DNA of 63,946 nucleotides, the filler included, from Stramenopiles sp. TOSAG23-2 (taxonomy: Eukaryota), in the NCBI GenBank assembly GCA_900128395.1. It is 3 parts of 3 records of this genome, joined end to end, with 100 filler letters (N's around TTAATTAATTAA, not from the genome) between each part and the next. Parts side by side here need not be neighbours in the genome. Positions count along the whole stretch, not along the records: positions 1 to 23,667 come from LT649482.1; 2 more parts are not named here. One strand, written 5' to 3'. This document shows, in pieces, positions 1 to 63,946 of the stretch (its first letter is position 1; the number at the start of each line of letters is the position of its first letter). The notes under the pieces are model-generated. The model saw only the letters and a program-made list of their open reading frames with translations, was not told where the DNA came from and ran no database searches. Made by a program: the position numbers and the translations under genes.

Positions 1-416
1 GAAAGTACATAGCCATACCACTGATAAAAAAAAAAGGCCGTCGTTTCAAAAGGTAACTTTTTGGCAAACTCAATTTTGCACCTCCGACGTTCGTTGTGTA
101 CCTGCTATTTCTCCCATGCTATGTACCTGGAAAATAATGGAAAATAATAATATTTGTTCTCATACTTAAAATTAGTAGTAATATATTGCATGATTTCGCT
201 ATCAAAATCGTACATCCTTAAATTTTACCTTGGCTATTGTGCGGTGTGAAATATTTTAAAATGAATATTTCCTCCTTCCTTCTACTCCTTATATATATAT
301 ACGACATCGTGATTGGTATGTGGAGAGAGGAAAGATATTGTATACGATTATTTTGGAAAGAAAACGATTTAAAACAGGAGAGATAAGAGGAAGAATAAGA
401 AGAATAATAACAAACA

Positions 417-1745
417 ATGGCCTCCTTTTCACAGGCATATGCACATGAACCGACGCAAATGATAAATACCATCATAGAAATAGAACATCAACGTTTTAAA
501 GTTATGAAAACATTAGCGGAAGGTGGAAATGGGCATATCTTTCTAGTAGTAAATAGATCTTCTACACAATATGCAATGAAACGTGTTATTGTATCTCGTC
601 ATCAAGATCCAATAGTTCAGCAAGCGGCAACGCGAGAGTATGAAGTAATGAAAAAATTAATTAATTGCAATAATATTTTGAAACCAGTAGCACATGAAGT
701 GAAACGTGCTGGTGATAAATATGTACATTTACTTGTAATGCCTTTTTGCAATGGTAGCGTATTAGATGCCATGAATCGTTCTAGACAAGGTTTATCGACA
801 AGTACATTATTAAAAATCGTGTATGATACAGCAAGGGGGTTGTATCAGATGCATAGTGCAAAACCAAAACGAATCGCGCATCGTGATTTGAAAGTTGAAA
901 ATGTATTGTGGAATAGAGATGAAAATTGTTTTCAATTATGTGACTTTGGTTCTGCATCAACAAATGCACAGGTTTGGCGTAATAAATCCAAAGCGGAGAG
1001 ATCTGCAGCTATGGATGACATAGAACGTAATACTACGGTTGATTACAGGGCACCCGAACAATGTGATTTTGATTTTCATAGTTATAAAGTTGATCATCGT
1101 GTAGATTTATGGGCATTAGGTTGTATGATCTTCCATTTGTGTTTTTATCGAACACCATTTCAAGATGGTACAAAACTCTCTGTTATGAATGGCGATTATA
1201 AATTTCCAAATAATAAATCAGAAAAGCCTAAAGTATTGATTAAATTAATTAAAAAATTGTTACATAATAATCCAAACAAACGACCAACTGCATTACTTGT
1301 TTTGAAAAAAATTGTAAATGCAAGCAAATCATTATCAAAACCGCCTGAAATATCAGATGAAGAATGGGAAAGTGGTATGGAATATATTTCTACCGATGTA
1401 GGAACGAAAGAGGTGGAGGTGAAAAATGTGAAAAAGAAAAATAAAAAAACAAAAAAAAAGAAAGTTAAAAAGAAAACAAACAATAATAATAATAGTAGTA
1501 ATAATGAGGATGATGATGATAATATGATGTTTGATGCTTTTAGCAATCAAAATTTTTTTGAAGAACGACAAGATAATTCTCAAAATCAACAGCAACAAGA
1601 AAAACTAGCATCTAGTAATGCTCATGGTAATACTGATATTAACGATCCATTTGATGCATTCTTTGCTTCATCAACCTCTGGAACTAATAATAGTAATAAT
1701 AACAATGGTAACAATAATAATAATAATAAGAAGAACAATGGTAAC

Positions 1746-1784
<39 letters not shown>

Positions 1785-2078
1785 TTTTTTAATTCTGCAA
1801 TGATGATAAATAATAATAGTAATAATATGATGGGCCAAACAACAACTCAAATGACGAGTAATAATATAATAAGAAATGATACCTTTGATGCGTTTAATAC
1901 AATGAACAATTATACAAATAATAGTTATGGTAACAACAACAACCATATGACGATGAATGCAAATTTCAACAATAATAATAATATGAATATGATGAACTCT
2001 AATCATAACAACAACAATAATAATAATAAGACGGCATTTGATCCATTTAGTGATACATTTTCATTTGATAATCAATAA
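417..2078 (+). CDS. Numb-associated kinase (AAK1/GAK/BIKE-like) Ser/Thr kinase
   Basis: AEGGNG loop, YAMK, HRDLKVEN, LCDFGSA, NAK-type 'DIERNTTVDYRAPE'; Asn-rich tail with DPF/DAF/DFF motifs typical of endocytic adaptor binding. Confidence 0.9.
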
Positions 2079-2208
2079 AATTCTGTGATTAGTGTGAACA
2101 TATATATATACATTAGAATTCTTTGTGAGACTTCTAAAAAATGTTGTGAGTGTGTACGTATGCATGTATATAACATTAAATATTAGTGCGGTGTACGTAC
2201 ATATATGA

Positions 2209-2439
2209 TTAGATATCACGAAGGACTATACAACAGGTAATGCAACATTTAAACAAGGAAGTAGAGGGACAGTTATTGAGGTGCCCTCCCGTAAGGATGG
2301 AAAATTGAAAGTTAAATTGGATAACGACAATGAGAAAACATTTAGATTGATTAAAGAATGTGATTTACAACTTTATGAAGGAGGACCTCTTTCATTCAGC
2401 TCTGAATCACAGACAGAGGAAACATCTTTTGAATACTAA
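2209..2439 (+). other. ATG-less open frame / orphan exon, possibly a small SH3/KOW-like beta domain
   Basis: Stop-free frame ITKDYTTGNATFKQGSRGTVIEVPSRKDGKLKVKLDND...EY*; AG at 2211-2212 could be an acceptor. Confidence 0.3.
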
Positions 2440-2511
2440 ATAATTTTTACTAAAATTTTATAAATCATTTTTGATTTGAGATGTTAATAAACGGGAGTAA
2501 AAGAATTTTAT

Positions 2512-2600
2512 NNNNNNNNNNNNNNNNNNNNNNNNNNNNNNNNNNNNNNNNNNNNNNNNNNNNNNNNNNNNNNNNNNNNNNNNNNNNNNNNNNNNNNNNN
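2512..2600. other. Scaffold gap (N run) with ~55 bp duplicated on both sides
   Basis: tttataaatcatttttgatttgagatgttaataaacgggagtaaaagaattttat precedes and follows the Ns. Confidence 0.95.
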
Positions 2601-2758
2601 TTTATAAATCATTTTTGATTTGAGATGTTAATAAACGGGAGTAAAAGAATTTTATATAATATATGAGTAAGAGAACATTTTATATATACGAAGTATTATA
2701 TATATATATATAAAACACGATAAATGTTTACACAGTTTTTTCTTCGAAGATTAAACTT

Positions 2759-3219
2759 TTACATAGTGCCCCCAGCATCTTTTAACCATTGGACAATAGG
2801 TGCATATCTTTCATACCAACTATTCTTCAGCCCCGTAGCTATAGCCAAGGCTGTTTTACCGTCATCTTCCATATTTACGTCGATGTTTGGATGCCTTAAT
2901 AATTGCAGTATATGCTGTCGGTACTTATCAACCTTACTATTGATCGTTGCATATATCAATGGAGTCTCACCATATTCATTTTGTGTGTTTACATCAATTT
3001 GCCTTACTTTTAAAAGCCGACCAACTAATGTATAATCGGCATTGACAACTGCATGTAATAAAGGTGCAAATCCTAAATAATCTTTCGTATTAACACGAAT
3101 ACCCTTTTTTTTCAATAATAACTTTACCATTGCTTCGTCATTACGTATACATGCCCAACTTAAAGCAGTCTTCCCGTCTTCATCAACTTGATTTACGTCG
3201 GCTCCTTTTCTTAACCTCG
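2759..3219 (-). CDS. Ankyrin-repeat protein (about 4 repeats), 5' end unresolved
   Basis: GADVNQVDEDGKTALSWAC, GFAPLLHAV, GETPLIYAT, GKTALAIAT; the ORF N-terminus upstream of 3220 looks non-coding; candidate acceptor CAG at 3222-3220. Confidence 0.8.
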
Positions 3220-3424
3220 CTGAGAGGATCGGACACCAGAATCTACGTTTTCCTAATCCGATATCCGATACACGATACATGATACATGATACACACACAC
3301 ATTAACATAGTATTATATGTAATATTCGTCTTATGATATTTTAAAATTAAATACGTTGTACGACGTACAAACTCTTCTATCTGATACGTATGATACTAGA
3401 GAATATAAATATACCACCCTGTTG

Positions 3425-4789
3425 CTACAACACACCACGACTAATAGCAACAATTAATAATGAAAACAACGAAGCGGTAACTTGCGAGGTGATAGTTGGT
3501 GTAATTTTAACACCAAAAATTTCTACATACGGATCATGATCTATAACATATTCCTTAAAATCAAGATATGAAGCAAAACATTTTCTACAACCATTTACTA
3601 CAATCGGATCTTCGAACAATATTTCTTTTGTAGCTTTTTCAAATTCAAATGAAAACGATGCTGAATATTTGAACACATTAACCAGTAACGATATTATTGA
3701 AATATTATTCAAAATTAAATATGCCCACAATATACCTGTAATCACACTTTGTGATATGGTCCCACCAAAAGTATTTATTGTTCCACCACCACCACCAAAC
3801 GCAATTATAGTAATTGCAAGTGCAAAACTAATAGAGCATATGAAATAACACGCACGCATAACTTTATTATCATCACGCTGTTTATTGATTTTAAGATGCC
3901 ATTCCCAATCTTTTCTTAGTTTTTTCAATTGCTTCAAAGACTCTTCAGATCCAATATCTTGAGATAAAACTACCTCCTTCATAGCTTTGACATACGCATA
4001 TGTGTAATTGTGAACAGCAATAGAAACTATTTCAATATTAAAAGTTGCATAATTATATATGCATACATATATATAAAATGTAGATGCACAAACAGCTAGA
4101 TAAACAACTGCAATTATTAACGAAATTATATTATTTTCAACAAAATACCGCAAGATCAATGGCCATAAGATCATAGTATGTGTGAAGAATAATACAAGTG
4201 TGAAAATTTTTGCACCTTTGGATTTCGATAAAAAAAGAGTTTCTGCAAACTTTGTATTTTGATTTAGCTGCTCGTTATCTAAACAGTAGACCACCTCTCG
4301 TCTGTATCTTTCTCTGGCTGAATTCCGATTACGAATAAATGCAACAATACCAGTAAGGTTTACACACCCAAAAGCATATATGATTGATATTGTTGGATGA
4401 CACCCAGATGCAATCAAAAATTCATATGCTGCGTAAGAAATCAAAGGACTCCAAACAAAATATATAACAAAAGGCACAATTTTGGCACGTAAAGAACTTA
4501 CATTTGTATTCGAAAAACCTGCAGCATTGACAATCTTTTGTATTGACTTTGGAAATTGATCTGTCGGTAATTTATCCGTCTGTAAATAATGTTTACCATT
4601 CCATGCACCATATATTTTTTTATATTTATCTTCATCAGCATTAATATGATCATTCTCATTATGATTATTAAAAATGACTTTCTTTTCCTCATTATGTCCA
4701 GTAGTCATACTATTACTTTCATGGGGTTCAACTTTATACGATGACGCCATGGTTTTAACTGCCCGTATGTCTTCTTTCTGTAAGTGCAC
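3425..4789 (-). CDS. Seven-TM protein resembling gustatory-receptor-like / DUF3537 7TM ion channels
   Basis: 7 hydrophobic segments, long polar N-terminus, long charged helix between TM4 and TM5, terminal 'FKEYVIDHDPYVEIFGVKITPTITSQVTASLFSLLIVAISRG'. Confidence 0.6.
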   Translation of the reverse strand: MHLQKEDIRAVKTMASSYKVEPHESNSMTTGHNEEKKVIFNNHNENDHINADEDKYKKIYGAWNGKHYLQTDKLPTDQFPKSIQKIVNAAGFSNTNVSSLRAKIVPFVIYFVWSPLISYAAYEFLIASGCHPTISIIYAFGCVNLTGIVAFIRNRNSARERYRREVVYCLDNEQLNQNTKFAETLFLSKSKGAKIFTLVLFFTHTMILWPLILRYFVENNIISLIIAVVYLAVCASTFYIYVCIYNYATFNIEIVSIAVHNYTYAYVKAMKEVVLSQDIGSEESLKQLKKLRKDWEWHLKINKQRDDNKVMRACYFICSISFALAITIIAFGGGGGTINTFGGTISQSVITGILWAYLILNNISIISLLVNVFKYSASFSFEFEKATKEILFEDPIVVNGCRKCFASYLDFKEYVIDHDPYVEIFGVKITPTITSQVTASLFSLLIVAISRGVL

Positions 4790-5277
4790 ATATATATATA
4801 GATACGCTATTCTATATTTTTCAACACATTGTCAAAATATAAGTATTGATGTATAGATTTACTTTCTCACCACGTATCTTTATAAAAGAGTATACTTTAT
4901 ATAATTGAAATAATATTTTTTGATATAATTTATATTAATCCGCATATCCCCGAGCCGAGGGAAAACCTTAATAATTTAAATTATCCACCTATCAAAATGA
5001 CCAATAATTTATACTTGAAATGAAAAGAATACCAAAAATATATACTCTGTACTCATAATCAAAAAGAATTCTTTTGTCATAATTTTTCGTCCCACCCGCC
5101 CGACTACACACAATAATTTTAACTGTCGTAAACTCGTCATGTTGCTCATATATTTAAAATTATAAAGGAAGCTGTATCAGGTATAAAAAGAAGAAGAACA
5201 ACAAAAGATTGTATATATAGATATATAACAAATGAGAAAATTATATATATATATATACATAATCGTATTTAAATATA

Positions 5278-6093
5278 ATGGTAATCCGTGGATTTCGTAC
5301 CAAAGTGGAGCCAGGTCCAAAAGTGGAGGAATTAAAATTTTTATTAGATGCATGGCGTGAAAAAGGACCTTTAATAAAAGTAAAATCTTGTGATGTTGTT
5401 CCTGATTCATCAAACCGTGGACATACTGGTTTGTCCATTGACCATGTACATTTTATTGCATCGAATATATTAAAAAGTGGATTTCGTTCTCGGGATGGAG
5501 ATGTTGCAAAGCGGAGGAAAGTACAGCCGCATGATATACCGGTACTATGTCGTGGTGATTCCACGTGTCCTATTGCAAATGATAGCTTAAAATATTGGAA
5601 AAAAAATGTTCATGACCAACCATTATTTCCCAAAATTGTGATTAATGAAAAACAAGATGGTTGGTTTACAAGCCTTGGAAATGGTCATTTCACGCAAGCA
5701 TTGAATCTATTTAGGCATAATTGTATAAGCAAATTTACTGGAAAGGCATTTGTTGCACCTGAAAGTGATGTAAAATTAATAGCAGCATTGAATGATGGTA
5801 TAGAATCCATCGTATTAAGACAGGAAACACCAATAGAAACACGACGGGAAATTGCTACGTTATTAAATGATACACATGATTATAAATGGACAGTTGATAT
5901 GGATGGTAATGTTGATATTTCACCTGAAAATTGTTATTTGGAACGTTTCAATCAATTTGAGGCACAGACAAAAGTTGCAGATAGTGAAGCATTAAGTGCT
6001 CTTGTACAATTGGAATTAGGAATATTTGAAGATCCAGATAATATGAAACCATCAGAAGAAAAACTGAATGAAACATTAAAATCAAAATTGTAA
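5278..6093 (+). CDS. Hypothetical protein, possible ParB/Srx-like domain
   Basis: 271-aa ORF; 'PDSSNRGHTGLSIDHVHFIASNILKSGF' and 'SLGNGHFTQAL'. Confidence 0.6.
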   Translation: MVIRGFRTKVEPGPKVEELKFLLDAWREKGPLIKVKSCDVVPDSSNRGHTGLSIDHVHFIASNILKSGFRSRDGDVAKRRKVQPHDIPVLCRGDSTCPIANDSLKYWKKNVHDQPLFPKIVINEKQDGWFTSLGNGHFTQALNLFRHNCISKFTGKAFVAPESDVKLIAALNDGIESIVLRQETPIETRREIATLLNDTHDYKWTVDMDGNVDISPENCYLERFNQFEAQTKVADSEALSALVQLELGIFEDPDNMKPSEEKLNETLKSKL

Positions 6094-6376
6094 AATATTT
6101 GTGTTTTGAAGAGAAATTTTTTTATTTTAGTATTTGAATTCATAGTAAATTATTTAGATATCATAAGATGCATAACACAAAAAGAACACACTTTATACGA
6201 AAAGAATATTTTTTTTTAATATTTGCCGTACGCGTTTACAGTCTTTAACACACTCCCTATTACCCCCCTCTCTACTTAACAATATACTCAATTAATATTT
6301 ACGAATACCAAAGTACTGCGCGTACTTCGTATTAAGCTGTAACGCACTACACTATGCACTACTACTACTACTACTA

Positions 6377-7422
6377 CTAAAACCATTCTTTCTCTTTTCC
6401 ACCATCATATGGATCATCACCAGGTCCACGATACATATGCATTGGACTTCGTATAGCATCACTACCAAAATATAAACCAGTATTTATACCATTGTTATCA
6501 TCTTTCATCGTTTCATTAAATAAACAATGCAATATCGATACAGTTCCCTTTTTTGGCTTTAACATTCCAATATCATTTGCTGATTTTCCACTTTGAGTTA
6601 AATATGGTTTAGTTAAATCTGTTTCAATAAATCCTGGTGTACATGCATTTATTAATAAATTTGGATATTGTACAGCATATTGTAAAGTTAATAAATTAGC
6701 ACATGCTTTTGAGATACCATATTCATCGCCATCACCAACTTTCGTTGGATCTACTAAACATTTATTAATAAATTTTTCCAATGTTGGCCAATCTGTTTGA
6801 CTATTGATTAACATTTTTTGTTCATCTTCATTACAAGTTGCAACGAATGATGGACCAGATGCAGATGTTACATTAACAATGCGACCATTATCATGAATTA
6901 ATTCTACAAATTCATCGGTAACGTTTTTTAAACCATATACATTAACATCTAAACATTTTTGTAAATTTTCAATTGTAACTTCCTCATCTACTATACCAGC
7001 TGCAACACCAGCATTATTTACGATGCCATAAAGTGGTTTTGGTTCTTCAGGAAATTTATTTTGAATATATTTTTTAGCATTTGATATTGATTCTTTATTA
7101 CACACATCCAATTCCAAAACTTCTACACGACTATCCCAATTTGGCCCATCATATAATATTTTTTGCAGGCTATATTAATAAATATTACAAAGTACGGTAT
7201 TAGATATGTTGTGAGTGATTTATTATTAATAAATTGAAATGTCTTAATGAAGTTGTTGGAAAAAATGTATGTATAATGTGTATAGTGAACTTACGCTTCT
7301 TTGCCCCTATATACGTTTCTACTACATAAAAATACATATGCAGTTGGATTTTTTTCTAAAATACATTGTACTGTTGCTTTACCAATTCCTTTATTTGCAC
7401 CAGTTACGATTATACGTTGCAT
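6377..7422 (-). CDS. Short-chain dehydrogenase/reductase (carbonyl reductase-like), 2 exons (7422-7295, 7169-6377)
   Basis: Exon 1 MQRIIVTGANKGIG; intron gtaag...ag at 7294-7170 joins in frame; NNAG, YGISK, CTPGFIETDLT. Confidence 0.9.
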
Positions 7423-7706
7423 TGTAAATATTTAACTCTTTTATATGTTGTCTTATAAAATTAACAAATTATAAAAAAAAATATTTATCTATCTATATAT
7501 ATATATACATACACAAACAGAAAACGAATGAACAATATATGCATACGATCAAATACTCTTATTATTATATCAGGAACTATACGAGGATGATATGCACATA
7601 TGTCCTTTTGGATTGATAAGTCTCTATCAAATATAAGAATGAACTTTTTCTATCTTTTTTTTTTAACTTTTAACACAAACTCCGATTCATCCTATCAAAT
7701 GACACA

Positions 7707-8613
7707 TATTACATTCCAATTTCCGGTTGTCCGCGAAAAAACTCCCCTACCAAAAAATTAAGGCCATATTTTCTAAAATTCCATATTTTCAGCAATTCTG
7801 AAAATTACAAACGAAAAATACACTACACGAAAATTATAAAAACATGTATAAAAATACATGTTTTTATACAGGACAAAATCTAAACATTGGCAATGACTAT
7901 CATTGCCAAGATTCAACCATTGTCCTGCACAAAAACATATACATATATATATTTAAAATAATCGTTTCTAAATTTGAATTTTCAAAATGTACTTTTTATT
8001 TTATAAGTTTAGTGCTATGTACCTGTTAAATGCAAGCGTAAGTTGTTATTTTACCTGCTATGCCTTGTTAATTGATTAGCATAGAAATAGGGCTAAGAAT
8101 GCTCTCGTAGTGTTATTTACTTGCTATTTTTTAGAAATTTGGTTTAGCATAGGAATAGCCCAAATGCTATCCAATGCTAAGCCAAAATAGCAAGTAAATA
8201 ACACTACGGCACGAAGATTAGGCCTATTTCTATGCTAATCAATTAACAAGGCATAGCAGGTAAAATAACAACTTACGCTTGCATTTAACAGGTACATAGC
8301 ACTAAACTTATAAAATAAAAAGTACATTTTGAAAATTCAAATTTAGAAACGATTATTTTAAATATATATATGTATATGTTTTTGTGCAGGACAATGGTTG
8401 AATCTTGTCAATGATAGTCATTGACAATGTTTAGATTTTGTCCTGTATAAAAACATGTATTTTTATACATGTTTTTATAATTTTCGTGTAGTGTATTTTT
8501 CGTTTGTAATTTTCAGAATTGCTGAAAATATGGAATTTTAGAAAATATGGCCTTAATTTTTTGGTAGGGGAGTTTTTTCGCGGACAACCGGAAATTGCAA
8601 TTGGAATGTAATA
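7707..8613. mobile_element. ~900-bp foldback / MITE-like long inverted repeat
   Basis: 7707-~8130 is nearly the reverse complement of ~8184-8613; no credible ORF; TA at both ends; nested internal hairpins. Confidence 0.8.
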
Positions 8614-8953
8614 GATCTATATTTTATATTTGTACTTGAAAGTCGGAAATTAATAAAATATCAGAAAAATACCTTATGTTGTTTTGTTGTTGTGCACTTG
8701 TGAATTTTTTTGAAAATAAAAAAAAATTTAATGTGCACATTTTACTTGTGTATAAAAAAATATTGAATTGTAGCATATCATATACGAAATAACAACCCGT
8801 TTTATTGATACCTATGTATGTATATATATGTATATATATATTTCATTGAAAGAAAACACGTATATATATTTATAAGCGACTAGTTGAAAAAAAATTAATC
8901 TCTATCTTCACCTCTCCCCCGTTAAATTTGCTGGTTGAAATAGATTATTACAT

Positions 8954-9360
8954 CATGCCGACGAGAAAAAATACTACTACGACGACCACAACGACGACGA
9001 CGATGATGTTATTGATGACAATCAAAATAGTGATCATAACAGTATTAAGAAGAAAATGACAAATAGTGACGATGAAGAGTATGACAATCAACATTTTAAC
9101 AATCATAGTGGCGATGATGATAATAATATGCAATTGGACAACGATGACGATAATGAGATTTTTGCGATTAAGCAAATTGATAATGCAAACAACAAAATTA
9201 CAAAATCAAGTTCTTCGTCTTCATCATCAAGTGACTCATCTTCCGATGCGTCGTCAATTGATAATGACGCAACTGATTTTATTTCACCTCCCAGGTGCGG
9301 TCCATTGTCTTTTAAAAAACGATCTAGAGAAAACGGCGGAAAAAAGTTTTATAATGACGA
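8954..9360 (+). pseudogene. Low-complexity Asp/Ser/Asn-rich gene 5' fragment, frameshifted and truncated
   Basis: ATG at 8954 (MPTRKNTTT) changes frame into DDVIDDNQ...SPPRCGPLSFKKR, then runs into an opposite-strand ORF. Confidence 0.35.
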
Positions 9361-9792
9361 CTTCTTGTTGTTGATTATAATCCTCAACAATCCACAATTT
9401 ACCTTTTTTCGACTCTACATCAGATATAAAGATTTCCATCATCTTCTTTTCATCGTCATATGTACCTTGAATTCGACGATCGCTTTGTCCCATCATATTA
9501 ATGGAATTTCCAACTAGAAAAGCACCATCATTACCTCCATGTTTTGTTGATAATACAACAATCGTTTCATGAGAATGAAATTTAACATCTTTATAGTTTA
9601 CAATGGGACATTGCATCACCCATTACCTTTTGCATAAAATCCATAAAAATTGCATTTTATCTTTATCTTGTGCATTTTTATCATATCTTAACCTCACATG
9701 CCTTTTCTCTCTGGTTTTGTTGTTGTTGGTTTGATCATCATCAAAATTGCTTTCTTAATGCTATTTAATGCTATTGTATCTGGTGCAAACAT
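9284..9792 (-). pseudogene. Interrupted ORF of unknown function
   Basis: Globular-looking frame 9284-9619 preceded by an in-frame stop and a frameshifted segment up to ATG 9792. Confidence 0.3.
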
Positions 9793-10227
9793 CAGTTAAT
9801 TATAGCTGGTTAGCAACGCAAACGCTATTTGGATTTTTTTTTGTTTTTATTATTATTTTATTTTTGATAAGCGAAAGTTTTTCTGTCATATCATTGTGTG
9901 GGGTTTAGCATGGGAATAGCATTAACTTTGGCGCACGTTTAATGCTCTACGGCACGTTTTTTTCCATAGATATACTGTACCTGATGTGCTAGACTAATAA
10001 TTTATAATAATTTTACTTCCCGTGGCCTAAATGGGAGTTCGTAAATAAGAGAATTACACTTTTAAAAATTATAAATATATGAGAATTAAAATATTATTAT
10101 TAAATTATTTTTAAATATTATATATATATATATAAAATGCGTTCTCATTTTATCCTAATCTCTTTGGAAAATTTTAAAAATACCAACACATCTATATATG
10201 CATATACATATATATATACATTTTTTT

Positions 10228-10799
10228 TTATGATAAAACGAAAGCGATGCAATTTAAAATTGTAACAATTAACGATAAGTTATTGACGAATGTTTTATGA
10301 CTTAGCGATAGTTCATCATCGGACATATAAGCAGCTGCTGCTTCGTTCCATTTGTCCTTCGTACCGTTCACCGGTGCAGCAGTAGATTTGTTAATTGAAG
10401 AATAATCTGTTACGGAAGGTACTTTAGTAGTAACACCAATTGTATTTTCCGAAACACCAGTTAACACAAAGATCCATTTATCTACAAGTTTTCTTATTCA
10501 GTATAAATGCTGTATATACAATGTTCAAAGACAAGGAAATGAAATTAATGATATTTGCGACAGGAAATATTTATCGGGAAACCGGAACTGCTTCGAAGGA
10601 GATTGAAGATAAAACATTTTCAATGAAAATAAAACGGGAGAGAAGTAGATCCGCAGGCTTCGATCGCCGGCCCTCCAGCAGCAAAAGAAAATTGGTACAG
10701 CAGAAATCCTTTGATACAAAATTAAACCAGAATAAAAATGTTATCGTAATAATAGATCAGAACAATTGTGTACAAAATCCATTGTACGCGAAAACATAA
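10228..10799. other. Two back-to-back membrane-protein fragments on opposite strands
   Basis: Minus 10228-10467 has a Ser/Thr-rich stretch plus a TM start; plus 10440-10799 has a TM end plus a tail ending QNPLY; possible inversion chimera. Confidence 0.3.
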
Positions 10800-11235
10800 C
10801 GTTGTATAAAAATTAAGAGAGTGAGAGAGAGAGTGCCAAAAAAGAGAAAGGCTTTTTTTTTGTTGTTTAAAAAAAGGCTCACAGTAGTAGTTTCTTTGAA
10901 AAGTCTAGGACCAAGATTAGGCTCACATCAGTGTTTCATATGTTGTATTTTATTTATACTAAAATAGAGTTATTGTAGTGTAAACGTTCATAATTACCTA
11001 TTTCCTCTCTAGTAAAAACCTTCTTGTCGTCAGTCTTATCTATTATATCTTTTATTCTCGAAAGATATATACTGTAAAGTGACATAGATAACATTTTGTC
11101 AAAAAAAGAATAATATACCGATCATAATTCGAACCAGCACACAATTATATTTTGGCATCAGCTATTAATACAAAAATAATACAACAAAATACAAAAGAAA
11201 AAGAAAGTTACAACCTAACCATCATAAAAAAAAAA

Positions 11236-12408
11236 ATGACATCCTTACAAGTAACAAGATTTATTACTAATGAAGGTACATTAAAATTTGAAGTATCCGA
11301 GTCCAATCTTCCAACAGAAAGTGATTTAAAAGATGATCAAGTATTAATTAAAGTACTTGCCGCGCCAATCAATCCATCCGATATTGGTCCATTATTTGCA
11401 CCGTCATATGGTGGTATTGGTCGATTTGATGGTATCGAGACATCGAAAGATTCAAATGGAAGAGTTACTACAAGTTTACCTATTCCAAAACGAACCTTTA
11501 AAGGAATGCAAGGTTCTAAAATGATTGGCCGTAAAAATAAAGTTGGTAATGAAGGTGCTGGGCGTGTCATTGCAGCAGGTAAAGGTGCAAAAGCACAAGC
11601 ATTAAAAGGGAAGCTTGTTGCATGTATGGGTATGGGCGGTAGTTACTCACAGCATGCTGTTGTCAACGTGGAACAATGTATGGCACATCATGATACCACA
11701 ACACCAGAAGAAGCTGCAAGTTCATTTGTAAATCCATTAACGGCCCTTGGAATGGTGAAAACAATGAAAGCAGAAGGGCATACGGGTATTGTTCATACAG
11801 CAGCTGCATCGCAATTAGGACAAATGCTTGTAAAGATATGCCTTGCTGATAATGTTCCACTTGTTAATATTGTTCGTCGTCCAGCACAGGTAACATTGTT
11901 AAAATCAATTGGTGCAAGATGGGTTGTCAATTCAACTTCCCCAACATATGAAAAAGATTTAGTTCAAGCATTAGTTGAAAGTGGTGCAACAATTGCATTT
12001 GACGCTACTGGTGGTGGTACATTAGCAATGGAAATTATTAAATCCATGGAAGCTGCTGCCAATTTAAAAGGTGGTGCAAAATCTAATTATGGTTCCACTG
12101 TACAAAAGAAATTATATTTTTATGGTGGATTAAATGCTGGAGAGCCAATGTTACTTCGACCATTTGTTATGGGTGGATTTAGTTGGACCATTTCTGGTTT
12201 TTTACTTGGAAGTGGTACAGCAGCAATCACCGACGCCGATAAACAACGTGTTGCGGATGAAATTAAAACAACCTTCGCCACTTCATATGGTAGTAAATTA
12301 TCATTAGAAGATATGTTGAATCCAAATGCTATGAAAGAATACCAAGCACAAAAAAGTAATTCAAAAGCATTAGTTGTACCGCATATGACAAGTGGTAGTC
12401 GTATGTAA
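11236..12408 (+). CDS. MDR-family oxidoreductase (enoyl-reductase / quinone-reductase-like)
   Basis: AAPINPSD, GNEGAG, AASSFVNPLTALGM, HTAAASQLG, FDATGGG; first ATG at 11236. Confidence 0.9.
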   Translation: MTSLQVTRFITNEGTLKFEVSESNLPTESDLKDDQVLIKVLAAPINPSDIGPLFAPSYGGIGRFDGIETSKDSNGRVTTSLPIPKRTFKGMQGSKMIGRKNKVGNEGAGRVIAAGKGAKAQALKGKLVACMGMGGSYSQHAVVNVEQCMAHHDTTTPEEAASSFVNPLTALGMVKTMKAEGHTGIVHTAAASQLGQMLVKICLADNVPLVNIVRRPAQVTLLKSIGARWVVNSTSPTYEKDLVQALVESGATIAFDATGGGTLAMEIIKSMEAAANLKGGAKSNYGSTVQKKLYFYGGLNAGEPMLLRPFVMGGFSWTISGFLLGSGTAAITDADKQRVADEIKTTFATSYGSKLSLEDMLNPNAMKEYQAQKSNSKALVVPHMTSGSRM

Positions 12409-12847
12409 ATATCGTCGAGTGGGGAGGAGAGGGCGAGAGGGCGAGAGAGAGAGTAAAAGTACATACCCGCATGTCATATAAATCGTCTAATGAAAAAAGC
12501 TGTAGCCATTTATTTACAACTTGTATTATTTTTTTTACCTGGTACCGTATATTGTATTATTTATTATTATTATTTTAGTCTAATTTGAATAAGAAAAATA
12601 TATATATATATCATACATGAATACATGTATAATTCTAGGTAAAAAAAGAACAGCAAACAATATACAAGAGTAAATATATACATATAAACATAGATATATA
12701 TAAACATCAAAAGTATTACAAACACGTTGGTTGTCTTTTTTTTTTTGTATCTTTTTTAACGATATACGTAATAATAATACATATATTGATTAAAGAAGCA
12801 ACATATATATATATAAATAAGATTATATATATATATCATCACCAGTC

Positions 12848-14185
12848 ATGTTTGAAATTAATATAATAATATTATTATTAATAATAGTTTTAACATCAAC
12901 TTCCTCCTCGTCTGCAACATCAAGTGCTATTTCATTTCATCATTATAATGCTACAATCAAACGCACGCCATTTTTCATTAAAAAAGATACACCACCATTT
13001 TCAATAACAATAGCAAAAGGTAAATGGCATTATGATAAATGGGGACAACCATGGGATCCAGCACCAGATGGTGTACATGTTTCTACACCAAAACCAAGTG
13101 ATGAGTTGCACCATTTAATAGGATATTTAACTGGTACATCCCTTGCTTTGTTGGATCCTACAAATACAATTTCTATTTTTGACAACAACACTGATGTAAA
13201 TGATGAATTTAATGATTTCATTGTAGAAAACAACATCACCCATGGATTTTTACCACGCGAAGCATTTTGTACTGAAAATTTAATGACTTTAGTAAAATTT
13301 TTACCACATCGCAAATTGCCAATGGATACTTTGAAATATTTTAATAGTTTGTATCATTCCTATCGAATACAACGTAAAGAAGGTGATGGTAATAATTTAA
13401 TATTAACCATAACGATGGTAATAGATGAAAGTACGTCACCACATTTCATCGATAGTGCAAAGAAAGATTTTTCATATACACATAAAATCATTGATGAAAA
13501 AAAAAATATAAATGAATTACCAAAACAACAATATTTGAATCTTGAACGTAGTATTATTGGTTGGGGACAAGTTGATGGACAATTTATAGTGAAATTTACT
13601 AATAGACATGAAAGTAAATCAATTGTTATACATAAATATCATGATATATCGCCATTCTTTTTATTAATAGATTTTGAATCCATAATAATCGACCCATATC
13701 GTTGGATTAGTTGGAAACATATTGAATTTTTACCAGCTATAAATCATGGAACACCAAATCGATTTACATTGAAAAATATTAAAATACCACCTATGGAAAC
13801 TGTGACATATAGATTGTATTTTAAAAAAGTATTTTTACATGTAGATGATTTCCCACCAGATGCAGATCATGGATTGGAAGTATTTAGTAGTTGGGCGGAA
13901 ACATCATTTGAAAATGAAAATGATCTGGACATTGTATATGGCGATGGTTTAATAGTTGTAATGCCAAAACCAGATTTTAGTATGCCATTTAATGTGATAA
14001 CGTTAACATCAACTGTCTTGGCATTTTTATATGGTAGTATTTTCAATGCATTGGTTCGTAAAAAAGGAAAAAAGAAGAGTGATGATGATACAAGTACGAA
14101 TAATAATAAAGACGATGATGGTGTGAAGAAAACGGAGAATGAAACAGCGCAGCCAGAGCTGGAGAAGTTAATTAAAGATGAATAA
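12848..14185 (+). CDS. PIGT: GPI transamidase component PIG-T/Gpi16
   Basis: Signal peptide; LPREAFCTENL, FPPDADHG, PKPDFSMPFNVITLT followed by a C-terminal TM. Confidence 0.9.
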   Translation: MFEINIIILLLIIVLTSTSSSSATSSAISFHHYNATIKRTPFFIKKDTPPFSITIAKGKWHYDKWGQPWDPAPDGVHVSTPKPSDELHHLIGYLTGTSLALLDPTNTISIFDNNTDVNDEFNDFIVENNITHGFLPREAFCTENLMTLVKFLPHRKLPMDTLKYFNSLYHSYRIQRKEGDGNNLILTITMVIDESTSPHFIDSAKKDFSYTHKIIDEKKNINELPKQQYLNLERSIIGWGQVDGQFIVKFTNRHESKSIVIHKYHDISPFFLLIDFESIIIDPYRWISWKHIEFLPAINHGTPNRFTLKNIKIPPMETVTYRLYFKKVFLHVDDFPPDADHGLEVFSSWAETSFENENDLDIVYGDGLIVVMPKPDFSMPFNVITLTSTVLAFLYGSIFNALVRKKGKKKSDDDTSTNNNKDDDGVKKTENETAQPELEKLIKDE

Positions 14186-14364
14186 AAATATTATACATAA
14201 CATATTTTTTATTTAATATTATTTTTTCATTTTTATTATTTTCGTAAATACGTACGCACGTACTTTCGTAGAGATTACGAGTCGTTTTTTTATATTTTTT
14301 AAAAATACATACATAATAATATGATATATTTATGATCAAACTTGGTATCATAATTTACATTTCA

Positions 14365-14955
14365 TCATCGATCCGCCCATTGTTTACCATTTGCTAATAA
14401 AACTTTTTTAATACTAAATGATTTTGGTATTTCATCCTCTTTCGTAACTTCTCTTTCTTCAAAATTGGCATTTTGTATGATAGAACGTGGAGAACCTTTT
14501 GTTGATAACCATTTTTTATACAATTCAATAGACCTGGAAGATCCATATGCTATTCCTTGCACCGTTTTTGATTCTGTATTTTTAATCCAGCCTTTAACTT
14601 TATATTTAATAGCAGCTTCTTTTGCATATTTTCGCATGGAAACACGTTGGACTTTTCCAAAAACTTCAAAATTCAATACGGTCGTGATAGTAGATATTGA
14701 GGAGGAGGAGGAGGACGTAGACATTGATGATGATGATATTGACGATGACGATTTCTTTTTTATCTTCTTCTTCTTCTTCTTTTTATTTAAATTATGATTT
14801 ATCATTTTGGACGTTACTTGATCAATAACGGTTTTTTTCAAAGAAAGTTGTTGATGATGTGTATTATTATTACTTTGATATCGTAATACAAAATAATACA
14901 CGAACAAGAAAAATGCTACGATAATAACAATAATAATACGATTATAGTTTCTCAT
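14365..14955 (-). CDS. Acylphosphatase with N-terminal signal anchor
   Basis: FEVFGKVQRVSMR, GWIKNT, GSPRS; N-terminal TM followed by Lys/Ser-rich linker. Confidence 0.85.
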   Translation of the reverse strand: MRNYNRIIIVIIVAFFLFVYYFVLRYQSNNNTHHQQLSLKKTVIDQVTSKMINHNLNKKKKKKKIKKKSSSSISSSSMSTSSSSSSISTITTVLNFEVFGKVQRVSMRKYAKEAAIKYKVKGWIKNTESKTVQGIAYGSSRSIELYKKWLSTKGSPRSIIQNANFEEREVTKEDEIPKSFSIKKVLLANGKQWADR

Positions 14956-16002
14956 ATATATCCATCAATCGCATTAAAAGATAAACGATTATATCATATA
15001 TATATATGACACAACTTATCTATATTTCTTCTTACCTACAAATGATATATATTTATTTATATGATAATAATTTTTTGCCAGTTGAACTCCAGATACTACT
15101 CGTGGTAATTGTAGTTTTATAACAGGCACACAGCACTCCTTTCAAATATATAACACAAGAATATAAGAAGTATGTGTGTAAATCGATATATATATTATTG
15201 CCAGATGTGCGTCAGAAGAATTATATATCTATACGATAGAAGTAAATATATATACTTATTGGATAATTATGATTTATAATACAAAAATAAAAGAAAACAA
15301 AACTTATCACATCAAGCCCTAAAAGGCAAGCACAAAGCAAATAATTATGGTAATAAACATTATAATAATAAACTGTTCCTGCTTGCAACGATGAACGAAA
15401 ATATTATCAAAAGCATCAGATGACGTATTATTGAAAACAGCATTTGGGACGCTCTTTTAATAAATTGTTCCGTTGTATTTCGTATAAATTTAAATATGTG
15501 TTACAATCTATATTTAATATTTACAAAATTTTTTATTATAATATACATGAATAGATGTGATGCCATATTGTATATATGGAATTGCCATTCGTCTATTATA
15601 ATATATTATTAATAACGGTTTTTATAGACTTTTTTTTAGTAGTTCTCGGAAAGTGCTGACCAGCTGACACGATTTTTTAGTCGGAACACACGACGCTCAG
15701 CCATTCAAAAAAAAAAATGAAATAACCCTAAGATCTAACTATTCGCACATTCCATTTATTTATTATTTTTTCAAACAGTGCAACAAAACTGAAAATGTTT
15801 TTACGAAATACATACATATTAATATGCAAACCATATCAGAAAAAGGGAAGAAAGGATAACGTCGAATTGGTTGTGTGTATGCGTGTATATATATATATTA
15901 TATATACGGAAAGCGAAACAACGGAAAATTTTCTTTTATTTAAGATAGTTTTATTCAATAAATGATTAAGATATATATAATATATGAGAGAAGAATTTAA
16001 CC

Positions 16003-17052
16003 ATGATCCATCCAACCATCCCATGTGAATCAAAATATGAAAAGAAATATGTAAGTGTACTAGGCAAGCAAATGGCATATGTTGAAGGAACAGCGTCTTC
16101 AAGTAGCAATGCAGATACAATTGTTTTTTGTCATGGTAATCCAACAAATTCTTACATGTGGCGCAACGTAATGCCACACTGCGAAGATCTCATAGGACTT
16201 GATGGGGGTAATGTACGCCTCATTGCACCTGATCTAATTGGAATGGGAGCTTCAGATAAGTTAGACAATATTGATGACCTAACACGTTACAATATGAAAG
16301 AGCAGTTCAAGTATTTTTCCGCATTTTTAGAAGCAGTTAACGTTCAGGAACGTGTGACATTAGTGGCTCACTCCTGGGGTGGTACGTTGGCCGCACATTG
16401 GGGTAGCCAACACCCAGAAGCAGTACGTGCCATGGTGATTTTGGAAGTTGTATATGTCCCGTTTCCTTCCTGGGAGCGTGTACCAAAGAAAATCCGTGGT
16501 GGTGTGAAATTAATGTTACGACCACCTTTTAATTGTTGTTGTTGCAAGTTTGACCTTGGTGCTTTTCTCATAATGAAGAAAAATATGATGCTCGAATCCA
16601 TGAAGGATCGAGTGAATCGTACAGATTTTGGAGAAGCAGAGATGAAACATTATAGACAAGGTTTTGAAAAATCACATCCGCAAGGAATTGAATCCCGTCG
16701 CCCTATTCTCTCTTTTGTACGCTCTATCCCTGTTGCTGGTAATCCAGCTGAAGTTGTTGAGATTATGGATTCAGGAAGGATATGGCTTGAGAAAAGCAGC
16801 AAATCCATTCCAGTATTGTTCTTTAGCGTTCAACCTGGTACGATGATGCCAGAGGATAGGGATTTCATTCGTGGATTGGGTGAAAATGTAACAGAGATTG
16901 AAGTGGAAGGTGGACATATGATAACAGAGGATAGCCCGGATGAAGTTGGGGAAGCCATTGTGAAATGGTTTCGGGAAAAAGTAGTTGTAGGAAGTGGTCA
17001 AGGTAATAATAGTAATACATCATCTGTTGGGAATGATAAGAAGAAAGATTAA
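16003..17052 (+). CDS. Haloalkane dehalogenase-family alpha/beta hydrolase with Ser nucleophile
   Basis: HGNPTNSYMWRN, APDLIGMGASDK, AHSWGG (canonical HDWG), MVILE, GGHMITEDSPDEVG. Confidence 0.88.
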   Translation: MIHPTIPCESKYEKKYVSVLGKQMAYVEGTASSSSNADTIVFCHGNPTNSYMWRNVMPHCEDLIGLDGGNVRLIAPDLIGMGASDKLDNIDDLTRYNMKEQFKYFSAFLEAVNVQERVTLVAHSWGGTLAAHWGSQHPEAVRAMVILEVVYVPFPSWERVPKKIRGGVKLMLRPPFNCCCCKFDLGAFLIMKKNMMLESMKDRVNRTDFGEAEMKHYRQGFEKSHPQGIESRRPILSFVRSIPVAGNPAEVVEIMDSGRIWLEKSSKSIPVLFFSVQPGTMMPEDRDFIRGLGENVTEIEVEGGHMITEDSPDEVGEAIVKWFREKVVVGSGQGNNSNTSSVGNDKKKD

Positions 17053-17201
17053 AAATTATTTTTTGTTTTTTTTAAAAAATAAATAAAAAAATACGCGGTT
17101 TCGTACTGGGGAGAAGTCCAAAAGTGTAAAAAATCATACTTTTTCGTAATCTTACGTACATGATACGAGACTTGAATATAATTTTTGTATCATACGAGTA
17201 G

Positions 17202-17267
17202 TTGAGTATTGAGCATATTATTTACCACGGGAAGTAAAATTATTATAACTCTTATAGATTTTAACCA
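17202..17267 (+). repeat. ~65-bp dispersed repeat in convergent intergenic regions (representative copy)
   Basis: TTGAGTATTGAGCATATTA...GAAGTAAAA...TAGATTTTAACCA; also 37228-37293 and 31020-31084 (-). Confidence 0.8.
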
Positions 17268-17365
17268 GTATCATATTTAATATATAAATATTTAAATACT
17301 GCATTTAATTATTATTATATGATACTTTAAATATGTGTGTACGTTCGTATATTATCATGATATTT

Positions 17366-20300
17366 TCATTTTCTACCTGTATTTTGACTTGTATCCTTTT
17401 CTGACAACCACATGTAATGATTGTTGTTAACGTAATATAAAACAATAACATTCTTGTCTGCATTTTGAAAGTTTCTTCCAAATTGAATACCGTTATCTGA
17501 TATTATTTTTATTCGTATTTGAAACATAACTTCAATTAAATATATTTCCGGTTCACCACCCCAAGCTTCTCGGGATATTTTATCTTGGCCAATTCCCAAT
17601 TCAATTCTTTTGCGTATTTCTGTATTTAGGGTCTTTAAAGATATCAAACCACTTCCGGCAATCTTTCGCATTGTCACATTTTCATGATTATCTATTGTTT
17701 CTATCATTAATTTTCGAAGTTCATTTGCACTTTTTACATCACTTATTCCAGGTTCTAGACCTTTCGCTTTGCTAGCTTGAAGAACAGCATTATACAGGCA
17801 ATTTCCATCCCCGTTTACGTTGTTTATTTCGTAGTCTATCTTCATACATCTCAAATTTTTCTTGTCTATTGATTTCAATATTGTTGTAGTATATAATTGA
17901 TAAAAATGACTGTTTTTATCATTTTTTAGATCTTCTTTTATGTGGCCATGCTTTACTAAAAGCTTTATTTTTTCCTCCATGCTATCATCTAAATCATAAA
18001 TTGTGTCGATAGACATGTGCCCATCATCTTTACCACTTTTTCTTTCATCGTCGTCTAAAATCATTGTAAAATAAAACAGGTCTGAAATTACAACATCTGA
18101 AATGACAAATTCTGACAAAGTATCTGGCCAGTTTTTTGGTCCAAACATTTTAATTACCAATGTAGACATCAATTTAGGAATTGTATATACATCGTTCTCA
18201 GTTGATAGACAAACGCATATAATTTTCAAAAGTGGTAATAAAAATGCACACCAGCCCCAAAACACATACCACAATGTGTTGCGTTTTGTGACTTTAAAAA
18301 CACCAAACAGTAGAGAAAAAAAACAAACACAGCCAAATAATACAACCCATAACCATGGAAGAGATACAAAATATAAATCTAATGGGTACTTGTTTATATC
18401 ATTATTTTTGTCGAAAAAGCTTGATTCGAAAATGACACCCATTATGAACAGGGGAATGGCGATTCCAAATACTAAAATTGGTATAAATATTGTCCTACCC
18501 TTCGTACAACAAGAGCAAAATTTATCATACTTAACAATCAAAATAAGGACAGAAAATGCACAAGAAATAAATAATAAATACCAAAGGACGAGATGACTCA
18601 CTTTAATTTCTGCATCATTATATAAGTAAAGGAAAGTCACTGGCAAAATTGTAAGACGAAGTATGGTAGCCAAACCACCAAACATAAGCGAATTAGATAA
18701 TTCGCGCGTTTCTGCGATGTTGTCTTCGGCTAGGAAAAATGCAATACGACCTAAGGTCCAAGGTATACTGATAAGAATAGGAAGAAATACTGTTGCCGAT
18801 TGCGCAAACAATGCCGCTGAAAACCCCATTCTAGTTTGTTTTGTCATTTCATCGCAAAATTTTGAACCACATTGGCTTAGCACTTCATGTAAGTTTAATT
18901 TCTGAACATAGTTTTTTTGGAACCCAACGAACAATGTACCCAGCACACCAATAGCACCAGCTATGGCAAATGCCCTTGAAAACCATAAAAAAGAACGTGG
19001 AGTACCGCACTTATTAGATTCTGGATCTTCATTTTTCTTTAAGACAGGTGTCATTAAATCTGACATCATAGATATAAAGAATAAAACAAAATTGACACAT
19101 GTTATTGTGCCCTGTAATTTCACTGTATCTCCATATTCTGTAACAATTTCATGAAATACAGGAGAATCACTGCGAGTGGTATTCCAACCATAGTTTTCCA
19201 TTACTTCTATTAGATTGGTCCACCCCACTGTCGTTGCATCAATAAAAAAGAGAGGCCAAGCGTCCAAAGCTATAAGTCCCATAAGCAAGGTCCCAAGAAC
19301 TAAGCAGATTCTTCGCCACATAATTCTATCCCCATATATTATTCTATTCACCCTTTCTTTTCTCTCACAGCAAAAAGTCAAGCATGCTGCTTTTTCAGCG
19401 GCGGATGAAACTGCATTTTGAAATTCTCGAAGCCATACACTCTGTGTATCAAAATCATTGTGTTTCAGGTAGTCAAGGAAGATATTATGACTTTTCTCCG
19501 GCGTATGTGCCTCACCAATTTCATTATTTTCAATCTTCGCATTAATTTCTGCAAGTAGTTCCTGAGTTTTCCTTTTCCACACTTCTTCAACGTCTTCAGT
19601 AACCTCTTTTTCTAAGTCTTTTTCAATGTCATTTTTTAAATCCTCTAGTAATTCTTTGTTAGCAGCATCATTTTTCTTATTTTCCCAATTTGTAAATTCA
19701 TTATTTAAGAAATTTCTATTTTGAATTACCATATTTACTATCTTTTTGAATATACTTTCCGTGACGGAAGGTTGTTCAATATATTCATGTAACTCATGGT
19801 ATTTGTCCTTTGAGCTTTCAGTAGCTATGGAAATGTATATAGTCGTTGATTTAAAATAGCCGCATGTTACTATATGTAAAAATGTCGGAATGCAGTCAAC
19901 ACTAATAACTACCCCCTTTAACAAATGCTTATATGTATCGTTTTCCTTAAATAATGTTGTTATTTCTGTTTTAATTTTTCCTTCAATTGTCGGCCCCAGA
20001 AATTTGCCACAAATATCGACTTCAATTTGTATTTTGCGCAACTTCTCTTCTTCTTTTGCTCGTTTAGTCATCAAGATTACTTCTGCTGACTTCATCAACA
20101 TTATGGTCCCCAAAGTAGTTGAAAACATAGTTCCTACCATGACCAAATATAAAAAAAAATCCCCAGGGTAAACATATTTATTAATGCCTTTATCGGGAAT
20201 GTAATTCGGGTTGCTTTGTCGCGTCATATATGCTATCAAACTGGGAGTTAAAAATACTGTCTGTCCAAATATTACACAAATATGCAAAAACATCAAAAGA

Positions 20301-23300
20301 AATTGATATAGATCGCAGCCACCGGTATTACCTGCAATCGTACCGTTGCATAGCCTGCATCTGCCACGATCGGTACATTCGCGAAGACTTTTTGGACAGC
20401 AACATGTCAAGCATCTACAACATCCAGCCCAGTCTCCGCCTTGTACTATCGTCTTCCCTACGACCTGCTCATCATGGTCTTGTACTATAGGTGTTTTGTT
20501 TGAAAAATGACCGTCACTGTTCGCTCCTAGACTAGTTTTATCAGGCAATATTTTAACCTCAATTAGAGCTCCTGTATCTTCGGTGCATTTGGACACTTCC
20601 AGACCAATGTAAACATCTTCCTTTAATTCCACCTTTAACTCATACCCAATTTTATAGCCGAATCCCGGATACGAAATGTCATCAATTATTGCTTTCCCAT
20701 CGCTCACTGTAAGTGACAAAGTAGCCTTTGGCTCCTCCCGCGACAACCGTTTTCTTCTCTTCGCACAGCATGGTGCTGTTAAAAAAAGTAGCCCCAGGGT
20801 ACAACAGAGCGAAATAAACAGTAGTCCATAAAACCCCCCCAAATCTTGGTCACTTTTCTCTTCATTTGAATTCCCTGTTCTGTAAATCATAGACCCAAGC
20901 ACTAAACTAATCATCAAATGAATCAAAAGTATAACAGTAATATTTGGATATATTTTGTTTTTTGCCTGGGAAACTTTCTTTTTCGTCAATTTATAATCTC
21001 TTTCCAACTCCTTATTGATTTTAAAAAAGTTTTTACCATGACCTAAGGGCGAAATATGTAACCACATTTGCACTATGAATATTGTTGTAAAAGACACTAC
21101 ATGTGTCGCAACAAACCACGGTTTGAGCCAACCTACGATAATTTGAAGTGTCATAATTTTACTTGCTTTTGGGGAGACAGCTTCAATTAGTGGATTTTCT
21201 GAAGTATGAGGCTTTGGTACCACTGCATTTGACCATGTGTGCCAAAGAGAAAATGCTTGAAATGCAAAAATGCAGGAGAAATTCAATAAAATTACTGCTG
21301 TAAAAAACATTGATCGTTGAAACGACTTTTTTGACATACTTTCTGCCTTAGATTTTGCAAACATCCACGTCCAAAGGTCATTTGTTACATCTTGGTCACT
21401 GGGTAACAATGACGTTCCTGTATCAGAGCTACTAAGGGCGGTGTAATTGCTATTAATTGCGAAGTTTCTTTTTTGGAGTTCGTAAGCTTTATGATGATGA
21501 TAACAGCAGCCACAACATAAAATCCATTTATAACAGCGGACAATAAGGTATATTAAGAACAGTAGAACCATTCCAAAAATAATCATGTTTTTCCCTACTT
21601 CTTTAGTATGGTTTATGTATACATAAGTTTCAGTTGAATTGAAATAGTGCGCAACAACATCATTGGTACTAAGAAAGTTATTTACTTGAATTTCTATCGG
21701 ATTTTGAATATACCAAAAGATGGCGATACAAATCCAAAATATTACCAACATCAGCGAACAAAAGAATACACTACTTGAAGCATGATCTTTCCACAGATTT
21801 TTGATGTGAGATAATTTGATGGTTTTCCATTTGAGCCATAAATATAGCAATATAACAATAATTGCCACAATTAAAGCGACAATTTCCAACCATAAACCAT
21901 TAAAATGTTTTGGTTCAGGAATTGGAGGTACGGTGGCAGGGCAGGAAGTATACGGAAGCGATTTCCCAAGAAACACTTGTAAATACCCTATTTCTCCATC
22001 GTTAAATTTTTTCACCGACAAACACTGAGAAAGCGAGAAAAGTGTGTGCTTGCAATTACATGCAGGGTCTTTACATTGAAAAATAACCTTTGCAAACCCC
22101 CCTTCCTCCACTACAACTTGACAGTACTCTTTTGAATTACTTCCACTACCACAAAGTTGACAAGCGCCAGAAGAACCTAAGTTTTTAATCTCTTTTGGAA
22201 AAAAGTCTGCATCAGAACAATTTCGATATCTTTTATGTCTTTTCAATCCGCTATTATTAAAAGGCAGAGGGGGATCTCCACCAATCCAGTCCGAAATAAT
22301 AAAATTATCATGCGGTGAAATGGCACCAAATCCTAATGGACACCATGGATGAGCTTGTGTGGCATCATTTTGCGCAAAGAGCAAAACATTACTGTCAGGA
22401 TCGCAAGTGCTAAGAGCTAATGAGAGCTGTGTCGCACAATTTTCACACGTTGGGTTTTCACTAGCTTTTGATGGAGGTACACAATTGAATTTAATTTTAA
22501 AAATGCCATTCTTTTTGGGTTTCCAAATTTGATATCCGCCAGTACCTAGAAATTTTGAAGCGCCAATTGGGGTACGGATGCAAGTGGACATGCTGTTATT
22601 GCTCGCTTGGATTTGAACTATATCGGCCGCAGCACCACTTTCATTTAAATTACATTTACCATTGTTATCCGAAAAAAAACTAAGAAACATTGATCTTGGC
22701 GCGATTGCATTACATGTACAATTCCCTTGCACATCGATTTCAGGCTTTGTTTGACAAACAAATCCTTTAACTATTTTAACTATTTTACCAGCTTTTTTAA
22801 TTTTATAACCAGCACGGCAGACGGATTGATTTGTTGCACAGTATACACCACCGGATTGACATTCTTCATACGATGAGGCACAGCAAACAATTGCATTACT
22901 TTGAATTCTTTGTGTTCGAAGATGTCTGGAATTCGTAACAGATTCAACTGGAGATACCGTAATTTTTGTTGCTGGTTTAGAGATGCAAATGTGCTTTTTT
23001 GGGGGATAATCATGGAGCATTCTTTCAATAACATTATAAATAGGAGCATTGGCGAACTTATAAAATAGTGCAGCATTATTGAGCGCTTGGTAGTCTTTAG
23101 CCACATGACATTTTTCCCATTTACCAGGGTTGGAGCATCTACATTTCCATGTAATCTCAATATAAGGCTCTGTTTGAGCAAGCGAAATTGTTTGCAACTG
23201 TGGATTTGGCACTAAGGGTAATATGGACTGGGGAAATTCTATAAAATCTTGAGCAAGAATTTTATTAATTAAAGGCAACCCATCATTAAGTGAATGCTGA

Positions 23301-23604
23301 ACCAGCATTTTCATCGAACTTTCACCTAAAAATAAAGCATTGGAATTTCGCGCTTGTATAGTAGCACTCGCAGTGGATGCATTCTTGAGTTGAAAAACAA
23401 GTCCCCCGCCATTTTTTTCAAAAGAAATTGACAAATTTTGGGTCACATTGCTCAACGCAGCAAATAGAATTCCGCAATGGGATTTATCTGGTCCAGTCAA
23501 GGGTCCAATACATGACTTAGTTGACGCGTCAATACTCAGTAGCTTACAAGACAATGTCATGTTTAGTTGTTCCTCCCTAACTATTACTCCCGCTGCGTGG
23601 CTTG
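17366..23604 (-). CDS. Giant multi-pass membrane protein with Cys-rich ectodomain and C-terminal OTU cysteine protease; 5' truncated
   Basis: >2000 codons without a stop; about 16-18 hydrophobic segments; C-terminal VNGDGNCLYNAV...WGGEPEI...LYYVNNNHY. Confidence 0.85.
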
Positions 23605-23667
23605 ATGTTACTGAGGATTTAAAAAATGACATTGAAAAAGACTTAGAAAAAGAGGTTACTGAAGACG

Positions 23668-23767
23668 NNNNNNNNNNNNNNNNNNNNNNNNNNNNNNNNN
23701 NNNNNNNNNNNTTAATTAATTAANNNNNNNNNNNNNNNNNNNNNNNNNNNNNNNNNNNNNNNNNNNN
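23668..23767. other. Artificial contig-joining linker
   Basis: N-run + TTAATTAATTAA (23712-23723; stops in all six frames) + N-run. Confidence 0.97.
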
Positions 23768-23895
23768 TTTTGTTTCGTGGCAGAAGAAAGTGTAAACTTT
23801 CTGTTGGCCATTTGTTTCAAAGTTAAAATTGCTAAATCACAAAACCCCCCCTGCGTGTTCATATATATATATTAATAAAACAATATACTTAATAA

Positions 23896-25519
23896 TTAGT
23901 ATATAAATAGTCTATATCTAGACCAAAGTTTACCAAAGTGATGATGACGTTTGTTGAATTCACAACTACAATTTCTTTTAATTTGGGAAATATTAATGGA
24001 ATAATAAAGAATGTGACTATGTGACTCTTGTTATTTGAGCAACTGAGCAACAGTACTCATTACTCTCTCTCCTCTCTCCAAATCTCCAATCTCTCTCCAA
24101 ACTCTCAACATTTTCAAGCATACCTCTTCGTCACGTTCACTCCATATCCTTTCTCCATACCACCCCCATAAATCATATTCCAACAATTGCTTTTCTCATC
24201 ACCACCTTGCTGTCCATATAATTTTGCAAAGGTCAATACCCATTCACTCCATATCCTTTCTCCATACCACCCCCATAAATCATATTCCAACAATTGCTTT
24301 TCTCATCACCACCTTGCTGTCCATATAATTTTGCAAAGGTCAATACCCACGGTGTTTCAACGCCAGTTTTAAATGCGCAATTGTGACCGCTTAAATAAGT
24401 TGTTATGTATGTTAGCGAGGTTTTCAACAAGTATAATATATAGAAATAGAGGATATAATTATCATACTTACCTATCATCAAATGGTGGTCTCGCATCGTC
24501 TTTATCACATGCTTCACTTGAAAATTCAACAAATGTTGCAGGCTGATTTGTTGATGGTCGTGATTCAAACGCACCATTAAAACATCCTAATTCATGTTTA
24601 GCTGTTAAAGGTGCCTGGAAGCGTAGAGTAATATGAACGATTGATGTGTTAGAGAAGATCCGTTTTTTTGTTGGTTTTTAGGGGAATAGAATTGTATACC
24701 TACTGGCCAAAATGCTCCATCATTTGTTGCTGTAGTAAATAAAATTGGAAATTTCGTATTAACTTGTAATAAATCTGATTTTAACCAAGTTGACGGCCAT
24801 GGTGCTGTGGACCGTAACGTAATATGAATGAATGGTATGTTAGAGGATATATTTTTTTTTTAGGATTAGGGAAATAGAATAATTTACGTACGTGGACCAA
24901 ATGGACCACATATACCTGGATGTTGTGTAACAACTGCTTTAATCGATGTGGTATTGATAATTTTATTATCTGCTTTTGATAATCTTAATCCAGCTTCAAT
25001 AGAACATGTTGCACCCATCGAATGCCCAGCTACGATAATATTATCCAAATCTACAGTATTATACAGTAATGAATTTGGATCATCATTTGCTAATTTTAAA
25101 TATGAAATACCATGTAAAATAAATTCCCCATTTGTATTTGTCGTTAGTGGATTGGTATCCTTCTTTGGACCTTTTACATATGGAAATACCACAACAAAAC
25201 CATGGGAAGCATAATTCCGTAAATTGGGTAAATACATTTCAATCTTAGCGGTACTACCATGCATAAATACTATTACAGGATATTTCTGTGGTTGTGAAAA
25301 CGTTGGTACAAATGCTACTAATGGTATTTTGTCATATGTTGCATTTACTTGCAGAGGTATAAACGTACCGCCAGGTGAACTAGTATTATATGGATAATGA
25401 TTATCATTTTTTAAGGAGCAATCTTCAAATTTCGTCGACATTGTTGCAGCATTAGTCGTACATATTGTTGAACATAATAATGTTATTAATATGCTTGCAG
25501 ATATGATAGATGCCTTCAT
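23896..25519 (-). CDS. Secreted chlorophyllase/cutinase-like alpha/beta hydrolase, multi-exon (last exon tentative)
   Basis: Signal peptide MKASIISASILITLL; ASHGFVV; GHSMG; spliced exons supply TATNDG (Asp) and SGHNC (His); GT-AG introns join in frame. Confidence 0.8.
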
Positions 25520-25961
25520 CTTTTTCAATATATTATTATTATTATTTTTATTATTGTCTATTAAATTTTTGATTTAATTATTATATATCCAATGTTTGAT
25601 TGAATTATAGATTTTTCAAGACATAGGAAAGGCAATTTAATATCTATATTTATTCTATTCGAACACCACCCTACTAATTACTACTATTATTACGTTATTA
25701 TTAATATAATGAAATTATATATAGACTTTTATAATATCATTTACACGCACACGTACAATCACCGATGACCGCGGATTGGCAAAAACAAACAGAAAGATGA
25801 ACCCAGTCTCGTTCCGCTCTCTTTGAAATCTCTCTCGCATATATATATAGCTATTAATCAACTCGTAAGCCTAACTCTTTTAAAACAATTCTCTATTGTC
25901 TTCGTCTTATATATCAACAACCCCGATTAAAAGATGATAATATACTGCGATATGATATTAA

Positions 25962-28900
25962 CTAATAATTCCATTTGCGTGTTGATGCACTCGCTTTTTC
26001 ACTAACATTTTCCATTAAATTAACAGTATTTGCTAACGTTTTATCTTGTTCCGTCATTTTTAAACCTTTCAATGAAAATCTAGGTTTAATATTGATAGCA
26101 CTTTGACTTTTTGATAACCGCATGGAAGAACTATTACCACCAAGTAATATATTTGGACCACTAATACTATGTTTATTTTTCTGTTGCATTTTTTGTCGTC
26201 GTTTTAATAAATTATTTGATGGATAATCCAATGGTAATATATGCATATTACGTAAATATTTCGATGGTTTACCGGCACTTGTACCACGGCGTTTGTATTT
26301 CTTTTTTGAAGAACTTCTATTACTTCTTGGTCGTATGTATCTACTTGCACTTTTTGATCGACGTAATGGTGTACGTTTTTTCATACGTGAAGAAGACTGA
26401 TTATTATTACGCTGTTTATTAAAATTAGAATGATCTTGATGAAATAAACCTGCTGCAGCAGATACTGGACGTTTTGTAAAATCATCAATACTATACATTG
26501 TTGGTGAGCCAATTGCTGATTTTGGACGTATGGTATTATTGTTATTATTACTATTATTATTATTATAGCTACGACCTAATGTACGTGGCATTGCATATCC
26601 ACGTTCTAATAATAATTTCTTTTCTCTTCTATTATCACGTAATATTGCTTGATCTAATTCATCATTTAAAGGTGTATTACTCATACTAAATTGATCTTGT
26701 AATTTCTTCACAGATTCAATAGTTGCCATAACTTTTTCATTTGTTTGTGCAACCCGTTTAGCAGATTGTGCTCTTTTCATACGATATTGTTTAGATAATT
26801 TGTTATTATATGGCATGGATGATGAGCCAAATGCATTACGTCGTGGGACAACACGTGCATTTGCAGTTTGTGGTCGTTGTTTACGTCGTTGTTTAATATT
26901 TTTAATGGATGTCGATTGATTATCATAATATACTTGACGTTTATCACTATATTTTTCTTCTTCTAAATTATTATCATCAACAAAATCTTGTGTAATAACA
27001 GTACGTTTTGGTGTGGCAGATGATGGGTATTTTCTTCTATCGTTATTCTTATCGTATGTAATACCAGCTGTTGGTGCAGCAGATGATGGACGTTGTTTTT
27101 TATATTTATCTATACTTTGTAAATGTTCTTTTGTAAATGTAGCTGTATGTGGATTGTAATTTTCATCACCAATAACAACAGATGTTGTTAGGAACGTATT
27201 ATCACTATTATTATTATTATTATTATGTTCTTGATCTAATGCAGAAAAGACTTCTACATCTTGTCTTTCTAATCGAACTTTCCATCGTTTACGTATCCAA
27301 TTACGTGTAGCACGTTGCAATACAATAACCGCACGTTGTAATTCCTCTGCTTCTTCTTTTTCTTGTAATCGTTGTTGTACAGATATTTCAGCCCATACAG
27401 ATGATTTTACCAATGCTTGTAATCTAGCAGCTTCTGCAAGTGCATTTGCTTTTTCTAATTTTGTTAATGTTTTTAAAGGGAATGGATGTGTATTTAATGT
27501 CGTTTCATGTTGTGTAATTGAACTGTGTTCCGATGTACGATCGTCATCATCTCCATCTTCCATCGTCAACAATGCTACTTTACTACTATTACGCCGTTTT
27601 GGTTGTGTTGATAATTCATCACTAAATAATGATGCATTCGAAATATCTTTATATAAACGATCTTTTAATTTAATAGTAGCAATTTGATTTTCAGCTTTTG
27701 CATATGCAATTTTCATACTATTATCAATTTTCATAACAAAATCATCCCCACGTATTTCTCTACGTTTTCTAGATGCAAATACTTGTTCTTGTGCACGTAA
27801 TAATGTTCGTTCATTTGCTTTATTTTCAGCAGTGGTTTCACCACCATCTTTTGATGTTGCTAACATTGCTAAATGTACATTCCATCTCATATTTGCTGCT
27901 GCAGTTAATCCACTAACTGTTTTTTTCTTTTTCATTGTTGTATGGTTATTGCTATTGTTATTATTATTTTGATTGGATCTCTCTTCGTGTTGTTGTTGTT
28001 GTTCTTTACGTAATTTACCTTCTTTTGTTTTTAATTTTACTTCTTGGCGTTCCAATGCACCTTGTGGTTCATGTAATGCTACTGATACATTGTTATCTTC
28101 TGCACGTCCAATCGATGCTAATCGTAACCAATCCGTTTCCAATGATACATTTCCTAAATGTGTCACTGCAACCTTTTTACATTTACGTCTATAACCTTTG
28201 GTTGGATGTACTAATGTCCAACGTGCTTTTGCACTTTTTTTACCACCAAAATATGGTACTCTTGATGGTAATACTTGTGGCGTGGCTTGATCCATCCGTG
28301 TACGTGTTATATTGTTTAAATCTATTGCCATGCGACTACCTAATGCAAATTCAAACACATCACCTTCTTCACTAATAAATTCTTGATCTTGTATCATTAA
28401 ACGTACACTATCACCAAAGGATACTGGTCCGAAATTTTTATCACCATCTTGATTTAATATTTTAAATGTAGTTGCATTGTTTAATCCTTCTACACATGTA
28501 CCTAATCCATTTTTTCGATTTATTCGCAAATACCATCCTTGCGATGATTTAAAATTGATATATGAACCATAGACAACTTTTGTGCCAGGTTGAAATTCTA
28601 TCATCATAGCAGCATTACGTGTAGATTGTTGTAATGATGATTTTAATTTTTTCGTCGAAGTAATATTTTTGTTGTTATTGTGTTTGGATGTGGTGGTGGT
28701 AGAATTATTTTTTTTGGAACGTGCTTGTCGTGATGATGGTATTGGCTTTTGTTTTTTTAATTGTACATGTATATGGTGGTGGTCATCGTCGTCGTCATCA
28801 TCATCTTCTGGTTTACGTAAATATTTGGATATATCTGTATGTTTAAACGGTAATTGATTTGGATTTTTTTCTTTTAATATAGTATTAATGGAATGTCCCC

Positions 28901-28973
28901 ATTTTGCTCTTGTTTTCATATAATTTGACGCTTTTACAGCTTTCATGACATTGCTTTTACGTAGGCTTGACAT
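25962..28973 (-). CDS. Hypothetical 1003-aa protein with IQ-like motif, probably cilium-associated
   Basis: AVIVLQRATRNWIRKR (IQ-like); beta-rich N-terminal domain; repeated RPx(S/T)A motifs (RPSSA, RPQTA, RPKSA, RPVSA). Confidence 0.7.
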   Translation of the reverse strand: MSSLRKSNVMKAVKASNYMKTRAKWGHSINTILKEKNPNQLPFKHTDISKYLRKPEDDDDDDDDHHHIHVQLKKQKPIPSSRQARSKKNNSTTTTSKHNNNKNITSTKKLKSSLQQSTRNAAMMIEFQPGTKVVYGSYINFKSSQGWYLRINRKNGLGTCVEGLNNATTFKILNQDGDKNFGPVSFGDSVRLMIQDQEFISEEGDVFEFALGSRMAIDLNNITRTRMDQATPQVLPSRVPYFGGKKSAKARWTLVHPTKGYRRKCKKVAVTHLGNVSLETDWLRLASIGRAEDNNVSVALHEPQGALERQEVKLKTKEGKLRKEQQQQHEERSNQNNNNNSNNHTTMKKKKTVSGLTAAANMRWNVHLAMLATSKDGGETTAENKANERTLLRAQEQVFASRKRREIRGDDFVMKIDNSMKIAYAKAENQIATIKLKDRLYKDISNASLFSDELSTQPKRRNSSKVALLTMEDGDDDDRTSEHSSITQHETTLNTHPFPLKTLTKLEKANALAEAARLQALVKSSVWAEISVQQRLQEKEEAEELQRAVIVLQRATRNWIRKRWKVRLERQDVEVFSALDQEHNNNNNNSDNTFLTTSVVIGDENYNPHTATFTKEHLQSIDKYKKQRPSSAAPTAGITYDKNNDRRKYPSSATPKRTVITQDFVDDNNLEEEKYSDKRQVYYDNQSTSIKNIKQRRKQRPQTANARVVPRRNAFGSSSMPYNNKLSKQYRMKRAQSAKRVAQTNEKVMATIESVKKLQDQFSMSNTPLNDELDQAILRDNRREKKLLLERGYAMPRTLGRSYNNNNSNNNNNTIRPKSAIGSPTMYSIDDFTKRPVSAAAGLFHQDHSNFNKQRNNNQSSSRMKKRTPLRRSKSASRYIRPRSNRSSSKKKYKRRGTSAGKPSKYLRNMHILPLDYPSNNLLKRRQKMQQKNKHSISGPNILLGGNSSSMRLSKSQSAINIKPRFSLKGLKMTEQDKTLANTVNLMENVSEKASASTRKWNY

Positions 28974-30446
28974 GATTTTTGAATGTGTATGTGTTCTTTC
29001 TTTAATTTTATTGAGACTGTTATTCTTCTTTTGATTCTATGTATGTAATATTTATGTATGTAATATTTTTTTTGTGAGGTGTGCAAATAATATCGTTTGA
29101 AGGAGGGGTCGGTATTGGATATTGGATGGATAACGTAATAATAAAAACAAATTAATAATAATGATGAGGATGAAGATGTCAACCAAAAAAAAAAAAAATA
29201 ATAATAATAATTTTTTCAATCTTCAAAAAAAAAAGCAACCTTTTCCACGTCTATACAAAAAGTATTCTAACGGTTGTTGGATATGTATCGCTACAAACTC
29301 TTACAAATCGTAATATATATGTATCGCATAAGCATTATGCATCACTATTAATTAATGAGGCTTTTTTCAACGAAATTCCAATTTTCGCAACGGTTTTGAA
29401 GAGGAGAGAGAGGCTTATTTCCCCATTGTTATACGTTGTAATTTATTATATAGGCACAGAGCATTGCTGTTTGTTCCCATAAAAGTGATGCGCCTACACA
29501 GCACTGGTTATTTGTCCATTACCGAATAATCAGGCTTGTGTACCTGCTAATCTAGAAGTCGCTAGGAAAATATCATATATAATTAAGTACAGTAATTAGT
29601 AGGCTCAATAAGAATCGTGTGTTAATTTATTTTCTTAACTTTTCCCTTTTCCCTTTTAGGGCATTGTTATACGTGTTATTTTATTTATTAATTGTGTATT
29701 GTCCTTAATTCTAGATTAATAGTTATCAATAATTCTAGAAAATATATGATGCTATGTAGTGCTACTTTTAGGGCATTGTTATACGTGTTATTTTATTTAT
29801 TAATTGTGTATTGTCCTTAATTCTAGATTAATAGTTATCAATAATTCTAGAAAATATATGATGCTATGTAGTGCTACTGTTGTAGTAATCTGTATTTTTA
29901 GATTTTAGGATTTTACATGAGAGCGAATAATATGTTTTTGGTATTCTAATTTACCTTTAAGTATACCGTTTATCCTATGTTTGATAGGAGGTAAAAACTT
30001 TCATTTTCGGATTTTTTTCGACTTTTTTTAAAAAAACAAAAAAAAACAAAAATAAAATTGATGGAAGAGGAGATGGAAGAGGTAGATGGACGGACAAACC
30101 AAACAATTTTTATGATTATAGGTAATTTTCTACTCTTTGTGCATATTTGTTTCGATATTTTGACCCAGGGAATTGTTGGAGGAGATGGAAGAGGTAGATG
30201 GACGGACAAACCAAACAATTTTTATGATTATAGGTAATTTTCTACTCTTTGTGCATATTTGTTTCGATATTTTGACCCAGGGAATTGTTGTTTATATATA
30301 GTTGTAGAAAGTTTTTTTTTTTACGTGTAGTGATATATATGTTATTATTTGTGTATATTTTTAATTTGAAAGATTTGCATTATCACACACATTTTTAGTA
30401 ATTTTTAGAGTGAAATTTAAGTAAATAATTGTTTTCATATTAACAA

Positions 30447-30722
30447 ATGAATGATACACAACAAAAATTAGATCGTGCGGAACAATTAATCATACAAGTA
30501 CTATTGAATATATCCAAATCAACAGAAATATTATCCAATAATTTAGATGAAGTAAATAGTAGCAATAATAATAATAACATGAATAATAATGTAAATAATA
30601 TTAATCAACTAACTTTACAAATTATCAATAATATGAATGAAGTTGGTACGATATTAAAAGAAAATAAACAAGTATTGTTTCCATTAGAAGATTATACGAA
30701 TAGAAAAAATGTGAAGAGTTAA
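30447..30722 (+). CDS. Small helical protein, possibly Mediator subunit Med11-like
   Basis: 'QQKLDRAEQLIIQVLLNISKSTEILS' two-helix pattern; the 3' ~110 bp is duplicated downstream. Confidence 0.4.
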   Translation: MNDTQQKLDRAEQLIIQVLLNISKSTEILSNNLDEVNSSNNNNNMNNNVNNINQLTLQIINNMNEVGTILKENKQVLFPLEDYTNRKNVKS

Positions 30723-31465
30723 GTTTACAAATTATCAATAATATGAATGAAGTTGGTACGATATTAAAAGAAAATAAACAAGTATTGTTTCCATTAGAAG
30801 ATTATACGAATAGAAAAAATGTGAAGAGTTAAGGAAGGTGTGTAATAATTTTAAAAAGTGTAATAAAAGTGTGTAAAAGTGTGTAATATATTTTGTTTTT
30901 ACGTTTTTACTTTTTTTTTATTTCGTACACGATTCGTACGATACACAATGATACGAAGTTGTTGTGTTTTTTTAAATTTTTCTTTTGTTTTTTTTAAATT
31001 ATGGTTTTCTTTATATTATTGGTTAAAATCTAAGTTATAATAATTTTACACTTCTCGTGTTAAAGTAATATGCTCAATACTCAATCGCAAGAATAATATG
31101 CTATCCTACTATAATAAAGCTCTCCTGACTTCGTCGCAAGCTCTCATGCGCCAGTTTTCTTTATATATATTACAAATTACTATTCGTAAACACGATGATA
31201 CGAGTAATTGAAATTGTTCTGGTGACATAGTATTTTTACTATTACATTATACCATTATACCACTCTTGCCTCTTGCCTCTTGTATATTCATAATTCACAA
31301 AAAAATCATGCCATTAGACCGTGGTGAACATTTTTCCTTTCACGGCGGTATTGCCAGGAATGCTGCATTCTTAAAAAAACACATTAGCGCAATGCCTATT
31401 AAATATTATGGCAGACGGTGTAAATTTTTGGGCTTTGGGCTTCTCTCTTCCTTTTTTTATAAAAA

Positions 31466-33287
31466 TTATAAATTATAAATTACTATCATAAATACGATGA
31501 TCATTGAAATTGTTGACATAGTATTTACGATACTATTTGATAACTCCTCCTCTTCATCATTCCCATTGCCTGTGTTTGAATCTTTTTTTCTTGGCGAATT
31601 TGTAGTTGTCGTTGATCATTGAAATTGTTGACATAGTATTTACGATACTATTTGATAACTCCTCCTCCTCTTCATCATTCCCATCGGCTGTGTTTGAAGA
31701 GCGTGATTTTGGAGAACTTGTAGTTGTCGTTGCTGTGAATGTTGCCGCAACTGTTGTGATCCCTGCAGGAGGTGATGGTGCAGCCGATGTCGTATTACCT
31801 AATGATACTGGCGCAGCTGATGTAGTAGTTGTTACCGCTACTGGCGACGATGTTGTTATTACTCTTTTTGTTGTAGTACTACCTAACGATGTAGCCGTTG
31901 TAGTTGTTGGTGCAGCTGTTGTTGTTGTTGGTGCAGCTGTTGTAGTTGTTTGTTTTAATATACAAACACGATCAGATGTACGATTGCCATTAAATGAAAT
32001 GTATTCATTATTATTGCATTGCTTCCAATTTGTACAATTCGTTTCATTAAATTGATTTAAAGGTTGAAATTGTCCTTGACTACATTGTACACAGTTAGCA
32101 TCAAATGTTGCATGCCCGTTTATACGTTTATACCCAGCATTGCACTTAACATCTTGCCATAGTTGACAAGCTGTACCATTAAATTGATTTAAAGGTTGAA
32201 ATTGTCCTTGACTACATTGTACACAGTTAGCATCAAATGTTGCGTTCCCGTTTACACGTTTATACCCAGCATTGCACTTAACATCTTGCCATAGTTGACA
32301 CGCTGTACCATTAAATTGACTTAAAGGTTGAAATTGTCCTTGATCGCATTGTACACATGTTGCATCAGATGTTGCATTGCCATTTATACGTTTGTATCCA
32401 GCATCACATTTTTGCCAAGGTTTGCATGTATTCCGAAGTGATGGGGCTGATATTGCTACTGAAACTATATTCGTTGGATCTGCATTAAATAGGTTCGCCG
32501 AGCAATTCAAATTGCATAATACTCCTAATTTTGAATTACCATTGTTTACTGCATTGCATGTGCCAGTAAATGGTTCTTCCGTGCATAAATTATCTAAACA
32601 TGTTTTCCATGTTGGTGTACCATCATCTTCATAAAAATTATCATTATTATTTGTATTGTTGAAATATGTATTTATTAATGATATGGTTGGTGATTGATAT
32701 GTAAATATTTCATCACCATTACTAGTTGCATCATTATTGATAAATGATGATTGACGGAGGGTGGTGACTGTAGTGCTATCACCTTGTATATAGAGGCCGC
32801 CTCCATTATAAGCATCATTATTTGATATGATTGTATTCTTCATTGTTACATCACTGCCATATATACGCATACCACCACCAGTACCATACTGCCAACTAGC
32901 TTGATTATTGTCTATCGTAGTATTGTATATAGTACAAACAGCGCTATACATATAAATACCACCACCACCACTACCAGTAGCTTCATTATTCTGAATAATA
33001 CTATTATATGTATTCATAATCGCATTCTTATTCGTACTACTAGCACCTCTTGCATATATTCCACCACCATTATATGCTTTATTATTAAATACAATAGATG
33101 AATACAAATTTAATTCACCACCGTTTGTAAAAATTAATATGGATCCACCATTAAAATCAGGATAACTATAACTACTAACATCCCCACCAACTAATTTTAA
33201 ATAACGTAATATTAATTTAGCATTTGCATTATTTAAATAAAAATGACGTTTATTTGTCGTTGCTGTTATCGTAATTAAATTATTCAT
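31466..33287 (-). CDS. Cell-surface protein: POMP-like beta-helix repeats + TNFR-like Cys repeats + Thr-rich stalk, probably GPI-anchored; 5' end probably missing
   Basis: FNNKAYNGGGIY / NNEATGSGGGGIY repeats; repeated CxAGYKRxNGxATxDAxCVQC units; the duplicated 3' copy ends SMIIVFMIVIYNL* at 31466. Confidence 0.8.
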
Positions 33288-33886
33288 GTACCTTCACCAT
33301 TATGAATAATCTCATTGTTATTTGCTTCTTCGATTAATTTTGCTTGGCGTAATTCTTTCTCTTCTTTTTTCTTCTCTTCTTTTTCTTTAGTACCTTCACC
33401 ATTATGAATAATCTCATTGTTATTTGCTTCTTCGATTAATTTTGCTTGGCGTAATTCTTTCTCTTCTTTTTTCTTCTCTTCTTTTTCTTTACGGTTTCGT
33501 TCTCTTAATAATTGTATTTGGAACATTCGTGCACGACGTGCTTGATCAATATGACGCCGTTCACGTGCACCTTTCACATTACGTACATGAAATTTAGCAT
33601 ATATTAAATCTGCTTTTAAATTTTGCGTATATGAACGAAATGTTGGTGGTAATCCACTTTTTCGTTTGTTGTTGTTGCTGTTGTTCTTGTTGTTGGTTAT
33701 GATGGAATCATCTCTTGTTTTTCTGCTACTGATTTTACGATTCGATTTAAATGGTTTAATCGTTGATGATGTAGTAGATGGACGTTTTGTTGTGATGGAT
33801 CGTCGTAATGATGGTGTTGATTTGTAATTACGTTGATGTAATTTATTATTATTATTATTATTTGATATTAAATGTCGTTTATTCAT
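33284..33886 (-). CDS. Hypothetical basic/coiled-coil protein, 3' end truncated at an assembly junction
   Basis: 200-aa ORF with an exact terminal duplication that abuts the next gene. Confidence 0.55.
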   Translation of the reverse strand: MNKRHLISNNNNNNKLHQRNYKSTPSLRRSITTKRPSTTSSTIKPFKSNRKISSRKTRDDSIITNNKNNSNNNKRKSGLPPTFRSYTQNLKADLIYAKFHVRNVKGARERRHIDQARRARMFQIQLLRERNRKEKEEKKKEEKELRQAKLIEEANNNEIIHNGEGTKEKEEKKKEEKELRQAKLIEEANNNEIIHNGEGT

Positions 33887-34710
33887 TTGTTTTTTTATAT
33901 TTATTTATTATATATATATATATTGCAATGTAAATATATAGTGGTGGTGGTTTGCACAAAATCGAAATATGTAAAAAGGTGGAGTGGATATGAAGAGAAT
34001 GGTTTTATATTCTAGTTTTGTATATATTTTTCCTGTTTACATCTTATATTTTTATATTTTTTTTTCCTTTTGTATTACATGTGTGAAATGTGTTCAAACG
34101 TGAATATATATGCATCAAATCAAACGGTAATCCCATTTATGGTTTTATATTCTAGTTTTGTATATATTTTTCCTGTTTACATCTTATATTTTTATATTTT
34201 TTTTTCCTTTTGTATTACATGTGTGAAATGTGTTCAAACGTGAATATATATGCATCAAATCAAACGGTAATCCCATTTAAAATTACAAAGTCGTTTTTAT
34301 ATGTAGTTTTAAAAGAAAAAACATTGTTCCTGTGTAAACTTTCTAGAGAAACAGGTTATTAAATTGTAATTTGTTTTAATGAACAACACTCCTCTTCCCA
34401 CATTTTAAAACCACAATCAAAATATGCTTTTCCCAATTCTCTTTCACCCACTTTTACACTCCACTTCACTCTTCCAAATCACACAATTTGTCACAATCAA
34501 TCTACAAAGAGACTGATATATTTGTTAAATTCATATTCGATATTGTTTCTCTTTCACCCACTTTTACACTCCACTTCACTCTTCCAAATCACACAATTTG
34601 TCACAATCAATCTACAAAGAGACTGACATATACTAATTGAATTCATATTCGATATTGTATATATTGCATTTTTGATTCAACAGATGAATACCTCATGGCC
34701 ACCACTACGT

Positions 34711-35493
34711 TTAATGATGGCGTTTCATATCATTACCACCACTAACAACACGTTGTTGTTGATATTGTAATTGTTCAAACATGGAAATTTCAGTACGTAC
34801 ATTTAATAATTCTTTTTGCAATTGATGTGTTCGTGCACATGTTCGTGTATATTTCATTTTCATGTCTTCTAAACGTTTTGCTAATAACAAATTAGTACGA
34901 AAGAATTCTTTATATACTTTAGATACATCGTTTTGTTCAATGACTGGGGAGATTGGACGCGCTAATAATGAAAATGGTGCACTACGACGGAAACGACGGC
35001 GACGACGGCGACGTGTTTCTGGCGTGATATCTGTTGTTGCTGTTGTAGTAGTCGTCAATTGAAGAATGTTATTCGATGTATTATTATTTCTCATTTGATT
35101 ATTTTTCATCATTGTTCTTGGTGTTGTTGTAATTGGAATATCAACTGCAGTAGATGCTTTTTTTGTTGATTTGACATTACTTTTTAACTTTGAAATCGTC
35201 TTTGTCGTTGATGGGGTACGTGTATTGTTAATCATCATTCTTGCAGTCGTAGACGTTGTCGTCTTCTTCTTTGTTACATTATTTTTCATCTTGTTGTTTT
35301 TATCATGAGTTGCATTTGTTGTTGAATTTTTTACTATGATTTCATCGACATTATTATCACTATTTTTTGTTTTTTTTCTTAAATTACGTAAGGGTGATGA
35401 TGGTAAAAACAAACTAGTTGATTTTGAATTCTCACGATGTAATATAGAATGTGCTCTTGATTTACTTTTTGGCCGTGGTGTTGTTTTATACAT
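34711..35493 (-). CDS. Hypothetical low-complexity protein with C-terminal coiled coil
   Basis: ATG at 35493; EFFRTNLLLAKRLEDMKMKY...LQKELLNVRTEI heptads. Confidence 0.6.
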   Translation of the reverse strand: MYKTTPRPKSKSRAHSILHRENSKSTSLFLPSSPLRNLRKKTKNSDNNVDEIIVKNSTTNATHDKNNKMKNNVTKKKTTTSTTARMMINNTRTPSTTKTISKLKSNVKSTKKASTAVDIPITTTPRTMMKNNQMRNNNTSNNILQLTTTTTATTDITPETRRRRRRRFRRSAPFSLLARPISPVIEQNDVSKVYKEFFRTNLLLAKRLEDMKMKYTRTCARTHQLQKELLNVRTEISMFEQLQYQQQRVVSGGNDMKRHH

Positions 35494-36335
35494 GATGATA
35501 CTGGATCGTGTTTTCAAAGCTTGATAATATCTACAATTAATAAAATCTAATTTCAAAAAAATGTTTTATTTTTTTTACAATTGTTTTACAAAATTTACAA
35601 AATGTTTTTAAAATAATAAATGATGAAAGTTATTATACACAACAAAAAAAAAAATACTATTATATGTTACAAAAGAAAATAAAGAATATCTATAACTAAA
35701 CACAAATATATAGGTGATAATGCAAATCGTTGATAATATGGATATATATATACTATGATGTATTCAAACTTGTTTTCTTTTCGAAAATCAATTTTTTTCA
35801 TTTTTCCACTTTACAATACTACTATATATGCACAATCTAAATCAAAAAACGAGTTTCTTTTTTTCTTCTTCGATAAATTTTCTTTTCGAAAATCAATTTT
35901 TTTCATTTTTCCACTTTACAATACTACTATATATGCACAATCTAAATCAAAAAACGAGTTTCTTTTTTTCTTCTTCGATAAAAAGGGGGGGGTCGCTGTT
36001 AATTAATAGTATTAGTATTAAAATTTACAGACTTTATTTACATGTAAACAGAAGATATACACGCATACATTGTCTATATTGTTGTCATTTTTTCTACATA
36101 TACGTGTTAACATTGCTAGACATTGAGAACAGAAAATCATTTGGTACGTATACTATAAGAAAAGTAAACGTTGTTGTGTTTGATATTTTTTTTTGAAGAG
36201 TTATAATAAATTTAATTACTTCTTTTTCCGACCATTTTACTTCAGAAATTAACAGTTTTTTTAATAATTAATAATATTACTATAGAAAAAAATACATAAA
36301 ACGACAAATTTTTGTAAACAAAAAAGTATTCCATC

Positions 36336-36929
36336 ATGTATCAAAAACGTCTTTTCATTCTTAATATCATTCTATCATCACTTATAATATGTATAATATC
36401 GATATTGTTAACAACTACTGATGCTATTAATGTAAATATAAAAAAACAGCAAAATACAAAATTATTATTATCTAATAATCGACAAGGAAGTGTTGGAGGA
36501 GGAGAAGGGGAAAAAAAAGAAGACGAAGATAAAGAAAGTGATGATAAAGATAATATGAATGAGTCTCCTAGCACAGAAAATAGTAATGATAAAACATCGA
36601 AATTATGTGCATCAAGTTGTGTCGCGGAATGTAATTCAAAATGGTATACATTAACTTCGTGTTTTGATACGAAATGGGGTTGCTTCCAAGGTTGTGAAAA
36701 AGGTTGTAAAGGTGATGTAGCATGTCCAAATTTATGTACAGCACAATTGGATTGGGAAAGATGCAACAAAGAGTCATGTAAATTAGGTTGTTCCATTGGT
36801 TCATCGCTTCAATCACGTTATCCATCGAAAGTTGAGGAAAATGATGATGATGGAAATGATGATAGTAATATAGATGATGATACTGAGGATGATGGTAATA
36901 AGAAGAAGGAAGAGACGACAAATAAATAA
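36336..36929 (+). CDS. Secreted Cys-rich small protein
   Basis: Signal peptide; CxxxCxxxC and CxxGC repeats flanked by acidic tracts. Confidence 0.75.
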   Translation: MYQKRLFILNIILSSLIICIISILLTTTDAINVNIKKQQNTKLLLSNNRQGSVGGGEGEKKEDEDKESDDKDNMNESPSTENSNDKTSKLCASSCVAECNSKWYTLTSCFDTKWGCFQGCEKGCKGDVACPNLCTAQLDWERCNKESCKLGCSIGSSLQSRYPSKVEENDDDGNDDSNIDDDTEDDGNKKKEETTNK

Positions 36930-37522
36930 ATAATTAATTAAAATAGTATAGATTTTGAGGTCAAAGACGACACCAATATAAAGAATGAATGACAAAGCAA
37001 TAACATTTTTCCGACTCTCAGTCGGTGCCAGCCACTTGTATAAAAATTTTATATCAAAAAAAGAAATAATATATAAATATAACTCGTCGTTTCCAAGTGA
37101 ACCCGACGTCCAGCCCGTTCAACGAGTGCAGGAAGGATAGAAACCTACTCGTGCTTGTGGAGTATTAGTTTGCAGACGTGCATTAGAGCTTCACTGTTAG
37201 TAGGATATAGAATATTTATTCTCGAGATTGAGTATTGAGCATATTATTTACCATGAGAAGTAAAAACTACTATATAACTTTAGATTTTAACCAATATTAT
37301 ATAAAAATATATTAATCTTGTCAACCTCCTTTTTAGGTTTCTCCCCTCTCTCCACAAAGCACACACGCAACTCAAAAACTTTCTAAACCAGCAAGACGTC
37401 TTAATTGTTCAAATGATAAGAAAAATGTTAAACTCCATGGTGCCATACGCATCCATGTAGGTAACCAACCTTTATACAATGCACTGAACCCTTCATTTTT
37501 TACAGTTTTTTGAAAACAATAC

Positions 37523-38585
37523 TCAAAAACTTTCTAAACCAGCAAGACGTCTTAATTGTTCAAATGATAAGAAAAATGTTAAACTCCATGGTGCCATACG
37601 CATCCATGTAGGTAACCAACCTTTATACAATGCACTGAACCCTTCATTTTTTACAGTTTTTTGAAAACAATCAATGGTACCATTATATAATGTTCCACGT
37701 CCCGTTGCACTGTGAGATGTATAATATTATAAGAGGTTAGTGTTATACATTTATGTGTATGTAAAGAAGATTTTATATATTTGTATATATATATATATAT
37801 ATATATATACGAAAAGAGATTTATACATACGGATCAAGTGGTTGATTCATAATACGTGTTTTCACAACATCTGCAGGTGCACCTAATGTTGCAGCAACTA
37901 AACCTGCTACTGCACTACTTAAACCATGTAATATTGGACCATCTTGTACTTCAAATGGTTGACGTTGAAACATTTGTTTTGCTTGATCATATGTTGTTAA
38001 ATCACCAATTTGTACTAACATCGCACGCTGTACAGCTGGACCCCAACCAGTATATAAACCACGTATACCACCTGTACGATAAATACTTCGAAATGCATCT
38101 GGGAAACCACCTGGATAACGTGGTAATTTACCTTTTGCAATACGTTTACCTTCAATTTGCATTTGTACTTTTACTAAATCAGTTGGTGTTGCGATAAATT
38201 GTCCAAAACCACCTGCTAACATACCAGCTGCAATACCTTTATATAATGAAAATGAACCATCTTGATTTTTTTGAAAAACATTTTCACGTAATATCTCATA
38301 TGACGTAACACGTGTACCAGAATATACTAAATGACGAAGACATGCAGGTGCTAAACCACGATATAATTGTAGAAAACCTTCTTCCCGTATAATACCAACC
38401 ATGGTACCAACTAAACCACGTCGTATCATCGTTGTATTCGCATTAGTATTATTATTTGCAATTTGTAAACGTGTTTTTGTTATATCAAATGGATACGTAA
38501 TAGATTCTGCTATACATGATGCCGCTGCCGATAAGATATAGGTCGATGCAAAGGATAAATTTGATTTATCTGGTCCACCACCCAT
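37523..38585 (-). CDS. Mitochondrial carrier, UCP4/SLC25A27-like, 2 exons (38585-37831, 37709-37523)
   Basis: Three Px(D/E)xxK motifs (PFDITKTR, PTDLVKVQ, PADVVKTR); intron gtatgt...cag; exon 2 LYKGWLPTWMRMAPW...FEQLRR. Confidence 0.9.
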
Positions 38586-39877
38586 TGTAATTTATTTATT
38601 TTTTAATTTTATTTAAATTTCTTGAATTATTTATTGATTAATGATGATGTATGATGAAAAATTGATTTTGAAAAAAAATAAAATATTTTTTTTCCGACAA
38701 TCTATTGAATTAAAGGAAGGGAATTAGATATATAAATGATGATGATGATCGATGTGCAAATTGATATGATTCATAAAGAATTTGTATCTATCCCTTTTTC
38801 TACAAGTTTCTATTATTCTATATAGTACTATTATAATTATTATATTATTATTTTCAATAATCGCAATTTCAACACTTAAACAAATTGTCTTCTCTTTAAG
38901 GATAATGCATGAGAGGGAAACATCGAAAAAAAACAGCTCAATAATCGCAATTTCAACACTTAAACAAATTGTCTTCTCTTTAAGGATAATGCATGAGAGG
39001 GAAACATCGAAAAAAAACAGCGGCTTTTCCATAGTGTATAGTGCCATATGCTTTCATAAACAGTGCAACACAGAATTTCCTGAAACTATTTGGTTTATAT
39101 TTTGAATTTCCTGATATTAGAATCTGGTATCAAGTAATTACAATCAACATAACATTATGATATCAAGATTATGAAAACAAAAAGTATCCATAAGTTTTCC
39201 TGATACACGCATGTAGATTTCTTGGCACACAGTATACACAGGGCACTAAAATTTTAGTATAGGAATAGCATTATTACAGAGTTGCAGAGTAGGGTTCACA
39301 TGGTCCAAAACTATGTTCCGAAATTCATCCAAATAGATATAAAATAATATAATATTTTGTATCCTTTATGGAATAATTCGTTGGAGTTTGCACCTACCAC
39401 GCACACAGCACTAATTTGGCAACAATAATATTTTGTATCCTTTATGGAATAATTCGTTGGAGTTTGCACCTACCACGCACACAGCACTAATTTGGCAACA
39501 AAAAATATTCGATGGAACAACAAAATCCAAAAGATCATCAAATAAATAAGATATATTAATGGATGAATTGGGAGTGGGGTGGATATATATATATATATAT
39601 ATATTAAAACATATAACTGATAATACAATTTATACATATATATATATATATCGTATATCAATTGTATATTGTTATCGTTAGTTTGTTTTAATTTTAACAA
39701 AAAAAGTATTATTTTTTTATTTTTTTTTTACAAAATTAGAATCAAAATTTATACCACATCATTTTTATTACATTATATATATACTGAGAGGATACACATA
39801 ATATAATATATACATTGGAATAAACTTATTCATACATACTCACAACAAACAATAAGAATCTCGAGAAAAAAAACACA

Positions 39878-41363
39878 ATGCCTGGTCTTGGATTTACATT
39901 GATTACCGTTCCATCTGCTACATATTCTGCAGCAAAATTAAACAATGCGATAGGTAAATATACAATGGATATACGTGAATTTAATGTTCCACAACTACGT
40001 GTTGGTACATTAAATGTACTTATTTCATTATCAGATACGTTAACTAAATTAGATCTGTCATGCATGTCTGTTGTTGGCCAAGTGGAAAAATTAGGACGTG
40101 AAATACATTTGCAACGTTTCAATTCCTCCGCGGACGATTGGAGTGATATCGATGGTAAAGATAAAATTGATTTTGTTAAAACTTTTGATTGGAAAGAAGT
40201 GAAATATCCAACTAGTCGTAGTTTAGAAGATTTAACCAAATTATTACAAATGAATGTAGGAAAAATGGAAGAAGAATTACGTAAATTTCAAGCATTATCC
40301 AACTAGTCGTAGTTTAGAAGATTTAACCAAATTATTACAAATGAATGTAGGAAAAATGGAAGAAGAATTACGTAAATTTCAAGCATCCTATTCAGAAAAG
40401 AAACAATTGAAAATTAGTGCAGAACGTGGTACAAAAGTCAATTTAATGGCAATTGATCTGAATACGGTATTACGAATCAAAGGTGTTAGTTATGATGGTA
40501 CACCAATTAAACCATTAATTGTTGAAGCAACAAATAAAGAATTGACAGTACAAAATTTTCAAGAGACGAATTTTTTAAAAACAGTTGTTATTGTCGTACC
40601 ATCAAATCAAGTGAAAGAATTTGAAAAAACATATCATACGTTAGATGATGGCACTAGTAGTGGTAATAATAATAATAACAACAACGAGACGAAGAACAAC
40701 AACAACAACAACGAAGATGAATCATCTATTTCCTTATTAGATGATGATGGTAACAATAGCAATAATAGTAATAATAGTAATAATAATGATTTAGGTGTTT
40801 CCCCTGTTGTACCAAATTCATTAGTACGTATAACTTCAGATAAAGAATGTGTTTTATATACAATAGTTGTATTAAAATCGCAACGTAAAGTATCACCAAT
40901 TGGTGATATACAAGAATGGGAAATTGCGGATAGTTTTCGTACCGCATGTCGTAAAAAACGATATGTTTTACGTGATAAATTTAAATTGGATTTGGAAGCA
41001 ACGAAAAAAGCAATGCATTACCAAGCACAATTGGATTCCGATTACAATTTATATGAAGGTAAAACATTAGAATGGTGCAAAGTGCATTTTGGTGAAACAA
41101 TGATAGCATGGGCACATGTGAAAGCTATACGTGTATTTATTGAAAGTGTTTTACGTTATGGTTTACCGCCTGATTTTGATTGCGTATTGATTGAACCGAA
41201 AGAGGGACGTGGTATTGATATACGTAGAGAATTAAATACATTGTATAAAGATTTATTAGCGGATGATGATGGTATGTTTGGAGGTGGTACAGATGGTGGT
41301 GATGGTGGTGAAGGTGGTACCGAGGATGGTAACATTTATCCATATGTCAGTTTGGAAATGTAA
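39878..41363 (+). CDS. ATP6V1C: V-type ATPase subunit C, split by a 91-bp exact tandem duplication (probable artefact)
   Basis: FNVPQLRVGTLNVLISLSD, FDWKEVKYP, WAHVKAIRVFIESVLRYGLPPDF, YPYVS. Confidence 0.92.
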
Positions 41364-42486
41364 ATTATATTTGTGTGCGTGTGTGGTTGTGTCCGGGTAA
41401 ATATAGTGTTTGATACGACCATGCTTGAAACTAGGTGTTGGGTTTAATAGGTTATAAATTTACACGTCGTAAAAAATGTTATCATACGAGTCGTACGAGT
41501 TCGTAGGAATAATTAATGAAGAGATTATAAAATTATTTTGGTTAAAAGATATTGGTTAAAATCTAAGTTATAATAATAAAAGATATAAAATTTAAAAAAA
41601 ATATTCGTATAAAATAAAAAATATTTTTTAGTATATAAAAAAAAATACCGAAGTGTAAATGGGATTTTAAAATTACCACACACTCTTCTTAAAAATTGTG
41701 CACTCTCTCCAAATTCCCCCCACATGCATCGAGATAGAATGCCTAGTTTTGATGTACAATCATCCATTACAAATATTTCTTTGTGTATTGTTATACGGAA
41801 TGGCTTTTCTGTTAAATCCAGCCTATTTGCATGAGACTAATGCTGTGTCTATGTATTTTAATATAAAATAAGGTATTTTACAGAACAGGTTTTTGGCGTA
41901 TATGTGCCTGTTAGTCCATGTATTTTAACATAAAATAAGGTATTTTACCGGCCAAGTTTTTGGCGTATGGAAATTACATGGGCTTACCATTAAGAGTCGT
42001 CGCCTCTTTTCTCTTTGCATTGGTACGGATTATCATTTTTAGATATGTACTTAAAACGCTGTAATCGTATACAAAACCTTGTCAATCTCCCTATTAAAAT
42101 ACAATTAGCATGCACACAGGATTATAAAAACCTAAATCTGATCGAAATTTTGGATCCAAAAAACAAACAAACGTAATTAGATTAACGATGAATTCCCCAA
42201 AAATATCGATTTATTATCTTAATATCCGTATAATATATTCCATATTAAAACTATTCATATATTAAATTGTTTTTTCCCTTTATCCTCCAAAATTCCATAT
42301 TATTTCATCCCCAATGAAAAAACTACCTGTTAAAACCACCCACCTGAATAATAAATGAAACAAACAAAAGCTAAGAATACATTTTGTCAGGAGATCATTT
42401 TATTAAGTACAAATTATATTCACAATTAACATACACACAACCTCTAATATCTTAGTATACGATAAAATACACCTATCAACTTTCTT

Positions 42487-42539
42487 CCTATCAAATGACC
42501 TAGTATTTATACTTGAAAGCGATGTTAGAATACCAAAAA
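42487..42539 (+). promoter_or_regulatory. Recurrent 5'-intergenic motif CCTATCAAA...TATACTT(G/A)AA...AGAATACCAAAA (representative copy)
   Basis: Also at 4988-5038, 29935-29988 (-), 48209-48245 (partial), 56020 (partial), and split at 7691/8630. Confidence 0.6.
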
Positions 42540-42947
42540 CCAATTATATTTACATGAAAAATAATAAAAATGAATAAAAAATCATCAAAAAACCGAGGAA
42601 AAGTGGATAGAAAGTGTACACCAGAAAGACAGGTTGATTGAAAATGCAATTGTACTTTCCTCAGAACATTGTACAATTTATACCATTAACATCAGAAACA
42701 ACGTTACTGATATATATATATATATAAGATACATTTACAACAACTACAATATTCTATTTTTTTTTTTTATTAAACATCATCATTACATTTTTATAAAAAA
42801 AAATCATGGAAACAGCCAAAAAAAACAAACCGTCGAATAGTGCTTTTAAACAACAATATATATATATAAGATACATTTACAACAACTACAATATTCTATT
42901 TTTTTTTTTTATTAAACATCATCATTACATTTTTATAAAAAAAAATC

Positions 42948-44284
42948 ATGGAAACAGCCAAAAAAAACAAACCGTCGAATAGTGCTTTTAAACAACAAAG
43001 ATTAAAAGCAGTAAGTATACACATACGAATAAATACATAGTATACATTTCAAATATAAACTAACATATACACACGCATATATAAACAGTGGCAACCAATA
43101 TTAACACCAAATTGGGTTATCGGTACATTTATTGTAATAGGTATCTTATTTATACCATTAGGCATTGTATTATTAAGCGCTGCAGATTCAGTTATTGAAT
43201 ACCAAGCAGTTTATGAGTGAGTATATATATATATATATATACGACGATAATAATAATACAACAAACATCTTTTTACTAACAATACAACCATCACACACAC
43301 ACATAACACAGTGGCGCATTAACAGAGGATCCCGCATATGTAGCCAACGCACAACATCAATCATCGCCAGTACCAGTTGGTACAAGTAAGACAATTACAT
43401 TTGATATTAAAGAAAAAATGACTGGACCAGTTTACGTGTATTATGAACTTGATAATTTTTATCAAAATCATAGACGTTATGTTAAAAGTAGAATGGATGC
43501 ACAATTGCGTAATAAACTTTCAAAAACGACTCTTATCGATGATGAAAATGGTGATGGGATTGCAAGGGCAAAAGCAAAATTTGGTACGGATACCACAATT
43601 GCTGAATGGGCTAAAATATTTTCACGTTGTGAACCAATGATTGTACCACCAGGTTTAACGACAGATTGCAAATATGGTACAAATGGTACAAATGGACAGC
43701 CATGTAAAATCTTATGGCCATGTGGTTTAATTGCTGGTTCGTTTTTTAATGACGTTTTTAAATCGAATCAAACATCATGGACGGAAAAAGGTATTGCATG
43801 GGAAAGCGATATTAAAAAGAAATTCATTAATCCAACGGGATGGAAAGATAAAATTGATAAAACTAGTACATCGGTTTATCAATATTTACATCAACGTTAT
43901 CCGAAATTTAATGAATTAACAGGTGGTTCATTGAAAGAAGAGGGTGTTGCAAATGAACATTTCATCGTATGGATGCGTACGGCTGGTTTGCCAACATTTC
44001 GTAAATTATATGCAATCGTTGAAGATGGTTTGGAAAAGGGCAAATTTGATATCGAAGTACATTCAAATTTTAACGTGAATTCATTTGGTGGCAATAAAAA
44101 ATTAATTGTTTCCACTGTTAGTTGGTTAGGTGGTAAAAATTATTTCTTAGGCGTTGCATATTTAGTAGTTGGTATTATCTCATTCTTATTAGCACTTGCA
44201 TTTGGAATAAAACATAGAATGAATCCACGTAAATTAGGTGATTCCGAATATTTAGTATGGAGTGATAAAGATAAACAAAGTTAA
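42948..44284 (+). CDS. CDC50: CDC50/LEM3 P4-ATPase flippase beta subunit, 3 exons (42948-43010, 43089-43216, 43312-44284)
   Basis: AFKQQRLKA|WQPILTP; YYELDNFYQNHRRYVKSR; PCGLIA; FIVWMRTAGLPTFRKLY; GGKNYFLG; branch point tactaac at 43274-43280. Confidence 0.93.
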
Positions 44285-44857
44285 ACATATAATGTATAAT
44301 CAGGATGATATTATATACGTGTTATGTTTATTCAGTGTTTGTCTGGTATAACAAATGGAAAACGAGGAAGATTGTTTCCTATTAATATATATATTTCCTA
44401 TTAATATATATTGTGTACGATAACTTCTTGAAATATGAGAGTTGAGAGATGAGATAAAATATTTGTGCGAGAAAATTAAAAATTAAAATCAGAAAGTAAA
44501 ACAGAGGCGAGGGAATAAAATATACTCGAGTAAAAAAACAATTTTTTAATGTACGCGCCGAACAGTTGAGAGTTTTAGAAGAGAAAGAGTGTGAAAAAGC
44601 GGGCCATATATCGACTGTCGCCAGTCGCCAGTCGCCAGTGTGTGTATAAAAACTTTTTTTTTATTTATTTTAAATCTGTGTTTAGCTTTACGTATGATAT
44701 TTAAATTTGATTTTTACTCTTTAAATATGATGGATATATCATATGCATACCTTCGGTGCCACTTTTTTTATGATGCCATATATATATTTTAAACAAAATT
44801 CTTATATACGATATACGCGCGTAATATATACAAAACCACGCACACCCCTCGCTCGGA

Positions 44858-47146
44858 TCAACCAACCTCCTCCATCAAATACAATAACAAACTATTTGCA
44901 TTCTCACGTTTTGATGGATCTCGTTGCAACATACGTTCTAATAAATTTGTAATGATTGAACTATATCCTCTATTTCTCACTTCATCTAATACGTTTGATA
45001 ATGATGTCATGGCAAAATCAGGTCTTTTTAACGAACACATTTCGTATAAAATACAGCCCAAGGACCAAATGTCTGCTGATTTTCCATAACCACCTTCAAC
45101 AATTTCTGGTGCCATATAATGTGGTGTACCAACAATAGTATTTGCACTATGTGATAAAGCAGTAGCAACGCCGAAATCACAAATTTTAATTAAATTTACA
45201 TTATTACTTCCATTATTATTATTATTATTACTATTATTACTATCATCACATAATAATAAATTTGCTGGTTTCAAATCACGATGTACTAACCCATTGTTAT
45301 GTATGACAATCAATCCATTTAATAATTGTTGGATTAAATTAATAATTTTCGTTTCATCTAAAAAGAATGGGTTTGTATTTGCTTTTAATTTTGCAGCTAA
45401 ATCACCACCTGATACATATTCCATTACTAAACATACGGATAAAATATTATTATCACGTATGTCTAAGAAAAAATCATGCACTTCAACAACATGTTCCGAT
45501 TTGGATCTCAAATTCGACATTAATCTTGCCTCATCTAATGCCTCATTTGCTTGTTCAACACTTTCACATATAATACGTTTTAAAACATACAATTCATTGT
45601 TACGCTCGTCCATAACTAATGTTGTAGTTCCAAATGCACCTTTTCCTAATTCTCCTAATATTGTATATGGTCGATCACCACCTAATGGTTCTTTTGAAGG
45701 GGATGTTGTTGCCGATGTAGTTGGTGATGAATGATGTGGTGATAAAAATGTTTGTTCTTGTTGTTGTTGTTTCATTTTATTATTAATTTGATTTTCATCA
45801 TCATCCCCTAGCGTTGGTGGATTATAATGTTCTTGTAAAAATGGATTTGTTGCTGTTGTCTTATTAATTTCATTTGTTTTAATGATTATGCTTTTATTTT
45901 CATTTTGATCATCGCTATCTGATGTTATTGTTGAAGCTGAAATAGCCGATGGTCTATTTCCAATAAATAAATTATTATTATTCGTAGTACTACTATTACT
46001 ACTAGTAGTAGTAGTAGTAATAGTAGTAGTAGTAGCATCATTTCCATTATCATCACTACTCATATCACCCTCTGATTTACTAGTCACAATTATGTTGGGG
46101 GATCGTTTATGTGTTGGTTTTTCTGAATTCTCAACTACTACAATAACATCTTCAATTTCTTGATCTTGTACCAATAACTCCCCATCACTTTTTGATTTTA
46201 TATTTAATGTTGAAGATGGTAATGGTGATGATGATGGTGATGACGTTGCTGCTGTTGTTGTTGTTGTTAATGTTGGTGCACTTTTTGTATGTTTTGTTGT
46301 TGTATTTGTTTTTTTCATTGTTGTATCATTATTAGTAGTAGTAGTAGTACTAGCAGTAGTAGTAATATTATTATTATTATCATTATCATCGTCTAAACAT
46401 GAACCTAATTCATCAAATGCACCAGCAACACTCCTATAATATGTAACCAGCCATAATATCATCTGTTTAAAACATGGTTGAAAAAATTCACCACATAATG
46501 CCAATGTAGCTGCGATGTCTTGAGCATTTCGTTCTGAAATAGTATCATATCGACGTGTTGCGTATTTCAATTTGATTTCGTTTCTAGCTATTTTCTTTTC
46601 ATAATGTTTATGTGTAACAATTGGGAAAAGAGATGAATGCGATGATGATGGTAGTAAAGATCTCTTCAAGATAAACTTTTGTCTCATTCTTCTAACTTTT
46701 CTACGATAATATTCTTTCCTTTCGCGTTCTGCATTTATTTTCTTCAATGACTTTCTATTTATAAATGTAATTCTTTTCAACAGTTCATCCATACCACCGA
46801 AAAGGCTGTCTTGTTTTCCATCACCTTTGCTTTGGAAATGTTTTCCAATAAGACCAGTCAATCTATTTGACAATTCGATCAAAGCTGCGTTGGTATGATG
46901 CATCATATTATCTTCTAGCTCTGAATTGTTATTGTTGTTGTTGTTGTTACTATTTGTTTTGACATTCACTTGTGCCATGATATTATTTAAATCAGTAATA
47001 GATGTACTAAGGTTACAAAGCGCATTATTAGATAATTTTAATGTTTCCAACCATGCTCTAGATGCAGCACGAACTGCACGTACACGAATTTCCACTGCAT
47101 CTATATATGTTGTTTCAAAGATTGGTGTACTACTTTGTGCATACAT
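44858..47146 (-). CDS. NEK-like protein kinase with N-terminal BAR-like helical domain
   Basis: LGKGAFG, YVLK, HRDLKPAN, ICDFG, GTPHYMAPE; N-terminal 'EYYRRKV...KIARNEIKLKYATRRYD'; NPF in the linker. Confidence 0.85.
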   Translation of the reverse strand: MYAQSSTPIFETTYIDAVEIRVRAVRAASRAWLETLKLSNNALCNLSTSITDLNNIMAQVNVKTNSNNNNNNNNSELEDNMMHHTNAALIELSNRLTGLIGKHFQSKGDGKQDSLFGGMDELLKRITFINRKSLKKINAERERKEYYRRKVRRMRQKFILKRSLLPSSSHSSLFPIVTHKHYEKKIARNEIKLKYATRRYDTISERNAQDIAATLALCGEFFQPCFKQMILWLVTYYRSVAGAFDELGSCLDDDNDNNNNITTTASTTTTTNNDTTMKKTNTTTKHTKSAPTLTTTTTAATSSPSSSPLPSSTLNIKSKSDGELLVQDQEIEDVIVVVENSEKPTHKRSPNIIVTSKSEGDMSSDDNGNDATTTTITTTTTSSNSSTTNNNNLFIGNRPSAISASTITSDSDDQNENKSIIIKTNEINKTTATNPFLQEHYNPPTLGDDDENQINNKMKQQQQEQTFLSPHHSSPTTSATTSPSKEPLGGDRPYTILGELGKGAFGTTTLVMDERNNELYVLKRIICESVEQANEALDEARLMSNLRSKSEHVVEVHDFFLDIRDNNILSVCLVMEYVSGGDLAAKLKANTNPFFLDETKIINLIQQLLNGLIVIHNNGLVHRDLKPANLLLCDDSNNSNNNNNNGSNNVNLIKICDFGVATALSHSANTIVGTPHYMAPEIVEGGYGKSADIWSLGCILYEMCSLKRPDFAMTSLSNVLDEVRNRGYSSIITNLLERMLQRDPSKRENANSLLLYLMEEVG

Positions 47147-47346
47147 GTTTTTCGTTTTTTTTGTTGTATTTGTTTAGTTCTTAATTTATTAAAATGCTTG
47201 TTAACAACAAATGTTATAATTGCACGATGTTTCTTACTTTATTAAAATGCAACAAATGTTATAATTGCACGATGTTTCTTACTTTATTAAAATGCTTGAA
47301 ATTTACGTAATTCTTCTTCCATTTTTCCTACATTCATTTGAACTAA

Positions 47347-47446
47347 NNNNNNNNNNNNNNNNNNNNNNNNNNNNNNNNNNNNNNNNNNNNTTAATTAATT
47401 AANNNNNNNNNNNNNNNNNNNNNNNNNNNNNNNNNNNNNNNNNNNN
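47347..47446. other. Artificial contig-joining linker
   Basis: N-run + TTAATTAATTAA (47391-47402) + N-run. Confidence 0.97.
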
Positions 47447-48603
47447 AAAGTTACAATTATTAATTTATTCATACCTTTCTTGTTTTTTTTTATGTTAAAT
47501 TTAATTTTATAAATGTTTTTATGTGATGTTTATTGTTGTGTATTTTCTTTTGGTTTCTATGTAATCCAGTTAATCTAGTTTTGGTATTTAAGTTTCTATA
47601 TGTTTTTACGTACGGTATCTCTTATTAAACTGGTAATAAAGGGAAAGTTTTTCTTTTTTTTTTTTCCTTCAACTTTTTTATTAGTATTATTCCCATGCTA
47701 TTCCAAGCATGCTAATTGTCTTGTATCGTTGGCCAAGCGCCAAGCTGGCAAGCAGCGGAGAACGAGCTGGATTCGTACAACCTTGAGTCTATCTGCGTTT
47801 TGAAGCAAAATTCGTGTTTTGTCACTTTCTACACTATTCAATGCTATCGTGTATTTCCTACATGTACCAGTTTTTATTCTCCGACTAGATGAAAAACAGC
47901 CATTTGGACATTTTTGCTGTACTATTTCCATGTTACCGTGTATCGCTATCAGCTGGTCTTTTTCTACAAAACTGCCATTTGGCAGTTCTACTGTTCTACT
48001 TAATACAATACGATTTTTTTCTATTTAATTTTATTTTACTACGCCCGTAAGTACAAAGTGATAGGAAACACGGGAAACCACGAACTAACTTAAAGAAACC
48101 TGAGGGAAAATGAAAAAAAGTCTGTAGGTCTAATATAAAGTTCCAGCTGCCGCACAGACGTGCAAACGGCAAAAAGGACCCTGCCTTCAAGTTCACTGCC
48201 TGGCATAATTTTATACTTAAAAGTGGAAATTAGAATACCAACAAAATCCTATAATACCAGCAAATGCACCTTTTAACCTTGTATCAATTCTTCCTCATTC
48301 TCTCTGCATCATCAATCTAAATCTAAATCATGAATCATGGCCCCGCACCATCCATTTTTCATAAAAAAAAGGTAAAGATATACTTATGTACAGTGATGTA
48401 GTTCAATTAAATGAGAAAGTATCTCTCTCTCTCGTACATATATATATTTATTTGTATATAACTCCAAGCCAATAATTTACAATTTTCTGTATGTACATAC
48501 ATAATCGTTTAAATTATAATAATCAATTAGAACGAAGGTGAAAAAAAAGTGAACCCCTGCATAATCATTGAAATATATATATATTAATCTAATAATAATT
48601 GAA

Positions 48604-51600
48604 ATGCAAAATAATAAGTTAGGCTTAACTTTTGTAATTGGGCAATTAGTTGAAAATTCCATACAAGCAAAAGCAACTGGTACATCGAATGATGAGGATG
48701 GAAATGCTACTTTATTAGCTGCGGTTGCTTTAACAAACATGTATATTAATAGCAATATAAATAATATAGCATACATTGAAGCGCAGTTTGATATGATGCT
48801 TATAAATGTTATGCAAGAATTAAATTCAGAATCAACTATTGGCTATGATATTTATATAGCATCAATTGGTGCTATATTAGAAACGACAAAGAATGTAAAC
48901 ATGTATAAGCAATTTTATGAGAAAGTATTGTTACCGATATTGAATGAAGATGAACATTATAATGGCTTCACGCAAGTAGTCGATACAACCTTGAAATTAT
49001 GCCGTAATAATACATTTTGTAATATTTTATATCCACAAATTATTGAAGAATGTATACGTTGTTTAACTATTTCGAATGAGAATAATAATGATAGTAACAA
49101 CAACAACAATAATATATCGATTGAAAAAAAAGTAAATGTTTTTGAAGAAATTTCTAATTTAATAGAAATCTTAAATAGCAATGATAAAGGACAATATACT
49201 GTATTAATATCTAAATTAATTCAAACTGCAAAAGATACATTGAATGGTTCAACAAATATAGCAAAATTATCTTTGCGTGTATTAAATAAAATCCAAATCT
49301 TAAATATGAATAATAGCAGCAGCAGTGATAATAATACTAACAACTCGGATCAAGCAACAAGTGCATATGCACAGGATATCTGGGTTATTATCATGGAGTT
49401 TTACACTTCCACAAATGTTGAACGTAAAAATTTTGCTTATATCATATGGAGTGTCTTGTTTCAACTTTTACCAGATGCATGGAAAGAGGAAAAGGCGTGG
49501 GAAATGATAACATTTGGTTTAAATAGTACTGATGCACTTTTATCGAAACGGGCATATAGTTTATTACGTCGTCTTGTTGATATTGTTGCAACGAATACTA
49601 AATTAAATGAATGGTTGATGGCATCATCCGGAACAACACCAAGCAGCAATGGTAATAATTCAACCCATTCCAACAATAATGATGAAAGTAAAAAAAAGAA
49701 AAAACGGAAACGTAAAAAGAAAGGTTCTATTGATTTTGGGTCAACTCCGCTGGAAACATGGAAAATACGATTTAGTATTTTCGGTTCCATTTTTGAATGT
49801 TTAGATGGAATTCAAGGACATTTAGTGGAAGCAGTATGGCCACAATTTGCACAGTTATGTGCTATTGCGAAATATGAGGATAGCAATCAAAGCTTACCAT
49901 ATAATTTCATGTTATGTGATCATAGATTTATATCTATTTTGTTGAAAAAGTCATGGAGAAACACAAATCCTTCAATTAAGCATTGGACCGTCAGTGCATT
50001 TTTGAAATTTCCACCGATAAAAGGAAAACACTGGGTAGTTGATGAAGATACTATTACAATAGACATGTTGGAAGCGATCAATTCACCAAATTATTTCAGA
50101 CGACATATCAAAGGTATTGAAGAAGATTTATTGAATTTTCTGTTAAAATATGTAAACATGCTGGAATCAGATGAAAAACGAAGAATATTTTTGCAAAGAT
50201 ATATTAAATATTCAAGTAAAATTACCAGAAATGACTTTCCATTAGCTGCACAAATGAAGTTATTTACGCATTTAATGGATGCCAACGTAATAGTACAAGG
50301 CGTTGTTGGTGAAAACGAAGTGAAATATATGCGTGATAATTTTACTAAAAAACATCTTGGCAGTGCATTATCTAGAAAAATCATAACAGAATCATCAATT
50401 AATGCAATTATATATTTTTCAACACCTGGTAGTGTGCCTATATCAGCACTGGGTAATTTTTTTGTAAATGTTCAAAGCACAATATTGCAACCAAAATCGA
50501 CATTGCATAAAAAATTACAAAATTGGATTAAAGAAGATTGGAATTTATCAAAATGTAATAAGAAAAACGATGTAAATGATACTATCACTACGTCGATGAA
50601 GCAAATGAACAATTACATGATAAATGATGATAGTGATGGTAAACAAATATTCGATAATTTATACTCTAATAAATTAAACAAATATGTTTATAACATTACT
50701 AGTTATAAAAATGTGAATGATAATAAGGCTGATAATAATGTAGAAAACGAAATGGACCCACAAACGCTTGCATATATGTTGTCATTAGTGCCTGATATTG
50801 AACATAGAATTAAAATGATTGCACCTGTATTTAAAATTCTCAATAACTCGTATACTCATTCATACATACCAAAAAAAACATTGTTGGGTTTGTTTGAATT
50901 GTTTGTTGGTATTTGTAGTACTACATCGCCATTATCAGATGATAATGATGATAATAGTTGGAATTATAAATTTATATCAGATATGCTAGGTAACAATGGA
51001 CGTGGTGAGCTTTTATCGTATATTGAACATGGATTCGATGTATATTTAAATATTTTATTTGCAAGTACCGACCAGAGGAATTACTCCGTTCATATTGATG
51101 ATAATAATGATAATAGTGAGGAAGCTAATAATAATGATAACAACAATAGAGTGTTAATTCCAATGGTATTAGGGCAATTATTAAAAATTTGTCCATCTGA
51201 TGAAAGGATTTCTACTCTTGCATTAAAATTTATTGAAAAGATTTTATCAAAGATCGAAAATCTAATTGGGGACTCTCTCATGTTTGCAATTAAAATTTTA
51301 GATGAAGTGTTACTAAATTTACTTCATCCAACATCTAATTCTAAAAATGATACGCAAGATTTTAATTACAATAGCAATGAATATATAAATAAGAAGTTCG
51401 ATAAGATAGTAAGTGTCATTGGCGAGTTGAGTTACAAGAGTGATCCGACAAGTAATAAAACAATGGCCTCAAAACAATTAGAAGTAAATGTTACTTCAGA
51501 ATTTCATGCATGTAAATGGAATATGCTATCAACAATATTTGCTTACATTGATAATTATAATACTATCAATACGAAAAACACTTCGTCTTTAGTAATTGAA

Positions 51601-53865
51601 AAAGAGACCGTATTGATCATTGTTGAAATAGCAAAAGATGCGTTTGAGGGTGCTACCACTACGTATTTTTTGCCATTGTTGGAAACGGTAGTATCGATTT
51701 TTCCACAATGGCATGATATTGTTGTATCCAATGGTGGTGGCGATGGAACAAGTGTAAATGTCGAAGATTACTTAAAAAATGTAAATCCATTATTTAAAAG
51801 TGCATGGGTAGCATTTAGTGAAGTTGATCGCAATCGGCTCTCATCGGAACTTGTTGATACCCTTTGCATGTTATTATTTCATGAAAAATTTATGCATGCT
51901 GTTGAATTGCACGAAGATTCCAGCAATTGCATTGCAAAAGATTACATTCACAAATTAACATCTCTTATTAAAGGTGGAAATGCCAACAAACGCATCATGC
52001 ATGGTTTTGCAAAGCAAATATTCAAAATATTTTCCAATGAGATCAGTGGTGAAAAAGTTGCAAAATTATATATTTCAGAAATGGCAGAGTTAATATTGTA
52101 TGAAGAACCGCTTGAAGAACATTTACACCAAGAAGAAAAAGATGTTTTAATTAACGATGTGCATCGTGGTAGATTAAAATATACTTTATTTCATGCTCAT
52201 GTTATGTCATTTTTAGATTACATGGTAGATCAATGCGTTAAGCAGCGTGATATCCATGGAAACAATGACAAATTTAATGAAAGTTTTATATACAAATTGA
52301 CCATACATTTATTAGATATGAATTTCTTAGAAGATTGGAGATTTGAAAATTATATGCCGAATAGCCCGGCACATGCAATGAAGTTGCGGGTATGGCAATG
52401 TCTATGTGTTTTAGCAAGAAGTACCGTACCAGGAAATGTAACTGTAGAATACGTAGAACGTGTTAGTAAAGTATTAGATGAAAATCATTTACCATCAATT
52501 CGATATTATGCAGAGATCTTTTTAGCGCGTTGTTTAGTATGTGATCCATTGTTAAATGTTTCCAAGTATCTTTTGTCCAGGTACAATACGTTTAATATTC
52601 GTACTCCAACATTGGTTTCTTTGCTATTTTCAACAACGTATATATTACCACATTTGATCAAACGTTCAGTTGGTGAGGAAGAAGAAGATAATAGATACAA
52701 TAAGGTTCTATATGAAATAATGTTATCATTGTATCCATGGATGGGTGGTTCAAACGGACAGGCTCGCGTCATTGCACAACATATAGTGGCTACTATAGTT
52801 CATTTCAATGCTGAGAATACGAGCAAATCGGCCGTATACGAAGTGACCCAAGAGAAACATGAATTTTTAAATCATTTTTACAAATATTTAGTAACAAATA
52901 CGGATGTTGCACGTATGATAAAGCGCCAAGTGAAAAACTTAACAAAAGTTGATATCTATAAAATCTGTTCTTTAAATGGGATGATGGAAGGTCAATTAAA
53001 TATGTGGGGCAATATATTTCCTCCTGATATTTTACAAATTTTAAAAGATACAATAACTGTTTGTAATGAAGAAGCTATTGAGGAAGATCATTACATGTAT
53101 ACATGGGTTGCTGCAACAGCACGTGTTTCTCAAAAGGGAAAAAATAGAAAAGAAAGAGCGGATGAAGCGGTTAGATTAGTGAAAGAAACTATGTACAACA
53201 ATAACAATAACAACAACGATGAAAATGATGAAGAGGAGAATAGAATTCGGCCATTTGAATTTCAACGTAAAATATTACCTTGGGGTGATCTTGATACTGC
53301 AGTTGAAGACATGTTACTATCAAACAATCAGAATTCACAGCAAATATCATCAAGAAAAACACGGAAAGAATTTGCACTTAGTCGTAGAAAACAAGAAATC
53401 ATAGTCATAGCTAGCTTAGTAGATAAAGTGCCTAATTTAGCAGGATTGACACGAACGTGTGAAATTTTTGGTGCGAAAAAACTTGTAATTCCAAGTAAAA
53501 AATTTCAAGATGATGATTTGTTTTCAACTATAAGTGTGACAGCTGAGAAATGGTTGAATATTGAATATGTACCAGAATTAGATTTAAAAGATTATTTACT
53601 ATCATGTAAAAAAGATGGATACACGTTGGTTGGTTTAGAACAGACGTCAAATTCTAAATCAATTGAAAATTATAATTTTCAACGTAAAACAGCAATTTTA
53701 TTAGGGAAGGAACAAGAAGGAATTCCTCCGGAATTTATCGATATGCTTGAGGATTGTGTTGAAATACCACAATTTGGTATTGTGAGAAGCTTAAATGTAC
53801 ATGTTAGTGGAAGTATCTTATTATGGGAATATACACGTCAAGGCTTGGTAAATAAAAATGATTAA
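48604..53865 (+). CDS. TARBP1: tRNA (guanosine-18-2'-O)-methyltransferase TARBP1/Trm3
   Basis: Long helical N-terminus; FQRKILPW; SpoU domain ASLVDKVPNLAGLTRTCEIFG, GLEQT, LLGKEQEGIP, IPQFGIVRSLNVHVS; exact start uncertain. Confidence 0.92.
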   Translation: MQNNKLGLTFVIGQLVENSIQAKATGTSNDEDGNATLLAAVALTNMYINSNINNIAYIEAQFDMMLINVMQELNSESTIGYDIYIASIGAILETTKNVNMYKQFYEKVLLPILNEDEHYNGFTQVVDTTLKLCRNNTFCNILYPQIIEECIRCLTISNENNNDSNNNNNNISIEKKVNVFEEISNLIEILNSNDKGQYTVLISKLIQTAKDTLNGSTNIAKLSLRVLNKIQILNMNNSSSSDNNTNNSDQATSAYAQDIWVIIMEFYTSTNVERKNFAYIIWSVLFQLLPDAWKEEKAWEMITFGLNSTDALLSKRAYSLLRRLVDIVATNTKLNEWLMASSGTTPSSNGNNSTHSNNNDESKKKKKRKRKKKGSIDFGSTPLETWKIRFSIFGSIFECLDGIQGHLVEAVWPQFAQLCAIAKYEDSNQSLPYNFMLCDHRFISILLKKSWRNTNPSIKHWTVSAFLKFPPIKGKHWVVDEDTITIDMLEAINSPNYFRRHIKGIEEDLLNFLLKYVNMLESDEKRRIFLQRYIKYSSKITRNDFPLAAQMKLFTHLMDANVIVQGVVGENEVKYMRDNFTKKHLGSALSRKIITESSINAIIYFSTPGSVPISALGNFFVNVQSTILQPKSTLHKKLQNWIKEDWNLSKCNKKNDVNDTITTSMKQMNNYMINDDSDGKQIFDNLYSNKLNKYVYNITSYKNVNDNKADNNVENEMDPQTLAYMLSLVPDIEHRIKMIAPVFKILNNSYTHSYIPKKTLLGLFELFVGICSTTSPLSDDNDDNSWNYKFISDMLGNNGRGELLSYIEHGFDVYLNILFASTDQRNYSVHIDDNNDNSEEANNNDNNNRVLIPMVLGQLLKICPSDERISTLALKFIEKILSKIENLIGDSLMFAIKILDEVLLNLLHPTSNSKNDTQDFNYNSNEYINKKFDKIVSVIGELSYKSDPTSNKTMASKQLEVNVTSEFHACKWNMLSTIFAYIDNYNTINTKNTSSLVIEKETVLIIVEIAKDAFEGATTTYFLPLLETVVSIFPQWHDIVVSNGGGDGTSVNVEDYLKNVNPLFKSAWVAFSEVDRNRLSSELVDTLCMLLFHEKFMHAVELHEDSSNCIAKDYIHKLTSLIKGGNANKRIMHGFAKQIFKIFSNEISGEKVAKLYISEMAELILYEEPLEEHLHQEEKDVLINDVHRGRLKYTLFHAHVMSFLDYMVDQCVKQRDIHGNNDKFNESFIYKLTIHLLDMNFLEDWRFENYMPNSPAHAMKLRVWQCLCVLARSTVPGNVTVEYVERVSKVLDENHLPSIRYYAEIFLARCLVCDPLLNVSKYLLSRYNTFNIRTPTLVSLLFSTTYILPHLIKRSVGEEEEDNRYNKVLYEIMLSLYPWMGGSNGQARVIAQHIVATIVHFNAENTSKSAVYEVTQEKHEFLNHFYKYLVTNTDVARMIKRQVKNLTKVDIYKICSLNGMMEGQLNMWGNIFPPDILQILKDTITVCNEEAIEEDHYMYTWVAATARVSQKGKNRKERADEAVRLVKETMYNNNNNNNDENDEEENRIRPFEFQRKILPWGDLDTAVEDMLLSNNQNSQQISSRKTRKEFALSRRKQEIIVIASLVDKVPNLAGLTRTCEIFGAKKLVIPSKKFQDDDLFSTISVTAEKWLNIEYVPELDLKDYLLSCKKDGYTLVGLEQTSNSKSIENYNFQRKTAILLGKEQEGIPPEFIDMLEDCVEIPQFGIVRSLNVHVSGSILLWEYTRQGLVNKND

Positions 53866-54217
53866 AAAATGTGTTTTTTTTATTAATTTACAAAATTCGT
53901 ATATACGAAAGTACGTATAATTATGAGATGTGTGGATCTTGAGAGTGTATTTTTACAAAGTATGTTTTATAAGAAGGGTGAAAACATATTATATTTATTT
54001 GTATACGAAGTACGTTCGTACAATAAACATACACACACACACGCACACGCACACACAAAATTTCATTTTATTTACCGAGTAAAATATTCTAGAATACTTG
54101 GGTATATAAAATATATATTCGTACGAAGTATGATATATATCTCTCTCTCTCTCCTTCCTCTCCTTTTCAATTGAAGAAATTTTGTTTATTTCTTTTAAAA
54201 TATGATACTCCAACTTT

Positions 54218-54964
54218 TTAATTTTTCTTCTTCTTTTTGTCTCGTTTTTTTGTAACGCTTTGTATTATTAAAAACATCCAATATATATTCAATCCATTCA
54301 ATATTGTATTTGCAACCAACATGTAATATGCAATACCAACAGGATGGTTTGGATCTAAATCATTTTTTTCATGATAAAATAATAAATCTAAAATGTCCTG
54401 CCAAAAAATATATGATCTTGGTATTCCTACTACTATTCTAGCAGTAAAAAATGATATAGCAAACATATAAGTACATATTGGAAATATTATACTATCGGTT
54501 CGTTTTAATTGCAATAATATATTTCTCATATTTAAAAAGGGGGTTGAAAATTCAAAGATCAGGAAAAAAGCAGCCGTTTGATGAATAAACGGTTGTGGGT
54601 AGTTGCTTAATCCATATACTAAAAAGCACGCGATACCATGAATCAAAGTTGCTCTGTCGAAATATATCATAGAAACAATTATATCGTATAAGAAATATCC
54701 ACATGCAAAATCTAATAATAATACGATATCATCAGATTTACCATATATGCTGCTCATAACCTCACCATTTTGTGGATAATAATTGCAATATACTCCAACT
54801 GGTCCAGCTATACAAGAAAATACTATTCCTAAGACATTGGCTTCCCATTTTTTCTTTTCTGTATTGGATAAATGCGTTGTTATATTTAATATTTTATCAG
54901 CAACATAACCAATAACTAAAAATATTACTGAAAATGCAATACCAAAATATAAAATTCGTTCCAT
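54218..54964 (-). CDS. TLC-domain membrane protein (TMEM56/TLCD4-like)
   Basis: GYFLYD, FEFSTPFLNMR, FFTARI, LNIYWM; basic C-terminal tail. Confidence 0.85.
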   Translation of the reverse strand: MERILYFGIAFSVIFLVIGYVADKILNITTHLSNTEKKKWEANVLGIVFSCIAGPVGVYCNYYPQNGEVMSSIYGKSDDIVLLLDFACGYFLYDIIVSMIYFDRATLIHGIACFLVYGLSNYPQPFIHQTAAFFLIFEFSTPFLNMRNILLQLKRTDSIIFPICTYMFAISFFTARIVVGIPRSYIFWQDILDLLFYHEKNDLDPNHPVGIAYYMLVANTILNGLNIYWMFLIIQSVTKKRDKKKKKN

Positions 54965-55209
54965 TATATAAAATATATAAGATCAATATTTTTATATTTA
55001 TTATATTTAACTTTTTTTCTTTCTTTTTCTCTCTCTCTTCAATTTTTCTAGGTTGGCCAATATATTATCACATATACAAATATATGCTGACTCTTCTTTT
55101 TTGCCCCCCCACCTTGGTATTGTAGTTCTTGTTCTTCTTTTTTTTTTTTAATTTTTGAAAAATATAATTTTTTGCATAATACTATTCCTATGCTAAATCC
55201 CAAAAATTA

Positions 55210-55740
55210 TTACAAATCAACTTTTGCCCCAAAACTGGATGCATCATCGTCCATTAATAAAATATGTTGTTTAATGAAATCAGTTAGAATTTGCTTAGTT
55301 GGTTTTACACCTTTTTCACCTTTAAATTCTTCATATTCACCATCATCCTTACGACTTGCTTTGAATAAACGAAAACGTGGATATTTATCAGATTTAGCAG
55401 ATGGATGTTTGGCGTCATTACTAGCTGCATCAAATTTAGCTAAAATTAAATTTCTAGTAGCTGGAAATAATTTTGCTGCTCTTCATTTGTCATCGAACCT
55501 TGGAATTTATTGATTTCCCCGGTACTTATTAAAATATTCATACCAGGTATAGTATCAATAGAAGCTTCTTTTGCAACGTCTTCATTGAGCGTATATGCAT
55601 ATGGTATCTCTTCGTAGGTAGCTGCCTTAACAAATGCTTTGAATTCATCTGTATCTTTTGATGTAAAGGCACCAATGAACACTGAATCCTTAAAGCTCAA
55701 ATATTTAGCAAATTCATCCTTTGTTTCAACATGTTTTGGT
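55210..55740 (-). pseudogene. PDI/thioredoxin-fold fragment with internal deletion or frameshift
   Basis: b-domain-like 'DSVFIGAF...EFKAFVKAA' shifts frame to a'-like 'NLILAKFDAASND...YPRFRLFKA' ending AKVDL*; no CGHC visible. Confidence 0.55.
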
Positions 55741-56495
55741 CTTCAAATTTTGTTTTTTTGTTATCGTTATTAGGAAATTTGTTTTTATAAATATACGTAT
55801 GTATATAAATATATCGTTTTTTGTTCTATATTAATCTTCTCTTGTTCTTTTGTTTATGGTACTAAAACTGTTTTTCATATGTTTGTTTGTCTAATTACAA
55901 CTGTAATATTTAAAAGAAAAATGTGTACGTTTGTTGTGTTTTTGAAAATGTGAAAATGTCAAAAAAAATCTTTTCACTCTCTGTGCTGATTGCTGATTGG
56001 TCGAATTTGCAAAATTGTTCCTATCAAATATAATACAGTTATAAATATACTTAGAGTGTGAATCGTTTTTGGCCTTCGGTTATTATAACACACGCGAGGT
56101 ATAATAATAAGATATCAAACAAATCATTTGCACATTTGAAATCATACGCATACCAAGTAGAGCTACGTGCCTATTAATACCACCAGCCTGGCCAAATCCA
56201 GGCAATCCACAATCAACCAGGGAGAATCAACCGCACAAACAACCTAATAAAAAAAAAAAAGAAGATACACTTTTTATAGTTATAGATACACTTTTTATAG
56301 TTAGTGGAGAGAGTAAAAGTAAATCATACACATAATAATAATAAGATACACTTTTTATTATAATAATTATACTTTAATTCCATTAATTCGAATTTAAACT
56401 TTGTATTAACATTATAAACAAAAACGGAAGACACGACGAGGTACATTCATATCAAACAAATCATAGCATTCAACCTTACATATTGCATATATACC

Positions 56496-57524
56496 ATGGC
56501 ATCGATAACTACTGCAAAAATCACGGAGCGAAGGACATTTTATCCTGAGTTTAAACCATATTTCACTGGATTTTTAAATGTTGGAAGACCTGAATTAAAT
56601 CATCAAATTTATTATGAAAAATCTGGTAATCCAGACGGAATCCCCGTGCTTGTATCGCATGGTGGACCAGGTGGTGGTGTGCAAGATTATTACAGGCAAT
56701 ATTTTGACAAGAATATTTGGCATATAATTATGTTTGATCAAAGAGGAGCTGGAAAAAGTACTCCATGGGCTTCGTTGGAAGATAATACAACATGGCATAC
56801 AGTTTCTGATATGGAAGAAATACGAAAAAAATTAGGTATTGAAAAATGGGCATTATTTGGTGGTTCCTGGGGTGCATGTATTTCACTTGCATATGCACAA
56901 ACGCACCCAACACGATGCTTAGGGTTAATACTTAGAGGTATATTTACATTACGTCGTACAGAATTGGAATGGTTTTATCAAAAAGGATCTGGTGGAAATG
57001 AAAATATTTTTCCAGATCAAATGGAATTACTAGCTGCAGAAATACCATTAGCAGAACAAGGCGACATGATGGGTGCATATTATCGACGATTGACAGGAAA
57101 AGATGAAAAAGAGAAATTAAAATGTGCACATGCTTGGTCTAAATATGAAATGGCAACTTCTAAACTTTTTGTATCTCAAGATTATATCAAACGAGCAGAA
57201 GATAGTAAATTTGCTATTGCATTTGCAAGGATTGAAACCCATTACTTTGTTCATGGTGGATGGTTTAAATATGATGGACAATTAATTAATGAAGCTGATA
57301 TTTTGGAAAAGAATAATATTCCTGGGATTGTAGTGCAAGGAAGGTACGATTGTGTATGTCCAATGAAATCTGCATACGAATTACAAAAAAAATGGCAAAA
57401 AAGTCAACTTGTTGTTGTACCAGATGCTGGACATTCATGCAAAGAACCTGGAATTATTTCAGAATTATGTAATGCAACAGATAAAATGGCAATGATAATA
57501 TTGGAAGATTTAAAAATGAGTTAA
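56496..57524 (+). CDS. pip: Proline iminopeptidase (peptidase S33)
   Basis: HGGPGGG, FDQRGAGKS, FGGSWG, ARIETHYF, QGRYD, DAGHS. Confidence 0.95.
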   Translation: MASITTAKITERRTFYPEFKPYFTGFLNVGRPELNHQIYYEKSGNPDGIPVLVSHGGPGGGVQDYYRQYFDKNIWHIIMFDQRGAGKSTPWASLEDNTTWHTVSDMEEIRKKLGIEKWALFGGSWGACISLAYAQTHPTRCLGLILRGIFTLRRTELEWFYQKGSGGNENIFPDQMELLAAEIPLAEQGDMMGAYYRRLTGKDEKEKLKCAHAWSKYEMATSKLFVSQDYIKRAEDSKFAIAFARIETHYFVHGGWFKYDGQLINEADILEKNNIPGIVVQGRYDCVCPMKSAYELQKKWQKSQLVVVPDAGHSCKEPGIISELCNATDKMAMIILEDLKMS

Positions 57525-57789
57525 AAAAGAGAAGAGAGAGAGATAAAAATATCGTGTATGAAGAACTTCGTATTATCATATATCATAATATCAATGAAGA
57601 ATGATATTCGTACCAGCATTACATGATGTGATATTTTTTTCTACAAAATAAATAATACCGGGGACACAGCGAAAATGCACGCACACACCACACCTTTTTG
57701 GTATCACAAAACCCTTTTGTAATGTAAAGAATAAAATGGTTTTTTATAAAATTAAAGTAATTTTAAGTGTGATATTTTTTATAAAGTTT

Positions 57790-58761
57790 TTACAACACCA
57801 GACATGTTTTCATTTTACCATCCCCACCACCACATAATGATTCAGTAGCATTTCGATCACCATATATTAAATTGTGATAATCATATACAGTTTCAACATT
57901 GATATTTTCTAAATACAATTTAAACCATGCAGCTGTATACCTTGCAACGATAATACTTTTCGGACAATTTTTCGTAAAACATAATGGTTCTATATGAGTA
58001 GAACCTTTTTTATTAACAAAACCACGATGTTTTTCATTATCACCATTGTCATAAATTGTTTTGACCATTTTTGGTGAAGCTAAGAAATCATATGTACCTG
58101 TAAAACCAATAAATGAAATTTGTGGCGTAGGCAATTCATGTGAATATGGATGATGAAGAACAACCGTTTTTATATTATAATTTGTTGCATTTAAAAAAGA
58201 TGAACCAAATAATGCAGCTTGGCCTCCCATAGAATGCCCTGCAATCCCATAACCTAAAGTATGGTTGATTTTTTTATACACAGTTGTTCCATTTATTATG
58301 TTGCTACTGTTTTTTTTTGCTTCGTCATCCTTACCATACTTACTGGTCCAATCAATAACTTTAAATTGTTCTAAATAAAAGTTACCAAAACAAGGAGGAT
58401 CTAAATGTAATGATTTACAATTATCTGCACAGCCAGCATTACAGCTTCGCATAAAAGCTACAATAAATCCATATGTCGCCAATTTCGTCAGTAATGGAGT
58501 ATAAGCTTCATAATCGTAGTTTCCTCCACCAAGATATCCATGATTGTATATAATCAATGGAAATTTTCGATTATTCTTCGTATCTAAGCTTATTAATGGA
58601 TAATAAAAATCAACGTTTTTATTTGTTTTATCCATTGTATCAATTACAAAAATACTATGTTTTGTTTCATATGGACCAGTATCTGGAAGATTCATAGTCA
58701 TTGCACGCTGGGATGGAAAGAATATGAAACAGATACATATTGATAATAAACGATTTTGCAT
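57790..58761 (-). CDS. Secreted chlorophyllase/cutinase-like alpha/beta hydrolase
   Basis: Signal peptide; GPYET, FPLIIYNHG, LATYGFIV, GHSMGG, GTYD, STHIEP, TAAWFKLYL. Confidence 0.85.
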   Translation of the reverse strand: MQNRLLSICICFIFFPSQRAMTMNLPDTGPYETKHSIFVIDTMDKTNKNVDFYYPLISLDTKNNRKFPLIIYNHGYLGGGNYDYEAYTPLLTKLATYGFIVAFMRSCNAGCADNCKSLHLDPPCFGNFYLEQFKVIDWTSKYGKDDEAKKNSSNIINGTTVYKKINHTLGYGIAGHSMGGQAALFGSSFLNATNYNIKTVVLHHPYSHELPTPQISFIGFTGTYDFLASPKMVKTIYDNGDNEKHRGFVNKKGSTHIEPLCFTKNCPKSIIVARYTAAWFKLYLENINVETVYDYHNLIYGDRNATESLCGGGDGKMKTCLVL

Positions 58762-59234
58762 GATGAATGAATGAATATGAATAACGATGATATATTTCTT
58801 GATTTTCTTTCTTTCTTTCTTTCTGTCTTGTACTCTCTATATATATGAATATATATATCTATTACTTCAAAGCCACAATTATAATAAAGGCTATGCTGCA
58901 AAAAATAAAGGCGACTTGAATTTTTCCCATCAGCGAACAAACCAAGGTACAGGTAGCTAGCTAGCATGGAAATAGCATCTACTAAAAACACAATTTTGTC
59001 CTTCTCCAGAATTTCTTCTTTTTTATTTTTGGAGTGTCGTATAAGCCACAAAAAAAAAGATACAGTATATAATAGAGTGTAGTATATATTATATAGATGG
59101 ATAGAGATGCTATACATAGATATAATAATACATTCTATTATATATGTTATATATGCTCACACACAAATTATAGTTGAATTGTAAAACGAAAAAATAATTA
59201 AATATATATATATTATTAAAAAAAAAAAACAGCA

Positions 59235-61031
59235 ATGAAACTTTTATCATTCAACTTTAATATAATCTATGTAATCACTTGTATTACGATTGTAGCATTT
59301 GCAACTGATATTAAAGATGAAGACCTTGGTTTTGAATTATTAATGTCAGGTATTGGTGGTGGAGAAATTATACGTGAAGAAATAAAGGTAGAAGGAAATA
59401 TTCCAATATGGCTCGATGGGACATTAATACAAAATGGTGGCGGGAGATTTGAATGGCCAAATAAACTACGTCGTAATTTAACAAATGCAGGAGATGGATA
59501 TGCAAAACTTGATGTATTTCAATTTTCAAATGGTAAAATAAAATATACTTCGAAATATGCACGTACAGAATGGTATAATAAGAGTGTAAAAATAAATGAT
59601 ATTGCACCTTCACTTTCATTTGGTGTTCCGCAACCACCACGCAAATCGGACAAACTGGGTTTACCAAATGTTCTTGCGCCAAATGATAATCTTGCTGTAA
59701 ATATCATTACAATACAAGATAGAATATTAATGGTATCCGATCAACCTGGAAGTATTCAATTTGATCAAAATACATTAGAATTTGGAAAACATAAATCCAG
59801 CATGCCCGGACCTGCCGATGCATTTAAAGACATTCCAAGTATACCACTTGGTATGATGGGTTCATTTGGATCTGCTCATCCATTGTGGACTGGAAGTTCC
59901 TTAGATTCAAGCGGTGATGCATATGGTTTATTAAATGTACAACGTTTATCGACGATAGATCATCGACAAGAAGAAATAAGATTGTTTAAAATTTCTGCAA
60001 AAGAACAACAAGGAAATAGTAGTAGTAAAAACAATCCATGGCTTACCAGACGTGCAATCGCAACTATTAAAATGGAAAAAGGACAATTTGCGCCATATAT
60101 GCACTCTTTCTTTTTAGTAGGTGAACCATCTCCGACACATGCTGTCTTAGTTCAACATTCAATGAATATTGCTATGGCAACATTAATAGCAGGACTTGGT
60201 CTAAAACCTATATCTGCTGGTTTTGATATAGATCTTTCACGTCCAATGATCTTTCATATTGTCAATCTTACAGATGGTAATGTTGAAAAACAAATTTCAG
60301 TCAATATGAAAGATTTTACATCTGCTGCAACAAATAATAGTATGATCGTTAGCCATACGGTAAATGGATATTATAAAAAAGATGACAAAAATGATAATAA
60401 ATTGTTACTTGTATTAGATGTTATTGGATATGATTTTTTATTTTTTGAACGTTTTTCATCAGATCAAATTAATAATAAAACTGCACGTGATTTTGGAAAA
60501 TATTCAAAAAAAAGAGCTAAAACCTTTCGTTTTATATTGGATGTCAATGCTGGGAAAGCGGTGGATGTAATTGAATTGTTTCCAAAAAGTGATTGGGAAT
60601 TTCCAATTATTAATGAAGATTTTAAAGGGAAAAAATATTGTTATGTGTTCGGTTATGAATTTCGACATGATGGAAATAATACTATTGGTACAATAACAAG
60701 ACGTAATAATGATAATGAGGAAGGTGCAACGGGCATGGCGAAAATGGCAATGATTAAATATAATGTTTGTGGTGATTTGAATCCAGTTACTGGAAAAAGA
60801 GATGGTCAAGTATTTACAAGACCATATCATTATTTCAGTGAACCATGGTTTGTTCCACGTCCTAATAGTACAAAAGAAGATGATGGTGCCGTTTTGGTAT
60901 TAGCATTGGATGGTAAGGTTGGAAATGGAATATTATATGTATTAGATGCAGAAAATTTAAATGTTCTTGCAACGTTGCGTCTTCCTGGATTGGTAAATTT
61001 AAAGACTCATGGTCGTTGGATATGGAATTAG
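59235..61031 (+). CDS. Carotenoid cleavage oxygenase (RPE65/CCD family) with signal peptide
   Basis: EGNIPIWLDGTLIQNG; four His ligands SAHP, YMHSF, SHTVN, THGRW; WEFPIIN; FSEPWFVPRP..EDDG. Confidence 0.9.
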   Translation: MKLLSFNFNIIYVITCITIVAFATDIKDEDLGFELLMSGIGGGEIIREEIKVEGNIPIWLDGTLIQNGGGRFEWPNKLRRNLTNAGDGYAKLDVFQFSNGKIKYTSKYARTEWYNKSVKINDIAPSLSFGVPQPPRKSDKLGLPNVLAPNDNLAVNIITIQDRILMVSDQPGSIQFDQNTLEFGKHKSSMPGPADAFKDIPSIPLGMMGSFGSAHPLWTGSSLDSSGDAYGLLNVQRLSTIDHRQEEIRLFKISAKEQQGNSSSKNNPWLTRRAIATIKMEKGQFAPYMHSFFLVGEPSPTHAVLVQHSMNIAMATLIAGLGLKPISAGFDIDLSRPMIFHIVNLTDGNVEKQISVNMKDFTSAATNNSMIVSHTVNGYYKKDDKNDNKLLLVLDVIGYDFLFFERFSSDQINNKTARDFGKYSKKRAKTFRFILDVNAGKAVDVIELFPKSDWEFPIINEDFKGKKYCYVFGYEFRHDGNNTIGTITRRNNDNEEGATGMAKMAMIKYNVCGDLNPVTGKRDGQVFTRPYHYFSEPWFVPRPNSTKEDDGAVLVLALDGKVGNGILYVLDAENLNVLATLRLPGLVNLKTHGRWIWN

Positions 61032-61187
61032 TGTGATATGATATATGTATGATACGTATGTAGTATGCGATGGACCCCAATAAATAAAATAAAAAAATAT
61101 TTTATTCGGTACGACGTACGTACGTATATCATAAGATTAATATCATGGTAATATAATATATGTACACACACATGCGTATCATTTTTT

Positions 61188-62345
61188 TCACAACCTTGTT
61201 ATCGCCATACCACCTTCTACTTTTGAATGAAATGCCGATAAATTCTCCATATTTTGTATCTCATTGTTACTTAAATATTTAGTAGCGCCTTTTTCCATTC
61301 CTACTTTCTTCCATGTTCGTCGTGTGATAAAATTTGCACATTCACATCTATATGGAAATGGTTTTTGAAATATTAAATTTGACATCATTATTCGTTTATT
61401 TTCTTCGTCTTCGTTCTTATTATAATAACTGTTGTTGTTCTTATCTGCAGCAACTGTAGATAATGGTGGGCATGGTAAACATTCATCCCAAAAGCTAGCT
61501 GATGTTTCACCTTTATGAAGTTTGGCCGTTTTTGGATCAGTATCTTCCTCTGAACCAATTACTAGTTTCATTTGGTCAACATTTTCTAACCTTAACAATA
61601 AATTTGTTTGTTTTGCTTCACCTAAAACTATATATCTTCGTTGCTTCTCGTCATAATTATGTGCAGGAAATATGACAGTATTGTCTTGCAAGGATTTGAT
61701 CTTTTGTAAACTATCAAACATTTTTTGTACATTGCCAGTGCCATTATCCACTCTACCACAACTATCAATAAATAACGTATCACCAGTTAATAAAGCATAT
61801 CCTTTATCATTACCAAACATAAAACACATTGATCCAGGTGTATGCCCAGGGGTATTTAATGATAATAATGAAACACTACCTTCACCAAGTGGACGAATCA
61901 TTTCTTGATCCGCAACTTTAACAATTTTCGTCGCATAATCATTCCCAATCTTACTGCCTTGAAAATTTCCTTTTACAGCTCTTTCATAGTCGTTTTCGCC
62001 AATCCATGTTGTTCCACCTTTTGATAATATATCTTTCAATCCAGGTATTCTTAAATTCCCTGCATGGTCTAAATGAAAATGTGTATAAATCGATCCAATT
62101 AAATTAACACCAATCACATCCTTTGCATGTTTATAAATACCATCTACATCCCAGCATGCATCAACAGCAACACCAATATTTTTTGTCCTATCTACAAGTA
62201 TATAAATAAAATTTTTCATTTGTATCGCAGAGACGAACATAGGCCTCGCTTTTGCTTCTTCCATTGTTTTCACAGTTGCATATTCAATTCCAGATAATAA
62301 TTGATAAAGCTCGATACCGTTTTCCCATGCGGCAATTTTCACCAT
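61188..62345 (-). CDS. Metallo-beta-lactamase-fold hydrolase (glyoxalase II-like)
   Basis: NFIYIL, THFHLDHAG, TPGHTPGS, TGDTLFIDSCGR, PAHNY. Confidence 0.9.
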   Translation of the reverse strand: MVKIAAWENGIELYQLLSGIEYATVKTMEEAKARPMFVSAIQMKNFIYILVDRTKNIGVAVDACWDVDGIYKHAKDVIGVNLIGSIYTHFHLDHAGNLRIPGLKDILSKGGTTWIGENDYERAVKGNFQGSKIGNDYATKIVKVADQEMIRPLGEGSVSLLSLNTPGHTPGSMCFMFGNDKGYALLTGDTLFIDSCGRVDNGTGNVQKMFDSLQKIKSLQDNTVIFPAHNYDEKQRRYIVLGEAKQTNLLLRLENVDQMKLVIGSEEDTDPKTAKLHKGETSASFWDECLPCPPLSTVAADKNNNSYYNKNEDEENKRIMMSNLIFQKPFPYRCECANFITRRTWKKVGMEKGATKYLSNNEIQNMENLSAFHSKVEGGMAITRL

Positions 62346-62664
62346 TGTATGTATGTGTGTGTAAATAAATAAATTAAAATTTTTGTCCTGTCCCTCTTTA
62401 TTTCATGAATAGATGGATATATATTAAGTAAGATTAAAAAAGATTATATAAAATATTGAATATAGTCGTCTATAATATATATATATATATTGAATACGCC
62501 TATATGCGTGTGTGTATGGATATCTTTTTTTTGTTGATTTTTGATCTTTGCACCTTTTGATATTGATTTTGACATCATGGGATAAGACTGACCTTATTAT
62601 ATTATATACAAGGCACATACCATTAATTTTTTAAAATAACATTTTATATGTAATATTGTAATAT

Positions 62665-63892
62665 TTACATTTTACTACTACTTCTCTCCCGTCTTCTCAA
62701 GATCATCTGATCCAAACCATCACGACGTTCATCAAACATTCTGTATACACCATTATTTGGCATGAATGGAGTATAAATTTTTCCAGTAGGACCATCGATT
62801 GCAAAATTGGCTAATTTCTTAGCGCATGGATAAGTAGCTTCTGGATCTTGTAAATTGGGCATGTCTCTTCCCCAGATGGGCGTATTTGTTGGTCCAGGAA
62901 AGATCATATTTATCAATATGTCTGTATCTGCAACTTCATGTGCAGCTGCTCGAGTCACTGCCCACATTCCAGCCTTGGCAGCAGCATAGCCGCCATTTCT
63001 TCTTCCACCACCTTCAGCACCGCGACTTACTGTATTGATAATTCTGCCAAATTTTTGACGTCTCATGATTGGTATTGCAGCCTTCATACCATTTACACAA
63101 GCAAATAAATGAATTGCAATGTGTTGTTCAAATTGACCTGTTTCCGAATCTTCTATTCGTGTATTATACGAAACACCAGCATTATTGAATAATACATCCA
63201 ATCGATTTCCCATAATCCTATATGCATTTTCCACCATGTCTTGAACATCTTTAGCTTTCGATACATCACATTTAATTGTAAACAATTTAGGAGAATCCAG
63301 TTCCATCATTAATGAATTTAAACTATTTTTATTGATATCAGCAGCAGTTACAGTATAACCGTCATTAATGAAACCTTTCGTCCATGCACGTCCAATACCA
63401 GAACCTGCGCCTGTTATTAATATTGTTTTTACAGTTGGGTTTAATATTGCTGCATCATTATAAAGATTACTTGGTTTTTTGTAAAAGTATCCACCATCCA
63501 AAGATAAAGAGCGTAAAACGGATGTTAACGCAATTGGTTGATCAACATGTATGTGATGACCTGCTTCAGCAATTGGTATGAATGGTGTACCACCAGGTTG
63601 AAGCACACTTTTTAACCATTTTAACATTTTTGTCTCTGTTGGCGCTGATGCCATCTCATTACTTTTTTCTGCATGTGATGACATATCAAATCTTCCTTGC
63701 CATAACGAACTTTTTTCTCCATATACTACGGCTATTTTAACTCCCCTACGAACTGCTTTTATCACATCACGGTACGTATATATTTTGCCTAATGTTGAGC
63801 GATTAGGATCAAACCGCCATACATAACCATCTTGTACTTTACGTATAGCATGTTTAGCATAATAATCTTTTATATATAAATTTGTTTTTGGA
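62665..63892 (-). CDS. Alpha/beta-hydrolase C-terminus fused to SDR, 5' truncated
   Basis: The frame stays open upstream of 63765 (DGYVWRFDP); VYGEKS and AGHHIHVDQP, then TGAGSGIG, NNAG, YAAAK. Confidence 0.8.
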
Positions 63893-63946
63893 TCGAAAGC
63901 TAAAGATGTTCAAGACATGGTGGAAAATGCATATAGGATTATGGGA

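Follow-up and report, generated by a model that had tools for sequence, protein, structure and literature searches.

7TMICs comprise thousands of predicted proteins across life. They include the insect GR/OR (BmGr9, MhOr5, Orco; Pfam 7tm_7, 7tm_6), the nematode SRR proteins (classed as 7TMICs in the accessible text of PMC9998090) and, among more distant groups, the unicellular-eukaryote GRLs, Class-A Euk7TMICs and plant DUF3537 (Benton 2020; Himmel 2023). According to the accessible text of PMC9998090, PMC10769236 and PMC12635824, most inter-subunit contacts of OR/GR are made by the anchor domain. The pattern given in the literature is one of conserved anchor and pore with variable pocket helices. 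The TM7 motif of GR/GRL is described as ‘diagnostic, but not definitive’, and it is also largely lost in chytrid GRLs and DUF3537. The accessible 7TMIC literature leaves it open if members outside the insects act as channels or chemoreceptors, and we found there no functional study of a 7TMIC from a unicellular eukaryote.

Here we describe a gene whose product is rather probably a sequence-orphan member of this known superfamily. Compared with the insect GR/OR, the protein is alike in size, in its predicted N-in/C-out seven-pass topology, in its short outer loops and almost absent C-terminal tail, in predicted tetramer contacts lying in the anchor-domain region, and in the conservation of the putative anchor and last helix next to variable TM2, TM3 and TM6. 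It differs from them in the lack of detectable sequence similarity, of gene family expansion and of TYhhhhhQF, the protein ending in ...AISRGVL with an Arg near the predicted outer mouth. It has the predicted topology and the low gene number of the unicellular-eukaryote GRLs, Class-A Euk7TMICs and DUF3537, retains, like chytrid GRLs and DUF3537, hardly any or none of the TM7 motif, and has DUF3537 clusters among its nearest named Atlas neighbours. These proteins were, however, tied to the superfamily by BLAST/HHblits/PSI-BLAST or by confident AlphaFold models, neither of which links the present protein to it. Unlike PHTF-like Class B, it has a short IL1 (39 aa).

The gene and its relatives

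The open reading frame that the first-pass annotation had placed at 3425-4789 is present (454 aa if counted from a GTG), with its best start moved to the ATG at 4750. Two full-length relatives (P0002 and P0003) start at this ATG or 10 residues before it, which makes 441 aa from this ATG the best reading of the gene (Table 1). No intron was detected across it. The remaining extension up to the GTG probably belongs to the 5' UTR and is not coding; it is closely preceded by a (TA)n run (4791-4800), the upstream ATGs at 4791 and 4829 are both out of frame, and a contig from a polyA RNA library spans 4595-4822. At 31% G+C, the number of equally long open frames that chance alone would give in the whole window (the entire stretch of 63,946 nucleotides analysed, filler included) is about 1e-11, so the 441-codon frame is not due to chance. 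Contigs from three RNA libraries, belonging to three studies, match the gene at 99-100% identity and without joints; stretches without RNA contig cover, both in the gene and in the 4833-5300 spacer, were left out of the evidence. This is a real gene, and the data fit a marine microbial eukaryote as its host.

Table 1. Positions of the gene and of the parts of its product along the window
Feature	Position	Strand	Basis
Coding sequence, 441 codons + TAG stop	3425..4750	minus	ORF; ATG agreeing with P0002 and P0003; RNA contigs without joints
Upstream in-frame extension to GTG	4751..4789	minus	Homologues begin at ATG 4750
Predicted cytosolic N-terminus, hydrophilic, residues 1-89	4484..4750	minus	Hydropathy, AlphaFold2
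TM1, residues 90-112	4415..4483	minus	Hydropathy; helix 84-114 in both AlphaFold2 runs
TM2, residues 119-140, helix extended on the cytosolic side as far as about residue 155	4331..4396	minus	Hydropathy, AlphaFold2
Inner loop 1, residues 141-179, Arg/Lys-rich (8 K+R)	4214..4330	minus	Loop charge count
TM3, residues 180-201, poorly conserved	4148..4213	minus	Hydropathy
TM4, residues 208-233, membrane part of a 52-55-residue helix	4052..4129	minus	Hydropathy, AlphaFold2
Charged cytosolic helices, residues 234-296, putative anchor-domain part	3863..4051	minus	AlphaFold2, conservation, ESMFold2
TM5, residues 297-319	3794..3862	minus	Hydropathy
TM6, residues 335-358	3677..3748	minus	Hydropathy
Highly conserved residues 359-406: TM6 cytosolic extension and putative S7a helix	3533..3676	minus	AlphaFold2, conservation, ESMFold2
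P407-YVEIF-G-VKIT-P418, putative S7a/S7b hairpin loop	3497..3532	minus	Sequence
TM7, putative pore helix S7b, residues 419-440	3431..3496	minus	Hydropathy, conservation

A phmmer search against 1.84 billion representatives returned six matches, all of them close relatives or fragments. Only two full-length relatives were found in protein collections, collinear with the window protein at 85% and 75% identity; several other database relatives, P0004 to P0008, amount to short pieces that look frameshifted. Within the window, tblastn of the protein retrieved its own locus and no paralogue (next best E 0.70). Pattern searches for related loci gave 554 matches in JGI metagenomes and 98 in IMG/VR, none of which was confirmed. 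With only two full-length relatives in these collections and a window without a paralogue, there is thus no sign of an expanded receptor repertoire.

Topology and conservation

Seven Kyte-Doolittle hydropathy peaks were found, at the residues given for TM1 to TM7 in Table 1, and two AlphaFold2 runs, both of low confidence, place helices at the same positions. Orientation was predicted from hydropathy and the positive-inside rule. The inner loops (39, 63 and 60 aa, i.e. 162 residues) carry 26 K+R, whereas the outer loops (6, 6 and 15 aa) with the 1-aa tail (28 residues in all) carry none, from which an N-in/C-out seven-pass protein is predicted. The inner loops are also far longer than the outer ones. 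By inspection, the first 89 residues are hydrophilic and contain no signal peptide; a short helix predicted within them (residues 68-76) could correspond to S0/TM0. The long stretch that follows TM4 (residues 234-296) is charged (11 K+R and 9 D+E), is helical in both AlphaFold2 runs and consists of an extension of TM4, a 6-residue turn and an extension of TM5. The last helix leaves a single residue (L441) before the stop. The seven segments, the missing signal peptide, the charged region, the helix at the extreme C-terminus and the predicted N-in topology thus all agree with the first-pass annotation.

The terminal motif of that annotation is present as Y401-VIDHDP-Y408-V-E-I-F-G-V-K-I416, and only its spacing needed correction: it reads Y-x7-V (or Y-x6-Y-V), one residue off Y-x6-V. 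Judging from its residues, the stretch from P407 to P418 may form a hairpin loop joining S7a to S7b; GRs have a beta-hairpin at the corresponding place (accessible text of PMC12635824), and hairpin strands are not visible at 407-418 in the poor AlphaFold2 models. TM7 displays a polar stripe (T419, Q423, S427, S430, S437, R438) and contains eight S/T/N/Q residues.

Conservation differs strongly between the parts of the protein. Identity to P0002 and P0003, respectively, is 98 and 86% in IL2, 95 and 92% in IL3, and 95 and 82% in TM7, the best-conserved TM; it is 55 and 55% in TM2, 55 and 50% in TM3, and 62 and 54% in TM6. Between the window sequence and a P0002-type variant, residues 347-370 (the outer half of TM6 and what follows) form a hypervariable block: 12 of the 13 nonsynonymous differences of residues 322-441 are concentrated in these 24 codons. 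The C-terminal third is under purifying selection: residues 371-441 show one nonsynonymous and four synonymous codon differences between the window and the natural variant. This conservation profile is the one described for 7TMICs.

Searches against known families and predicted structures

No similarity to OR/GR/GRL/DUF3537 was detected by HMMER against Pfam, PDB and the 1.84 billion representatives. The window protein matched no Pfam family at E<=10, and across the three aligned members no families but COG2_C (E 0.17) and Pex24p (E 0.44) appeared, each in one member out of three; both were taken as chance matches. Against PDB sequences, the protein query returned one match (E 0.84) and the profile query three (E 0.35 or worse), with no OR/GR among them; one profile match, in which IL1 (residues 136-172) aligned with the CREB bZIP basic region at E 0.35, was rejected as a compositional coincidence. 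A profile search at E<=10 retained 3 of 7999 candidates, all already-known close relatives. The PAQR/HlyIII, GPCR-type and opsin-type 7TM families were rejected, no Pfam match being found for any of them. GPCRs and opsins are N-out.

The motif (T/S)Yhhhhh(Q/K/E)(F/L/M) was searched for by regular expression and gave no match, TM7 reading TITSQVTASLFSLLIVAISRGV. The ‘hydrophobic-x-x-F-G’ that the first-pass annotation presented as an established motif is absent from the accessible text of PMC7746228, PMC10769236 and PMC12635824, which gives a single signature, namely the one searched for here, located inside TM7b.

The AlphaFold2 models obtained from a three-sequence alignment (full length, pLDDT 34.2) and for residues 60-441 (pLDDT 40.4) are unusable as folds. 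Foldseek against PDB gave no match at E<=0.001 with either low-pLDDT model, the top rows being ABC-exporter membrane domains with TM-scores of 0.13-0.30. Foldseek and VIA-align returned generic helical bundles and no OR/GR, a result that says nothing, because the models are poor. An ABC-exporter-like membrane domain was rejected, since the likeness concerns long helices only and the protein has no nucleotide-binding domain.

Helix lengths were taken from the two low-confidence AlphaFold2 runs, merging adjacent helices to define S2, S5 and S7a, and were compared with the boundaries of BmGr9 and MhOr5 available in the accessible text of PMC10769236. In these low-confidence models, the long helices resemble those of the insect receptors: S4 has 55 and 52 residues (vs. 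52 in BmGr9 and 54 in MhOr5), S5 has 50 (vs. 53 and 52) and S6 has 46 (vs. 45 and 45). The same models predict a 14-residue S7a (vs. 15 and 15), a hairpin-like S7a-S7b linker of 23 and 17 residues (vs. 14 and 13) and a last helix S7b of 22 and 21 residues (vs. 21 and 25). The connections differ: the S4-S5 linker has only 6 residues, whereas those of BmGr9 and MhOr5 have 57 and 65, and the Gly-rich S5-S6 outer loop has 15 residues, compared with 5 and 2.

We also looked at language-model neighbours. Among the 30 nearest ESM Atlas clusters (scores 0.93-0.94, with 196-202 of 256 features in common), 22 have no common Pfam family; the eight with Pfam names all belong to 7TMIC families, and no GPCR or transporter family appears. 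DUF3537 characterizes two of them (99% of members) and 7tm_7 three (57%), the other three being mixed DUF267/Trehalose_recp/7tm_7 clusters (10-23% shares). Because the Atlas recognition value of 2043 is below the 2300 reached by 91 in 100 known families, these high scores are weak evidence.

The tetramer modelling proposed by the first-pass annotation covered the C-terminal half of the protein. For four copies of residues 205-441, ESMFold2 gave ipSAE values of 0.51, 0.51 and 0.36, while the best of three controls reached 0.00; partner pLDDT was 60-63, and contact agreement between runs was at least 59%. The mark used was reached by 21 of 30 solved same-chain pairs and by none of 23 proteins solved as single chains, but these counts are only a rough guide for four copies, and a prediction from four truncated copies lies outside the calibration of the tool. 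The confident contacts are restricted to 261-279, 375-384 and 392-405, arranged head to tail and corresponding to the cytosolic tips of S4 and S5, to the end of S6 and to S7a. Self-contacts are thus predicted in the anchor-domain region (0.51 vs. 0.00), and no confident contact was reported in TM7 or the pore. The score may reflect memory of solved OR/GR tetramers. Moreover, the Atlas neighbours and the predicted tetramer are not independent, because both rest on ESM language models.

Family membership and possible function

The screen of Benton et al. 2020 (accessible text of PMC7746228) uses length, seven TMs, an N-in orientation and intracellular loops longer than extracellular ones. Counted from ATG 4750, the 441 aa fall within its range of 350-500 residues, and the other three features are all predicted here. 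The OR/GR/GRL-like identity proposed by the first-pass annotation is thus supported as regards layout (length, seven TMs, predicted N-in, loop sizes, predicted helix lengths, Atlas neighbours and predicted tetramer contacts), and finds no support in any sequence or profile link to OR/GR/GRL/DUF3537. This lack of a link, together with the absent TM7 motif, the lack of OR/GR in all fold searches (made with poor models) and the Atlas recognition value under the tool threshold, suits another explanation, which we regard as possible: a lineage-restricted seven-pass protein of unrelated fold (e.g. transporter-like or organellar), similar to no known family by sequence or profile, that acquired a 7TMIC-like topology by convergence. 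The helix-length match from S4 to S7b would then be a coincidence, and such a protein would hardly be expected to have only 7TMICs among its eight Pfam-named Atlas neighbours and no GPCR or transporter among the 30, a predicted tetramer interface restricted to cytosolic helices, and a last TM helix that is the best conserved. A spurious ORF or dead gene, to which the short, frameshift-like P0004 to P0008 might point, is highly improbable given the negligible chance expectation in the window (about 1e-11), the two collinear full-length relatives, the purifying selection on the C-terminal third and the contigs of three RNA libraries covering the gene.

A serious possibility is that the protein has the 7TMIC fold and is no chemoreceptor. 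It could then reside in an internal membrane as a constitutive channel, as one gated in some other way, or as no channel at all. Many non-insect 7TMICs are suspected to be non-chemoreceptors, with a function stated as not known, and the accessible parts of the reviews (PMC9998090, PMC12635824) leave their chemoreceptor status undecided; the window without a paralogue and the two full-length relatives agree with this. Against it, the putative pocket helices TM2, TM3 and TM6 diverge fast, and 12 of the 13 nonsynonymous differences of residues 322-441 lie in 347-370, while the putative anchor and pore are nearly frozen, which would suit a diversifying ligand site. This last argument is weak, because TM helices often tolerate substitutions. 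A chemosensory role is doubtful.

In the explanation that we favour, the gene product is a 441-residue seven-pass membrane protein with a cytosolic N-terminus and its C-terminus outside. As a 7TMIC, its TM4, TM5 and TM6 would extend into the cytosol as long helices and, with the short helix S7a, would build the ‘anchor domain’ tying four subunits together, the tetramer and its interface being model predictions. The hairpin PYVEIFGVKITP would return the chain to the membrane, where the last helix S7b, with its Ser/Thr/Gln stripe, would line the central pore; TM2, TM3 and TM6, the variable helices, would form the walls of a ligand pocket. What the analysis shows directly is the open reading frame with its pattern of conservation, its occurrence in RNA libraries, the topology signals and the helix lengths, whereas the 3D fold, ion conduction, ligand gating and any chemosensory role are inferences. 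The furthest-reaching version, which we consider unlikely, is that of a sequence-isolated 7TMIC lineage of a marine protist forming a genuine ligand-gated chemoreceptor channel, with frozen anchor and pore and with pocket helices TM2, TM3 and TM6 diversifying fast between sister lineages. If true, the rapid pocket divergence would point to single cells being tuned to different cues from the environment, from prey or from mates.

A practical limit is also illustrated by this locus: family members without sequence neighbours evade HMM searches and MSA-based structure prediction. The gene is a small, intron-less candidate, single-copy within the window, that occurs in marine RNA libraries, and its natural variants set a variable putative pocket apart from an invariant putative pore and anchor. 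As a construct it is thus well suited to the question of whether the channel mechanism of OR/GR is older than the animals.

Extent and reality of the gene

The coordinates in the first-pass annotation match an open frame of 454 codons when the count starts at a GTG. The only two full-length relatives in public protein collections, P0002 (441 aa, with 85% identity) and P0003 (451 aa, with 75%), begin at the ATG at 4750 or 10 residues ahead of it, and the gene is therefore read from this ATG as 441 aa. No intron was seen: the gene is collinear with its relatives, and joints are absent from the RNA-library contigs lying on it. A (TA)n run stands directly upstream of the start codon, with a 2-base length difference in one RNA-library contig, and the apparent 5' leader holds two out-of-frame ATGs.

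The stretch or parts of it occur in marine metagenomes and in six runs recorded as RNA; given this presence in marine metagenomes and metatranscriptomes, a marine microbial eukaryote is a plausible source. Three RNA runs from three studies and one DNA run were compared with the target. The contigs of X16 (a polyA library) and X17 show zero base differences, and they include one that spans the ATG and one that spans the stop codon, respectively. Run X11 gave one contig with 3 differences and a further diverged one. Presence in an RNA library is no proof of transcription; open frames this long have a chance expectation of about 1e-11 at the 31% G+C of the window, and it is very improbable that the target is not a gene.

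Coordinates of the features discussed (positions along the whole stretch)
Feature	Position	Strand
Target gene	3425-4750	-
Open frame from GTG	3425-4789	-
(TA)n run	4791-4800 (within 4789-4829)	-
Upstream ATGs (first bases)	4791; 4829	
X16 contig	4214-4389	
X16 contig spanning the ATG	4595-4822	
X17 contig spanning the stop codon	3387-3581	
X17 contig	3669-3874	
X11 contig, 3 differences	3617-4049	
X11 diverged contig	3240-3787	
Hypervariable block	3641-3712	-
Neighbour ORF, 271 aa	5278-6093	+
Uninterrupted ORF, 2088 aa; sole Pfam match a small C-terminal OTU cysteine protease domain	17366-23632	-
Uninterrupted ORF, 1765 aa; sole Pfam match a small C-terminal SpoU methylase domain	48568-53865	+
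ORF, 1003 aa; no Pfam family at E<=0.001	25962-28973	-
Complete RPE65-type carotenoid oxygenase, E 3e-59	59235-61031	+
Hydrolase-like ORF	24884-25528	-
Hydrolase-like ORF	57790-58761	-

Topology, helix layout and predicted assembly

No sequence method tied the target to anything past its close relatives. Pfam gave no family for the target at E<=10 and two chance-level families across three aligned members, while the PDB sequences yielded one irrelevant match with the protein and three with the profile. Among 1.84 billion representatives, phmmer found six matches, every one a 53-94% identical relative or fragment, and word-seeded searches matched 3 of 7052 and 3 of 7999 candidates. The TM7 motif of GRs and GRLs was not found in the target sequence; PMC7746228 calls this motif 'diagnostic, but not definitive', and chytrid GRLs and DUF3537 have mostly lost it.

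Hydropathy gives seven hydrophobic segments (residues 90-112, 119-140, 180-201, 208-233, 297-319, 335-358 and 419-440), the number first proposed. The loops of one side (39, 63 and 60 residues) hold 26 Lys+Arg in total, versus none in those of the opposite side (6, 6 and 15 residues plus a one-residue tail). Under the positive-inside rule, the charge difference predicts that the N-terminus lies in the cytosol and the C-terminus outside, with loops that are long on the inner and short on the outer face. The predicted layout fits criteria ii to v of those by which Benton et al. 2020 accepted GRLs (PMC7746228).

AlphaFold2 gave unpacked models, with helix positions that agree between both runs. 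We compared helix lengths with the boundaries of BmGr9 and MhOr5 as printed in PMC10769236; S2, S5 and S7a of the target were defined by merging adjacent helices one to three residues apart. Two connections differ from these receptors: the S4-S5 turn has 6 residues in the target versus 57 and 65, and the S5-S6 outer loop, which is Gly-rich, has 15 versus 5 and 2.

Helix lengths (residues) from the unpacked AlphaFold2 models and in the two receptors; two target values are those of the two runs
Element	Target	BmGr9/MhOr5
S1	31	28/28
S2	38 and 37	46/46
S4	55 and 52	52/54
S5	50	53/52
S6	46	45/45
S7a	14	15/15
S7b	22 and 21	21/25
S7a-S7b linker	23 and 17	14/13

The S7a-S7b linker is the terminal motif singled out in the first-pass annotation, P407-YVEIF-G-VKIT-P418. 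GRs have a beta-hairpin at this position (PMC12635824). The alternating strand-Gly-strand pattern of the linker between two prolines would fit such a hairpin, which we infer from the pattern because the models give coil alone at this place. TM7 contains 8 Ser/Thr/Asn/Gln residues, and its polar stripe (T419, Q423, S427, S430, S437 and R438, within 100 degrees of the helical wheel) would suit a pore-lining or tightly packed helix.

An ESM Atlas feature search with the target returned 30 clusters, 22 of them without a common Pfam family; the eight that carry one are all from families of the seven-transmembrane ion channel superfamily (7TMICs). They comprise two clusters of DUF3537 (99% of members), three of 7tm_7 (57%), one of DUF267 alone (10%), one of DUF267/Trehalose_recp/7tm_7 (22/12/10%) and one of 7tm_7/DUF267 (23/20%), automatically named 'Serpentine Receptor, class R'; the nematode SRR family belongs to the 7TMICs (PMC9998090). 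P0002 as a query gave a like picture. The clusters score 0.93-0.94 and have 196-202 of 256 features in common with the target, whose recognition value of 2043 is below 2300, a level that 91 in 100 known families reach; the high score is therefore weak evidence.

Under the 7TMIC hypothesis, the cytosolic anchor domain should hold a homotetramer together, and residues 205-441 (from TM4 to the C-terminal end) were therefore modelled in four copies with ESMFold2. The ipSAE values were 0.51, 0.51 and 0.36, versus 0.00 for the best of three controls, with a partner pLDDT of 60-63 and at least 59% of contacts agreeing between runs. In calibration, 21 of 30 proteins known as same-chain pairs met the mark, as did 0 of 23 known as single chains from their solved structures; these counts are only roughly valid for four copies, and a pass may reflect memory of solved complexes. 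The contacts of low expected error all fall within residues 261-279, 375-384 and 392-405, where 375-384 of one subunit meets 272-279 and 393-405 of the next in a head-to-tail ring pattern. The predicted contact residues are the cytosolic S4/S5 tips, the S6 end and S7a; the anchor domain is the site of most inter-subunit contacts in ORs and GRs. No confident TM7 contact was listed, unnamed residues being uncertain rather than absent. Since their ESM basis is common, the tetramer and ESM Atlas results are not independent.

Conservation and the reading of the fold

The diverged X11 contig represents a P0002-type variant: P0002 shares 12 of the 13 amino-acid changes. Over residues 322-441, 24 codons differ from the window, 13 nonsynonymously and 11 synonymously. 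Twelve of the 13 nonsynonymous changes sit in residues 347-370, a hypervariable block with nearly identical flanks, for which recombination and diversifying selection remain alternatives. From residue 371 to 441, the changes number 1 nonsynonymous and 4 synonymous. Strong purifying selection therefore acts on the C-terminal third, with one block nearly free to vary.

Identity to P0002/P0003 is highest in inner loop 2 (98%/86%), inner loop 3 (95%/92%) and TM7 (95%/82%), and lowest in TM2 (55%/55%), TM3 (55%/50%) and TM6 (62%/54%). The mosaic recurs at the protein level (TM2/TM3/TM6 50-62%, inner loops 86-98%). According to Himmel et al. 2023 (bioRxiv 10.1101/2023.08.30.555482), the best-conserved parts of 7TMICs are the anchor domain (cytosolic parts of TM4-TM5 and TM6-TM7a), the TM7b pore helix and TM5-TM6. 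In the target, TM5 and TM6 are not conserved, so the match to this pattern is partial.

Topology, helix lengths, conservation, language-model neighbours and the predicted anchor tetramer agree on a 7TMIC-like architecture. These five lines are circumstantial, and no sequence homology was found; a 7TMIC fold is nevertheless the somewhat favoured reading, and an unrelated seven-pass fold keeps a smaller but appreciable share of our belief. By analogy with the family, the target might be ligand-gated and chemosensory, as initially suggested, which we regard as unlikely. Unicellular eukaryotes and prokaryotes have already yielded thousands of reported 7TMICs (bioRxiv 10.1101/2023.08.30.555482); if it has the 7TMIC fold, the target would be a new, unusually isolated member of a known superfamily, and its protein may already be in published catalogues. 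Among the titles and abstract openings covered, including those of papers on 7TMICs from 2024 on, none described functional work on a 7TMIC from a unicellular organism.

Relatives, neighbouring gene and other content of the window

No paralogue of the target was found within the window. The neighbour ORF, divergent from the target across a 527-bp spacer, has no Pfam family. Its relatives are at 100%, 90% and 78% identity, followed by a long tail of matches (141 at E<=0.001, among 628 candidates); those with names, about 40% identical, belong to marine dinoflagellates and green algae. The neighbour represents a widespread uncharacterised protist protein family. The parallel 90/78 (neighbour) and 85/75 (target) series suggest that sister lineages carry P0002 and P0003 as orthologues, not paralogues, and that the target is either evolving at a much higher rate than its neighbour or restricted to a narrow clade. 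The short fragment relatives in databases (P0004-P0008) look frameshifted, a hint that the assemblies behind them, from related organisms, are of low quality.

In its content, the window is ordinary nuclear DNA of a eukaryote, with protein kinases, ankyrin repeats, Gpi16, a mitochondrial carrier, V-ATPase subunit C, CDC50, a TLC domain and RPE65. For several of these genes the Pfam model is matched in part only, a sign of introns. The 265 N in the whole window are read as an assembly gap. In the OTU- and SpoU-bearing long ORFs, the other 1600-1900 residues are without family. RPE65-type carotenoid oxygenases are capable of producing retinal-type apocarotenoids, and the one encoded here may be relevant to the organism's light sensing. 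The two hydrolase-like ORFs weakly match the chlorophyllase, PAF-acetylhydrolase and PETase families and may be paralogues within the alpha/beta hydrolases.
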